A stretch of DNA of 36,599 nucleotides from an uncultured Clostridia bacterium. Lineage in GTDB: Bacteria; Bacillota; Clostridia; RGIG6154. Position numbers and translations under genes: made by a program. Within the stretch, counting starts at the first letter, position 1, and each line of letters opens with the position of its first letter. Shown here piece after piece: positions 1-36,599 of the stretch. Location of the stretch: contig CALXJH010000038.1 of the NCBI GenBank assembly GCA_944388555.1, positions 1-36,599 on the forward strand, given 5' to 3'. The notes under the pieces are model-generated. The model did no database searches. It worked only from the letters and a program-made list of their open reading frames with translations, and was not told where the DNA came from.

Positions 1-1
1 T

Positions 2-733
2 GTGCACGATTACACAACCCAGCATACTGTGACTCTTCGCTACACTTTTATTAGTGTATCCTCTTTTGAAAGCGCCAAATTAGCTTTGGAGGATGCGGAC
101 AAAACAGAAATCTATTTTAACGACCAAAAAATCAGCAATATCACAGATGGCTGGTTTACCGATAAGTCGATTCAAACGGTTCAAATAGGAACGATACAAG
201 AAGGGAAAAACACCCTCATTTTAAAACTTCCTTTCGGCCCGCGGACCCGTACAGAATATAGTTACATTTTAGGAAATTTTGGCGTCAAACTTCAAGGCTG
301 TGAAAAGGTATTGACAATACGTAACGATAAACTTGGATTTTCATCAATAACGAAACAAGATCTTCCTTTCTATGGCGGAAACATTACCTATCATACCGAA
401 ATAACCTTACAGGAAAATGCAGATATCCGCATCCATGTAAACCACTATAAAGGCGCGCTGATTCGTGTATTTGTGGATGGTAACGATGCAGGCGTGATTG
501 CCTTCTCTCCTTACAACTTGAATGTACCAGACTTATCCGCCGGCACACATAAAATTGATTACTTACTCTACGGAAACCGTTTTAACACATTTGGGGATAT
601 ACATAACGCCAACTCTGAAAATAAATGGGCAGGGCCAAGTTCATGGCATGTTATGGGAGATCATTGGAGCTATACACCGCAGCTTCGAGAAATGGGTATT
701 CTTTCATCTCCTGTTATTCAAATATTAAAATAA
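2..733 (+). CDS. 3' part of a gene truncated by the window edge; beta-sandwich C-terminal modules of a putative glycoside hydrolase
   Basis: The frame is open from the window edge to TAA at 731-733; the leading M in the ORF track is an artefact. VFVDGNDAGVIAFSPYNLNVP resembles IYFNGEKIGTCLYEPYQLKIP near the C-terminus of the 788-aa protein at 15952..18318, so the two look paralogous. Family assigned by eye only. Confidence 0.6.
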   Translation: MHDYTTQHTVTLRYTFISVSSFESAKLALEDADKTEIYFNDQKISNITDGWFTDKSIQTVQIGTIQEGKNTLILKLPFGPRTRTEYSYILGNFGVKLQGCEKVLTIRNDKLGFSSITKQDLPFYGGNITYHTEITLQENADIRIHVNHYKGALIRVFVDGNDAGVIAFSPYNLNVPDLSAGTHKIDYLLYGNRFNTFGDIHNANSENKWAGPSSWHVMGDHWSYTPQLREMGILSSPVIQILK

Positions 734-754
734 AAAAATATCTTTCGTATCATA

Positions 755-795
755 AAAAAGGAAAGCAGACAACCATTCTGCTTTCCTTTTTATAA
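755..795 (+). terminator. Rho-independent terminator downstream of the truncated gene
   Basis: Stem aaaaaggaaagcaga (755-769) pairs with tctgctttccttttt (777-791) and is followed by T-rich sequence. Confidence 0.7.
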
Positions 796-802
796 ATTTT
801 TC

Positions 803-832
803 TTGACATTCCTTTTCACAATATGATATAAT
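803..832 (+). promoter_or_regulatory. Sigma-A type promoter for tRNA-Leu
   Basis: TTGACA at 803-808, an 18-nt spacer containing an extended -10 TG (824-825), and TATAAT at 827-832. It lies about 58 nt upstream of the tRNA. Confidence 0.6.
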
Positions 833-889
833 AGTTTAGCAATTCAAAAAAATGTCGTTGTATTAAACGATGTATCAAACCTTATATAT

Positions 890-972
890 GCGGATGTGAT
901 GGAATTGGCAGACATGCAAGATTTAGGTTCTTGTGCGAAAGCGTGGGGGTTCAAGTCCCTTCATCCGCACCA
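890..972 (+). tRNA. tRNA-Leu, anticodon UAG, with encoded CCA
   Basis: Hand-folded. Acceptor GCGGATG/CATCCGC has 7 perfect pairs. The D-stem is 3 bp, as in type II tRNAs. Anticodon stem CAAGA/TCTTG with loop TTTAGGT gives anticodon TAG at 924-926. An 11-nt variable arm has a GAAA loop. The T-loop is TTCAAGT, the discriminator is A, and CCA is at 970-972. Confidence 0.93.
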
Positions 973-980
973 TAATAGAT

Positions 981-1024
981 AAACCTGTTTCAAAGATAAA
1001 ATGAAACAGGTTTATTTGTTTTGT
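981..1024 (+). terminator. Rho-independent terminator after tRNA-Leu
   Basis: AAACCTGTTTCA (981-992) pairs with TGAAACAGGTTT (1002-1013), followed by ATTTGTTTTG. Confidence 0.7.
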
Positions 1025-1035
1025 CTGAGACAAAG

Positions 1036-1790
1036 ATAACCCCCTGCTCTGCAGGGGGGGGAAAAAATAGCGTATAGCGAGGAGTAGAGTATACACGAAA
1101 AAAAGCTCCCTGTTATAATAGAAGTGGTTTGCCGACCACACAACTAAAATAACAAGGAGGTCTTACTCGTGAAAGAGCAAGACATAAATAGTTTAGACCA
1201 TACAAGCTGGAGATGTCAATACCATGTTGTATTTGCACCGAAGTACAGAAGACAAGTAATTTACAGAGAGATAAAGGCAGACATAGGAAAAATACTGAGA
1301 AGATTATGTGAGCAAAAGGGAGTGGAAATAATAGAAGCGGAATTATGTCCTGACCATGTGCATATGCTGATAAGTATACCGCCGAAATACAGTGTGTCGC
1401 AGATAATGGGATACTTAAAAGGGAAGAGCAGCTTAATGATTTTCGACAGACATGCAAATTTAAAGTATAAATACGGAAACAGGCACTTTTGGGCAAGAGG
1501 GTACTATGTGGATACAGTCGGACGCAACAAAAAGCAAGTGCAAGAATACATCAAGCATCAGTTGGATGAAGACCAAGTAGCAGACCAAATGAGCATAAAA
1601 GAATATATCGACCCGTTTACGGGTAACGAGAACAAGAAGGCATAATTAAAAACCCCTTAAGGGGTAGCCCGAAAAAAGAATGCAGTCGGCGAACCTTTTC
1701 GGCGCCCCTTTAGGGGTTTCGTCTGTAAAATGCCCTTTTAGGGCTTATTCAAGTCTCCGGCTTAGCCGGAGGTTTTGACTTTTTAATAAA
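1036..1790 (+). mobile_element. IS200/IS605-family insertion sequence (tnpA only); boundaries approximate
   Basis: A Y1 transposase gene is flanked by structured ends. Left end: an 8-bp stem with a 3-nt loop, ccccctgc-tct-gcaggggg (1040-1058). Right end: a series of short hairpins between about 1650 and 1785 (ccccttaagggg, cccctttagggg, gcccttttagggc, ctccggcttagccggag). No inverted terminal repeats were seen, as expected for this family. Confidence 0.75.
1169..1645 (+). CDS. tnpA: IS200/IS605-family Y1 (HUH) transposase TnpA
   Basis: 158 aa with a GTG start 8 nt after GGAGG. Family hallmarks are present: YHVVFAPKYRR, the HUH motif in CPDHVHMLISIPP, and FWARGYYVDTVG containing the catalytic Tyr region. 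Confidence 0.93.
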   Translation: MKEQDINSLDHTSWRCQYHVVFAPKYRRQVIYREIKADIGKILRRLCEQKGVEIIEAELCPDHVHMLISIPPKYSVSQIMGYLKGKSSLMIFDRHANLKYKYGNRHFWARGYYVDTVGRNKKQVQEYIKHQLDEDQVADQMSIKEYIDPFTGNENKKA

Positions 1791-1979
1791 CTTGGCGAAT
1801 AACATAATGGAACAGTTTTGTATGTTGACAAATTAAGAAATCATGATATTTTGCTTTTGGCAGTGAGGTATGCCAAAGTAGTAACATACAAAAACTTCAC
1901 TTATATTTTATCAAAAGAAAAATTTTTTCAATTCACCCAATGAACCAGTAATTTCTGACACTTTATAGTCGAAAGGCAG

Positions 1980-3536
1980 GTGAGAATAATGAATGCGGAT
2001 AGAATAGAAGACTATATTGAAAGGGTGTACGGATATGCGATCAATCATACCTTTTCAAAAGAAGAAGCGGACGAGCTTTCACAGGAAATTTTATTTACAG
2101 CTATAAGAGAACTACCCCAACTAAAAGATGACACCAGATTTGAACCGTGGCTTTGGGGTATTGCAAACAATGTTACAAAATCCTTCAGGCGTTACATGGG
2201 GAAACAGCGCGCGATGTATTCCTATGATACCCTTGAGAATTTGTCCTGTGAAGATGAATATGGTGATGAAAACGAAGAGATTTACGATTCGCTGAGAACT
2301 AAAATCGCCATGCTTTCAGAAATGTATCGCAGCATCATTATTCTTTACTATTATGACGGCCTTTCAACAAAACAGATCTCTGAAAAGCTGGATATTCCGG
2401 AGGGAACAGTCACTTGGCGGCTTTCAGAGGCTCGTAAAAAGCTGAAAAGGGAGTGTACAGAAATGAATGAAACAGCATTGAAACCGGTAAAACTGATGAT
2501 TCGTATCAATGGTGATGGCAATTATAAAGATCCAATCAGTCCATTTCCGTATGTCTATATCAATGACGCACTGTCGCAGAATATTCTGTATTATTGCTAT
2601 GAAGCTCCTAAAACAGTAGAAGAGCTTGCAAAATTGTGCGGTGTCCCCACTTATTACATCGAAGATTGCCTGGAAAATTTGATAAAGCGGGAAGCGATGT
2701 CGGAAGTATCAAAAGGAAAATACAGAACAGATTTTATCATCTATTCAGAAAAAGCAAGAGAGTACGATGAAAAGGCAAAAGGTGTCTTTGAACCTGTTGT
2801 TGACGGCTTTGTTTCGTCTCTGAAGGAGCTTGCCGATTCTGCTGAAAATCTTGGAATATATACAGCGGAAAAACCAAAAGAGGAGCTGATCTATCTCTAT
2901 GGCATTATGGCGATGGAGCATTTAAGCGAAAAGTATAATCCGGTTAAATGGGTTGAGCGTTCTGTGCGGTATGACGGCTGCCGCTGGAGTTACCATGCTC
3001 ATTTGATGAATGACAATCAATACACGATACGAGGACTGGGACGTGAAGAATCGTCAAATCTCGGAAGCAGAGGCAATTATAAGCATATTTCGTATCATTT
3101 CGGCGGCTTTTCTTATCGTGAAATGATGTTTGATAACGAAATAAACATTTGTGAGGATATTTTGCTCGGAAGAGAAATTGAGGATAAAGATTCGGCTGCG
3201 GCGGCAATCGCAAAAGGATTTATTTCCAGAAAGGATAACGACAAATTGTTTGTTACAGTTCCGGCATTTACCAAAGAGCAAAAAAAACGGTTTGATCTGC
3301 TGACGGATCAGGCTTTTTACTCCTCAATTGACGGCTACACTGACGCCGTCCGCAAGTATGTGAGTGGTTATAAAAAACTGTTTCCGGAGCATCTGAAGGA
3401 TGATGTGACACGAGCTTGTTACTATATGTTTTTAACACTTTATGCTACTCATATCTGTGATATAGCAAAGGAGAGAGGAATGCTTATTTCTCCCCCTGAC
3501 GGCAGTATATGCGATGTATTAATACAACATAAATAG
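1980..3536 (+). CDS. ECF-type sigma-70 family factor with a roughly 350-aa C-terminal extension
   Basis: Region 2-like ELSQEILFTAIRELPQLKDDTRFEPWLWGIANNV and region 4 HTH LSTKQISEKLDIPEGTVTWRLSEARKKLK lie within the first ~165 aa. About 350 further residues follow with no obvious transmembrane helix. ATG at 1989 is an alternative start. Confidence 0.85.
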   Translation: MRIMNADRIEDYIERVYGYAINHTFSKEEADELSQEILFTAIRELPQLKDDTRFEPWLWGIANNVTKSFRRYMGKQRAMYSYDTLENLSCEDEYGDENEEIYDSLRTKIAMLSEMYRSIIILYYYDGLSTKQISEKLDIPEGTVTWRLSEARKKLKRECTEMNETALKPVKLMIRINGDGNYKDPISPFPYVYINDALSQNILYYCYEAPKTVEELAKLCGVPTYYIEDCLENLIKREAMSEVSKGKYRTDFIIYSEKAREYDEKAKGVFEPVVDGFVSSLKELADSAENLGIYTAEKPKEELIYLYGIMAMEHLSEKYNPVKWVERSVRYDGCRWSYHAHLMNDNQYTIRGLGREESSNLGSRGNYKHISYHFGGFSYREMMFDNEINICEDILLGREIEDKDSAAAAIAKGFISRKDNDKLFVTVPAFTKEQKKRFDLLTDQAFYSSIDGYTDAVRKYVSGYKKLFPEHLKDDVTRACYYMFLTLYATHICDIAKERGMLISPPDGSICDVLIQHK

Positions 3537-3761
3537 TATTTGTTCATAAAATAGAGGTAGGTTCTGAGAGTTAACCGATCTAATGAAAAATACAATGTTG
3601 TTTCAATGATAAAATATACCAAGGCAAAAATATAAAAAACGAACATTGTAAAGAATAATCTTTTTGTTATACTTTTTATATCAAAAACAAATAAGCCCAT
3701 AATCTTTGGGGTTGATTCAAATCTAAATTCTTTTGCATCTTTTTTAGTCCCTCTTTACAGA

Positions 3762-3810
3762 AAAAGCACAACATTGTGGAGATGAACTCTCTTGTTGTGC
3801 TTTTTATTTT
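3762..3810 (+). terminator. Strong hairpin plus T-tract, a possible terminator about 230 nt after the sigma gene
   Basis: A 12-bp stem, aaaagcacaaca (3762-3773) pairing with tgttgtgctttt (3793-3804), followed by tatttt. Confidence 0.5.
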
Positions 3811-3847
3811 ACAGATTAAAAGATTATGTATATAAAGGGCGAGTTAT

Positions 3848-4225
3848 ATGAATGATGAAATGGAGTTGTTTCCAGAAAATTTTAAAAATCAAATTAGGTC
3901 AAAAACGTCGAGAGTACCATTTATATGATGAAAAAAGGCAAAAAATAATACTTGGCAATACAATCACTTTTTTAACACCGAATCAAAAGAAACAGTAACA
4001 GTGTTCGTTGAAAATCTATATGTTTACAAAAACTTCAAGGCCTCCTATCAAGATTTTTGGAAAGAAGATTTTGCAGACACAGAAAAAGCAATAGAACAAG
4101 TTGTTTGGGATGCGCATCAGAATTGATGGGCAAAGGACAAGGAAGAAAATTTCGGCTGTGTCGTTATAGAGATAAAATTGGTCTACCCCTATGAATTTGA
4201 AAAGCAACAGTGTGTTTTAATATAA
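3848..4225 (+). pseudogene. Possible decayed gene (frameshifts and an in-frame TGA), family unknown
   Basis: Hand translation gives protein-like pieces in shifting frames: MNDEMELFPENFKNQIRSKTSRVPFI, then TVFVENLYVYKNFKASYQDFWKEDFADTEKAIEQVVWDAHQN, then TGA, then WAKDKEENFGCVVIEIKLVYPYEFEKQQCVLI. No intact ORF was found. Confidence 0.3.
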
Positions 4226-4701
4226 AACAAGTAATGCTGATAACTTGCGTGATACTCATATTTAATTTAAATTTAACTTCAGAACCAATGAGATTAAATT
4301 TCGGTGCAGGTTCAAGTCTCATAGGCCAAAAACGCGCGGCAACTTTTTAGGTCCTGTTCACACGTCGAGGAAAAGCCCACTTTGCTCCGATGTTTTTTTA
4401 GTTATACAAAAATATCTTATGTTCAGTTCACTGCGCTCCCTTTTCGAATCACATCTACTGCAGGAAATTATGATTCTGCTTTATTGCAACAGCGGCAACA
4501 AGTTCTGTATCACCACCCAGGTCATATACTGTCATAAAATAGATACACATACATAAAACCTTGATTTATTAAGTTTTTTTGCTATCTTTGGAGCATGTTT
4601 TTTAATACATTTTTTAGACACAAAAAATATAAATCCTATCCTGTCAAAGCTTGACTTCACAATAGACGTTACACTTCTCTATCATTTTTATTATTCTATA
4701 C

Positions 4702-4739
4702 AAAAATTCAGGGCATACCGTTTTGGCTTCGGTATGCCC
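4702..4739 (-). terminator. Rho-independent terminator of the giant surface-protein gene
   Basis: gggcataccg (4711-4720) pairs with cggtatgccc (4730-4739). On the minus strand it is followed by TGAATTTTTG. It lies 20 nt after the stop codon. Confidence 0.8.
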
Positions 4740-4758
4740 CCATTGTATTTGCGGCTAT

Positions 4759-7700
4759 TTACTCTTTGTTTGTGTTATTAAGTCTGTGAAGGATCGCAGC
4801 AATTTCTGCTCTTGTTGCATTATCATTCGGATTAAATGTTGTGGTACTCTTTCCTTTCATCAAATCACTGCCCACGACATATTGAACAGATGGTATTGCA
4901 TACGCAGAAATATTATTAAAGTCAATATAGGAAAGAATATTAGTTCCTTCTTTATCCGTTGTATCTATTCCTTTGTACTTAGCGTATCTATGTATGATTG
5001 CCGCTATCTGCTCTCTTATGATGTTTTGATCAGGCGCAAATTCTGTTTCAGAATATCCTTTGATTATTCCATTCTGCTGTCCCCAAACAACTGCTTCTGC
5101 ATAATATGCTTTAGCATCTACATCTTCAAAAGTAACGGTGCCTGTAACTTCCGGATTTCCTTCTGCACGGTAGAGCACTGTAACAAGCATTGCTCTTGTA
5201 ATTATTCCGTTAGGATCAAAGGTTTTGTTGGTTGTTCCGTTGAATAAAGCGTTCTCTACTGCATAGCAGACATCGTCGTAATACCAATCGTCCTGTTTAA
5301 CATCATCAAACGGATTTTCCCAAGCAAGGTTATCCTCATCAGAGGGTTCATCACCAGATTGGTTGCCAGAGTCATCGTCATTATCCGTTATATTTTTCGT
5401 CCATTTTGCATAAAGCGTAAAGGATTTTGTTACTTTAGAAGAAAAGTTATACTCTGTTGTAAGCGCTTTATCTGTGTACCAGCCTTCAAAAATATACCCT
5501 TCTCTATCTGGCTTTTCCGGTTCATTTAAAATTTGATTTTCAACAACCGTCACATTTTCTATTTTTTCAGCACCATTTGTATCAAAACTTATAACATAGT
5601 TTGACGCAGTGTTTTCGCTGCCGGTACCGCTACTGCCGCCACTGTTGCCGCCGCCAGTGCTACTGCTGCCACTACCGCCACCACTGCTGCCACCAGAAGG
5701 TCGAGCCTTTACAGTAATATTTGAAATAATGCTGCCGCTTCCTATATAGTTTTCACAGCTATCACCTGTAATTCCGTTAAATGTTATAACAACTGTATAA
5801 GTGCCTATTTCTGTTATAATATCCTCTAAGCTGTTAAATGTCTGACCCTTTGAATTCGTTATAGCTAAAGATACATTGTCAAGAGAGAGTTTCTCGCTGT
5901 TTAAAGTACCTGAAATTTTGTATAATTCACTTTCCGTAACAGAAGTGTTCTTATATTTAGAAACCGTATTTCCTTCAATAGTAAGAGGCAATTTCGTTAC
6001 AGTAAGCGTTCCTGGTGTATGTTTGATTTCATAATTTGCGGTTACATCATTATGATTCATATCATATACAGCGACATCTTGTACAGCGTTTTCAGTGGTT
6101 CCGGCATTAGTGATTGTACTTGCTGCTGTCATTGTAACGTCGACTATATGCCCGCTGACCGGGTTTGTACCGTCTGTAAATGCAAATTCTCCCGATGTGA
6201 GCGGCAACGCATCATAACATTTTTCAGCATCATTTGCTTTAATTGAAAGTGGTTTCTTCGTAATATGAACAGTTGCCGTTCCGGTGTTAAATCTTACAAC
6301 ATAACCATTTTGCAGTGCTTCCACATAGCAGTAATATTCACCGCTGTCTGACACGTTGCGCACCATGTAAAAAAGTGCAGAATCAGATTCAACAGGTACA
6401 AACGAGGTAGTGCCCGTTGCTTTAAAATACCATTGATACGTCTGAACTGTCAATTCATTTACCAATGCATATTCTAATATGTGTGCATTTCCGTCGTATT
6501 CGCCTTCATAGCTGTTTGGAATAACGTCCGAAACCGAATAGTTTGCATAATATTTTTTATTTCCGCTGTCTGTAGGTGTAATCGTAGTTACCCGAACGCC
6601 TTCAAAGAATTCATTATCATACCAGCCGATAAAATCAAACCCATCTTTTGTTACATCTGTCGGCAGCACTGCACCTACAGAATATACATACGCATTTACT
6701 GCACCGCTGTTAATCATACCGCCGTTGGTTTCATAGGTAATCGTATATGTCATTGGCACCCATACAGCATATAAATCAAGGTCTTCATCAACTGTATATT
6801 CAGCGCCTGGGTTGTAAATTACCTCACCGTCCGCTTTGGCTGCCCAGCCTTCAAATGTATATCCGTAACGCTGCGGTTCAAGATTAGATAATATAATACT
6901 GCCGCCATGCTCTTTGATCTGTCCTTCCGGCATATTCGCTACGTATTCTGTCACCGCTGAATGATAGGTAATTGCATAGGTATCAATTCCAATTCCTCTT
7001 ATGGTGACTGTAATATTTTCCGTTATATTACTGATTGTACAGTATATGACATCACCATCGATCGATACAGGAGAGAGCTCTGTCCCATTTGAAAGAATTA
7101 TAATATTGTCCATATTGTAACCGGATGCAACAGCAACAGCAAATGAATATTCACCGCCGTATTGTACCATATCACCGTTCCCAGTGACTGTATATGCAGC
7201 ATTAGATGACGGAAGCGTAACATGATAGGTCAAAATCTCCCATTGTGCAATCAAAGTCATATCACATTCTACTATATCATTATCAAAATCCCATATACTC
7301 GTTTCATATGCCCAGCCTGCAAACCTCATACCTTCTTTTGAAGGATTTGCCGGTAATGTAAGCTTTGAACCATAAACAACATTGTTTTCACGATACACCT
7401 GTCCGTCTACCACATATGTTACGGTGTGCTGATCGATTTCAACCCCTGTTACAGTAATTGTCTGATCCGCCGAAATGTTTTGGAGCGTATAGGTATAAAC
7501 ATTTCCGCTTACGCTTGGTGTGAGCAGTACGCCGTTTGCATATACTCGCATATTTTCTGCGTTATAGTGCTCTGCAATCGTCACATTAAATGTGTAGTTT
7601 CCGCCATAGGCGACATTTGTACTATCTGTCGACGCAACCGTATATCCGCTGCCGCTCTGCGCCGGCGTTACGGTATAGACATTGTCTGACCACTGCGCTG

Positions 7701-10700
7701 TAAACGTAATATCCGATGTTAACGTATCGTTTTCGTAATCCCAGATAACGCCGCCGCTCGCCCAGCCTGCAAAAGCAACGCCCTGCTTTGACGGTGCCAA
7801 AGGTTCTGTTATTTTTTCTCCGTAATTTACCGTTTCTGTTGTATACACCTGTCCGTCTACCACATACGTAACAGTGTGCTGATCGATTTCAACGCCCGTT
7901 ACAGTGATTGTCTGATCAGCTGAAATGTTTTGGAGTGTATAGGTATAGACATTTCCGCTTACGCTCGGCGTGAGCAGTACGCCGTTTGCATATACACGCA
8001 TATTTTCTGCGTTATAGTGCTCTGCAATCGTCACATTAAATGTGTAGTTTCCGCCATAGGCGACATTTGTACTATTTGTCGATGCAACCGTATATCCGCT
8101 GCCGCTCTGCGCCGGTGTTACATGCAGGGTATTTGCTGTGAACTGTGCATATACCGACATGTTTTGATCCAGAATCGTTGACTCATTTATCTCCGTTCCA
8201 CCTGCCGGCTGACTAAACCAGCCGATAAATGTGTAACCTTGTTTTTCAGGCGGATTTGGCAGTATGATTGTATCAGCGTTACCTTCAATGGAAGATTGTG
8301 TATAATATAGTCCTCCGCTGTAGTAAAATTCCGCAGTATAGATTGTCTTTGCGTCTGCTGTTGCCACAAAGCAAACCGGTCCGGTTATCTGATAATTTCC
8401 ATCCGAAATCAACACCGCATTTTCCTGCGGAATCGCTGTGATAACGGGTACGTCATATCCATCAGCGCTTGCTGCGGTAATCTTAACCGTTCCGTTATAC
8501 GCAACCTCGTTTGCACTTATGCTTCCGTTTACACCATCACCCATAACAAGAGAAACTGCATATCTATTTATCTCCCATTGTGCGTAAAGTGTGATATTGG
8601 AATTTAAATTCAATTCGTCTCCTGCACGGTAACTTGTACCTGTTCCGTCGGCTTTTGTATTCCAGCCAGTAAAGGTATAACCTGTACGAGCGGGAATATC
8701 AGAGCTCAATGCCAGCACAGTATCATGCAGTTTTGTTTGATTACCGGGAACCAAAACGGGCTCCGTTGTATTTTCATCATATTCTACGGTATATGTATTA
8801 GCAATCCACTTTGCATAAAGCGTTACCGCACTTGTTATATCGGTTTGGAAATCATATGGTTGATTACAATCTTTATCTATATACCAGCCCCCAAATGTAT
8901 ATCCGTACCTATCTGGTGCAATCGGCTGTGACACCTTTAATCCCGCCTCTACGGTACTAATCAGAAAGATACTGCCGTTGCTGACAAAAGTAACGGTATA
9001 TTGCGGGTTCGGCGTTACGGAAATCGAAATCACCGGCTGCGCTTTAACGGAAGTAACTGTATAAGTAAATACATCTCCGTTTCTCGTGCCATCCAAAGTC
9101 TGCCCGTTTACGTATACAACAGGCACTGCCGTTTTATATCCGTCTTTAAGCGTAACTGCAAAGCTAAAATTCTTTCCGCTTTCAACAGTTGTGTTTTTGG
9201 GAGAAACGCTATAGCCTGTGCCGTCATTGAGTATAATACTGAATGTTTCCTTAGTAACGTTATATAGATTAACACTTGTGTCGGCAGATATATTTTTTAT
9301 ATTATAGCTATAGGTGTTTGCGCTTGTCTGAACAGCTCCAAGCATAATTCCGTTTGCCAAAACAGCCATTTTGTCCGCGCTGTAGCCATCCTCTACAGAT
9401 ACGCTGAACGAAAGCTCTTCATTTCCGCTAACGGTCACATCTTTCTCTGTTGTTAATTCGTTTCCATCATAATATACATGATAACCTTCACCAGAAGAAG
9501 GAAGTGTTACCGTATACGTTTCATTTTTAAGAATGACTGCATACAGATAAACTGTTGAAGTGTTTTCACCGGTAAGGCCTGTTGTGATTTCCTGACCGTC
9601 CCTGTAATAAACTGTATCACTTCCCGAAGCGATGGACCAGCCTTTGAAAGAATATCCCTCCGGAACAGAAATTTCCAGCATATCTGCTTTAGGCAGGGAA
9701 AAACTTTGTCCGTAAACAGCTTCCATTTCGCTGACAATCGCGCCTGCTCCGTTTATAAATGCCACGTTATACTTCACAGGCTCCCACGCCGCATATAAAT
9801 AAAATTCAGAAGAAACGCTGTTCCATGGATTTGTCTTGTAATAGTCCGACAAATTCATATTTTGATCGTATACCAATTCTCCTGCTTTATTTGCCGATGT
9901 ATAATAGCCTGCAAATATAAATCCGTATCTTTTCGGTGCCATTAACCCTTCGTTCGGCAGTATCTGTCCATATTCGACCTCGCAGGAAGGTGTCCCGGAA
10001 GTTCCGCCCTCCGAACAAAACAGGACTGTTGTTTTTGCACTCTCCCAAACTGCATAAAGCGTGATTTCCGTACCCTGAACATCTGCAAGATTCTTTACGA
10101 CCGCACCGTCGACATATGCAATTTCTCCGTTTGGTGCGTACGACCAGCCGGCAAACTGGTTTCCGTCTTTTTGAAAGATATTGCCAGCAAGCGCAAATTC
10201 CTGATCATATGCAGCGGAAGACGATGTCATAATACCGCTGCCGCCGTTTGCATTATATTTAACTGTATAGTTTATCGGCTCCCATACAGCATACAATACA
10301 GCGTCCTCCGCCGACATCAGAATCGTGTCGCCGCCGTGATATATTGTACCTGCAAAATCCGGTGTTTTGCTCCAGCCGCTGAAAATATACCCGGTTCTGT
10401 CAGGCTGAACAGAGGTTATATACGCTGTATTACCGTTTGTGTAAACTTTCATGTCCACAGGCGCATTCATACCGCCGTTTGCATGATATATTACATTTAC
10501 AGAGGACGAATCAGAAACAACAACCGATGAATTGCCTCTTACCTCGAATCTGTATTTGCCATCATCAGGCAAAACCCGGACGCCGTTTATATATACCTTG
10601 GGATTTGCACCGCTTACGGTAAATTCCGCATACTCGCCAAACTTATATCCGTCGGCGTCTATACCGTTAATCGAATAACCACTTGCCGCACTCGTCTTAA

Positions 10701-13536
10701 CTTCATATTGGATTGGTTCGTATACCGCGTAAAGCACCGTATCCCGATCAGGCATCGTATATGGCGATGATAGAATATCGGCAGTTGCTGCCGTTTCATT
10801 TTCTGCCCATCCAAGGAACACATATCCTTCTTTATGCGGCTGCGCGCTGGTAAGCGTAACACTGCTTCCGGCAGCCGGATATGTTACGCCCGCATAGGTA
10901 CTGAAAATCCCGCCGTTTGCATTGTATGAAAGCTCAGGATTTTTCTTCCATACTGCAAAAAGGGTGACAATAGAATTTCCCATTGTAAAACGATCACCCG
11001 GCTGATACTGCGCTGCAGCTGCATTGGATGTTTCCGCCCATCCGATAAATGTATAATTTTGGCGGGTCGGAACGGAAGAACTAAGTGTAATGGTTTCATC
11101 AACGTGCGCTTCCACAGCTGAAGGCGCTCCCTCACCGCCGTTGGCATCATATGTTACAGTATATTTATCTTTTTCAAGCCATGCCGCATATACATATGCT
11201 GTCTTTCCCTGCTCCGTTACAAGACCTGCCGAATAATCTGTATCGGCAATGTACATTGCCCAATTCTGCTCGTCATAAATATTCCAGCCTACAAAATTGT
11301 GATTTGCATAAGAAATTCCCAAGCTTTCGGCAGATGGCAGACGAAGTGCACCATAAGTAACATTGCTTATGGAACCGACATTCTCTCCTCTGCTGTAAAG
11401 CTGGATATTGTATGTAATCGGCGTCCAATATGCGTAAAGGGTAATCCCTTCCGTCATTTTATATGCTGCCGCAGAAGAACAATCCGCATTGTAATACTTC
11501 GTTCCGCCTCCATTCATTTCACTGAAATATCCGCCGAATATATAGCCAGGTTTATCCGGGGCAACGATGACCGGCATCTGGCTGTCATAGGTCGCTGTAA
11601 CCGTTACACCGCCGCTGCCGCCTTGCGCATTTAACATCACATCGTATGTATTGGGTATCCACTTGGCATAAAGTGTAATGCCGCTGTCTGTGTTGAAAGT
11701 TTTGGCAGATGCGCCGTTTGCGTAATAATACTGTACGCCTTCTCCGTTTATATTCTCAAAATATCCGTCAAACGTATAACCCTCTCTGGCAGGAGGCTCA
11801 ATTACAGGCAACGCCTGATCATAAGTTGCAGTGACGCTGTCTGTGCCGCCTATGCCGTTTTGCTTATCGAAAGTAACAGTATGTGCATTGGCAGTCCACG
11901 CCGCATAAAGCGTAAGTCCGTCTGTTTTATCGTATTTTCTGGCAGAAGTTGCATCCGCATTGTAATATTTCACACCGGCTCCGTTTTGCTCTGTATAATA
12001 TCCGCTGAAAGTGTAACCTGTTCGTACCGGTTTTGTGATTACCGGCATATCCTTTTCATAGGTTGCCGTAACCGTCCCGCTTCCTGAACCGCCCTGCGCA
12101 TCAAGGGTGACGGTATACTCCTTCGGCGTCCATTTTGCATAAAGCGTTATATTCCCGGTCTTGTCATAATTTTTTTCTGAATTTCCGTCATACTCATAAT
12201 ACTGCGTCCCTGAACCGTTTCTTTCGGTGTAATATCCTCCGAAAGTATATCCATCGCGGGCCGGAGGCGTAACAGACGGCAAACTTTCAAGATATACCGC
12301 GTCCATACGTTCCGTGCCGCCGCTGCCGCCTTGCATATCCAGCGTAATGGTATAGGTTTGCGGTAGTGCTGCAGCTGTAATTTCGATATTCCCTGTCGTT
12401 GCGGCGGAATTTATCAAAATTTGTCCCCCTGCCGAATCGTAGCTGTAATCGGTTATGACTCTGCCGTCTACTTTTACCGTAATACTACCCGGCAGCTTGT
12501 ATCCGGCGACAGGTGTGAGCGTTGCTGCATATGCCGTTTTATACTGCACGGTCGTATTTCCGGTAAGATTTAAATATGTAAGATTTTTTGCCACATTAAA
12601 AACAGATTTGTATAGAACATTTCCAACAGAAAGCCCTTCGTCTGAATAACTGTACTCGTTTCCCGCATCATCTCTGACTGAAAGTCCTGCTATTTTTTTA
12701 AGCTGCACGTTTGTATTTGTGCCTATATTGGCTAGGGTTGTTGTAAAATATACGGTTTGTCTGTCCGCGGAATAGGTGATGTCATAACTTACGTTTTCTG
12801 CGATTGACAAATCTATGGCCGGATTCTTGCTGACCGTCACAGGTTCGCTAAAATCAATCGCGTATGTAATCTCATCTTCCGGCATCACATAAGCCGGTAA
12901 GCTTGTATCATGATTTACCGCGTAAAGATAAGGAGCAGTTTGAACTGCCGGGGTCGTTTTGTCAAAGAAAATCATACTAAACTCATACATACCAAAGAAG
13001 GCTCCGCCATTACCCAAGGTTTCCCTGCCCTCATACACAATATAAGAGGTACCGGCAGGAATGGGCGACTCCCCTATCGTTAAAGTCTCCGTTCTGCCGC
13101 TAATGGAATATTTTGAATAACGATCATTGTAGGTTACTAAAACAGCGCCTGCGGCATTATAACAAATAATATTTAAATTTGCTGTAAGGTTTCTCGAACC
13201 CTGTGCATAAAATTTACCCGAAGCCGACAATGTTAATTCTCCGTTGTTTGCACGGATGACATCCGCATCGGTCAGAGTCACTCTCTGTCTTACAGCAATA
13301 TTTTCCCCTGTTCTTGCGCCGATTATATATCGGTCATCCTTGCCCAGTCCCAGATATTTGCCATAAGAACAGTTTTCACGCTCCCAATAATCGTTTGATG
13401 TAGGATATGGGTTCAGTAATACATTGGTACCGTAACCATAAACGCTTGCCTCTGCCGCAGCCGGCAGCACCATTGATGGTATGAACGACACAACCATACA
13501 TAGTACCGTAAATAGTGATATCATTCTTTGCTTCAT
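4759..13536 (-). CDS. Giant (2925 aa) secreted, SLH-anchored cell-surface protein with many Listeria-Bacteroides-type (Flg_new-like) repeats
   Basis: - RBS GAGGAGAAG upstream of the ATG.
- Signal peptide MKQRMISLFTVLCMVVSFIPSMVLPAAAEA.
- A roughly 190-aa N-terminal beta-rich domain.
- About 19 repeats ending in an (L/V)YA.W motif (GYTF.GW...G..Y....TLYAKW), by my count.
- About 7 interspersed Ig-like modules.
- A Gly/Ser linker, SGGSSGGGSGSSSTGGGNSGGSSGTGS.
- Three C-terminal SLH motifs (FDDVKQDDWYY..., FEDVDAKAYYAEAV..., FNNISAYAIPSVQY...). Confidence 0.95.
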   Translation of the reverse strand: MKQRMISLFTVLCMVVSFIPSMVLPAAAEASVYGYGTNVLLNPYPTSNDYWERENCSYGKYLGLGKDDRYIIGARTGENIAVRQRVTLTDADVIRANNGELTLSASGKFYAQGSRNLTANLNIICYNAAGAVLVTYNDRYSKYSISGRTETLTIGESPIPAGTSYIVYEGRETLGNGGAFFGMYEFSMIFFDKTTPAVQTAPYLYAVNHDTSLPAYVMPEDEITYAIDFSEPVTVSKNPAIDLSIAENVSYDITYSADRQTVYFTTTLANIGTNTNVQLKKIAGLSVRDDAGNEYSYSDEGLSVGNVLYKSVFNVAKNLTYLNLTGNTTVQYKTAYAATLTPVAGYKLPGSITVKVDGRVITDYSYDSAGGQILINSAATTGNIEITAAALPQTYTITLDMQGGSGGTERMDAVYLESLPSVTPPARDGYTFGGYYTERNGSGTQYYEYDGNSEKNYDKTGNITLYAKWTPKEYTVTLDAQGGSGSGTVTATYEKDMPVITKPVRTGYTFSGYYTEQNGAGVKYYNADATSARKYDKTDGLTLYAAWTANAHTVTFDKQNGIGGTDSVTATYDQALPVIEPPAREGYTFDGYFENINGEGVQYYYANGASAKTFNTDSGITLYAKWIPNTYDVMLNAQGGSGGVTVTATYDSQMPVIVAPDKPGYIFGGYFSEMNGGGTKYYNADCSSAAAYKMTEGITLYAYWTPITYNIQLYSRGENVGSISNVTYGALRLPSAESLGISYANHNFVGWNIYDEQNWAMYIADTDYSAGLVTEQGKTAYVYAAWLEKDKYTVTYDANGGEGAPSAVEAHVDETITLSSSVPTRQNYTFIGWAETSNAAAAQYQPGDRFTMGNSIVTLFAVWKKNPELSYNANGGIFSTYAGVTYPAAGSSVTLTSAQPHKEGYVFLGWAENETAATADILSSPYTMPDRDTVLYAVYEPIQYEVKTSAASGYSINGIDADGYKFGEYAEFTVSGANPKVYINGVRVLPDDGKYRFEVRGNSSVVVSDSSSVNVIYHANGGMNAPVDMKVYTNGNTAYITSVQPDRTGYIFSGWSKTPDFAGTIYHGGDTILMSAEDAVLYAVWEPINYTVKYNANGGSGIMTSSSAAYDQEFALAGNIFQKDGNQFAGWSYAPNGEIAYVDGAVVKNLADVQGTEITLYAVWESAKTTVLFCSEGGTSGTPSCEVEYGQILPNEGLMAPKRYGFIFAGYYTSANKAGELVYDQNMNLSDYYKTNPWNSVSSEFYLYAAWEPVKYNVAFINGAGAIVSEMEAVYGQSFSLPKADMLEISVPEGYSFKGWSIASGSDTVYYRDGQEITTGLTGENTSTVYLYAVILKNETYTVTLPSSGEGYHVYYDGNELTTEKDVTVSGNEELSFSVSVEDGYSADKMAVLANGIMLGAVQTSANTYSYNIKNISADTSVNLYNVTKETFSIILNDGTGYSVSPKNTTVESGKNFSFAVTLKDGYKTAVPVVYVNGQTLDGTRNGDVFTYTVTSVKAQPVISISVTPNPQYTVTFVSNGSIFLISTVEAGLKVSQPIAPDRYGYTFGGWYIDKDCNQPYDFQTDITSAVTLYAKWIANTYTVEYDENTTEPVLVPGNQTKLHDTVLALSSDIPARTGYTFTGWNTKADGTGTSYRAGDELNLNSNITLYAQWEINRYAVSLVMGDGVNGSISANEVAYNGTVKITAASADGYDVPVITAIPQENAVLISDGNYQITGPVCFVATADAKTIYTAEFYYSGGLYYTQSSIEGNADTIILPNPPEKQGYTFIGWFSQPAGGTEINESTILDQNMSVYAQFTANTLHVTPAQSGSGYTVASTNSTNVAYGGNYTFNVTIAEHYNAENMRVYANGVLLTPSVSGNVYTYTLQNISADQTITVTGVEIDQHTVTYVVDGQVYTTETVNYGEKITEPLAPSKQGVAFAGWASGGVIWDYENDTLTSDITFTAQWSDNVYTVTPAQSGSGYTVASTDSTNVAYGGNYTFNVTIAEHYNAENMRVYANGVLLTPSVSGNVYTYTLQNISADQTITVTGVEIDQHTVTYVVDGQVYRENNVVYGSKLTLPANPSKEGMRFAGWAYETSIWDFDNDIVECDMTLIAQWEILTYHVTLPSSNAAYTVTGNGDMVQYGGEYSFAVAVASGYNMDNIIILSNGTELSPVSIDGDVIYCTISNITENITVTIRGIGIDTYAITYHSAVTEYVANMPEGQIKEHGGSIILSNLEPQRYGYTFEGWAAKADGEVIYNPGAEYTVDEDLDLYAVWVPMTYTITYETNGGMINSGAVNAYVYSVGAVLPTDVTKDGFDFIGWYDNEFFEGVRVTTITPTDSGNKKYYANYSVSDVIPNSYEGEYDGNAHILEYALVNELTVQTYQWYFKATGTTSFVPVESDSALFYMVRNVSDSGEYYCYVEALQNGYVVRFNTGTATVHITKKPLSIKANDAEKCYDALPLTSGEFAFTDGTNPVSGHIVDVTMTAASTITNAGTTENAVQDVAVYDMNHNDVTANYEIKHTPGTLTVTKLPLTIEGNTVSKYKNTSVTESELYKISGTLNSEKLSLDNVSLAITNSKGQTFNSLEDIITEIGTYTVVITFNGITGDSCENYIGSGSIISNITVKARPSGGSSGGGSGSSSTGGGNSGGSSGTGSENTASNYVISFDTNGAEKIENVTVVENQILNEPEKPDREGYIFEGWYTDKALTTEYNFSSKVTKSFTLYAKWTKNITDNDDDSGNQSGDEPSDEDNLAWENPFDDVKQDDWYYDDVCYAVENALFNGTTNKTFDPNGIITRAMLVTVLYRAEGNPEVTGTVTFEDVDAKAYYAEAVVWGQQNGIIKGYSETEFAPDQNIIREQIAAIIHRYAKYKGIDTTDKEGTNILSYIDFNNISAYAIPSVQYVVGSDLMKGKSTTTFNPNDNATRAEIAAILHRLNNTNKE
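7393..8122 (-). repeat. Intragenic tandem duplication with a 450-bp period; two copies of about 280 bp at about 94 percent identity
   Basis: 7393-7672 aligns with 7843-8122 with about 16 mismatches by hand alignment. The encoded 92-aa modules (TPAQSGSGYTVAST(N/D)STNVAYGG...HTVTYVVDGQVY) differ at one residue. Confidence 0.9.
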
Positions 13537-13572
13537 TACACACTTCTCCTCATTTTTACTTTACAACGCCTA

Positions 13573-13601
13573 TTGATTTTTAACAGCTTATATAATATAA
13601 T
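13573..13601 (+). promoter_or_regulatory. Candidate sigma-A promoter for the MerR-family gene
   Basis: TTGATT at 13573-13578, a 17-nt spacer, and TATAAT at 13596-13601. It lies 54 nt upstream of the ATG at 13655. Confidence 0.5.
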
Positions 13602-13611
13602 AATTATATCA

Positions 13612-13627
13612 TGTTCACCCGTGAACA
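13612..13627. promoter_or_regulatory. Perfect 7-bp inverted repeat (TGTTCAC-CC-GTGAACA); candidate operator or 5'-UTR hairpin
   Basis: Seen directly in the sequence between the candidate -10 and the MerR-family start codon, inside the divergent intergenic region shared with the giant gene. Confidence 0.35.
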
Positions 13628-13654
13628 AGTCAATATTTTTTAAGAAGGGATTTT

Positions 13655-14449
13655 ATGAAAAGTTTATTTATGGTAAACCAAGTGGTTAAAAGCTGCGGCA
13701 TCTCACGAGCTACTATTTTACGTTTGGAGGCAAAGGGGCTGCTGACGCCTGCTTTGGTAGACCAAGAGACCGGATACCGCTATTATGACAACCACAATAT
13801 AAGCAAAATTCTGCAAATCAAAAGTTTTTTAAATATGGGCTTGAGTTATGATGAAATACTGTTGTATTACACCTCTAACGGGAGTTCTGAAAAACTTTTA
13901 AAAAAAATCGAAAACAGATATCTTCTTGCGAAAGACACTTATGAGGAAATGAAACTTCGTACACAAAAAGAGATAAAAATGACCTATGAATTTATAACTT
14001 TACCCGAATATGTATGTTATCAAAAGGAGTATTCCGGCACTACTGTAGGTGACAGATACACAAATATGTACAATCTTTTTCACGAAGTGATCACAAAAGG
14101 ATACAGGCCGCTTCCGTCAGGACCATTATTTGTGATCAATAAGCGTACAGATTTTATTGAAAACAAATTTATAAACACCCCGTGTGATTTTGTTTGCTGT
14201 GTGCCGCTTGAACCGGCTTATGCTCCGAAAAAGGCTGTGGTTTATCCAAGCTGCCATGCATTTTCATGCCTGTATCACGGCGACTATACTGACGTTGCGC
14301 ACATATACAATGAATTCGGTGAAAAAATCCGTGAACTTAATATTAAACCAACAGACTATATGCGAACGATTGCTATAGTTGCGCCCTACACCGGCAGAGA
14401 TATAAATACAGACAATTATGTAACACGACTTGCTATTCCTATTGATTGA
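13655..14449 (+). CDS. MerR-family transcriptional regulator with a GyrI-like (BmrR-type) effector-binding domain
   Basis: N-terminal MerR HTH (VVKSCGISRATILRLEAKGLLTP...TGYRYYDNHNISKILQIKSFLNMGLSYDEI) and a coiled linker. The C-terminal ~150 aa have a GyrI-like pattern. Confidence 0.9.
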   Translation: MKSLFMVNQVVKSCGISRATILRLEAKGLLTPALVDQETGYRYYDNHNISKILQIKSFLNMGLSYDEILLYYTSNGSSEKLLKKIENRYLLAKDTYEEMKLRTQKEIKMTYEFITLPEYVCYQKEYSGTTVGDRYTNMYNLFHEVITKGYRPLPSGPLFVINKRTDFIENKFINTPCDFVCCVPLEPAYAPKKAVVYPSCHAFSCLYHGDYTDVAHIYNEFGEKIRELNIKPTDYMRTIAIVAPYTGRDINTDNYVTRLAIPID

Positions 14450-14535
14450 TCGTAACTCGATGGATAACAGCAGTACCATTTACAGGCTGTCTTTTTTATA
14501 AATTATAAATACAGTAATCAATATCTATCCGATGA

Positions 14536-14567
14536 AATAAAAAAGACGATGTTACAAGCACATCGTC
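14536..14567 (-). terminator. Rho-independent terminator of the hydrolase-MATE operon
   Basis: gacgatgt (14545-14552) pairs with acatcgtc (14560-14567). The minus strand continues with TTTTTTATTT. Confidence 0.75.
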
Positions 14568-14628
14568 ATAGATATTCAAGGAAACAATCTTTCGCTGCCG
14601 TTCTTCTTTTTCTCTTGATACATATGAA

Positions 14629-15951
14629 TCAGATAATATTTGTATTAAGCCACTTTTCTTTTCGAAACTCAATAAAATAGCAAATATCTCGAACAAGATA
14701 ATCCACAAGCAAGCCTGCCATTAACCCTAAAATTCCTAAATTGCAATAAACACAAAGAAAATATGCAATTGGTATACGAATGAGCCATGGCGATATCAGA
14801 TTTAACAGCAGCACAATTGCGGCACGTCCACCCGTTTTAATTGCGCCCTGTATCCCCTGAAAAAAGGAGGTAAGCGGAACAAACAGAAGTAAAATTCTAA
14901 GGATCGGGATTCCGTTTGAAATCAGTTCCGGATCGCTTGAAAAAATCATTAGAAAATATTTTGGAAATAAAAGCATAGGAACCGACAGCAGGCAAGTGAT
15001 TATCTCATTGAGTTTGAAAATGCTGCAGGCTATTGTTTTTGCTTCTTTTTTTGCATTCCGGCCTAATTCCACACCCGCCAAAGTTATTTGTGCCGTTTCA
15101 AATCCAAAACTTACAGCGAATATAATATTAACTACATTGTTGGCAAGCTGATATCCGCCAACCGCCATTTCACTGATATGTGCTGTTATTAACTGCATTC
15201 CTAAGAAACCGAGCTGAAGCATCAGCTGTTCGCACATCGTTATATTGCCATAAGATACAATCAATTTGATATATCGAGCGGAAAATTTATATAAACGACG
15301 TATTTTAAGTTCAAACCTTCCGCAAAAAACAGCTGCAAGCCGCATGATGCCGCCCAGCATTCTGGATATTAAAAAAGCTACCGCGACACCCTGTATACCC
15401 ATCTTTAAAACAAAAACAAGCAATATTCCCAATAGGATGTTCACTACATTGGTACATATAGTTAAGTATAAAGGCAGCTTCGCATTCCCTGCTCCCCGAA
15501 AGCATGCGGAAATGCCTATATCTACCCCCATCAGCGGAACCGCCCATAAAGAAATACGGAAGTACTGCTCTGAAAGCAAACGGATAGACGGCGTCATATT
15601 TTGAAACAACAGATTCAATATTCTTTCGCCGGCAACCGCACTGATTAGCAAAACAAAAATACTGATGGCGAAATTGATGAGCAGCGTATGATACATGATA
15701 CAGCTGGCCTCATCATGGTTTTCTGTTTTACTGAAACGCGTAACCAAAATGGCAGCTCCTACAGACAGCCCTGTAAACATAGACTGAATAATTTCGTAAA
15801 TTGTATTTGCGATAGAGACAACAACCAATTCTTGCGTGCCCACTCTGCCGATAATTATGATGCCGGCAAGACCGGTGAGCAGCAGCAAAATGCGTTCTGC
15901 CGCAACCGGAACTGCAATATTTAATATGTTTTTTAAGCTGCCCTCTTTCAC
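14629..15951 (-). CDS. MATE (MOP superfamily) transporter
   Basis: 440 aa and highly hydrophobic, with about 12 predicted helices and a typical MATE N-terminus (NILNIAVPVAAERILLLLTGLAGIIIIGRVG). The GTG start at 15949-15951 directly abuts the upstream TAA, so the start is not certain. Confidence 0.88.
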   Translation of the reverse strand: MKEGSLKNILNIAVPVAAERILLLLTGLAGIIIIGRVGTQELVVVSIANTIYEIIQSMFTGLSVGAAILVTRFSKTENHDEASCIMYHTLLINFAISIFVLLISAVAGERILNLLFQNMTPSIRLLSEQYFRISLWAVPLMGVDIGISACFRGAGNAKLPLYLTICTNVVNILLGILLVFVLKMGIQGVAVAFLISRMLGGIMRLAAVFCGRFELKIRRLYKFSARYIKLIVSYGNITMCEQLMLQLGFLGMQLITAHISEMAVGGYQLANNVVNIIFAVSFGFETAQITLAGVELGRNAKKEAKTIACSIFKLNEIITCLLSVPMLLFPKYFLMIFSSDPELISNGIPILRILLLFVPLTSFFQGIQGAIKTGGRAAIVLLLNLISPWLIRIPIAYFLCVYCNLGILGLMAGLLVDYLVRDICYFIEFRKEKWLNTNII

Positions 15952-18318
15952 TTAATCGTCACTGCCCCATTCTATTTTTTCAAATCCAAAACATGTATTC
16001 AAGGTATCAGGCGTGGATCTCCAGGAAACATTTTCTGTGTTCTTATCCCAATAAGCAGTATCCGCAAAAATAGGTGCAATGAATGATGACTGCTCCATTT
16101 TTATACGCAATGACATTTCTTTAAATTTTTGAGGAATTTTCAGCTGATACGGTTCGTATAGACATGTTCCAATTTTTTCGCCATTAAAATAAATCTGGAG
16201 CGGCAATTTTGCACCCACAATTCTAATCACTTTTGCATTAGATGGCACATACACTGTTGACTCAAAACAAATTTCCCCAAAATCACGAATTTTTTGACCG
16301 TGCTTATATATTTGGACACGTCTGTCTAACGCCGCTGCACACATCGTTCCTGTTTTAAATTCATATTGAAATTTACCGCAGATAAAAAGCGTAGGAAGAT
16401 ATTTGAAATCTTGCCCTGCTGTTATAATATGCCGCCCGGCTTTTAACACAATCTCTTTTGTCTGATGATATAATCCCTTTAATCCATCCGGCAAAAGATG
16501 GGCTTTCTCCCTTGCTTCTAAAGGTTTTCCGTCTAGCAAAACAGGAACATCACATTTATATGTACGCAAAGCGAAAACAATTGTTAAGTCTTGTTTAATT
16601 TCTAATGCAAATGAATCCTGTTGATTAACGAACATCGCACGGATGATATTATCGTTTGCATAAGTAATATCTGTTTCCGATAACGCCGCCTGTGAAAAGA
16701 TTTGCCCGTTTTCGGAGGAACAATTAAGCTCTTTAAAAATTGAAACCCCATGCAGAACAAAAGAAACGCCTTCAAAATATAACGTTCTGGCTTCATTTCC
16801 ATCTAAATCAATAATAACTTTGGTCCCGTCATTATATTTCCTTACAAATATACCCTCGGGAACGTTACCAGCTGCATCGGTAATAATCGGCTGAGCAGAT
16901 AAAAACCGCCTTATTTCATCGAGTGTACACGTTTGGTATCCGTTCAGACAATATTGAAAATCAGAATTCATAGAAATTACCGGAATCGTTGATTCCATAA
17001 AATCATCCGATTCGTCTATAAACTGCCACTGGATCTGCTCTGCACTTAAAACATTCAGCAAACGAATAAATAAATCATCCTTGTTGTCAATAAACAGCCG
17101 CTTTGCACAGGCATCCACCGGATATTTTATATAAACAGAAGGTGTGAAACTTTTCCGTGCCAGCTCTGCCGCAAATTCTGCATCTTTCGCTAAATATTTT
17201 ACATACGTAAAATTTGGCTGGGAAGGCGAAAAATCATTATAAAAGTCTTTAATAGAGGCATTTCCGCGCATATCCATATGTGAAATAGCCAAAAAATAAT
17301 TTGCGATTTTAAAACATGCGGCAAAATAAATGAACCTCCTTCTATCAGAAAAGCACATATCGCATGGTCCCAGTGAAAAAATCTCTGCCATCGCTCCGTA
17401 TTTGCTGTTTCTGCCTGCATATTCAGCAACACCAAACAAAGAAAATATATGGTCTGATTTGAAATTTGAAACCAATTCATCAATACCAGGCACATCAAAA
17501 GCCACAATTTGTTTCAAGATATTACCACTTGCTTTTATTGCCTTAAACGGCGTATCATCGGCTAACAAATGACCTGTCAACAAAATATTATGCGCTCTGC
17601 ACCAATCAGAAAGAGCAGAGAAATAACTTTTGTTAAACCGATCTGTAATAAGAGAGAAACAATTCGGAATCAGATCGGAATCCAGCGTGGGATTTTTGCT
17701 ATATTTTTTGATTGCTTGAAACATATCTGACCCATTTTTTTTTGCATACTCTATTTCCATATGTGTGTAGTAGGGAATGTCTTGATCAGAACATGCGTAA
17801 GAAACAGACGGCTCATCTGTAAAAATACCTTTGATTACCGTTCCGAAATATTGTTTGAAATGTTTATAATATTGCTCATGCGTATTTTCTATAAAAAACT
17901 TTACCGTCTCGAATGAAAACAAATCGGGAAATCTGCCATAGTCAAAAAAGTCCCCGCTTTTAGCGCCTTTATGGATACTTCCAGCAGAATCACCAATTAC
18001 AGATATCGATTTTAAAAGAAAGGCATTATGTTTTGTTACCAACCCTTTACACTGTCCCGACGGCCAGTTAAAATCATCGTATAACCATATCTTCATATTG
18101 AGCCTTTCGGCGCAAGCAAGGAAATGACCAATTGTATCAAACCACTCGGTTTCCATGTATCGAAGCTCACATCCGCTTCGCGGGTATAACATAACCTGAA
18201 AAATTGATACTGCTTTTATATCCTTTAAGGTCTTTTCTATTTGTGCCTTTGTCGGCTTACCCGTCACTGCGAGCATCAATATAAGTGCGCCGTCTGCTTT
18301 TGAAATTGCGTTTTGCAT
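15952..18318 (-). CDS. Putative cytoplasmic glycoside hydrolase (family not resolvable by eye)
   Basis: 788 aa with no signal peptide. The N-terminal region (KIWLYDDFNWPSG) resembles TIM-barrel glycosidases. The C-terminal beta-sandwich modules resemble the partial ORF at 2..733. Confidence 0.8.
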   Translation of the reverse strand: MQNAISKADGALILMLAVTGKPTKAQIEKTLKDIKAVSIFQVMLYPRSGCELRYMETEWFDTIGHFLACAERLNMKIWLYDDFNWPSGQCKGLVTKHNAFLLKSISVIGDSAGSIHKGAKSGDFFDYGRFPDLFSFETVKFFIENTHEQYYKHFKQYFGTVIKGIFTDEPSVSYACSDQDIPYYTHMEIEYAKKNGSDMFQAIKKYSKNPTLDSDLIPNCFSLITDRFNKSYFSALSDWCRAHNILLTGHLLADDTPFKAIKASGNILKQIVAFDVPGIDELVSNFKSDHIFSLFGVAEYAGRNSKYGAMAEIFSLGPCDMCFSDRRRFIYFAACFKIANYFLAISHMDMRGNASIKDFYNDFSPSQPNFTYVKYLAKDAEFAAELARKSFTPSVYIKYPVDACAKRLFIDNKDDLFIRLLNVLSAEQIQWQFIDESDDFMESTIPVISMNSDFQYCLNGYQTCTLDEIRRFLSAQPIITDAAGNVPEGIFVRKYNDGTKVIIDLDGNEARTLYFEGVSFVLHGVSIFKELNCSSENGQIFSQAALSETDITYANDNIIRAMFVNQQDSFALEIKQDLTIVFALRTYKCDVPVLLDGKPLEAREKAHLLPDGLKGLYHQTKEIVLKAGRHIITAGQDFKYLPTLFICGKFQYEFKTGTMCAAALDRRVQIYKHGQKIRDFGEICFESTVYVPSNAKVIRIVGAKLPLQIYFNGEKIGTCLYEPYQLKIPQKFKEMSLRIKMEQSSFIAPIFADTAYWDKNTENVSWRSTPDTLNTCFGFEKIEWGSDD

Positions 18319-18492
18319 ACTAAATTAGAAATAATATACACATAACAAATGTTTGTGTAATTATTGACCCCTTTCTTCTATATATGCCTTTTTTTATATC
18401 ACTGGTATTGATTTTAACAAAATCATATGATAAAATCAATACGAAATGCAAAAAACTATTTGTTAAAAACAAAGATTTTTTACGGAGGCACT

Positions 18493-19326
18493 ATGTTTTC
18501 AAAAATCAACCCATTTGTTCGCTATATTTCAAAATCAAACTTTGTACTAAACTGCGGTTTTGTTGTTGCAAATGATTGCCGGATGCTGTACATAATTTCG
18601 GGCAGAGGAAAATTCATAACGGATCATGATGCTGTATTATTATCCCCAGGCGCTTTGGTTTATTACCCCTATGGAATGCCATATTATATTGAATCCGATC
18701 CGGAAAAACCACTCCTATTTTATACACTTAACTTTGATTTTACAACAGATTTTTCCCATGTCAAAGATGTACAAATGCCCACTCGTTTAAACACTGCCGG
18801 AAGCAATAAATTTTTAAAGAGTCTAGATGGTTTGGAAAATAACTTTTTCAGGAAAAAACATTTTATAAAACAGGCACCTTTCATTGAGCACGAGTTCCGA
18901 ACAATCTATGACGAAGGACTGTATCGCCGCGAAGAATATGCTCTTATGCAGAGTCTGCACCTGAAAAGCATTCTTGTGTGGCTGCATCGGACGAACGCAA
19001 GTGCTTCTTATGAACCGCTGATACAACATGTCACAGAGTTTATCCATGAAAATTTGAGTAATGATATCAACAATCAAACGATTGCTGCCGCTTTTGGTTA
19101 CCATCCATATTATTTAAACACGCTGATTCAAAAAACAGAGGGAATATCGTTACATAAATATCTACTCAGAACACGCTTAATCAAAGCTTATGAATTAGTA
19201 ACTACAACACACTTAAACTTAGCAGAAATTGCCGAAAGGTGTGGTTTTAAAACACAAGCACACATGTCTGCTGCATTTAAAAAAATGTATGGAAAGTCTC
19301 CCCTTTCCTTTAGAGTCAGAATATAA
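18493..19326 (+). CDS. AraC-family transcriptional regulator (cupin sensor plus HTH)
   Basis: C-terminal AraC HTH (LAEIAERCGFKTQAHMSAAFKKMYGKSPLSFR). I prefer the ATG at 18493, which sits 4 nt after GGAGG (18484-18488), over the ORF-track start at 18427. Confidence 0.9.
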   Translation: MFSKINPFVRYISKSNFVLNCGFVVANDCRMLYIISGRGKFITDHDAVLLSPGALVYYPYGMPYYIESDPEKPLLFYTLNFDFTTDFSHVKDVQMPTRLNTAGSNKFLKSLDGLENNFFRKKHFIKQAPFIEHEFRTIYDEGLYRREEYALMQSLHLKSILVWLHRTNASASYEPLIQHVTEFIHENLSNDINNQTIAAAFGYHPYYLNTLIQKTEGISLHKYLLRTRLIKAYELVTTTHLNLAEIAERCGFKTQAHMSAAFKKMYGKSPLSFRVRI

Positions 19327-19331
19327 TCAAT

Positions 19332-19355
19332 AAAAGAGCCGATAACGGCTCTTTT
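19332..19355. terminator. Bidirectional terminator between the AraC gene and the collagen-like gene
   Basis: aaaagagccg-ataa-cggctctttt, with A/T runs on both sides. Confidence 0.75.
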
Positions 19356-19369
19356 AAAAGCAAAATTTT

Positions 19370-20209
19370 TTAAAATATGCGCTTCATTACATTACTTCTA
19401 TTTAGTTTTAAAATAGAAATCGTTGCCGCTCCAGAGCGATTTTCTACATTGCTGTTATAAGTGAGCGTAAAATTTGTCTGCGCAGGCACATAAATGATGA
19501 TTGCGTTTGCGCCCCAAGCACTTGATGCGTTTGTATTTGTTTTAAAATATATGCCGTTCTCTAAATGCGCAGTTCCATTATATGAAGGTGTAATTTGCAT
19601 ATAGCCGGCAGTGTCTAAAACTGTTGAGACGCTGTAATCTATAAAATAATATCCAGGTTGTAAAACAATTTCTGTATTATTTGTAAGAACAATATTTCCA
19701 CTTGGGTCATTTATATCTGTTATAAAAGGTATTGATTGGGCATTTGTAAACCGAATCTCAAAAATTCCAAAAGACGCAAAGGTTTCTATGCCCGGTTCTC
19801 CCTGCGGGCCTTGCGGCCCCTGTTCTCCTTGGGGGCCCTGCGGGCCTTGTTCTCCTTGGGGGCCCTGCGGACCTTGTTCTCCCTGGGGACCTTGCGGCCC
19901 CGGTTCTCCCTGCGGGCCTCGCGGCCCCTGTTCTCCTTGGGGACCTTGTGGTCCCTGTTCTCCCTGGGGACCTTGTGGTCCCTGTTCTCCTTGGGGGCCC
20001 TGCGGGCCTTGTTCTCCCTGGGGACCTTGTGGTCCCTGTTCTCCCTGGGGGCCCTGCGGGCCTTGCGGTCCCTGTTCCCCCTGTGGACCTTGCGGCCCTT
20101 GACAGCAACAGCATTTCTTATTTGTGCTGCCGTCTATATTGCAAAACCATATTGGTTTGTTAAATAACTTTACTTTTTTCATTTTATTATTTATACACTC
20201 CATTACCAT
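19370..20209 (-). CDS. Collagen-like triple-helix repeat protein with a BclA-type (C1q/TNF-like) C-terminal domain
   Basis: 34 uninterrupted G-X-Y triplets (GPQGPQGEQ units) preceded by KKCCCC. A 139-aa beta-rich C-terminal domain follows, with the pattern of exosporium BclA C-terminal domains. The ATG at 20182 (MKKVKLF) is an alternative start. Confidence 0.85.
19793..20098 (-). repeat. 27-nt (9-aa) tandem repeat array encoding the collagen-like region
   Basis: GGNCCNCAR/GGNGARCAR units are visible directly in the sequence. The region is GC-rich relative to its surroundings, and all other frames are open as an artefact. Confidence 0.9.
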
Positions 20210-20588
20210 TATTTATATAATAGAGTATGCATTAAAAAGAAAAATAGTTCGTTTTTCGAAATTCAAACAATTTTAACAGGTCTATTCATTGTCCAGATAA
20301 ACACAAACAATATATTCTATCCAGTTTTTTAATTTTTAAATATTTTTCCACATTATTGTATGCAAATTGCAAAACTTACCGGAAACGCTTCATTACTTCC
20401 AAAACCGACAACGCAAGCTGCGATTCTGTTAATACTTGCATGAAAAAACCAATGCCCTATACGTGCTTCTTTTGCTGATTCATATCCTGCACTCAATTTT
20501 GTATATTTCCTATTTTAATATTTGCAAAATTTTAGCCGCAAATATTTATCTCTCATGCTGGATACGCTCTTTTGTATCTGTTAAACCG

Positions 20589-21326
20589 CTATAAACTCCT
20601 ATATAAGTCATTTGAAACAGGTTCAAGCCATTCGGTATATGTATCTGTTCCGGGACATTCGACTGCAAGATGACTGAACCAGCTGTCTGCTTTTGCTCCG
20701 TGCCAATGTTTTACACCCGCAGGAATTGTAACTGCATCCCCTGCCTTGAGGCTTTGCGCCGTCTTGCCTTCTTCCTGATACCAGCCAAAGCCATCGGTAC
20801 ATAAAAGTATCTGACCACCGCCCTCGGCTGCGTGATGAATATGCCAATGATTACGGCATCCCGGCTCGAAAGTTACATTTGCAATGAATACCGTACTTTT
20901 AGGATCTGTTAGCGGCTTCAAGTAACTTTTTCCTACAAAATACTGCGCATATTCCGTATTTGGAGCCCCTGTACCAAATATACTGGTTTCTGCCTTTAGT
21001 TTATTTTCTTTATCATATACCGTCTTTGCCATGCGAAAAGCCGCCCATGCATTGGGCCAGCCGGCATAAAATGCAAGATGCGTTAGTATTTCTGCCATTT
21101 CCTCACCTGTAACACCATTTGCTTTTGCAGTCTGAAGATGATATTCAAAGGAAGCATCTATCATTCCCTTGCTGACCAGTGCAGTAATTGTAAGAATCGA
21201 CCGCATTTTAAGTGAAAGTTTCTCTTCTCTGGACCACACTTCTCCAAATAAAACATCATCATTTAACTTGGCAAACTCGGGTGCAAACGCTCCTAAACTA
21301 TCTCTGCCCGCTGTTTGTTTTATCAT
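20589..21326 (-). CDS. Carboxymuconolactone decarboxylase-family (AhpD-like) and cupin fusion protein
   Basis: The N-terminal half carries GEEMAEILTHLAFYAGWPNAWAAF (CMD family). The C-terminal half carries FEPGCRNHWHIHHAAEGGGQILLC...IPAGVKHWHGA (cupin His motifs). Confidence 0.85.
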   Translation of the reverse strand: MIKQTAGRDSLGAFAPEFAKLNDDVLFGEVWSREEKLSLKMRSILTITALVSKGMIDASFEYHLQTAKANGVTGEEMAEILTHLAFYAGWPNAWAAFRMAKTVYDKENKLKAETSIFGTGAPNTEYAQYFVGKSYLKPLTDPKSTVFIANVTFEPGCRNHWHIHHAAEGGGQILLCTDGFGWYQEEGKTAQSLKAGDAVTIPAGVKHWHGAKADSWFSHLAVECPGTDTYTEWLEPVSNDLYRSL

Positions 21327-21452
21327 ACTTTCTCCCCCTCACAAATAACATTTTTAGAATTGATATACCATTTTTTAGTGTTTTATCATTTTAAACCAGC
21401 GATTGCAATTGGCAAATTGCTGCGTTTTCTGTTTTGTTTCTTCTGTTTTTCC

Positions 21453-22634
21453 TTAACGATAAGACTTTTCAAATATTGCAGCACACTCTTCATCTGTCAT
21501 ACTACACGGATTGGCCAAAAACAAGCCGCCCATGGTCTGGCGCGCATTGATTGCAAGTGTCATACATTCTGTCTTTTCTATACCATAATCACTCATTTTT
21601 AAATCCGCTACATTGCACGCTTCTTGGAGCGCTGTCAGTGCTGTAATAAAATCCTCCGGCTTATTTGCATCCGCTATACCCATTGCACGCGCCATTTTAA
21701 TAAATTGTTGATCGCATGCATGCTTTTCGATAAAAAACGCAGCAAACGCTTTTGAAATCATAATCAGTCCGGCGCCATGCGGAAGATTGTGATGATACGC
21801 ACTCATTGCATGTTCCATAGAATGCTGTGCGGTTGTAGAGGTAAGTTGCATAGTCATTCCCGCTATTGTACTCCCATATGCAACATGTTCACGCGCTTCC
21901 AAATCATTCCCATTTTCGACAGCACGCGGCAAATATTTTGCAATATTTTCAATTGCAGACAACGCAAGCACTTCACTCATAATATTCACACCATTTGAAA
22001 TCATAACTTCGGTATTATGAAACAAGGCATCAAAACCTTGGCATGCGGTATATTTAGAAGGCACTGTTTTCATAAGTTCGGGATCAACAATAGATAATAC
22101 AGGAACCAAAGACGGATCACCAAACCCAATTTTTTCCTTAGTGGCAAGATTCGATATAACACCCCAGCAATTAATTTCTGAACCGGTCCCTGCAGTGGTT
22201 GCAATTGTAACAATTGGAAGTCCCTTGTGGACCAAAGCCTGCCCTTTGCCTGTGCCTCCATGTACATAATCCCATAAATCTCCCGGATTGGTTGCCATTG
22301 CAGAAATTGCTATAGCCGAATCCAGAACGGCGCCTCCGCCTAATGCAACAATAAAGTCGCAATGATTATCCTTTGCAAACGCCGCACCTTCCATAATCGC
22401 TTCTTTAAGTGGATTTTCCATAATCCCCGCCCAAACAACAGCCTGAACATTGGCTTTCGAAAGCTGCTGCAAGGTGCGGTCAAGATACCCGTTTTCTTTT
22501 GTAGATTTTCCGTTAGAAATTAAAACCATCGCTTTTTTTCCTGGCAGTTGCTGACTGCCCAATGTGTCTAAACTTCCGGATCCAAAAATTAAATTTGTCG
22601 GATTGTAAAAATTAAACTTCATCATACTTTTCAT
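21453..22634 (-). CDS. Iron-containing (group III) alcohol dehydrogenase
   Basis: 393 aa. Motifs present: FYNPTNLIFGSGS, IVALGGGAVLDSAIAI, and His-rich metal-site motifs (HNTE..., HSMEHAMSAYHHNLPHG). Confidence 0.92.
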   Translation of the reverse strand: MKSMMKFNFYNPTNLIFGSGSLDTLGSQQLPGKKAMVLISNGKSTKENGYLDRTLQQLSKANVQAVVWAGIMENPLKEAIMEGAAFAKDNHCDFIVALGGGAVLDSAIAISAMATNPGDLWDYVHGGTGKGQALVHKGLPIVTIATTAGTGSEINCWGVISNLATKEKIGFGDPSLVPVLSIVDPELMKTVPSKYTACQGFDALFHNTEVMISNGVNIMSEVLALSAIENIAKYLPRAVENGNDLEAREHVAYGSTIAGMTMQLTSTTAQHSMEHAMSAYHHNLPHGAGLIMISKAFAAFFIEKHACDQQFIKMARAMGIADANKPEDFITALTALQEACNVADLKMSDYGIEKTECMTLAINARQTMGGLFLANPCSMTDEECAAIFEKSYR

Positions 22635-22646
22635 TTCCTTTCTTCT

Positions 22647-23201
22647 TTAAATTTTCTTTATCACTTTTGCTGGCACCCCCGCAGCAATGACATTGGGCGG
22701 TATATCTTTCGTAACCACAGCACCTGCTGCAATTATAGAATTTTCCCCTATGGTTACGCCGGGTGTCACCGTTGCGCCTGCACCTATCCAAACATTCTTG
22801 CAAATATAAATGGGTTTTGATTCTGTATCTCGTCGATTCTTTGGAGAAATACTGTGATTTATAGTAATCAGATTTACCCGGGGTGCAATGAGCACCTTGT
22901 CCTCTAACGTAATTTCGCCCCTGTCCATAAACGTACAGTTCTGGTTAATGAAGACGTCTTTGCCTACAGTAATATTTCTTCCGAAGTCTGTATAAAAAGG
23001 CGGCAGCAACTCAAAGCTTGCATCTATTTCTTTTTGTGTTAATTTTGCAAAAAGCCTTCTTACTTCTTCGGGCTCATGATAAACATGGTTCAGCTCTGCC
23101 AATAGTTTTTGTGTTTCATTTATAACTGCATTTATTTTATAAAACTCTGGATCGTGGATGGATATCGCTTCTCCTGCCCGATCTCTATCAAAAATATTCA
23201 T
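22647..23201 (-). CDS. Maltose/galactoside-type sugar O-acetyltransferase (left-handed beta-helix)
   Basis: Hexapeptide repeats and the typical tail IGAGATVTPGVTIGENSIIAAGAVVTKDIPPNVIAAGVPAKVI. I prefer the ATG at 23201, which sits 6 nt after GGGAGG, over the ORF-track start at 23240 that overlaps the upstream gene. Confidence 0.88.
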   Translation of the reverse strand: MNIFDRDRAGEAISIHDPEFYKINAVINETQKLLAELNHVYHEPEEVRRLFAKLTQKEIDASFELLPPFYTDFGRNITVGKDVFINQNCTFMDRGEITLEDKVLIAPRVNLITINHSISPKNRRDTESKPIYICKNVWIGAGATVTPGVTIGENSIIAAGAVVTKDIPPNVIAAGVPAKVIKKI

Positions 23202-23217
23202 AAAATTCCTCCCATTT

Positions 23218-24735
23218 TTAATACCAATCATGCTTCTCATTTCTGTCTAAGGCATTGATTTTCTCCATCTCTTCATCTGTCAAATGAAAATGATATAACG
23301 TATTGTTTTCAAGAATATGCTCTGGATTGCTGGATCCCGGAATCACAACTACTCCTTTTTGCAAATTCCATCTTAATATTACCTGGGCAGAAGAAACGCC
23401 ATGTGCCTGTGCGATCTGCATGATCACAGGATCTGATAATAATTCTGCAGTGTGTCCTCTTCCGCCAAGCGGATACCATCCTTGTACGGTTATGTCTTTA
23501 CTCTGAATATATGGAATGACATCGTTTTCCTGATAATAAGGATGTATCTCATTTTGCACAAGCGCCGGCTTAATATCCACTTGCGGCAAAAACGCTTCCA
23601 GTTCTTCTACATACCAGTTAGAAAGTCCGATAGAATGAATTTTTCCTTCTTGCACAAATTTTTCCATTGCTTTATATGCTTTTACATCATTTGGATCAGG
23701 ATGATGCAAAAGCATCATGTCTACATATCCGATATTCAAGCGATCAATGCACGCCTGTATGGCTTTTTCCGGATTTGCCATCTCGCTGCCCGGATATATT
23801 TTCGTTATAACAAAAATTTCTTCCCGCTTTATTCCATACTCCTCCATGGCTTCACGGACTGCTTGACCGACTTGCGCTTCATTTCCATATGCCGACGCAG
23901 TATCAATTAACCGAACGCCGCAGGCCAATGCCGCTTTTACAGAATTTATACACGTATCTCCGTGCAGACTATAGGTTCCAAGTCCATTGATTGGCATTTC
24001 ATGCCCACTGTTTAACAATACACGTCTGGTATTAAAATTAAATTTGCCGGGATTTTGTTCCTGTAAATCTTCAGTACAGGAAAATGTTACTGTAACATTT
24101 CCGTCCCCTAATATTGCTTTCAGTTCATCTTGTGTTACATCATCTATCTTTCCAAGCGAAGTCAGACTCCAACGGTTGGTATCATAATATATTGTAATTT
24201 GATTCCCCTGATATAAAATCAAGTCTCCAGGCTGGGTTGTCATTTGCATATTATTTTGCGGCAAATCCACCCCAAGACTTCCTACTTTCTCAAAATTGCT
24301 ATAATCCCGCATTTGTATAGTAACAGGCCCCTCTTTTAATAACGCAAGGAAAGCCTCTGCTGACGAATTTTCTGACAAAGTTGCCGTAAGGATATGCCCG
24401 TTTACCTCTAATTTAATTTTGTTTTTCATACTTTCACTCTTTTCTGAAACAGCCGTCAATGTGCTGTGATCCCATAAAAACATTTTTGTTGTATCTGCAT
24501 TTTCCATCTCTTTTGAAATATCCATTATTATTGTTTTACTGCCTCTTACTATGCGCACATCTGACAAACTACTGCCTTTATAAAACAGCGCTATCAGCAT
24601 ACTGTTCTCCGGCGCATTCATTACAATTACTTGATTGTCTTGCATTGTAAGACTCATCTCGGTGTCTGCCTTGACAGGCAGCATAAAAAATACGCTCAGC
24701 AAAAGGATCAATATAAACAAACAGCGTGTTTTCAT
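23218..24735 (-). CDS. Signal-peptide-bearing fusion: N-terminal beta domain, cyclophilin-like domain and aldo/keto reductase
   Basis: - Signal peptide MKTRCLFILILLLSVFFMLPVKA.
- Cyclophilin-like module: KIKLEVNGHILTATLSENSSAEAFLALLKEGPVTIQMRDYSNFEKVG...GDLILYQGNQITIYY.
- The AKR catalytic residues are present: LIDTASAYGNE, VITKI and MLLHHP. Confidence 0.85.
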   Translation of the reverse strand: MKTRCLFILILLLSVFFMLPVKADTEMSLTMQDNQVIVMNAPENSMLIALFYKGSSLSDVRIVRGSKTIIMDISKEMENADTTKMFLWDHSTLTAVSEKSESMKNKIKLEVNGHILTATLSENSSAEAFLALLKEGPVTIQMRDYSNFEKVGSLGVDLPQNNMQMTTQPGDLILYQGNQITIYYDTNRWSLTSLGKIDDVTQDELKAILGDGNVTVTFSCTEDLQEQNPGKFNFNTRRVLLNSGHEMPINGLGTYSLHGDTCINSVKAALACGVRLIDTASAYGNEAQVGQAVREAMEEYGIKREEIFVITKIYPGSEMANPEKAIQACIDRLNIGYVDMMLLHHPDPNDVKAYKAMEKFVQEGKIHSIGLSNWYVEELEAFLPQVDIKPALVQNEIHPYYQENDVIPYIQSKDITVQGWYPLGGRGHTAELLSDPVIMQIAQAHGVSSAQVILRWNLQKGVVVIPGSSNPEHILENNTLYHFHLTDEEMEKINALDRNEKHDWY

Positions 24736-24749
24736 TGCACTTTTCCCCC

Positions 24750-25766
24750 TTATTTGTCTGCTTTCGCCAAAATCCAGCCTTGGATTTCTTCCGGATTTAC
24801 CGCACCATTGCTTCTGTATCCTGCTTTAACATCCGCTTTTGGACAATATGTTTGTATGGCTGAAACCGAACTGGATATGCCGCTGCTGTGCGAAGTACAA
24901 AACGGCATAACGGCTTTGCCTGACAAATCGTATGTGTCCATGAATGTTTGAATAATCCTGGGAATGGTTCCCCACCATATGGGATAACCGATATAAACAG
25001 TATTGTATCCTGACAGATCTATTTTTTCCCCCGCTATTTGCGGCCGTGCATTGTTGTCATTTTGTTCTCTGTTTGCACGGCAATCAGGATCGCTGTAATC
25101 AATGTCTTCTGCAGAGTAAGGCGTCTCGGGTATAATTTCATAAATATCAGCTTGCGCCATCTCTGCTATTTTTAAAGCCAGCTGCCTGGTTGTACCAGTT
25201 TGTGAAAAATAAACAACGATTGCATCCTTCTTGCCAGAAGATGTTTGCATCTGTTCCTGGTTAACGTTCGCTTGCTCTTTTGCTGATTGCGGTAATAACG
25301 TAACGGTCTGCGTTGCTTCGTCCCAATTTACTGTATATCCAAACCCTTCCGCAACAAAACGAATCGGAAGCATCGTCCGCTCATTTCTGGTAACCGGTAC
25401 ACTATCTAATGTATATTCATCTTCATTTACATAAGCCGTATTACGCCCGATTGTTAGAATCACAGCATTTTCACCTTTCACCAAGATTGCCGTCTGCGTT
25501 TCTTCCTGCCACGCTACGGCGCCCCCCATCGCTTCTACAACTGCTCTTACCGGAAGCAGCGTTCTGTCATTTTCTAAGATTGGCACTGTACCGCGTCCTG
25601 GATCAATTTCTTGTGCAGTGCCATTTACAGTCATCATCTCATTTCCAATTTGAAGAGTAATCACCGGATCGTTTTCGCTTTCCTCTTTCCACGGCGCTGC
25701 GCTGCAGCCCATAGCAAGACAAACAGCCAAAATGATTGCGATGTATATCATCCATATCTTTCTCAT
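24750..25766 (-). CDS. Probable lipoprotein: two copper-amine-oxidase-N-like (stalk) repeats fused to a flavodoxin-like domain
   Basis: - AGGAGG RBS.
- Lipobox-like signal: MRKIWMIYIAIILAVCLAMGC.
- Two stalk repeats (NDRTLLPVRAVVEAMGGAVAWQ, NERTMLPIRFVAEGFGYTVNWD).
- Flavodoxin loop: VVYFSQTGTTRQLA...YIGYPIWWGTIP. Confidence 0.85.
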   Translation of the reverse strand: MRKIWMIYIAIILAVCLAMGCSAAPWKEESENDPVITLQIGNEMMTVNGTAQEIDPGRGTVPILENDRTLLPVRAVVEAMGGAVAWQEETQTAILVKGENAVILTIGRNTAYVNEDEYTLDSVPVTRNERTMLPIRFVAEGFGYTVNWDEATQTVTLLPQSAKEQANVNQEQMQTSSGKKDAIVVYFSQTGTTRQLALKIAEMAQADIYEIIPETPYSAEDIDYSDPDCRANREQNDNNARPQIAGEKIDLSGYNTVYIGYPIWWGTIPRIIQTFMDTYDLSGKAVMPFCTSHSSGISSSVSAIQTYCPKADVKAGYRSNGAVNPEEIQGWILAKADK

Positions 25767-25895
25767 CTAAAAATTCCTCCTTCTCTCTCAATATATTTAT
25801 ACATCTGCCTATAAAACGCTTACAGGCTATGTATAATTATACGCCTGTTTATCATAAAGTCCTTGCAGGACTAACTTTCTACCACTTAAATACGA

Positions 25896-26129
25896 TTATT
25901 TTTCAGCTGATTTTTCTTTCAATTCGACAATAAGATAATCCAAGCAATCAATTTCACGCTGTTGTTTATGTAACATTTCTAAAAGGGTTCTTCTGTGTCT
26001 GCGCAAAAGAGTCAATTGCTGGTCAAGACTTTCCGTTTCGCCCAATGCAAAAAAATCCGTAATCGTTTTGGTATTACATCCAGCGTCTACTAAGTTTTGC
26101 CTTACTTTCTCTATTCTGCTGTTGCCCAA
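25896..26129 (-). CDS. Small (77 aa) protein of unknown function with helical, MerR C-terminal-like character
   Basis: TTG start 8 nt after AGGAGG. It is co-directional with, and immediately upstream of, the flavodoxin operon and divergent from the LysR gene. No family was recognised with confidence. Confidence 0.6.
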   Translation of the reverse strand: MGNSRIEKVRQNLVDAGCNTKTITDFFALGETESLDQQLTLLRRHRRTLLEMLHKQQREIDCLDYLIVELKEKSAEK

Positions 26130-26317
26130 TGTTTTCCCCTCCTGAATCCTGTCTTACATTTTCATTATAATATCTAACAAAACAAATGTAAAATACTTTT
26201 CTTAAATGTCTAATCATTCATTTTAGCTATAATAAGCAAAAAAATACACATTTATTATGCTTGATTGTTATAGAAAAATCTGTTATACTAAGGAAAATAA
26301 ATAGTCGTAGGAGAAAG

Positions 26318-27208
26318 ATGATTATGGAACTTCGTGTTTTACGTTATTTTCTGGCTGTAGCAAGGGAAGAAAATATCACAGCTGCCGCAAATTTTCTGCA
26401 CCTGTCACAGCCGACACTTTCCCGGCAGCTGATAGAATTAGAGGCGGAAATAGGGAAAAAATTGATGATTCGCGGCAAACGGAAAATTGTGCTTACAGAT
26501 GAAGGGCAGCTGCTTCGCAAGCGTGCGGAAGAACTAATTGCACTTGCAGATAAGACAGAAGCCGAACTGATTTTTTCGAATTCTGAAATCGGCGGCGCTA
26601 TTTATATCGGAGGCGGAGAAGCAGATGCTGTACGGCTGATCGCAAAACTTGCTAAAGATATCCAGGCAGAATATCCATCCATTTCTTATCATTTAACCAG
26701 CGGGGATGCAGATGATTTGAAAGAAAAATTAGATAAAGGATTACTTGATTTTGGAATTTTTGTAGAACCGGCAGACATCACAAAATATGAATTTATCCGT
26801 CTTCCCTCAACAGAACACTGGGGCATTATTGCCTTAAAAGACAGTTTGCTTGCCGAAAAAAAAGTGATAACGCCGGAGGATTTATGGAATGTTCCGTTAA
26901 TTATCTCAAGGCAAACTACCCAAGATAAGTTGATTCAGAAATGGATGCAGCGCGATATTTCTCAGTTAAATATTGCGGCAACATATAATCTTTTTTATAA
27001 TGCAGCTTTAATGGTTGAAGAAGGTGTTGGTTACATGCTTGCTCTGGATAAACTTGCGAATACGGCAGATAGCAGCAACTTGCGTTTTATACCGTTAGAC
27101 ATTGACTATGAAATACATTTTGATCTGGTATGGAAAAAATATCAGAGATTCTCTAAACCCGCTGAATTGTTTCTTTCAAAAGCAAAAGAACGTTTTAATA
27201 GCTTATAA
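26318..27208 (+). CDS. LysR-family transcriptional regulator
   Basis: MELRVLRYFLAVAREENITAAANFLHLSQPTLSRQLIELE is the canonical LysR HTH. The start is placed at the ATG at 26318 (or 26324) after a GGAG RBS, not at 26261. Confidence 0.92.
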   Translation: MIMELRVLRYFLAVAREENITAAANFLHLSQPTLSRQLIELEAEIGKKLMIRGKRKIVLTDEGQLLRKRAEELIALADKTEAELIFSNSEIGGAIYIGGGEADAVRLIAKLAKDIQAEYPSISYHLTSGDADDLKEKLDKGLLDFGIFVEPADITKYEFIRLPSTEHWGIIALKDSLLAEKKVITPEDLWNVPLIISRQTTQDKLIQKWMQRDISQLNIAATYNLFYNAALMVEEGVGYMLALDKLANTADSSNLRFIPLDIDYEIHFDLVWKKYQRFSKPAELFLSKAKERFNSL

Positions 27209-27319
27209 GATTTGATCAAAACCTCTTATCGTAAAAATTCATGCACGTATCTGCTATAAAATTTATCTTATAAATACGGAAGCTGTTTTCATGTCTGACA
27301 AGCCAAATATTGTTTAAAC

Positions 27320-27360
27320 AAAACCGGCTTGGAATCTAAATTGATTTCCAAGCCGGTTTT
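27320..27360. terminator. Bidirectional terminator between the LysR gene and the catalase fragment
   Basis: aaaaccggcttggaa (27320-27334) pairs with ttccaagccggtttt (27346-27360). Confidence 0.8.
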
Positions 27361-27365
27361 TTATT

Positions 27366-27758
27366 TTAATAAAACTTTTTCTCGTCTTTTAACATATTCA
27401 GCTGATTCATAATTTCTCCGAAACGCTGGAAATGTACAATCTCACGTTCCCGTAAAAAACGCAGCGGATCAATAACATCCGGATCATCTGCAAGATCCAA
27501 TAAATATTCATACGTCGATCTTGCTTTTTGTTCCGCTGCCATATCTTCTGCGATATCCGTAATGGGATCACCTTTTGATTGAAGTGCCAGCGCATTAAAC
27601 GGCATTCCGCCAGGTGACATCGGATATACACCTAAGCCATGATCTACATACATAGGTCCGTATTCACGCATTATCTCTGCATCAGAAGCGCCCCTTAAAA
27701 GCTGTCTTACCATTGTGCCGACAATTTCCATATGTGCCAATTCTTCTGTACCATCACC
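27366..27758 (-). pseudogene. cotJC: 3' segment (C-terminal ~130 codons) of a split cotJC-type manganese catalase gene
   Basis: Reads GDGTEE-LAHMEIVGTMV...KGDPITDIAEDMAAEQKARSTYEYLL...LRFLREREIVHFQRF...KDEKKFY. It has no plausible native start. The frame is closed by TAA at 27759-27761, immediately upstream of the conserved GTEE. It matches the C-terminal two thirds of CotJC/Mn catalases, including three metal ligands. Confidence 0.85.
27741..27752. repeat. Left copy of a 12-bp direct repeat (ttcttcTgtacc); candidate att core of the intervening element
   Basis: Identical at 11 of 12 positions to 31601-31612. Both copies encode G-T-E-E on the minus strand. Confidence 0.7.
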
Positions 27759-27805
27759 TTATCATTTATCAAGTCTAAAACGCCTTGTTAAAAACAGTTT
27801 ATTTG

Positions 27806-27840
27806 TAAAACAAAAGCAGCAGGAAACTCAATTCCTGCCG
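27806..27840 (-). terminator. Terminator of the beta-helix gene, just inside the left end of the element
   Basis: Stem gcaggaa (27819-27825) pairs with ttcctgc (27832-27838). The minus strand continues with TTTTGTTTTA. Confidence 0.65.
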
Positions 27841-27865
27841 CCGTTATATTTGCTGTATTGGGCGA

Positions 27866-29485
27866 TTATTTACTCTGTATTTCTGTTTCTTTGCAGTGAT
27901 CCGTTTTAATCATATCCCCTGTGCAGTTTGTCATTTGATTGTTTTGAAAAATCACATGCTCGGTATTATTTAAGGAAGCAAGTAAACTGTCGCAATTTTT
28001 AAACTCATTTCCCGAAATTTCCACTTTCCCGTGAAAATATTTGTCAACTTCTGTACGTTCTCTTGGCTGCATTTCAATCACCGCAGTTCCCCACAGCGCG
28101 TATTTGCAATGATCAAATGTATTGCCTGTAATCAAAACATCTTTTGTTCCGCCCGACTCATACCAGTACTTTCCGTCGCTTTCAAACTTAATAGCACTTC
28201 CGGGCGTCTGAAATAAATTATTGCGTATAACGGTCTTTCCGGCGGAGGCTAAAAGCATGCCGCGCGCACGGTTATTCCGAACAATGCAATTTTCAAAGCA
28301 CACCTCCGGCTTCCAGGAAATCTCATCTGCCACATCCCCTACTTTTACAGTTTCTGTAGTACCATCCAGCACAACCTCCATATAATCCAGATTGATTTTC
28401 CGCACTTCCTGTACAGTAAACTGATGGTAAGGAATCAATGTCTCGGCATTGGAAATCTGCAAAATTGCATCTTTGTCTACAATTTGTATTCCTCTTGCCT
28501 CTGGATGCATAAACTTCAATATCAGCGACCGTTCTGTTTTATCTACAATTTTTAAATAAATGCTATGTACATTTAAAGCGTCATCCAACTGCCCTTCAAA
28601 ATAGCAATCCCGAATACTGATCTTTCCTTTGCAATGCACAAAATGCGTTCCGTCGGCATTGATGGAATAATATCTTCCGTTCCGTGTTCTGGTTGAAAAA
28701 TGATCCACAGAAATTGTATCACTGTTCTGTGCAATGATCCCCATGCCGATTCCGCTGTATAGTGTAACATTTGAAATCGTTGTATTTTCGCTTTGGTTGA
28801 TGAATATATTGGATACACATCTTGTTCTTGACATAAAAACCAGCTTGTTTCCCGGCTGTATTTTCCTGTCTACCCCTTTACCCTCGGCCCGGATTGTTCC
28901 CTTACCTGTTTCAGAAAAATCAATCTTACTGTCCGGTTTATCAAAAAAAGTATCCGCGGCATGTGGTACCAACCACCCGGTTTTCTTATCCACCTCATCA
29001 AAAATACAGAGTTTTTCATGCACACCCTGCCTATCTCCCACATATAAATCTGCGCCGTATACATAATACGGCAAATTGGTTTCCATGCGCATTTCAAACC
29101 AGTTATCCCCTGACGCTACAACCTCTGCTTGTGCATTCAGTGTATTTAAGGATGAAAAAGTGAAATTTTTTACCGTCACGTTTTTAGATTTGGATATAGC
29201 TACCGGGAACAAAATATCATCGAAAATAAATTCGCTTTCGCCGCCGTCTAAAATAAAATTCTCAAAGTTCTCCAACAAAAAACAAATACGCTTTAATCCC
29301 GGATCCGAATGATTCGAAACAGAAAAAAAGGTTTCGCTTGCTTTTTCACTTTTTACATGATATACGCCCTTTTCAAAAACCAAGCCATCTTCGCCCGTTT
29401 TTTTACAATATTCCAGTGCATTTAAAATATTAAATGCCACATCTTTTGTTTTTTCAAACTGTTTGTAATTTACCATTTTACTCAC
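27866..29485 (-). CDS. Right-handed parallel beta-helix repeat protein (pectate-lyase fold, possible glycosidase), with no signal peptide
   Basis: 539 aa. Repeated beta-helix turns are present, including CIVRNNRARGMLLAS, VIRNNLF, LITGNTF and ISGNEF. The N-terminus is hydrophilic. Confidence 0.8.
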   Translation of the reverse strand: MSKMVNYKQFEKTKDVAFNILNALEYCKKTGEDGLVFEKGVYHVKSEKASETFFSVSNHSDPGLKRICFLLENFENFILDGGESEFIFDDILFPVAISKSKNVTVKNFTFSSLNTLNAQAEVVASGDNWFEMRMETNLPYYVYGADLYVGDRQGVHEKLCIFDEVDKKTGWLVPHAADTFFDKPDSKIDFSETGKGTIRAEGKGVDRKIQPGNKLVFMSRTRCVSNIFINQSENTTISNVTLYSGIGMGIIAQNSDTISVDHFSTRTRNGRYYSINADGTHFVHCKGKISIRDCYFEGQLDDALNVHSIYLKIVDKTERSLILKFMHPEARGIQIVDKDAILQISNAETLIPYHQFTVQEVRKINLDYMEVVLDGTTETVKVGDVADEISWKPEVCFENCIVRNNRARGMLLASAGKTVIRNNLFQTPGSAIKFESDGKYWYESGGTKDVLITGNTFDHCKYALWGTAVIEMQPRERTEVDKYFHGKVEISGNEFKNCDSLLASLNNTEHVIFQNNQMTNCTGDMIKTDHCKETEIQSK

Positions 29486-29558
29486 TCTCTCATCTAAAAA
29501 TGTGATTACACCTAAATCCGTTCTAAATTATAGCAGAAATTAGCTTTGAATGCAACCA

Positions 29559-29741
29559 CTATATCTCATCTTCCGAAAGTTCTACCCCATTTTCTATATA
29601 AATTTTTGATATGGCTTCTAAAATTTCTTTTATTTTATCCGCAGACTTAATACTATAAGCATCCGAGAGAACGATGCGCGTATGTCCAAGCACAAAGCTT
29701 TGCACCACATGCTCGGTTTCGCATGAAAAAAATTTTTCCAT
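29559..29741 (-). CDS. 60-aa hypothetical protein, divergent from the recombinase gene (candidate accessory or directionality factor)
   Basis: ATG 9 nt after GGGGAGG. It is co-directional with the beta-helix gene and has an acidic C-terminus. No family was recognised with confidence. Confidence 0.6.
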   Translation of the reverse strand: MEKFFSCETEHVVQSFVLGHTRIVLSDAYSIKSADKIKEILEAISKIYIENGVELSEDEI

Positions 29742-29757
29742 TATTCTATTCCTCCCC

Positions 29758-29785
29758 GTATTTCGTTTTGATTTCTGTCATACAT
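29758..29785 (+). promoter_or_regulatory. Sigma-E-like (mother-cell) promoter motif upstream of recombinase A; speculative
   Basis: GTATTT (29758-29763), a 15-nt spacer, and CATACAT (29779-29785), compared with the remembered B. subtilis SigE consensus ATATT...CATACA-T. This is a motif match only. Confidence 0.25.
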
Positions 29786-29869
29786 CCTTTCTATTCCGAC
29801 CTTCACGTTCTAAAGAAAATCCCTTTGTGCATAAACAATAAACAGATACTATTTCAAGGAGATTATCTT

Positions 29870-31462
29870 ATGAATTATTGTATATATCTTCGCAAATCGC
29901 GCGCCGACGCAGAAGCAGAAACACGCGGTGAAGGAGAAACGCTTTCAAAACATGAACATATTCTGCTTGCACTTGCCAAGCGTATGCAGGTAGATATTGA
30001 TAAAATATATAAAGAAATTGTTTCGGGAGAAACCATTGCGGCAAGGCCAGTTGTACAACAATTGCTATCCGATGTTGAGAAAAGAAAATGGGATGGCGTC
30101 TTTGTTATGGAAATTGAGCGTCTTGCACGCGGAGATACTATGGACCAAGGCTTCATGGCACAGGTCTTTAAATATTCGGGAACAAAAATTATTACACCTA
30201 TAAAAATATATGATCCAGAAAACCCATTTGATGAAGAGTATTTTGAATTTGGACTTTTTATGTCCAGAAGAGAATTTAAAACAATAAACCGCCGCTTACA
30301 ATTAGGCCGCCAAAGCTCTGCCCAGGAAGGAAATTTCTTAGGCAGCATTCCGCCGTACGGATATCAGAAAATAAAAGCAAAACAAGGTAAAGGCTTTACT
30401 TTAAAACCTATACCGCAGGAAGCAGAAATCATTAAGCAGATTTATATAAGCTATGCCATAGGCTGCATTCAAGAGGATGGTACACGTGTTCCGATTGGCA
30501 TTTCTAAAATTGCAAAAAACTTAAATTCCCTGCATATTAAACCTAAAAAGGGGGAATTTTGGAGTGCTTCTTCGGTTCGAGACATTCTAATCAATCCTGT
30601 CTATATCGGTAAAATTCGTTGGAATTTCCGCCCTGTAAAAAAAATCATGAACGATGGAATTCTCCGGCAAACGCGTCCCCGGAATGATAAAAATCATTAT
30701 ATTTTAAACCACGGAAAGCATGTGGCTATTATTTCAGAAGCGCTGTTTATGGAGGCGCAAAAAAGGATGCAGCAGAATCCGCCGCATCCTGTTGCCGGAC
30801 ATGCCACTTTAAAAAATCCACTGTCCGGGATTGTGATTTGTTCAAAATGCGGAAGAACTATGCAAAGACGCCCTTCCGGTAAAAATGGCAAAAGCACTTT
30901 AATGTGCCCTGAGCCTTCCTGTAATAATATCAGCGTTTCACTGGAAGAAGTAGAGAAAAAAATATTAGACGCACTTAGAGCTGCATTACAAAGCTATTCA
31001 CTCAATTCTCAAAATTCCAACCGCGATCTATCATTCCAAACGAATGCGATACAAACCGAAATCAAATTTACAGAAAAGCAGCTTAAGCGTCTGCACCAAC
31101 GCCTCGACAGGCTCTATACCCTGCTGGAGGAAAACATTTATACAAAAGAAATTTTCTTAACGCGATCGTTTGCACTCAAACAAGCGATAGAGAAAAACAC
31201 TGCCGCGCTAAGAAAATTAAACGTACAATTAAACAACCAAATACATGCATCTAAGACCCCACCTCCGTCTATAGACGCTGTTCCTATTTTAAAATTTTAT
31301 AACAAACTGCCGTCCGCGCAGGCAAAAAACGAGTTGTTAAAACAAATTTTAGAAAAAGTTGTCTATACCAAAACAAAAAACGGACAGTGCAAAAACACAA
31401 GTCCGGATGATTTTGAAATTATATTATATCCTAAAATTCCATTTCATAAGGACAAAACTTAA
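29870..31462 (+). CDS. Large serine recombinase (SprA/YokA-like subgroup)
   Basis: Starts at the ATG at 29870, 8 nt after GGAG; the ORF-track extension to 29723 is rejected. The N-terminus YLRKSRADAE carries the catalytic Ser. Conserved blocks: VMEIERLARGD, IITPIKIYDPENPFDEEYFEFGLFMSRREF and PPYGYQK. A Cys-rich zinc-ribbon block (CSKCG...CPEPSCNN) and a coiled coil follow. Confidence 0.92.
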   Translation: MNYCIYLRKSRADAEAETRGEGETLSKHEHILLALAKRMQVDIDKIYKEIVSGETIAARPVVQQLLSDVEKRKWDGVFVMEIERLARGDTMDQGFMAQVFKYSGTKIITPIKIYDPENPFDEEYFEFGLFMSRREFKTINRRLQLGRQSSAQEGNFLGSIPPYGYQKIKAKQGKGFTLKPIPQEAEIIKQIYISYAIGCIQEDGTRVPIGISKIAKNLNSLHIKPKKGEFWSASSVRDILINPVYIGKIRWNFRPVKKIMNDGILRQTRPRNDKNHYILNHGKHVAIISEALFMEAQKRMQQNPPHPVAGHATLKNPLSGIVICSKCGRTMQRRPSGKNGKSTLMCPEPSCNNISVSLEEVEKKILDALRAALQSYSLNSQNSNRDLSFQTNAIQTEIKFTEKQLKRLHQRLDRLYTLLEENIYTKEIFLTRSFALKQAIEKNTAALRKLNVQLNNQIHASKTPPPSIDAVPILKFYNKLPSAQAKNELLKQILEKVVYTKTKNGQCKNTSPDDFEIILYPKIPFHKDKT

Positions 31463-31600
31463 AATCTGAAACCACAGCTATTAAGAATGTTTTATTTTAT
31501 TTTTTCGTTCTTTATAGCTGCGTTATTTTTTTACGGCAACCATACATACTCTACAAACTATTTTTGCTCACTGTTTTTAAGCGTATCCTATGTGTACGGA

Positions 31601-31612
31601 TTCTTCGGTACC
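31601..31612. repeat. Right copy of the 12-bp direct repeat (ttcttcGgtacc)
   Basis: See 27741-27752. Confidence 0.7.
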
Positions 31613-31726
31613 AATATCATTTAATACGCCTTTTCCTTCTTTCAGCGGCATTGCATATCTTTGTGATAAATAACGCAATGACGCGCTCAACTCGCCATCC
31701 GGACCACCGAATGGAAACTGTTTGAG
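31601..31726 (-). pseudogene. cotJC: Middle segment (42 codons) of the split cotJC-type manganese catalase gene
   Basis: Hand translation gives LKQFPFGGPDGELSASLRYLSQRYAMPLKEGKGVLNDIGTEE. For comparison, B. subtilis CotJC reads YLIEQYGGADGELAAALRYLNQRYTIPDKVIGLLTDIGTEE (from memory). After GTEE the frame degenerates (SVHIGYA, then a stop at 31577-31579). Upstream it is cut by the TGA at 31727-31729. Confidence 0.8.
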
Positions 31727-33139
31727 TCATTGGTGGAAAATTAAATGAACCTCTTTACAATCATTTTTCTGATTAAGGGTGATTTCTTTAAAAACAATGC
31801 GTGCAAGTCGGTTTTTTTCCGTATTATCCGCATCACCTTTCAAAATTTGCAGGATACTTTGCGGATGTTCTGAAATATCTGTGCTGTGGTTATCGTTTTG
31901 TACGTATTTTCTTACTGTTTTCAAATCTTTTGCTGCATGCTTTTTAGCCTGCTTGTATTCGTCAAGCGTATAAATGCCGGCTTCATATGCTTCCCGTGCA
32001 CGCTGTAAACGTTTATTCACAGCACAATGCATGTCGGCACCTATCGAAGATCTAAAGTTAATTTGATTTTCTTGTTCAAATAAATATTTTTCTGTTGTAT
32101 TATAAATTTCAGACAGAGCATTCAGAACAATTTTTTCTATATTCTTTGCTGCAATATATCCTACTCCGGAGCACAAGCCTCTTGCTTTCTTGGAACAGCC
32201 AAAATACCCGCCCTGGTTGGAAAGCACAGCGTTACAGATACCACATCTTGCAATACCGACCAGCCAGTGGGATACCTTGCATTTCACAGAAGGCGCATAT
32301 TTTTTAGACTCTTGTTTTAGTCTTTTTAATCTCAACTGCGCAGCATTCCAGGTATCTGTATCTATAATCGGTGCGTGTGTGCCCTGCGCAATTATGGCTG
32401 TTGGAAGGTCATAATTTCTCGAAAGACTGCCTGTCGGATTCCAGCGCATTTTTCCTATATATACCGGATTATGCAGCCAATAAACAATCGTACGGCTTTC
32501 AATTTTGTTTCCTCTGTGGGTTGTAATTCCCCATTCATTAAGTTCCTTTGCAATTTTTAAATATCCGTTTCCTTTTATAAAATCGCTGAAGACTTTTTTT
32601 ATAACAAAAGCTTCATAGGGCTGTACAATATACTTGCCGTCTTTTACTGTATATCCAAACGGAGCACCCGACAACACGCCTCCCCTCTTTGCCTTTTCCG
32701 TCATGCCTCTTTTGACTTCTTCGGCAAGATTCAAACTGTAATATTCATCCATTGCTTCTATAATTGCTTCAAACAGCACCGACATTTTATCGTCCCCTAC
32801 AGGTTCGCTTACAGAAATTACATCAATGCCATATTCTTTCCGGAGCATAGATTTATATACGACGCTGTCCTCACGGCTTCTTGCAAAGCGGCTGTATTTC
32901 CAAACCAGAATCATATCAAATGGTTTTGGTTTGGTTTTAGCCATCGCAATCATTTTATTGAAGGCAGTGCGCCGCTTGGTATTTCGGCCGCTGATTCCCT
33001 CATCTATAAAAATTAGATGTTCATCTAAAACAATATGATTGGAAAATGCATATTTCTTTAATGCCGACAGCTGACTATCCGGACTAAACTCCGCCTGATC
33101 TTCCGTAGATACGCGTATATACCCTGCGGCTCTTTTCAA
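31727..33139 (-). CDS. Large serine recombinase (SpoIVCA/TnpX-like)
   Basis: TTG start after GGAGGGG. The N-terminus GYIRVSTEDQ carries the catalytic Ser. Further blocks: WKYSRFARSREDSVVYKSML, a recombinase domain and a Cys-rich zinc-ribbon block (CGICN...CSKKARGLCS). The stop codon abuts the catalase middle segment in the same frame. Confidence 0.92.
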   Translation of the reverse strand: MKRAAGYIRVSTEDQAEFSPDSQLSALKKYAFSNHIVLDEHLIFIDEGISGRNTKRRTAFNKMIAMAKTKPKPFDMILVWKYSRFARSREDSVVYKSMLRKEYGIDVISVSEPVGDDKMSVLFEAIIEAMDEYYSLNLAEEVKRGMTEKAKRGGVLSGAPFGYTVKDGKYIVQPYEAFVIKKVFSDFIKGNGYLKIAKELNEWGITTHRGNKIESRTIVYWLHNPVYIGKMRWNPTGSLSRNYDLPTAIIAQGTHAPIIDTDTWNAAQLRLKRLKQESKKYAPSVKCKVSHWLVGIARCGICNAVLSNQGGYFGCSKKARGLCSGVGYIAAKNIEKIVLNALSEIYNTTEKYLFEQENQINFRSSIGADMHCAVNKRLQRAREAYEAGIYTLDEYKQAKKHAAKDLKTVRKYVQNDNHSTDISEHPQSILQILKGDADNTEKNRLARIVFKEITLNQKNDCKEVHLIFHQ

Positions 33140-33324
33140 TCCAACCCCTCCACGCTATCAGGACTCTGTCGCTTGACTTTTCTTCCGTAATAGCTTTCGA
33201 GGATTCTTATTTCCGATTGTATTTTCCACTTGTTTAATTGCGATTCTGTGTCAAATGCTTCCTCAAATCGTTTTTGCAGCCCTCCTTTACACGATATGTA
33301 ATTTATTACATTACAGGCATTCAT
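33136..33324 (-). CDS. 62-aa hypothetical protein translationally coupled to recombinase B
   Basis: ATG at 33324, 7 nt after GGAGGTG. Its TGA stop overlaps the recombinase TTG start (TTGA). The ORF-track start at 33363 lacks an RBS. Confidence 0.6.
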   Translation of the reverse strand: MNACNVINYISCKGGLQKRFEEAFDTESQLNKWKIQSEIRILESYYGRKVKRQSPDSVEGLD

Positions 33325-33343
33325 ATAAATCACCTCCGATATT

Positions 33344-33372
33344 ATTGTATGGATAAATGGCAAAAAAATAAC
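33344..33372 (-). promoter_or_regulatory. Sigma-E-like promoter motif upstream of the small-ORF/recombinase B unit; speculative
   Basis: The minus strand reads GTTATTT (33372-33366), a 14-nt spacer, and CATACAAT (33351-33344). This is a motif match only, and the -35 overlaps the rfbB terminator. Confidence 0.25.
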
Positions 33373-33399
33373 GCCTGTGAAAACACAAACGTTATTTTT
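33364..33399 (-). terminator. Rho-independent terminator of the rfb genes
   Basis: aaaaataacg (33364-33373) pairs with cgttattttt (33390-33399). The minus strand ends in a T-run. Confidence 0.7.
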
Positions 33400-33407
33400 A
33401 CTGTTAT

Positions 33408-34430
33408 TTATAAATCACATCGGTCGCCGTACATTTTTTCATAATATTGTACATATTCGCCGCTGATTATCTTTTCCCACCAGGATCGGTTATCTAAGTA
33501 CCACTGCACTGTTTTTACTATGCCGTCCTCAAATTTTGTTTCCGGCAGCCATCCTAAGGTGCGATGTATTTTTGTAGGGTCAATGGCATAGCGCATGTCG
33601 TGTCCTTTTCGGTCTGCGACATATGTAATCAGGCTTTCGGGTTTATCAAGCAATTTTAAGATTATTTTAACAATCTCAATATTAGATTTTTCATTATGAC
33701 CGCCGATATTGTAAACTTCTCCGGCTTTTCCTTGATGCAGAATCAAATCAATTGCCTTGCAGTGATCTTCAACATATAGCCAGTCCCGTACATTCAGCCC
33801 ATTGCCATACACGGGCAAAGGTTTATCGTTTAAAGCATTTACAATCATCAAAGGAATCAGCTTTTCAGGAAAATGATAGGGGCCATAGTTATTCGAACAG
33901 CGTGAAATAGTAACCGGCAAGCCGTATGTTCTGCCATAAGCCTGTACCAGCAAATCTGCACTGGCTTTAGACGCACTGTATGGACTTGACGTGTGGATGG
34001 GCGTTTCCTCGGTAAAAAACAGGTCCGGCTGATCTAAGGGCAAATCACCATACACTTCATCGGTCGATACCTGATGATACCTTTGTATACCATATTTACG
34101 GCATGCATCCATCAAAACCTGCGTTCCCATGATATTGGTCAGAAGAAAAACTTCCGGATTTTCAATGGAACGGTCCACATGGCTTTCCGCTGCAAAATTT
34201 ACTATCATATCGGGCTTTTCTTCTTCGAACAGCTTATAAACTGCCTTTCTGTCGGCAATATCCCCTTTAATAAATTTAATCTTATCCATCACAGGCTGCA
34301 ATGTTTCAATATTTCCGGCATAGGTCAGCTTATCGAGTACAATCAAACGATCATTCGGATATTTTTTCACCATATAGTGAACAAAGTTTCCGCCTATAAA
34401 CCCTGCGCCGCCCGTTATTACAATCTTCAT
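33408..34430 (-). CDS. rfbB: dTDP-glucose 4,6-dehydratase
   Basis: [21 protein letters not shown] Rossmann motif, the [11 protein letters not shown] catalytic YxxxK, and a length of 340 aa. Confidence 0.95.
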
Positions 34431-34433
34431 AAA

Positions 34434-35297
34434 CTATTCCTCCAACAATGAAAGCACATACTTTCCATAATCCGTCATACTTAACTCTTCTCCGATTTTC
34501 TTAAGCTGAGATTGATTGATAAATCCTCTGCGCCACGCAATTTCCTCAATGCAGGAAACATATACTCCCTGCATTTCCTGTATTGTTTGCACAAACTCGC
34601 TCGCTTTTATCATGGAAGCGGGCGTTCCAGTGTCCAGCCAAACCATTCCTCTTTGCATGATTTGCACATGAAGTTTTCCTTTTTCTAAATATGCATTGTT
34701 TACCGCTGTAATTTCTAACTCACCGCGCGCGGACGGCTGAATTTGTTTTGCGATCTCAACAACCGTATTATCATAAAAATACAAACCCGGAACAGCGTAA
34801 TTAGACTTGGGGTTTTTCGGTTTTTCTTCTAAAGAAATTACATTTCTGTCCGCGTCAAACGCTACAACGCCAAAAGATGTTGGATTTTTCACATAATAGC
34901 CGAATATAACTGCGCCATCCAGATTTTTCTTTGCATTTATAAGAATTTTTGTAAAATCTTTACCATAAAAAATATTATCTCCCAGAATAAGGCACACACT
35001 ATCGTCTCCAATAAAGTGCTGGCCAATAATAAAAGCCTGTGCAAGCCCTTTGGGCTGTTCCTGTATTGCATAGGAAATCGATATACCCAGTTTGGAGCCA
35101 TCTCCCAAAAGGCGCTGATAAACGGAGATATCCTCCGGCGTTGATATGATAAGAATCTCCCGGATACCTGCCAGCATCAGGCTGGAAAGCGGATAATAAA
35201 TCATAGGTTTATCATAAATAGGAAGCAGCTGCTTTGATACTGCTTTCGTCATAGGATAAAGACGGGTCCCCCGCCCGCCCGCTAATATAATACCTTT
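34434..35297 (-). CDS. rfbA: Glucose-1-phosphate thymidylyltransferase
   Basis: [39 protein letters not shown]. Start taken at the ATG at 35297, 6 nt after GAGGTG, rather than at 35330. Confidence 0.95.
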
Positions 35298-35499
35298 CAT
35301 TTGCGGCACCTCATCTATTCTATAATACATTTTTCTGCTGTATGCAAAACATAAATTCAGCTTCTGTCTTAAACAAATCCATCCCCCTGGTCTTAATGCG
35401 GAAGTGACTGCATAATGGCGTAGGATAAACGCAAGCGTTTATTATTCTGAGCAGCTGTATCCTGGATTTACTTACATTACGCCAAAATAATACTGTTAT

Positions 35500-36599
35500 T
35501 TATATCGTTATTTCACGCAATATTAGATCACAAATTCTGTCTACATCCTCAAGCGCCAGATCCGCATATAAAGGGAGGGTAAGCACTTGCTCGGAAGCTT
35601 TTTTTGCAATAGGGGTATCTTGTATTTTAAAAAGGTCTCTATAGCATTCAAATTCATTGGTGAGCGGATAGAAATATTTTCTTGCGTATATACCGGACTG
35701 CATTAAATTTTCAGCAACTTGATTTCTGGATATGCCAAGTACTTTTTCGTCAAACAATACCGGATAATACGCCCAGTTGGAAATAACCTGCTCCTGCGGC
35801 TGATTAAGTTTTAGCCCTGGAATACCTGCAAGACGCTCTGTATAGCGTTGGGATGCTCTTTTTCGTTTGGCGATTTCTTCATCTACATACCGCAGATTAC
35901 ACAGTCCCATTGCCGCCTGAAATTCGTTCATTTTTGCATTTCCAGCAATTTCAGGATAATGTTCACTATCTGCCATTCCGAAATTTTTTTGCATACGCAA
36001 TTTTGCTGTAAAGTTTTCATCCGAATAAGCAACGCATCCGCCTTCTATCGTATTAAACACTTTCGTGGCATGAAATGAAAACATAGACGCATCTCCAAAC
36101 GAAGCAATGCCTTTGTCTCCGATACGCACACCAAAGGCATGCGCAGCATCATAAATCACTTTAAGACCATACTGATCTGCAATTTTTTGAATTGCGTGCA
36201 CATCACACACATTACCATATACATGAACAGGAACAATGGCACATGTTTTTTCAGTAATCAAAGGTTCTATTTTAGATGGATCCAAGGTATAGTTTTCAGG
36301 GTCAATATCACAAAAAACGGGTGTCAGTCCGCATCTTACGATTGCTTGTGTCGTTGAAGCAAAAGTAAACGGAGTTGTTATAACCTCGCCTTTAAGATCC
36401 ATTGCCGCAATCGCAGCTTCCAAAGCCAAATGACCGTTTGTAAATAGCGACACATTCGATACAGACAGATAATCACATAACCTGCGTTGTAATTCCGCAT
36501 GCTTCTGTAACATATTGGAAAGCCAGAGACTTTCCCACAATTCTTTATTTTCGTTTATGTATTCGTGAAATGAGGGCATTGAGGAACGGGTTATATTGA
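35500..36599 (-). CDS. DegT/DnrJ/EryC1/StrS-family PLP-dependent sugar aminotransferase; the 5' end probably lies beyond the window
   Basis: SFHATKVFNTIEGG contains the PLP lysine, and the overall pattern is typical (NGHLALEAAI, VPVHVYGN). The reading frame stays open to the window edge. Confidence 0.9.
   Translation of the reverse strand, partial: NITRSSMPSFHEYINENKELWESLWLSNMLQKHAELQRRLCDYLSVSNVSLFTNGHLALEAAIAAMDLKGEVITTPFTFASTTQAIVRCGLTPVFCDIDPENYTLDPSKIEPLITEKTCAIVPVHVYGNVCDVHAIQKIADQYGLKVIYDAAHAFGVRIGDKGIASFGDASMFSFHATKVFNTIEGGCVAYSDENFTAKLRMQKNFGMADSEHYPEIAGNAKMNEFQAAMGLCNLRYVDEEIAKRKRASQRYTERLAGIPGLKLNQPQEQVISNWAYYPVLFDEKVLGISRNQVAENLMQSGIYARKYFYPLTNEFECYRDLFKIQDTPIAKKASEQVLTLPLYADLALEDVDRICDLILREITI

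Follow-up and report, generated by a model that had tools for sequence, protein, structure and literature searches.

A cotJC-type spore-coat Mn catalase gene interrupted by large serine recombinase elements at two sites in an uncultured Clostridia bacterium

Pieces of a spore-coat catalase gene and the intervening element that separates them lie in the 3' half of the window (the whole stretch of DNA analysed here, 36,599 nucleotides from an uncultured Clostridia bacterium), with the following features.

27366..27752, minus strand: cotJC C-terminal fragment (GTEE-LAHMEIVG...KDEKKFY), stop codon at 27366-27368, residues ~61-189 of intact CotJC
27741..27752, no strand: attR1 core on the side of the C-terminal fragment, 12-bp repeat copy, plus-strand sequence TTCTTCTGTACC
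27753..31612, no strand: element 1, a 3,860-bp intervening element with a beta-helix cargo gene, a small ORF and the large serine recombinase (LSR) gene LSR-1
27753..27790, minus strand: LSR-1-distal element arm (TGATAAG-GTGAT-GGTAC-AGAA beside GA), fitting the family half-site consensus
27815..27842, minus strand: terminator-like hairpin 3' of the cargo gene, within element 1
27866..29485, minus strand: cargo gene, 539 aa, right-handed beta-helix and GLAA-B (GH110-type) beta-barrel domain
29559..29741, minus strand: 60-aa ORF, conserved and oriented divergently to LSR-1, candidate recombination directionality factor
29758..29782, minus strand: weak motif copy TATGACA-N11-GAAATAC upstream of the 60-aa ORF
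29870..31462, plus strand: LSR-1, 530-aa large serine recombinase with Resolvase, Recombinase and Zn_ribbon_recom domains
31570..31600, minus strand: LSR-1-proximal element arm (ATCC-GTAC-ACATAGGATACGC), PWM score 11.5
31601..31612, no strand: attL1 core on the side of the middle fragment, 12-bp repeat copy, plus-strand sequence TTCTTCGGTACC
31601..31711, minus strand: cotJC middle fragment (FGGPDGELSASLRYLSQRYAMPLKEGKGVLNDIGTEE), residues ~29-64

Minus-strand translation of 31726..31601 gave LKQFPFGGPDGELSASLRYLSQRYAMPLKEGKGVLNDIGTEE, then SVHIGYA up to a stop at 31579-31577, and that of 27758..27366 gave GDGTEE-LAHMEIVG...KDEKKFY*, in agreement with the coordinates, translations and stop reported in an earlier note on this DNA, which had described two cotJC pieces 3,860 bp apart, each adjoined by a 12-bp repeat. 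The single mismatch between the two 12-mers is synonymous. The in silico deletion proposed at that time gave the expected outcome: removal of 27753..31612 left a 166-codon open frame in which the GTEE-LAH ligand motif was precisely rebuilt, the joined ORF matched Pfam Mn_catalase (PF05067) in one stretch (E=2e-40, 139 bits, cut-off 27; residues 6-157 on profile positions 29-195), and it aligned with intact 189-aa relatives at 83-85% identity, gap-free over the junction. The C-terminal fragment was 86.7% identical to residues 62-189 of P0003, with no frameshifts or stops, and neither fragment has an internal stop, as had been claimed. The di-Mn ligand motifs (GEL..., TEE-xxH, AAEQKAR, REIVH) are all present in the joined ORF; the regions of the recognised motifs are invariant or nearly so in the family and are retained in the window, including E41, E42, H45, E112 and H145, which occupy invariant alignment columns and, by comparison with Mn-catalase structures, are the presumed metal ligands. 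We confirm that the gene is a cotJC-type spore-coat Mn catalase gene split by an LSR element, with the recombinase gene ending 138 bp from the junction and the whole laid out as in skin- and SPbeta-type elements. The coding region of cotJC itself is interrupted; its mother-cell expression is known from homologues only, those of C. difficile being mother-cell sigma-K genes (PMC3789822).

The upstream piece had been read as 42 residues of CotJC, which holds from FGGPDGEL onward; the preceding LKQFP belongs to a second element, overlooked at that time, which begins at 31727 and extends past the contig end.

31701..31708, minus strand: second junction core GGTGGTCC, codons G-G-P
31727..33139, minus strand: LSR-2, a large serine recombinase of 470 aa at the element 2 edge, with the stop codon abutting the middle fragment
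33136..33324, minus strand: 62-aa ORF overlapping the LSR-2 start codon
33408..36599, minus strand: sugar-nucleotide genes from LSR-2 to the contig end (4,6-dehydratase/epimerase family, nucleotidyl transferase, DegT-type aminotransferase)

Because this element abuts the fragment and runs off the contig, the first ~28 codons of cotJC (not ~23, as first estimated) are missing, no trace of the corresponding residues being found anywhere in the window, and cotJC is in at least three pieces. Excision of element 1 would thus rejoin two fragments, as proposed, but could not by itself rebuild cotJC, since element 2 cuts the gene at Y|GGP and the first exon lies outside the window. Neither cotJA nor cotJB is in the window; in relatives L005 and L006, cotJB, or cotJA and cotJB, stand directly upstream of cotJC. 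Within the LSR-2 family, 50 of 71 metagenome loci abut a cotJC gene broken at Y|GGP (Y|GGPDGE codons), as do L001, L021, L086 and L092. Double-split cotJC genes recur, and L021 presents a complete three-piece cotJC whose element is bounded on either side by the repeat GGTGGGCCA. The 62-aa ORF, whose conservation is marginal (E=0.079 against the equivalent ORF of L001), is a possible partner of LSR-2, and the sugar-nucleotide genes, which read as rmlB- and rmlA-like, may belong to the cargo of element 2, provided that the absent first exon is located past 36599.

The window consists of one metagenome contig, and two sister contigs do not cover the junctions, which would suit a chimera of unrelated recombinase genes and catalase fragments. 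Against such an assembly artefact, the order LSR-2, middle fragment, LSR-1 element, C-terminal fragment was found in independent assemblies including isolate genomes (L021, L086, L164 and others), and the junctions fall exactly at the family-typical cores; we regard it as highly improbable.

Each recombinase has all three Pfam domains and matches the PHROG 95 integrase at ~1e-100. The N-terminus of LSR-1 reads YLRKSRAD, in which R8, K9, S10 and R11 do not vary across the family alignment and Ser10 is presumably the catalytic serine. LSR-1 shares ~40% identity with the integrase of PhiS63, a functional sigK-intervening phage of C. perfringens (PMC3442830). Its integrase family is very large (at least 518 matches in the genome collection) and targets the GTEE codons of cotJC: a cotJC fragment broken at residues 60-69 adjoined the recombinase gene at 51 of 76 species-level genome loci with an LSR-1 homologue and in all three database relatives (3/3). 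The cut sites of LSR-1 and LSR-2 in cotJC are common landing sites in many genomes. Reconstructed attP sites of the LSR-1 family are imperfect inverted repeats next to the integrase gene, all centred on the same GA dinucleotide; in the cultured phage phiIBB_Pl23, the attP of this family directly follows the integrase gene. In the window, the predicted crossover dinucleotide is the GA within the second Glu codon, in the attR1 core, and in silico a cut at GA restored CotJC ORFs of 190-205 aa in five complete relatives. Both arms score above random as family half-sites: the distal arm reaches 19.7 (family median 21.1, random 99.9th percentile 6.8), and the proximal arm retains the inner GTAC with an outer motif weaker than in the family.

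The 539-aa cargo protein matched Pfam Beta_helix (1.6e-13) and Beta-barrel_GLAA-B_II (9.9e-10) and had no match in NCBIfam, and its gene was not found in the other loci. Neither Pfam and PHROG matches nor ORF content revealed phage structural, lysis or replication genes in element 1. Its 3.86 kb had been called unusually small, which does not hold: compact elements of 2.67-2.88 kb recur among LSR-1 relatives, and sigK skin elements as small as 2.6 kb are published (bioRxiv 10.1101/2022.02.25.481979). The recombinases of the compact elements are mutually only 43-53% identical, and 82 of 83 LSR ORFs are intact; that mini elements keep intact recombinases at such deep divergence would be difficult to account for if the recombinase were not under selection.

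Divergent from LSR-1, the 60-aa ORF belongs to a conserved family with HMM matches at 46 of the 80 family loci, in 44 cases on the opposite strand from the recombinase, and corresponds to no family in Pfam or PHROG. In relatives, the small ORF is preceded at a distance of 41-45 nt by a bipartite motif, TAGGACA-N10-12-GAATAYA, which resembles the sigma-E consensus (as quoted in 10.1101/2020.04.13.040188). The motif is limited to compact elements plus a few others; of 72 non-compact loci, 70 lacked it upstream of the LSR. The 60-aa ORF is a candidate for the directionality factor, its motif copy in the window being weak.

Relatives L006-L008 look like prophages, and full-size relatives have repressor/ImmA modules. 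Together with the cultured-phage integrases in the wider family and the weak promoter motif in the window, this would agree with an ordinary small integrative element for which cotJC is merely a safe attB, and which would excise sporadically or on stress, as a prophage does, without sporulation timing. Such an element would have no obvious means of spread, given 3.86 kb without replication, transfer or packaging genes, and the restriction of the promoter-like motif mainly to compact elements also speaks against this explanation, to which we assign a low probability.

On a narrow balance of probability, we favour instead the reading that element 1 is a stripped-down descendant of a widespread cotJC-integrating prophage family, reduced to LSR-1, the two att arms, the 60-aa ORF and a single glycosidase-like cargo gene, and that cotJC, in at least three pieces through two LSR elements at unrelated sites, would be rebuilt by excision. 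LSR-1 would pair attL with attR and cut within the second Glu codon of G-T-E-E, at its GA, releasing element 1 as a 3.86-kb circle and fusing ...NDIGTEE to LAHMEIVG.... LSR-2 would act alike at the G-G-P codons to remove element 2, and cotJC would be rebuilt only after both excisions. By analogy with skin, SPbeta and gin, excision would most likely take place in the terminal mother cell during sporulation, and the spore would inherit the interrupted copy.

The skin element in sigK (B. subtilis SpoIVCA; C. difficile CD1231 with the directionality factor CD1234) likewise splits a mother-cell sporulation gene and carries its LSR at the edge. Precise excision restores the ORF in both cases, for element 1 in silico only. 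The mechanism is proven for the C. difficile element, whose LSR acts together with a small, acidic directionality factor under sigma-E/SpoIIID control (PMC5025042). Unlike the skin target, a sigma factor gene, the window gene encodes a coat enzyme, so that nothing downstream depends on it, and it is cut twice, by two different recombinase families. The gin element in gerE of B. cereus (GirC/GirX), like element 1 not a phage, combines its LSR with a small accessory factor and is excised during sporulation (PMC5595907), but is a single insertion of 28.6 kb with three recombinases, whereas the window has 3.86 kb and one recombinase per element.

Some signs at the sequence level suggest relaxed constraint or decay in this lineage. 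Few family members have a weaker motif upstream of the small ORF or a weaker LSR-proximal arm, which counts against our preferred reading, and LSR-1 carries 8 private substitutions at otherwise invariant positions, in part an outgroup effect. Two other samples carry element 1 at 99.3% identity, with 9 nonsynonymous versus 5 synonymous differences, and in one sister copy the start codon of the small ORF is gone and an invariant LSR residue is changed (E21G); some of these differences may be errors, since the contigs are short and the coverage of L093 is ~1.4x. An empty attB of the window's species was not found in JGI metagenomes. The signs of relaxed constraint, and the requirement for two independent excisions, would fit old prophages in cotJC that have lost genes and can no longer excise, leaving a permanent pseudogene. 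Several CotJC paralogues are often present in Clostridia, so that loss of cotJC could be tolerated; the protein might also be dispensable, cotJC mutants of B. subtilis having no apparent defects (PMC12122855). On the other side, no stop or frameshift disrupts the two recombinase ORFs, the small ORF or the two catalase fragments, the recognised ligand motif regions and above-random arms are retained, and the mini elements of the family keep intact recombinases. We consider a decaying relic rather unlikely, yet a serious contender, and the window copy may still be active.

That cotJC is a target of intervening elements is already on record in brief mentions. Interruption of cotJC is noted in bioRxiv 10.1101/2022.02.25.481979 and, with reference to the list of interrupted sporulation genes of Abe 2013, in 10.1101/2021.11.22.469490. 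The Galperin et al. preprint names Laceyella sacchari as having a skin-like element in cotJC, which agrees with the window in target gene and in type of element. In the searchable literature we found no description of the insertion sites in cotJC, the recombinase families, the candidate directionality factor, the mini elements or the double interruption. More tentatively, and with considerable doubt, one might propose that cotJC is a two-site hotspot for two orthogonal serine integrase families in Clostridia and some Bacilli, with both sites filled in several lineages including that of the window and the coat catalase made only after two independent excisions. Repeated reduction would have left the elements as minimal domesticated units, each composed of an integrase, att arms and a member of a small directionality-factor family, not described before and driven by a sigma-E-type promoter; the host would keep this unit as a developmental switch.

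Two further systems resemble the locus in part. SPbeta, an active phage of 134 kb, is similar in appearance to the full-size relatives of element 1, which itself, unlike SPbeta, lacks phage genes. In spsM, this phage combines an LSR with a sporulation-controlled directionality factor (SprA/SprB) to restore a spore-surface gene (PMC4191935, PMC5499854). The best NCBIfam model for LSR-1 was XisF, at a sub-threshold score (98.8 versus a cut-off of 375 bits), the recombinase of the cyanobacterial fdxN element. Such heterocyst elements are developmentally excised by an LSR in a terminal cell, and multiple elements in one gene are known among them; they differ from the window in phylum, developmental programme and target genes.

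Minus-strand translation of 31726..31601 gave LKQFPFGGPDGELSASLRYLSQRYAMPLKEGKGVLNDIGTEE, with a stop in the same frame at 31579-31577, and 27758..27366 on that strand read GDGTEE-LAHMEIVG...KDEKKFY followed by a stop, so that both catalase fragments claimed in an earlier note were recovered, together with the 12-bp direct repeats at their break points (TTCTTCTGTACC at 27741-27752 and TTCTTCGGTACC at 31601-31612). In silico deletion of 27753..31612 (element 1) restored a 166-codon open frame, which matched the Pfam Mn_catalase profile in one stretch (E=2e-40, residues 6-157 on profile positions 29-195) and aligned gap-free over the junction with intact 189-aa relatives (identity 83-85%). Since the fragments are adjacent in one protein family, meet at a repeated 12-mer and join in frame, a chance origin is not realistic.

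The split spore-coat Mn-catalase gene (cotJC) and the outline of its interruption thus stood, but the count of two pieces did not. The upstream fragment is not catalase throughout: it is so only from FGGPDGEL on, where intact relatives read ...AKLIISQYGGPDGEL. A second recombinase gene adjoins it, and the first ~28 cotJC codons (MWQYEKKLEYP...QY) were absent from the window by tblastn with CotJC N-termini and by motif search; cotJC is therefore in at least three pieces. The first exon is placed beyond the contig end, and an exact-protein look-up with the last gene of the contig, made to extend it, matched no record. The anatomy of the region is as follows.

Features of the split cotJC region
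27752..27366, minus strand: C-terminal cotJC piece
27842..27815: terminator-like hairpin behind the beta-helix gene
27866..29485, minus strand: 539-aa right-handed beta-helix protein with a GLAA-B/GH110-type barrel, sole cargo of element 1
29559..29741: 60-aa small ORF, divergent from LSR-1
29870..31462: LSR-1, large serine recombinase of 530 aa, convergent with the middle fragment; junction 138 bp away
31711..31601, minus strand: middle cotJC piece, 36 codons, flanked by two convergent recombinase genes at their 3' ends
31727..33139, minus strand: LSR-2, large serine recombinase of 470 aa, its stop codon directly beside the first base of the middle fragment
between LSR-2 and the contig end: 62-aa ORF overlapping the LSR-2 start
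33408..36579: three genes, with domains of a 4,6-dehydratase/epimerase, a nucleotidyl transferase and a DegT aminotransferase, candidate cargo of element 2, the far end of which is off the contig

The LSR-1 family is specific for the G-T-E-E codons of cotJC. A protein search returned 7,949 relatives at E<=1e-20 (nearest 56% identical, full length), and all three relatives whose contigs were fetched have beside them a cotJC fragment interrupted at these very codons (between ..DIGTEE and L/F-A/G-H), and belong to prophage-like elements with cI/S24 repressors, ImmA, SLT and Rep. Scanning one genome per species yielded at least 518 relatives; among the best 80, 76 had enough downstream sequence. 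In 51 of these 76, a piece of cotJC lay 12-320 nt beyond the LSR gene's 3' end, and its break fell at residues 60-69 in every case. In 23 loci (the window's arrangement) this piece is N-terminal and convergent with the LSR; in 28 it is C-terminal and runs in the same direction as the LSR. Cultured carriers of such elements include Bianquea renquensis NSJ-32 (L080, element of 6.6 kb), Caproiciproducens galactitolivorans BS-1 (L042), Clostridium methylpentosum DSM 5476 (L046), Anaerocolumna aminovalerica (L006) and Paenibacillus medicaginis JCM 18446 (L083). At one locus (L088), the C-fragment (898..1260, plus strand) and the N-fragment (11619..11825, minus strand, adjoined by the LSR) lie ~10 kb apart; either recombination there would invert rather than delete, or the pieces come from different gene copies.

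Among deposited phages, the integrase of Paenibacillus phage phiIBB_Pl23 showed 47% identity to the LSR-1 family; identity was ~40% for the integrases of C. tetani phages and of PhiS63, a functional C. perfringens phage that intervenes in sigK (PMC3442830). The complete phiIBB_Pl23 genome (L096, NC_021865.1) has a family-type attP at 3093..3150, directly behind the integrase gene, whose core GGTACAGAAGAG mimics the G-T-E-E codons and predicts integration into P. larvae cotJC.

Where both junctions were available (eight loci), the direct repeat measured ~6 to 13 bp and the reconstructed attP sites were imperfect inverted repeats, such as CACTGAC...GTCAGTG (L021) and ATATATAGC...GCTATATAT (L081). 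As the second Glu codon's GA is the centre of symmetry of attP, it is the likely crossover dinucleotide, and a cut there in silico rebuilt complete CotJC ORFs (190-205 aa) in L063, L069, L080, L081 and L090. The palindromic GGTACC had been considered as crossover to explain the two insertion orientations, and was rejected because it is unconserved (L006, for example, reads GGAACA) and the symmetry of the attP arms is centred on GA. From the centre outward, the family half-site consensus is AT-nn-GTAC-n6-GTTATCAAT. On a position weight matrix from 50 family arms (random-sequence 99.9th percentile 6.8), the family median was 21.1, while the LSR-distal and LSR-proximal arms of the window scored 19.7 and 11.5, respectively; both are recognisable, one of them weak.

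LSR-2 marks a second site, for which its family is likewise specific. Relatives with 40-52% identity lie directly upstream of cotJC fragments starting at GGPDGE, broken after the preceding Y (L001-L004, L021, L086, L092), and a metagenome scan found this arrangement in 50 of the 71 usable loci. Many database 'Mn catalase' calls of 162-176 aa (often 162-163, from M..GGPDGEL) begin at or just before GGPDGEL (P0005, P0007, P0011, P0012, P0015, P0017 and P0029) and look like mis-called truncated genes left by second-site insertions; L092 has an LSR-2 relative upstream of one such call, and L091 a recombinase-free insertion end at the same site. Conservation of the 62-aa ORF upstream of LSR-2 was only marginal. 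The three genes beyond LSR-2 are sugar-nucleotide genes, of which those for the dehydratase/epimerase and the nucleotidyl transferase are presumably rmlB- and rmlA-like. Complete second-site elements span ~3.1-8.3 kb (L147, L122, L124, L127, L175, L134, L021). The second-site element in L001 (1..8000, ENA ERZ19243351) carries RHS/YD-repeat toxin cassettes (TEN_YD-shell, Peptidase_M91, phospholipase-like), so that cargo at this site varies widely.

Both sites are occupied in one gene outside the window as well. A Clostridiales bacterium (CTOTU40279; L021, 1..12000) contains a complete three-piece cotJC: exon 1 (293-400) and the middle piece (8616-8726) flank an 8.2-kb element that encodes an LSR-2 relative, and a 2.88-kb element encoding an LSR-1 relative separates the middle from the last piece (11594-11980); GGTGGGCCA is repeated at its first junction pair. 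The double interruption also occurs in L086, L077, L117 and L164, and probably in L147, L131 and L168. Judged from these sequences, the architecture of the window is a recurrent one and no assembly accident.

The description of element 1 as unusually small did not survive comparison, complete first-site elements being as short as 2.67 kb (L081, L090) and 2.88 kb (L021) versus 3.86 kb in the window; larger ones measure 6.4-8.6 kb (L089, L080, L063, L069), and sizes of 2.6 to 48 kb have been published for sigK skin elements (bioRxiv 10.1101/2022.02.25.481979). The LSRs of the mini elements share only 43-53% identity and are each nearer to an LSR of some larger element, so that reduction took place repeatedly. 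LSR ORFs were intact in 82 of 83 cases. Element 1 keeps the minimal recombination unit and holds no phage structural, lysis, replication or transfer genes; NCBIfam gave no match for its beta-helix cargo protein, and none of the other fetched elements has a counterpart.

Recognisable relatives of the 60-aa small ORF are present in the mini elements L021, L031, L081 and L090, and an HMM built from these five sequences detected the family in 46 of 80 LSR-1 loci; in 44 of the 46, the ORF lies upstream of the LSR on the other strand. In prophage-like relatives the small ORF belongs to a cluster of small genes whose transcription leads away from the repressor/integrase end; the window and ten compact loci have it immediately beside the LSR. 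It matched no Pfam or PHROG family, and a search of 5.8 billion proteins returned only two near-identical copies and no name for it; relatives were missed there because a word-based search cannot reach short, divergent sequences, as the local HMM on fetched loci could.

A bipartite motif, TAGGACA-N10-12-GAATA(T/C), precedes the small-ORF start by 41-45 nt in nine loci (L024, L031, L036-L040, L042, L043), and nine of its ten strict matches in 2.8 Mb of double-stranded sequence fall at that position. Upstream of the LSR it was absent in 70 of 72 non-compact loci. Hits in a sigma-70 scan were no more frequent than in shuffled sequence. The window copy is the weakest (TATGACA-N11-GAAATAC, 29782..29758). 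The motif (reverse complement TAGGACAA) was also considered as a SpoIIID box, which its first half resembles; the fixed distance from the ATG and the second half-motif would fit a promoter better. Together with a preceding TCA or GTA, the motif appears similar to the sigma-E consensus, taking as reference that of B. subtilis, (T/G)(A/C)ATA(A/T)(A/T) ... CATACA(A/C)T, as quoted in 10.1101/2020.04.13.040188. In C. difficile skin, the directionality factor CD1234 is under sigma-E and SpoIIID control and the recombinase is constitutive (PMC5025042); the small-ORF motif of the relatives resembles sites of the same two regulators. These likenesses make the small ORF a lead as a sporulation-controlled candidate directionality factor.

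The excision steps can be proposed from large serine recombinases in general and from skin, SPbeta and gin (PMC5025042, PMC5499854, PMC5595907). LSR-1 dimers would bind attL and attR, the small protein would turn LSR-1 to the excision direction, and cleavage at the central GA would release a 3.86-kb circle and join the middle and last cotJC pieces; LSR-2 would perform the same reaction at G-G-P. Both excisions would occur in the mother cell, the chromosome of which is discarded, a timing that agrees with the late mother-cell expression of cotJC homologues in C. difficile (PMC3789822).

As regards the activity of the window's own copy, neither recombinase gene (LSR-1, LSR-2), nor the small ORF, nor either catalase fragment contains a stop or a frameshift, and in the family alignment LSR-1 keeps every family-invariant column, including the YLRKSRAD region, whose Ser10 we take to be the catalytic serine. 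At eight positions that are otherwise invariant, LSR-1 carries private changes (three non-conservative), the highest count in its alignment set, of which the window is the outgroup. Element 1 recurs at 99.3% identity in two other samples, on short contigs matching 29124..30704 (L094, ERZ28614382; L093, ERZ26781170). These differ at 14 coding positions (nine nonsynonymous, five synonymous), some of which may be errors given the ~1.4x coverage of L093; in L094 the start codon of the small ORF is lost (ATG>ATC) and an invariant LSR residue is changed (E21G). The empty attB of the window species had no match in JGI metagenomes. Weighing intact ORFs and arms against the private changes, the sister-contig differences and the empty site not found, we give continued excision during sporulation about an even chance; the window is one more example, possibly a decaying one.

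Known systems of this kind are skin, SPbeta, vfbin, vrin and gin. As a target, cotJC is not new: a passage of 10.1101/2021.11.22.469490 already mentions its interruption, and the C. difficile phi027 prophage adjoins a CotJC-like gene (PMC11222575, PMC12122855). In the literature searched, we found nothing on the two insertion sites and their integrase families, on the small-ORF family, on the recurrence of mini elements or on genes in three pieces, and the wider cotJC pattern may merit a dedicated study. Split cotJC genes are annotated as truncated catalases and would count as pseudogenes, yet they may function after rearrangement. If excision is confirmed, cotJC would join sigK, spsM, spoVFB, spoVR and gerE as a rearranged sporulation gene, the most broadly distributed one, and would include what is, to our knowledge, the first three-piece case in spore formers. 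With natural attB/attP pairs and a candidate directionality factor, both integrase families could serve as orthogonal recombinases.

Elsewhere in the window, 19370..20209 (minus strand) encodes a 279-aa collagen-triple-helix repeat protein with GPQGEQG repeats, reminiscent of BclA-type exosporium glycoproteins, and 4759..13536 (minus strand) is a single 2,925-aa ORF with GC up to 0.48, above its surroundings.

Follow-up and report, generated by a model that had tools for sequence, protein, structure and literature searches.

A sporulation catalase gene probably interrupted by two unrelated recombinase elements in an uncultured gut Clostridia bacterium

Can a single short sporulation gene be split by two independent mobile elements? 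The question is raised by a stretch of 36,599 nucleotides from an uncultured gut Clostridia bacterium, a complete contig of a metagenome assembly (hereafter the window), in which a short segment of a manganese catalase gene lies between two large serine recombinase (LSR) genes. The rebuilding of a gene by excision of an element is a textbook oddity of spore formers, as seen with skin and SPbeta, and to our knowledge the intervening elements of spore formers have so far been described as one per gene. The first-pass annotation of this DNA proposed that the catalase gene is cut a second time by an independent LSR element. Our analysis supports this proposal: two unrelated LSR elements, termed A and B, have probably inserted in one cotJC gene, which encodes a spore-coat manganese catalase, at separate sites about 100 bp apart, and both would have to excise, as we propose during sporulation.

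Two pieces of the catalase gene are present in the window:

27366..27752, minus strand: C-terminal piece of cotJC (Mn catalase), GTEELAHMEIV...KKFY and stop codon (tblastn match to CotJC residues 61-189, E=3e-38)
31603..31704, minus strand: host-derived internal piece of cotJC, about 34 codons, GPDGEL...DIGTE (Pfam Mn_catalase; boundaries predicted from attP symmetry)

The C-terminal piece is 86% identical to the intact homologue P0001 (residues 62-189), and its host-derived part runs from about position 27742 downward. The minus-strand translation of 31463..31729 reads LKQFPFGGPDGELSASLRYLSQRYAMPLKEGKGVLNDIGTEESVHIGYA between two stop codons. The catalase-like similarity that had been claimed for 31601..31726 held up in a profile search, in which 49 residues of this translation (31589..31711) matched Pfam Mn_catalase with E=4.4e-10 and 39.5 bits (cut-off 27 bits), and tblastn matched the internal piece to CotJC residues 29-68 (E=5e-11). 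Joined together, the middle and C-terminal pieces show 84-85% identity to intact homologues of 189 amino acids; the invariant catalase residues E35, E64, E65 and H68 are present, the metal-ligand motifs (GE... and TEE.AH) are intact once the pieces are joined, and neither piece contains a stop codon or a frameshift. Both pieces match Mn_catalase/CotJC, and in relatives the gene comes after cotJA-cotJB. Expression of cotJC in the mother cell is assumed from the cotJ operon of B. subtilis; both elements lie within the coding region of this presumed mother-cell sporulation gene.

Element A separates the two pieces and has both junctions in the window. Its features are:

27743..31602, no strand: element A, a minimal intervening element of 3,860 bp without phage genes
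27740..27746, minus strand: left junction core GAAGAAT with attP-type arm GTACCATCACCTTATCA alongside (same heptamer at both A junctions; arm and centre fit free attP sites)
27866..29485, minus strand: cargo protein of 539 amino acids, right-handed beta-helix with a GLAA-B beta-barrel domain (Pfam Beta_helix, 1.6e-13; Beta-barrel_GLAA-B_II, 1e-9)
29559..29741, minus strand: ORF of 60 amino acids divergent from recombinase A, candidate directionality factor by position only (no Pfam match)
29870..31462, plus strand: LSR A, 530 amino acids, catalytic-serine motif YLRKSRAD, SprA/SpoIVCA-type (Pfam Resolvase, Recombinase, Zn_ribbon_recom)
31600..31606, minus strand: right junction core GAAGAAT with adjoining arm GTATCCTATGTGTAC (from the sequence and the attP symmetry of the family)

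Precise excision of element A in silico restores ...DIGTEELAHMEIV, and the joined junctions read ...NDIGTEELAHMEIV..., which matches intact homologues and restores the reading frame. Both junctions share GGTAC(C/A)GAAGAAT, and the predicted crossover is a GA dinucleotide at 27742-27743 on the left and at 31602-31603 (in the second Glu codon) on the right. The arms fit the free attP sites of the recombinase A family, as seen when the attP of L236 is compared with the integrated locus L258. Recombinase A matches the SPbeta integrase YokA/SprA over its full length (PDB 9dxh, E=6e-51) and is 40-47% identical to the integrases of phiIBB_P123, phiCT453A and PhiS63, with 40% for the latter. When viral contigs were scanned with recombinase A, the single sequence returned nothing and an alignment of five sequences returned matches. 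Element A consists of the recombinase, the 60-amino acid ORF and the beta-helix protein; a 31% identical homologue of the latter adjoins a B-type recombinase in locus L026. The 60-amino acid ORF shows a weak SAP-like match (E=0.002), no conserved relatives of it were found beside recombinase A homologues and no directionality factor could be assigned to A. In a search of PDB sequences, the SprB (YotN) moiety of the SprA-SprB fusion chain was matched neither by this ORF nor by the small ORF of element B.

Element B, the larger of the two, begins at about 31705 and runs off the end of the contig:

31705..31729, minus strand: proximal junction, attP-derived half-site TGACTCAAACAGTTTCCATTCGG including the recombinase stop codon (arm comparison in related loci)
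31727..33139, minus strand: LSR B, 470 amino acids, catalytic-serine motif YIRVSTEDQ (Pfam Resolvase, Recombinase, Zn_ribbon_recom)
33136..33324, minus strand: small protein of 62 amino acids immediately upstream of recombinase B, candidate directionality factor (conserved position in related loci)
33343..33372, minus strand: conserved promoter-like element GTTATTT-N14-CATACAATA upstream of the small ORF (comparison of related loci)
33408..34430, minus strand: rmlB, cargo (Pfam)
34434..35330, minus strand: rmlA, cargo (Pfam)
35500..36579, minus strand: DegT-type aminotransferase, cargo (Pfam)

The two recombinases, both with three domains, converge on the internal piece, with A on the plus strand (ending at 31462) and B on the minus strand, and they share only about 26% identity; the first-pass annotation had assigned B to a different subgroup. 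That annotation had let the internal segment end at the TGA of recombinase B (31727-31729) and start with LKQF. The TGA does lie in the catalase frame, immediately upstream of the piece; the catalase homology, however, begins at FGG (31711), and LKQFP is encoded by the attachment-site arm ACTCAAACAGTT, which together with its reverse complement flanks the B-type site in related loci of both orientations. The stop codon thus lies within the attachment-site arm of element B itself. A fusion protein arising from this in-frame TGA was considered and rejected, since the stop forms part of the att arm and the frame is not kept in other relatives. The predicted crossover of B is GG in the second Gly codon (31704/31705). 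Since the crossovers fall at 31704/31705 and 31602/31603 by attP symmetry, the host-derived middle piece comprises about 102 bp (34 codons) and not 126 bp (42 codons) as given before.

The visible 4.9 kb of element B contain rmlB, rmlA and the DegT gene and no phage genes, and the element continues past the contig end. In locus L007, rmlA, rmlB, the small ORF and the recombinase adjoin the opposite, N-terminal cotJC half, which indicates that the rml genes travel with the B-family recombinase. A tiny element B ending near 33400 was therefore rejected, and no catalase sequence follows at that position. The small protein belongs to a family of 52-63 amino acids (...W..E.RALSEYYNKKIK) located directly upstream of the B-family recombinase in 32 loci. 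The family has 346 database members, without a Pfam family or a given name. Modelled with AlphaFold (pLDDT 66), the protein matched nothing in the PDB, and it has no recognisable fold or family. In 27 of 33 related loci a CATA(A/C)AAT box precedes the small ORF, and its spacing from the ATG is constant. The sigma factor for this box is ambiguous, since its sequence could also be read as the sigma-A -10 box TAAAAT, and a generic sigma-70 promoter scan gave sites at chance level.

Within the window, element A is the only one that can be demonstrated in full, and element B is supported by comparison with its relatives. Each recombinase had been placed at the edge of its own element; this is borne out at A's two junctions and at the proximal junction of B, while the distal end of B lies outside the window. 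The window lacks the repeat of the B junction expected at the distal end (the second att arm), and also cotJB, any copy of cotJA/cotJB upstream of the catalase and, in all frames, the N-terminal catalase codons. Their absence had been reported correctly, but about 30 codons are missing instead of 23. The contig could not be extended because its proteins are the sole members of their clusters: looking up the exact sequences of the DegT protein and recombinase B (with either start residue) gave nothing, the collections searched contain no longer contig or closer relative, and recombinase B stands alone in its protein cluster, the nearest protein being 59-60% identical. A metagenome scan with the predicted distal B junction pattern GGNGGNNNNRATKGNAAYTGTTTGAGT returned four loci only, all in the opposite orientation. 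A repeat finder detected no informative long repeats in the window, and no element boundaries are visible in its base composition (GC 0.37-0.42 throughout).

Since the N-terminal piece, cotJB and the second arm are missing from a contig that cannot be extended, element B could here be a remnant, with the N-terminal codons and perhaps its distal end deleted and cotJC left as a pseudogene that cannot be rebuilt. We consider this very unlikely, because the element has kept intact its recombinase, the small ORF that goes with it, its promoter box and the proximal arm, the two catalase pieces in the window carry neither stops nor frameshifts, the C-terminal one is 86% identical to an intact homologue, and related genomes retain the N-terminal piece and cotJB beside the element.

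The comparison with genomes carrying different insertions showed that the B site is used widely. Of 80 species-representative genomes, 73 carry a B-family recombinase at the cotJC codons of the B site (YGGPDG), 31 of them in the orientation of the window and 42 in the opposite one; in the latter loci it adjoins cotJB and the first 31-36 catalase codons. Locus L174 contains a complete B-type element of 9.5 kb together with both gene halves, and joining them restores QYGGPDG. This element is degenerate, yet its recombinase and arms are intact. On free phage contigs, a palindromic attP directly follows the stop codon of the B-family recombinase, and its centre copies GGxGGxCCxGAC. Both attachment sites coincide with invariant blocks in 64 intact catalases, and YGGPDG and DIGTEE are the most conserved N-terminal motifs of CotJC and correspond to the catalase metal-ligand motifs. 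At least three serine recombinase lineages use the two cotJC sites, with elements in both orientations.

Twelve of the 31 genomes with the window orientation have a second element at DIGTEE, and the double-cut layout was found in at least 12 genomes and five further viral contigs. L055 carries a relative of recombinase A (48% identical). In L078, a complete single-contig chromosome (OY760624.1), a second LSR converges on a 105-bp piece; this locus carries phage-like replication genes. Such recurrence bears on the suspicion that the double cut is an assembly chimera in which a strain with A and a strain with B were joined via the shared piece of about 100 bp. In favour of this, the contig derives from a metagenome, the strains would share a short segment and element A is polymorphic among close relatives elsewhere (L121 and L125). 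The same layout is nevertheless present in many independent assemblies including the L078 chromosome, and the contigs of L071 and L135 hold the next catalase piece beyond the second element, which makes a chimera the least probable of the explanations that we have weighed.

The double-cut loci also allowed us to examine selection on the internal piece. Between loci, pS is 0.38-0.68 and pN 0-0.05, with at least 11 of the 12 to 20 changes being synonymous (P about 1e-6 to 1e-8). These roughly 100 bp are under strong purifying selection. The flanking recombinases show a similar pS divergence and are themselves constrained. Selection could partly predate the insertions if the elements re-insert often, a scenario considered because one identical B-type element was found beside cotJA-cotJB in three different host backgrounds, showing that the elements move.

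This mobility fits another explanation, namely that A and B are ordinary prophage or mobile-element insertions in a dispensable gene, without a developmental role, and that the integrases target it only because integration into its conserved motifs is dependable across many hosts. In carriers the gene would then be off and would return only after an element is induced or cured. Relatives of both recombinases are common in viral contigs of 30-60 kb with free attP sites, the same element occurs in different hosts, and L125 has no A element although its near-identical relative L121 carries one. In C. difficile several CotJC-like catalase genes exist (PMC11222575). Together with the dispensability of cotJC in B. 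subtilis, this means that a dead copy could be tolerated. On the other hand, the internal piece is under strong purifying selection in pairs whose recombinases on either side diverged equally, elements free of phage genes (element A of the window, the minimal 3.9-kb element of L071 and the element of L174) retain intact recombinases and arms, and the CATA-type box ahead of the small ORF and recombinase module is conserved. Ordinary insertion is thus a serious but rather unlikely alternative.

For the two-element reading that we prefer, the following course can be proposed. Site B corresponds to the codons for YGGPDG and site A to those for DIGTEE. Each recombinase, together with its own directionality factor, would recombine attL with attR at the central dinucleotide, GG for B and GA for A; the element would leave as a circle and the reading frame would be rejoined. 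The 62-amino acid protein is the putative directionality factor of B. Catalase could be made only after both elements have excised. The distal end of B and the N-terminal catalase piece should exist in this genome: the expected distal junction would consist of cotJA-cotJB-catalase(1-30) carrying the arm AACTGTTTGAGT, the N-terminal piece ending ...CARTAYGG and being joined to a GATGGNAACTGTTTGAGT-type arm and B cargo. By analogy with skin, SPbeta and gin, excision would take place in the sporulating mother cell, for which the purifying selection on the internal piece is indirect support.

Among the closest known cases is gin, an element in gerE of Bacillus cereus ATCC 10987, which encodes the recombinase GirC and the 42-amino acid GirX; there, the serine recombinase acts on imperfect inverted repeats that surround a short shared core, and the direction is set by a tiny unannotated protein (PMC5595907). 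Like gin, element A is a small non-phage element in a short sporulation gene, and the small ORF and recombinase module of B also resembles gin. Unlike gin, the target is cotJC and not gerE, the recombinases are not GirC orthologues, there are two elements per gene and excision is predicted from the sequence. Recombinase A, as a full-length SprA homologue, connects the locus to SPbeta in spsM (SprA/SprB) and skin in sigK (SpoIVCA), and through the PhiS63 integrase to the Clostridium phage in sigK; in contrast to SPbeta and skin, the att site of element A lies in the cotJC codons for DIGTEE, all phage genes are lost and no SprB-like partner was found. Interruption of cotJC as such is not new. 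Lists of genes that phage-like or transposon-like elements target in spore formers already include it (Abe et al. 2013, as cited in bioRxiv 10.1101/2021.11.22.469490), and a skin-like element was reported in cotJC of Laceyella sacchari (bioRxiv 10.1101/2022.02.25.481979). As far as the cited passages go, these are single insertions, whereas here we find two defined hot-spots, both orientations and double occupancy, none of which is described in the literature searched. The kind of system is thus already known, while the double cut that recurs at two conserved motifs seems not to have been described before.

The earlier remark that the arrangement is not a described norm therefore holds for the literature searched, but the arrangement is common in nature, and heterocyst-forming cyanobacteria offer well-described examples of multiply interrupted genes, among them the nif genes (PMC4874684); in Calothrix sp. 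NIES-4101, nifB, nifH, nifD and nifK occur in 13 parts (PMC11249958). As in cyanobacteria, the gene is needed only in a terminally differentiated cell and is split by several elements, each with its own recombinase. Phylum, developmental programme and element families differ, and excision has been demonstrated experimentally in cyanobacteria, whereas here it is predicted from the DNA. We tentatively suggest, with somewhat less than even confidence, that cotJC in many gut Clostridia is a two-lock developmental switch, in which two independently acquired elements at the metal-ligand motifs, each with a serine recombinase and a directionality factor of its own, have to excise in the mother cell before any spore-coat catalase is produced, and are kept by selection instead of being two chance prophages. 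If so, it would be the Firmicute counterpart of the multiply interrupted nif genes.

A small sporulation gene can apparently hold two independent elements, frequently so in uncultured gut Clostridia, at two attachment hot-spots exactly on the catalase metal-ligand motifs. The elements provide a natural set of orthogonal integrase and att-site pairs, and the uncharacterised small-protein family supplies a candidate directionality factor; genome engineers may take a practical interest in both. In metagenome genomes, many genes annotated as 'truncated manganese catalase' are thus split genes and not pseudogenes.

The spore-coat manganese catalase gene cotJC is very probably interrupted here by two independent recombinase elements at two sites. 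The minus-strand translation of 31463..31729 reads LKQFPFGGPDGELSASLRYLSQRYAMPLKEGKGVLNDIGTEESVHIGYA, flanked by stop codons. It contains an internal catalase piece of 49 residues that aligns with CotJC residues 29-68 and matches the Pfam family Mn_catalase (E=4.4e-10, over the curated cut-off), so that the similarity proposed in the first-pass annotation is supported by profile alignment. As also described there, the piece ends upstream at the in-frame TGA of a 470-aa recombinase reading frame, and two recombinases are aimed at it from opposite sides. The 470-aa product has the three domains typical of large serine recombinases, and its identity to the other recombinase is only ~26%. The features are as follows:

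27752..27369, minus strand: cotJC C-terminal piece, residues 61-189 (E=3e-38)
27866..29485, minus strand: beta-helix protein of 539 aa with a GLAA-B barrel, the one sizeable cargo gene of element A (3.86 kb)
29870..31462, plus strand: recombinase A, a large serine recombinase converging on the internal piece opposite recombinase B
31727..33139, minus strand: recombinase B, the 470-aa reading frame
33408..36579, minus strand: rmlB, rmlA and DegT-type aminotransferase genes, cargo of element B

The C-terminal piece is 86% identical to its nearest intact homologue; both catalase pieces are free of stops and frameshifts, and joined together they are 84-85% identical to intact relatives. The observation of a split gene is real and far above chance. 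The reported absence of N-terminal catalase codons holds for the whole window, from which cotJB is likewise absent. The window is the entire contig, and its proteins are the sole members of their database clusters.

Element A is complete. Its junctions, ...aatgatattGGTACCGAAGAATccgtacacatagg... and ...aaggtgatGGTACAGAAGAATtggcacatatgg..., join to ...NDIGTEELAHMEIVG..., which is just how intact 189-aa homologues read at this point. Relatives sharing 45-53% identity with recombinase A abound in viral contigs of 30-60 kb, and free phage genomes carrying them have a palindromic attP immediately past the stop codon, with arms TGATAACATCATGGTAC and GTACCAT..GTTATCA and a centre that mimics the catalase T-E-E-L codons. 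When such contigs are integrated, the same arm continues into catalase sequence (L236, free, vs L258, integrated), and the arms of element A match this pattern. Judged from the centre of symmetry, strands would be exchanged in the GA of the second Glu codon, which gives element A a predicted extent of 27743..31602 (3,860 bp). Only three genes are present, encoding the recombinase, a 60-aa ORF and the beta-helix protein; phage genes were not found within the element. Over its full length, recombinase A is homologous to SprA, the integrase of SPbeta (PDB 9dxh, E=6e-51). Its identity to the integrases of phages from Paenibacillus and Clostridium is 40-47%; one of these phages is PhiS63, a sigK intervening element in phage form. 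No candidate for a partner protein of recombinase A emerged. Its longest reading frame begins 49 codons upstream (29723..29869, plus strand) of the MNYCIYLRKSRAD start, which is conserved in all homologues, and this extension is probably untranslated. A homologue of the beta-helix protein (31% identical; locus L026, 7938..9473) is located just upstream of a B-type recombinase, and the protein thus seems to travel with cotJC-targeting elements.

Comparison with relatives indicates that element B inserted independently of element A, at a site that is used repeatedly. Of the 80 best-matching relatives of recombinase B (44-63% identity, one genome per species), 73 adjoin cotJC at the same position. 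The window orientation, with recombinase, stop codon and then catalase from (Y)GGPDGE, was found in 31 loci, and the mirror orientation, with cotJB, catalase residues 1 to about 31-36 and then a converging recombinase, in 42. A search for a repeat of the junction at the distal end had been proposed; the arm adjoining the stop codon of recombinase B, ACTCAAACAGTT, is single copy in the window, but its reverse complement AACTGTTTGAGT is present at the opposite junction in relatives. B-family recombinases are also borne by viral contigs. In free B-family phages the attP follows immediately past the stop codon, with palindromic arms and a centre that mimics GGxGGxCCxGAC, and the integrated forms run on into catalase (L114 vs L105/L112; L123/L165 vs L125; L134/L139/L150 vs L132/L136). 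Insertion polarity follows from which way the GG/CC centre points with respect to the recombinase gene. Locus L174 contains a complete, degenerate prophage of 9.5 kb between cotJB-catalase(1-32) and catalase(26-189), with endolysin, repressor-like HTH protein, IS200/IS605 insertion and recombinase; attL and attR have GGTGGCCC in common, and joining them restores QYGGPDG. The IS200/IS605 pair (6743..8352) consists of a Y1 transposase and an OrfB/TnpB-like protein. At least three different host gene neighbourhoods (L289-L293, P0342 context) contain one identical element adjoining cotJA-cotJB; it encodes a type III restriction-modification system, HTH proteins, a small ORF and a recombinase. This is direct evidence that such elements pass between hosts and land in cotJC every time. 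It might also be that the missing N-terminal codons reflect a deletion remnant in this genome, but this is unlikely, since the module of element B is intact and related loci retain the N-terminal piece.

By symmetry with related sites, the crossover of element B would lie at the GG of the second Gly codon (31704/31705), and the host-derived segment would then comprise ~102 bp (31603..31704) instead of the 126 bp of the first-pass annotation. The LKQFP codons and the stop codon, the former previously read in part as catalase (LKQF), would belong to the att arm. The recombinase B stop (31727..31729) is located inside its own arm TGACTCAAACAGTT and shares the reading frame of the catalase piece. 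The same holds for the closest two relatives of this type (L010, L012), and more distant ones are out of frame. Many database "manganese catalases" of 141-163 aa begin at or just past (Y)GGPDGE (P0005, P0007, P0011, P0012, P0015, P0017, P0029, P0016, P0033) and seem to have been predicted from the distal half of an interrupted cotJC, not to be true short proteins. A single genome bin, SUG3072 (JAXEIW01), carries two different B-family recombinases, one adjoining an internal catalase piece (L006) and one, mirror-oriented, adjoining cotJB and the N-terminal piece (L027); this could reflect two elements in tandem, a single element bearing a recombinase at either end, or a mixture of strains.

The visible order of element B is recombinase, 62-aa ORF, terminator-like hairpin, rmlB, rmlA and DegT-type aminotransferase. 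In L007 (1..1218) an rmlA-rmlB-small ORF-recombinase set, with rmlA-rmlB 77% identical, borders on the other half of cotJC, which marks the sugar genes as cargo and not host flank. The enzyme types are those encoded by the B. subtilis spore polysaccharide (sps) genes. The small ORF belongs to a protein family of 52-63 aa with the motif W..E.RALSEYYNKKIK. In 32 loci, the window among them, a gene of this family immediately precedes that of the B-type recombinase. The family counts 346 members in the database and has neither a Pfam entry nor a name. The predicted structure is helical with moderate confidence, and no structural match to it was found in the PDB. In 27 of 33 loci a conserved box, GTTATTT-N14/15-CATA(A/C)AAT, precedes the small ORF at a fixed distance. 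Mother-cell promoters of sigma-E and sigma-K are marked by -10 boxes of the CATAcaaT type; since the same letters include a sigma-A-like TAAAAT, the assignment as a mother-cell promoter is only suggestive.

Insertion states were compared between genomes, as the first-pass annotation had proposed. A double cut, in which the catalase following the B-type recombinase ends again at residues 62-69, was found in 12 of the 31 same-orientation species genomes (L006, L010, L049, L055, L060, L061, L070, L071, L073, L076, L078, L080) and in five more viral contigs with sequence running past the break (L109, L112, L116, L121, L122 and L135, one near-duplicate being discounted). In L055 a relative of recombinase A (48% identical) converges on the internal piece as in the window; L060, L061, L078, L112 and L116 have a different serine recombinase of 550-570 aa at this position. 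The next catalase piece follows 3.9 kb further in L071 and 9 kb further in L135. L078 is part of a complete 2.7-Mb chromosome; here 105 bp of catalase separate a second integrase from a B-type recombinase and phage-like replication genes on the opposite side. An assembly chimera is unlikely, given that the layout recurs, also in this chromosome. An independent scan of catalase N-termini in viral contigs found all 43 truncated, at residues 31-35 or 62-69. At the second site, different recombinase lineages cut a few bases apart (DIG|, DIGTE|E, DIGTEG; L006, L010, L060, L061, L071, L076, L078, L080, L100), and the conserved DIGTEE block is therefore a cluster of attachment sites. The two sites fall on the N-terminal blocks that are most conserved among 64 aligned intact catalases, Q28-E35 and D60-H68; in manganese catalases these blocks include the metal ligands. 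The internal piece of L125 is near-identical to that of double-cut L121, yet DIGTEELGHLEM is intact, showing that the A-site element was gained or precisely lost among close relatives.

Three indirect lines bear on whether the interrupted gene remains in use: the unbroken reading frames of both window pieces, the small-protein family with its conserved box, and the pattern of substitution. In pairs of double-cut loci with common junction types, differences in the internal piece are nearly all synonymous (pS 0.38-0.68, pN 0-0.05); out of 12 to 20 changes, no fewer than 11 are synonymous (binomial P of about 5e-6 to 4e-8). For the B recombinases on the flank, pS is similar (0.35-0.71) and pN/pS is 0.1-0.2; for the A-side recombinases, pS is 0.13-0.33. 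This pattern would fit long co-residence of element and host and selection on the 100-bp fragment, and such selection is sensible only for a gene that is put back together; mobile elements that insert again and again could mimic the co-divergence. The main rival is a pair of ordinary insertions into a dispensable gene, without developmental excision. It is favoured by how abundant free phages are, by the movement of the elements between hosts and by the presence of several CotJC-like catalase genes in C. difficile (PMC11222575). The signature of selection speaks against it, as does the fact that minimal elements persist, and we regard it as rather improbable. That two independent elements interrupt cotJC and the gene is rebuilt by two excisions during sporulation is, in our judgement, reasonably likely.

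Serine-recombinase intervening elements in mother-cell genes are an established class: skin in sigK; skinCd of C. difficile, with the sigma-E-dependent factor CD1234; SPbeta in spsM, with SprA and SprB; gin in gerE, with GirC and the 42-aa GirX (PMC5595907); and yin in yabG. Two preprints already name cotJC as a target (bioRxiv 10.1101/2021.11.22.469490; 10.1101/2022.02.25.481979). The double-element arrangement is real and recurrent and apparently undescribed: open-access papers and bioRxiv yielded no description of two elements in one sporulation gene, of two cotJC hot-spots or of the small-protein family. The earlier remark that such a layout is not a described norm stands for sporulation genes in that literature but not in general, as multiply interrupted nif genes are described in heterocyst-forming cyanobacteria (PMC4874684, PMC11249958). 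The arrangement extends the well-known principle of intervening elements.

The window also encodes a 2,925-aa surface protein (4759..13536, minus strand) with 16 Listeria-Bacteroides repeat domains and three SLH domains, and a collagen-like protein (19370..20209, minus strand) whose GPQGE triplet repeats are spaced 27 bp apart and which may belong to the spore surface (exosporium type).
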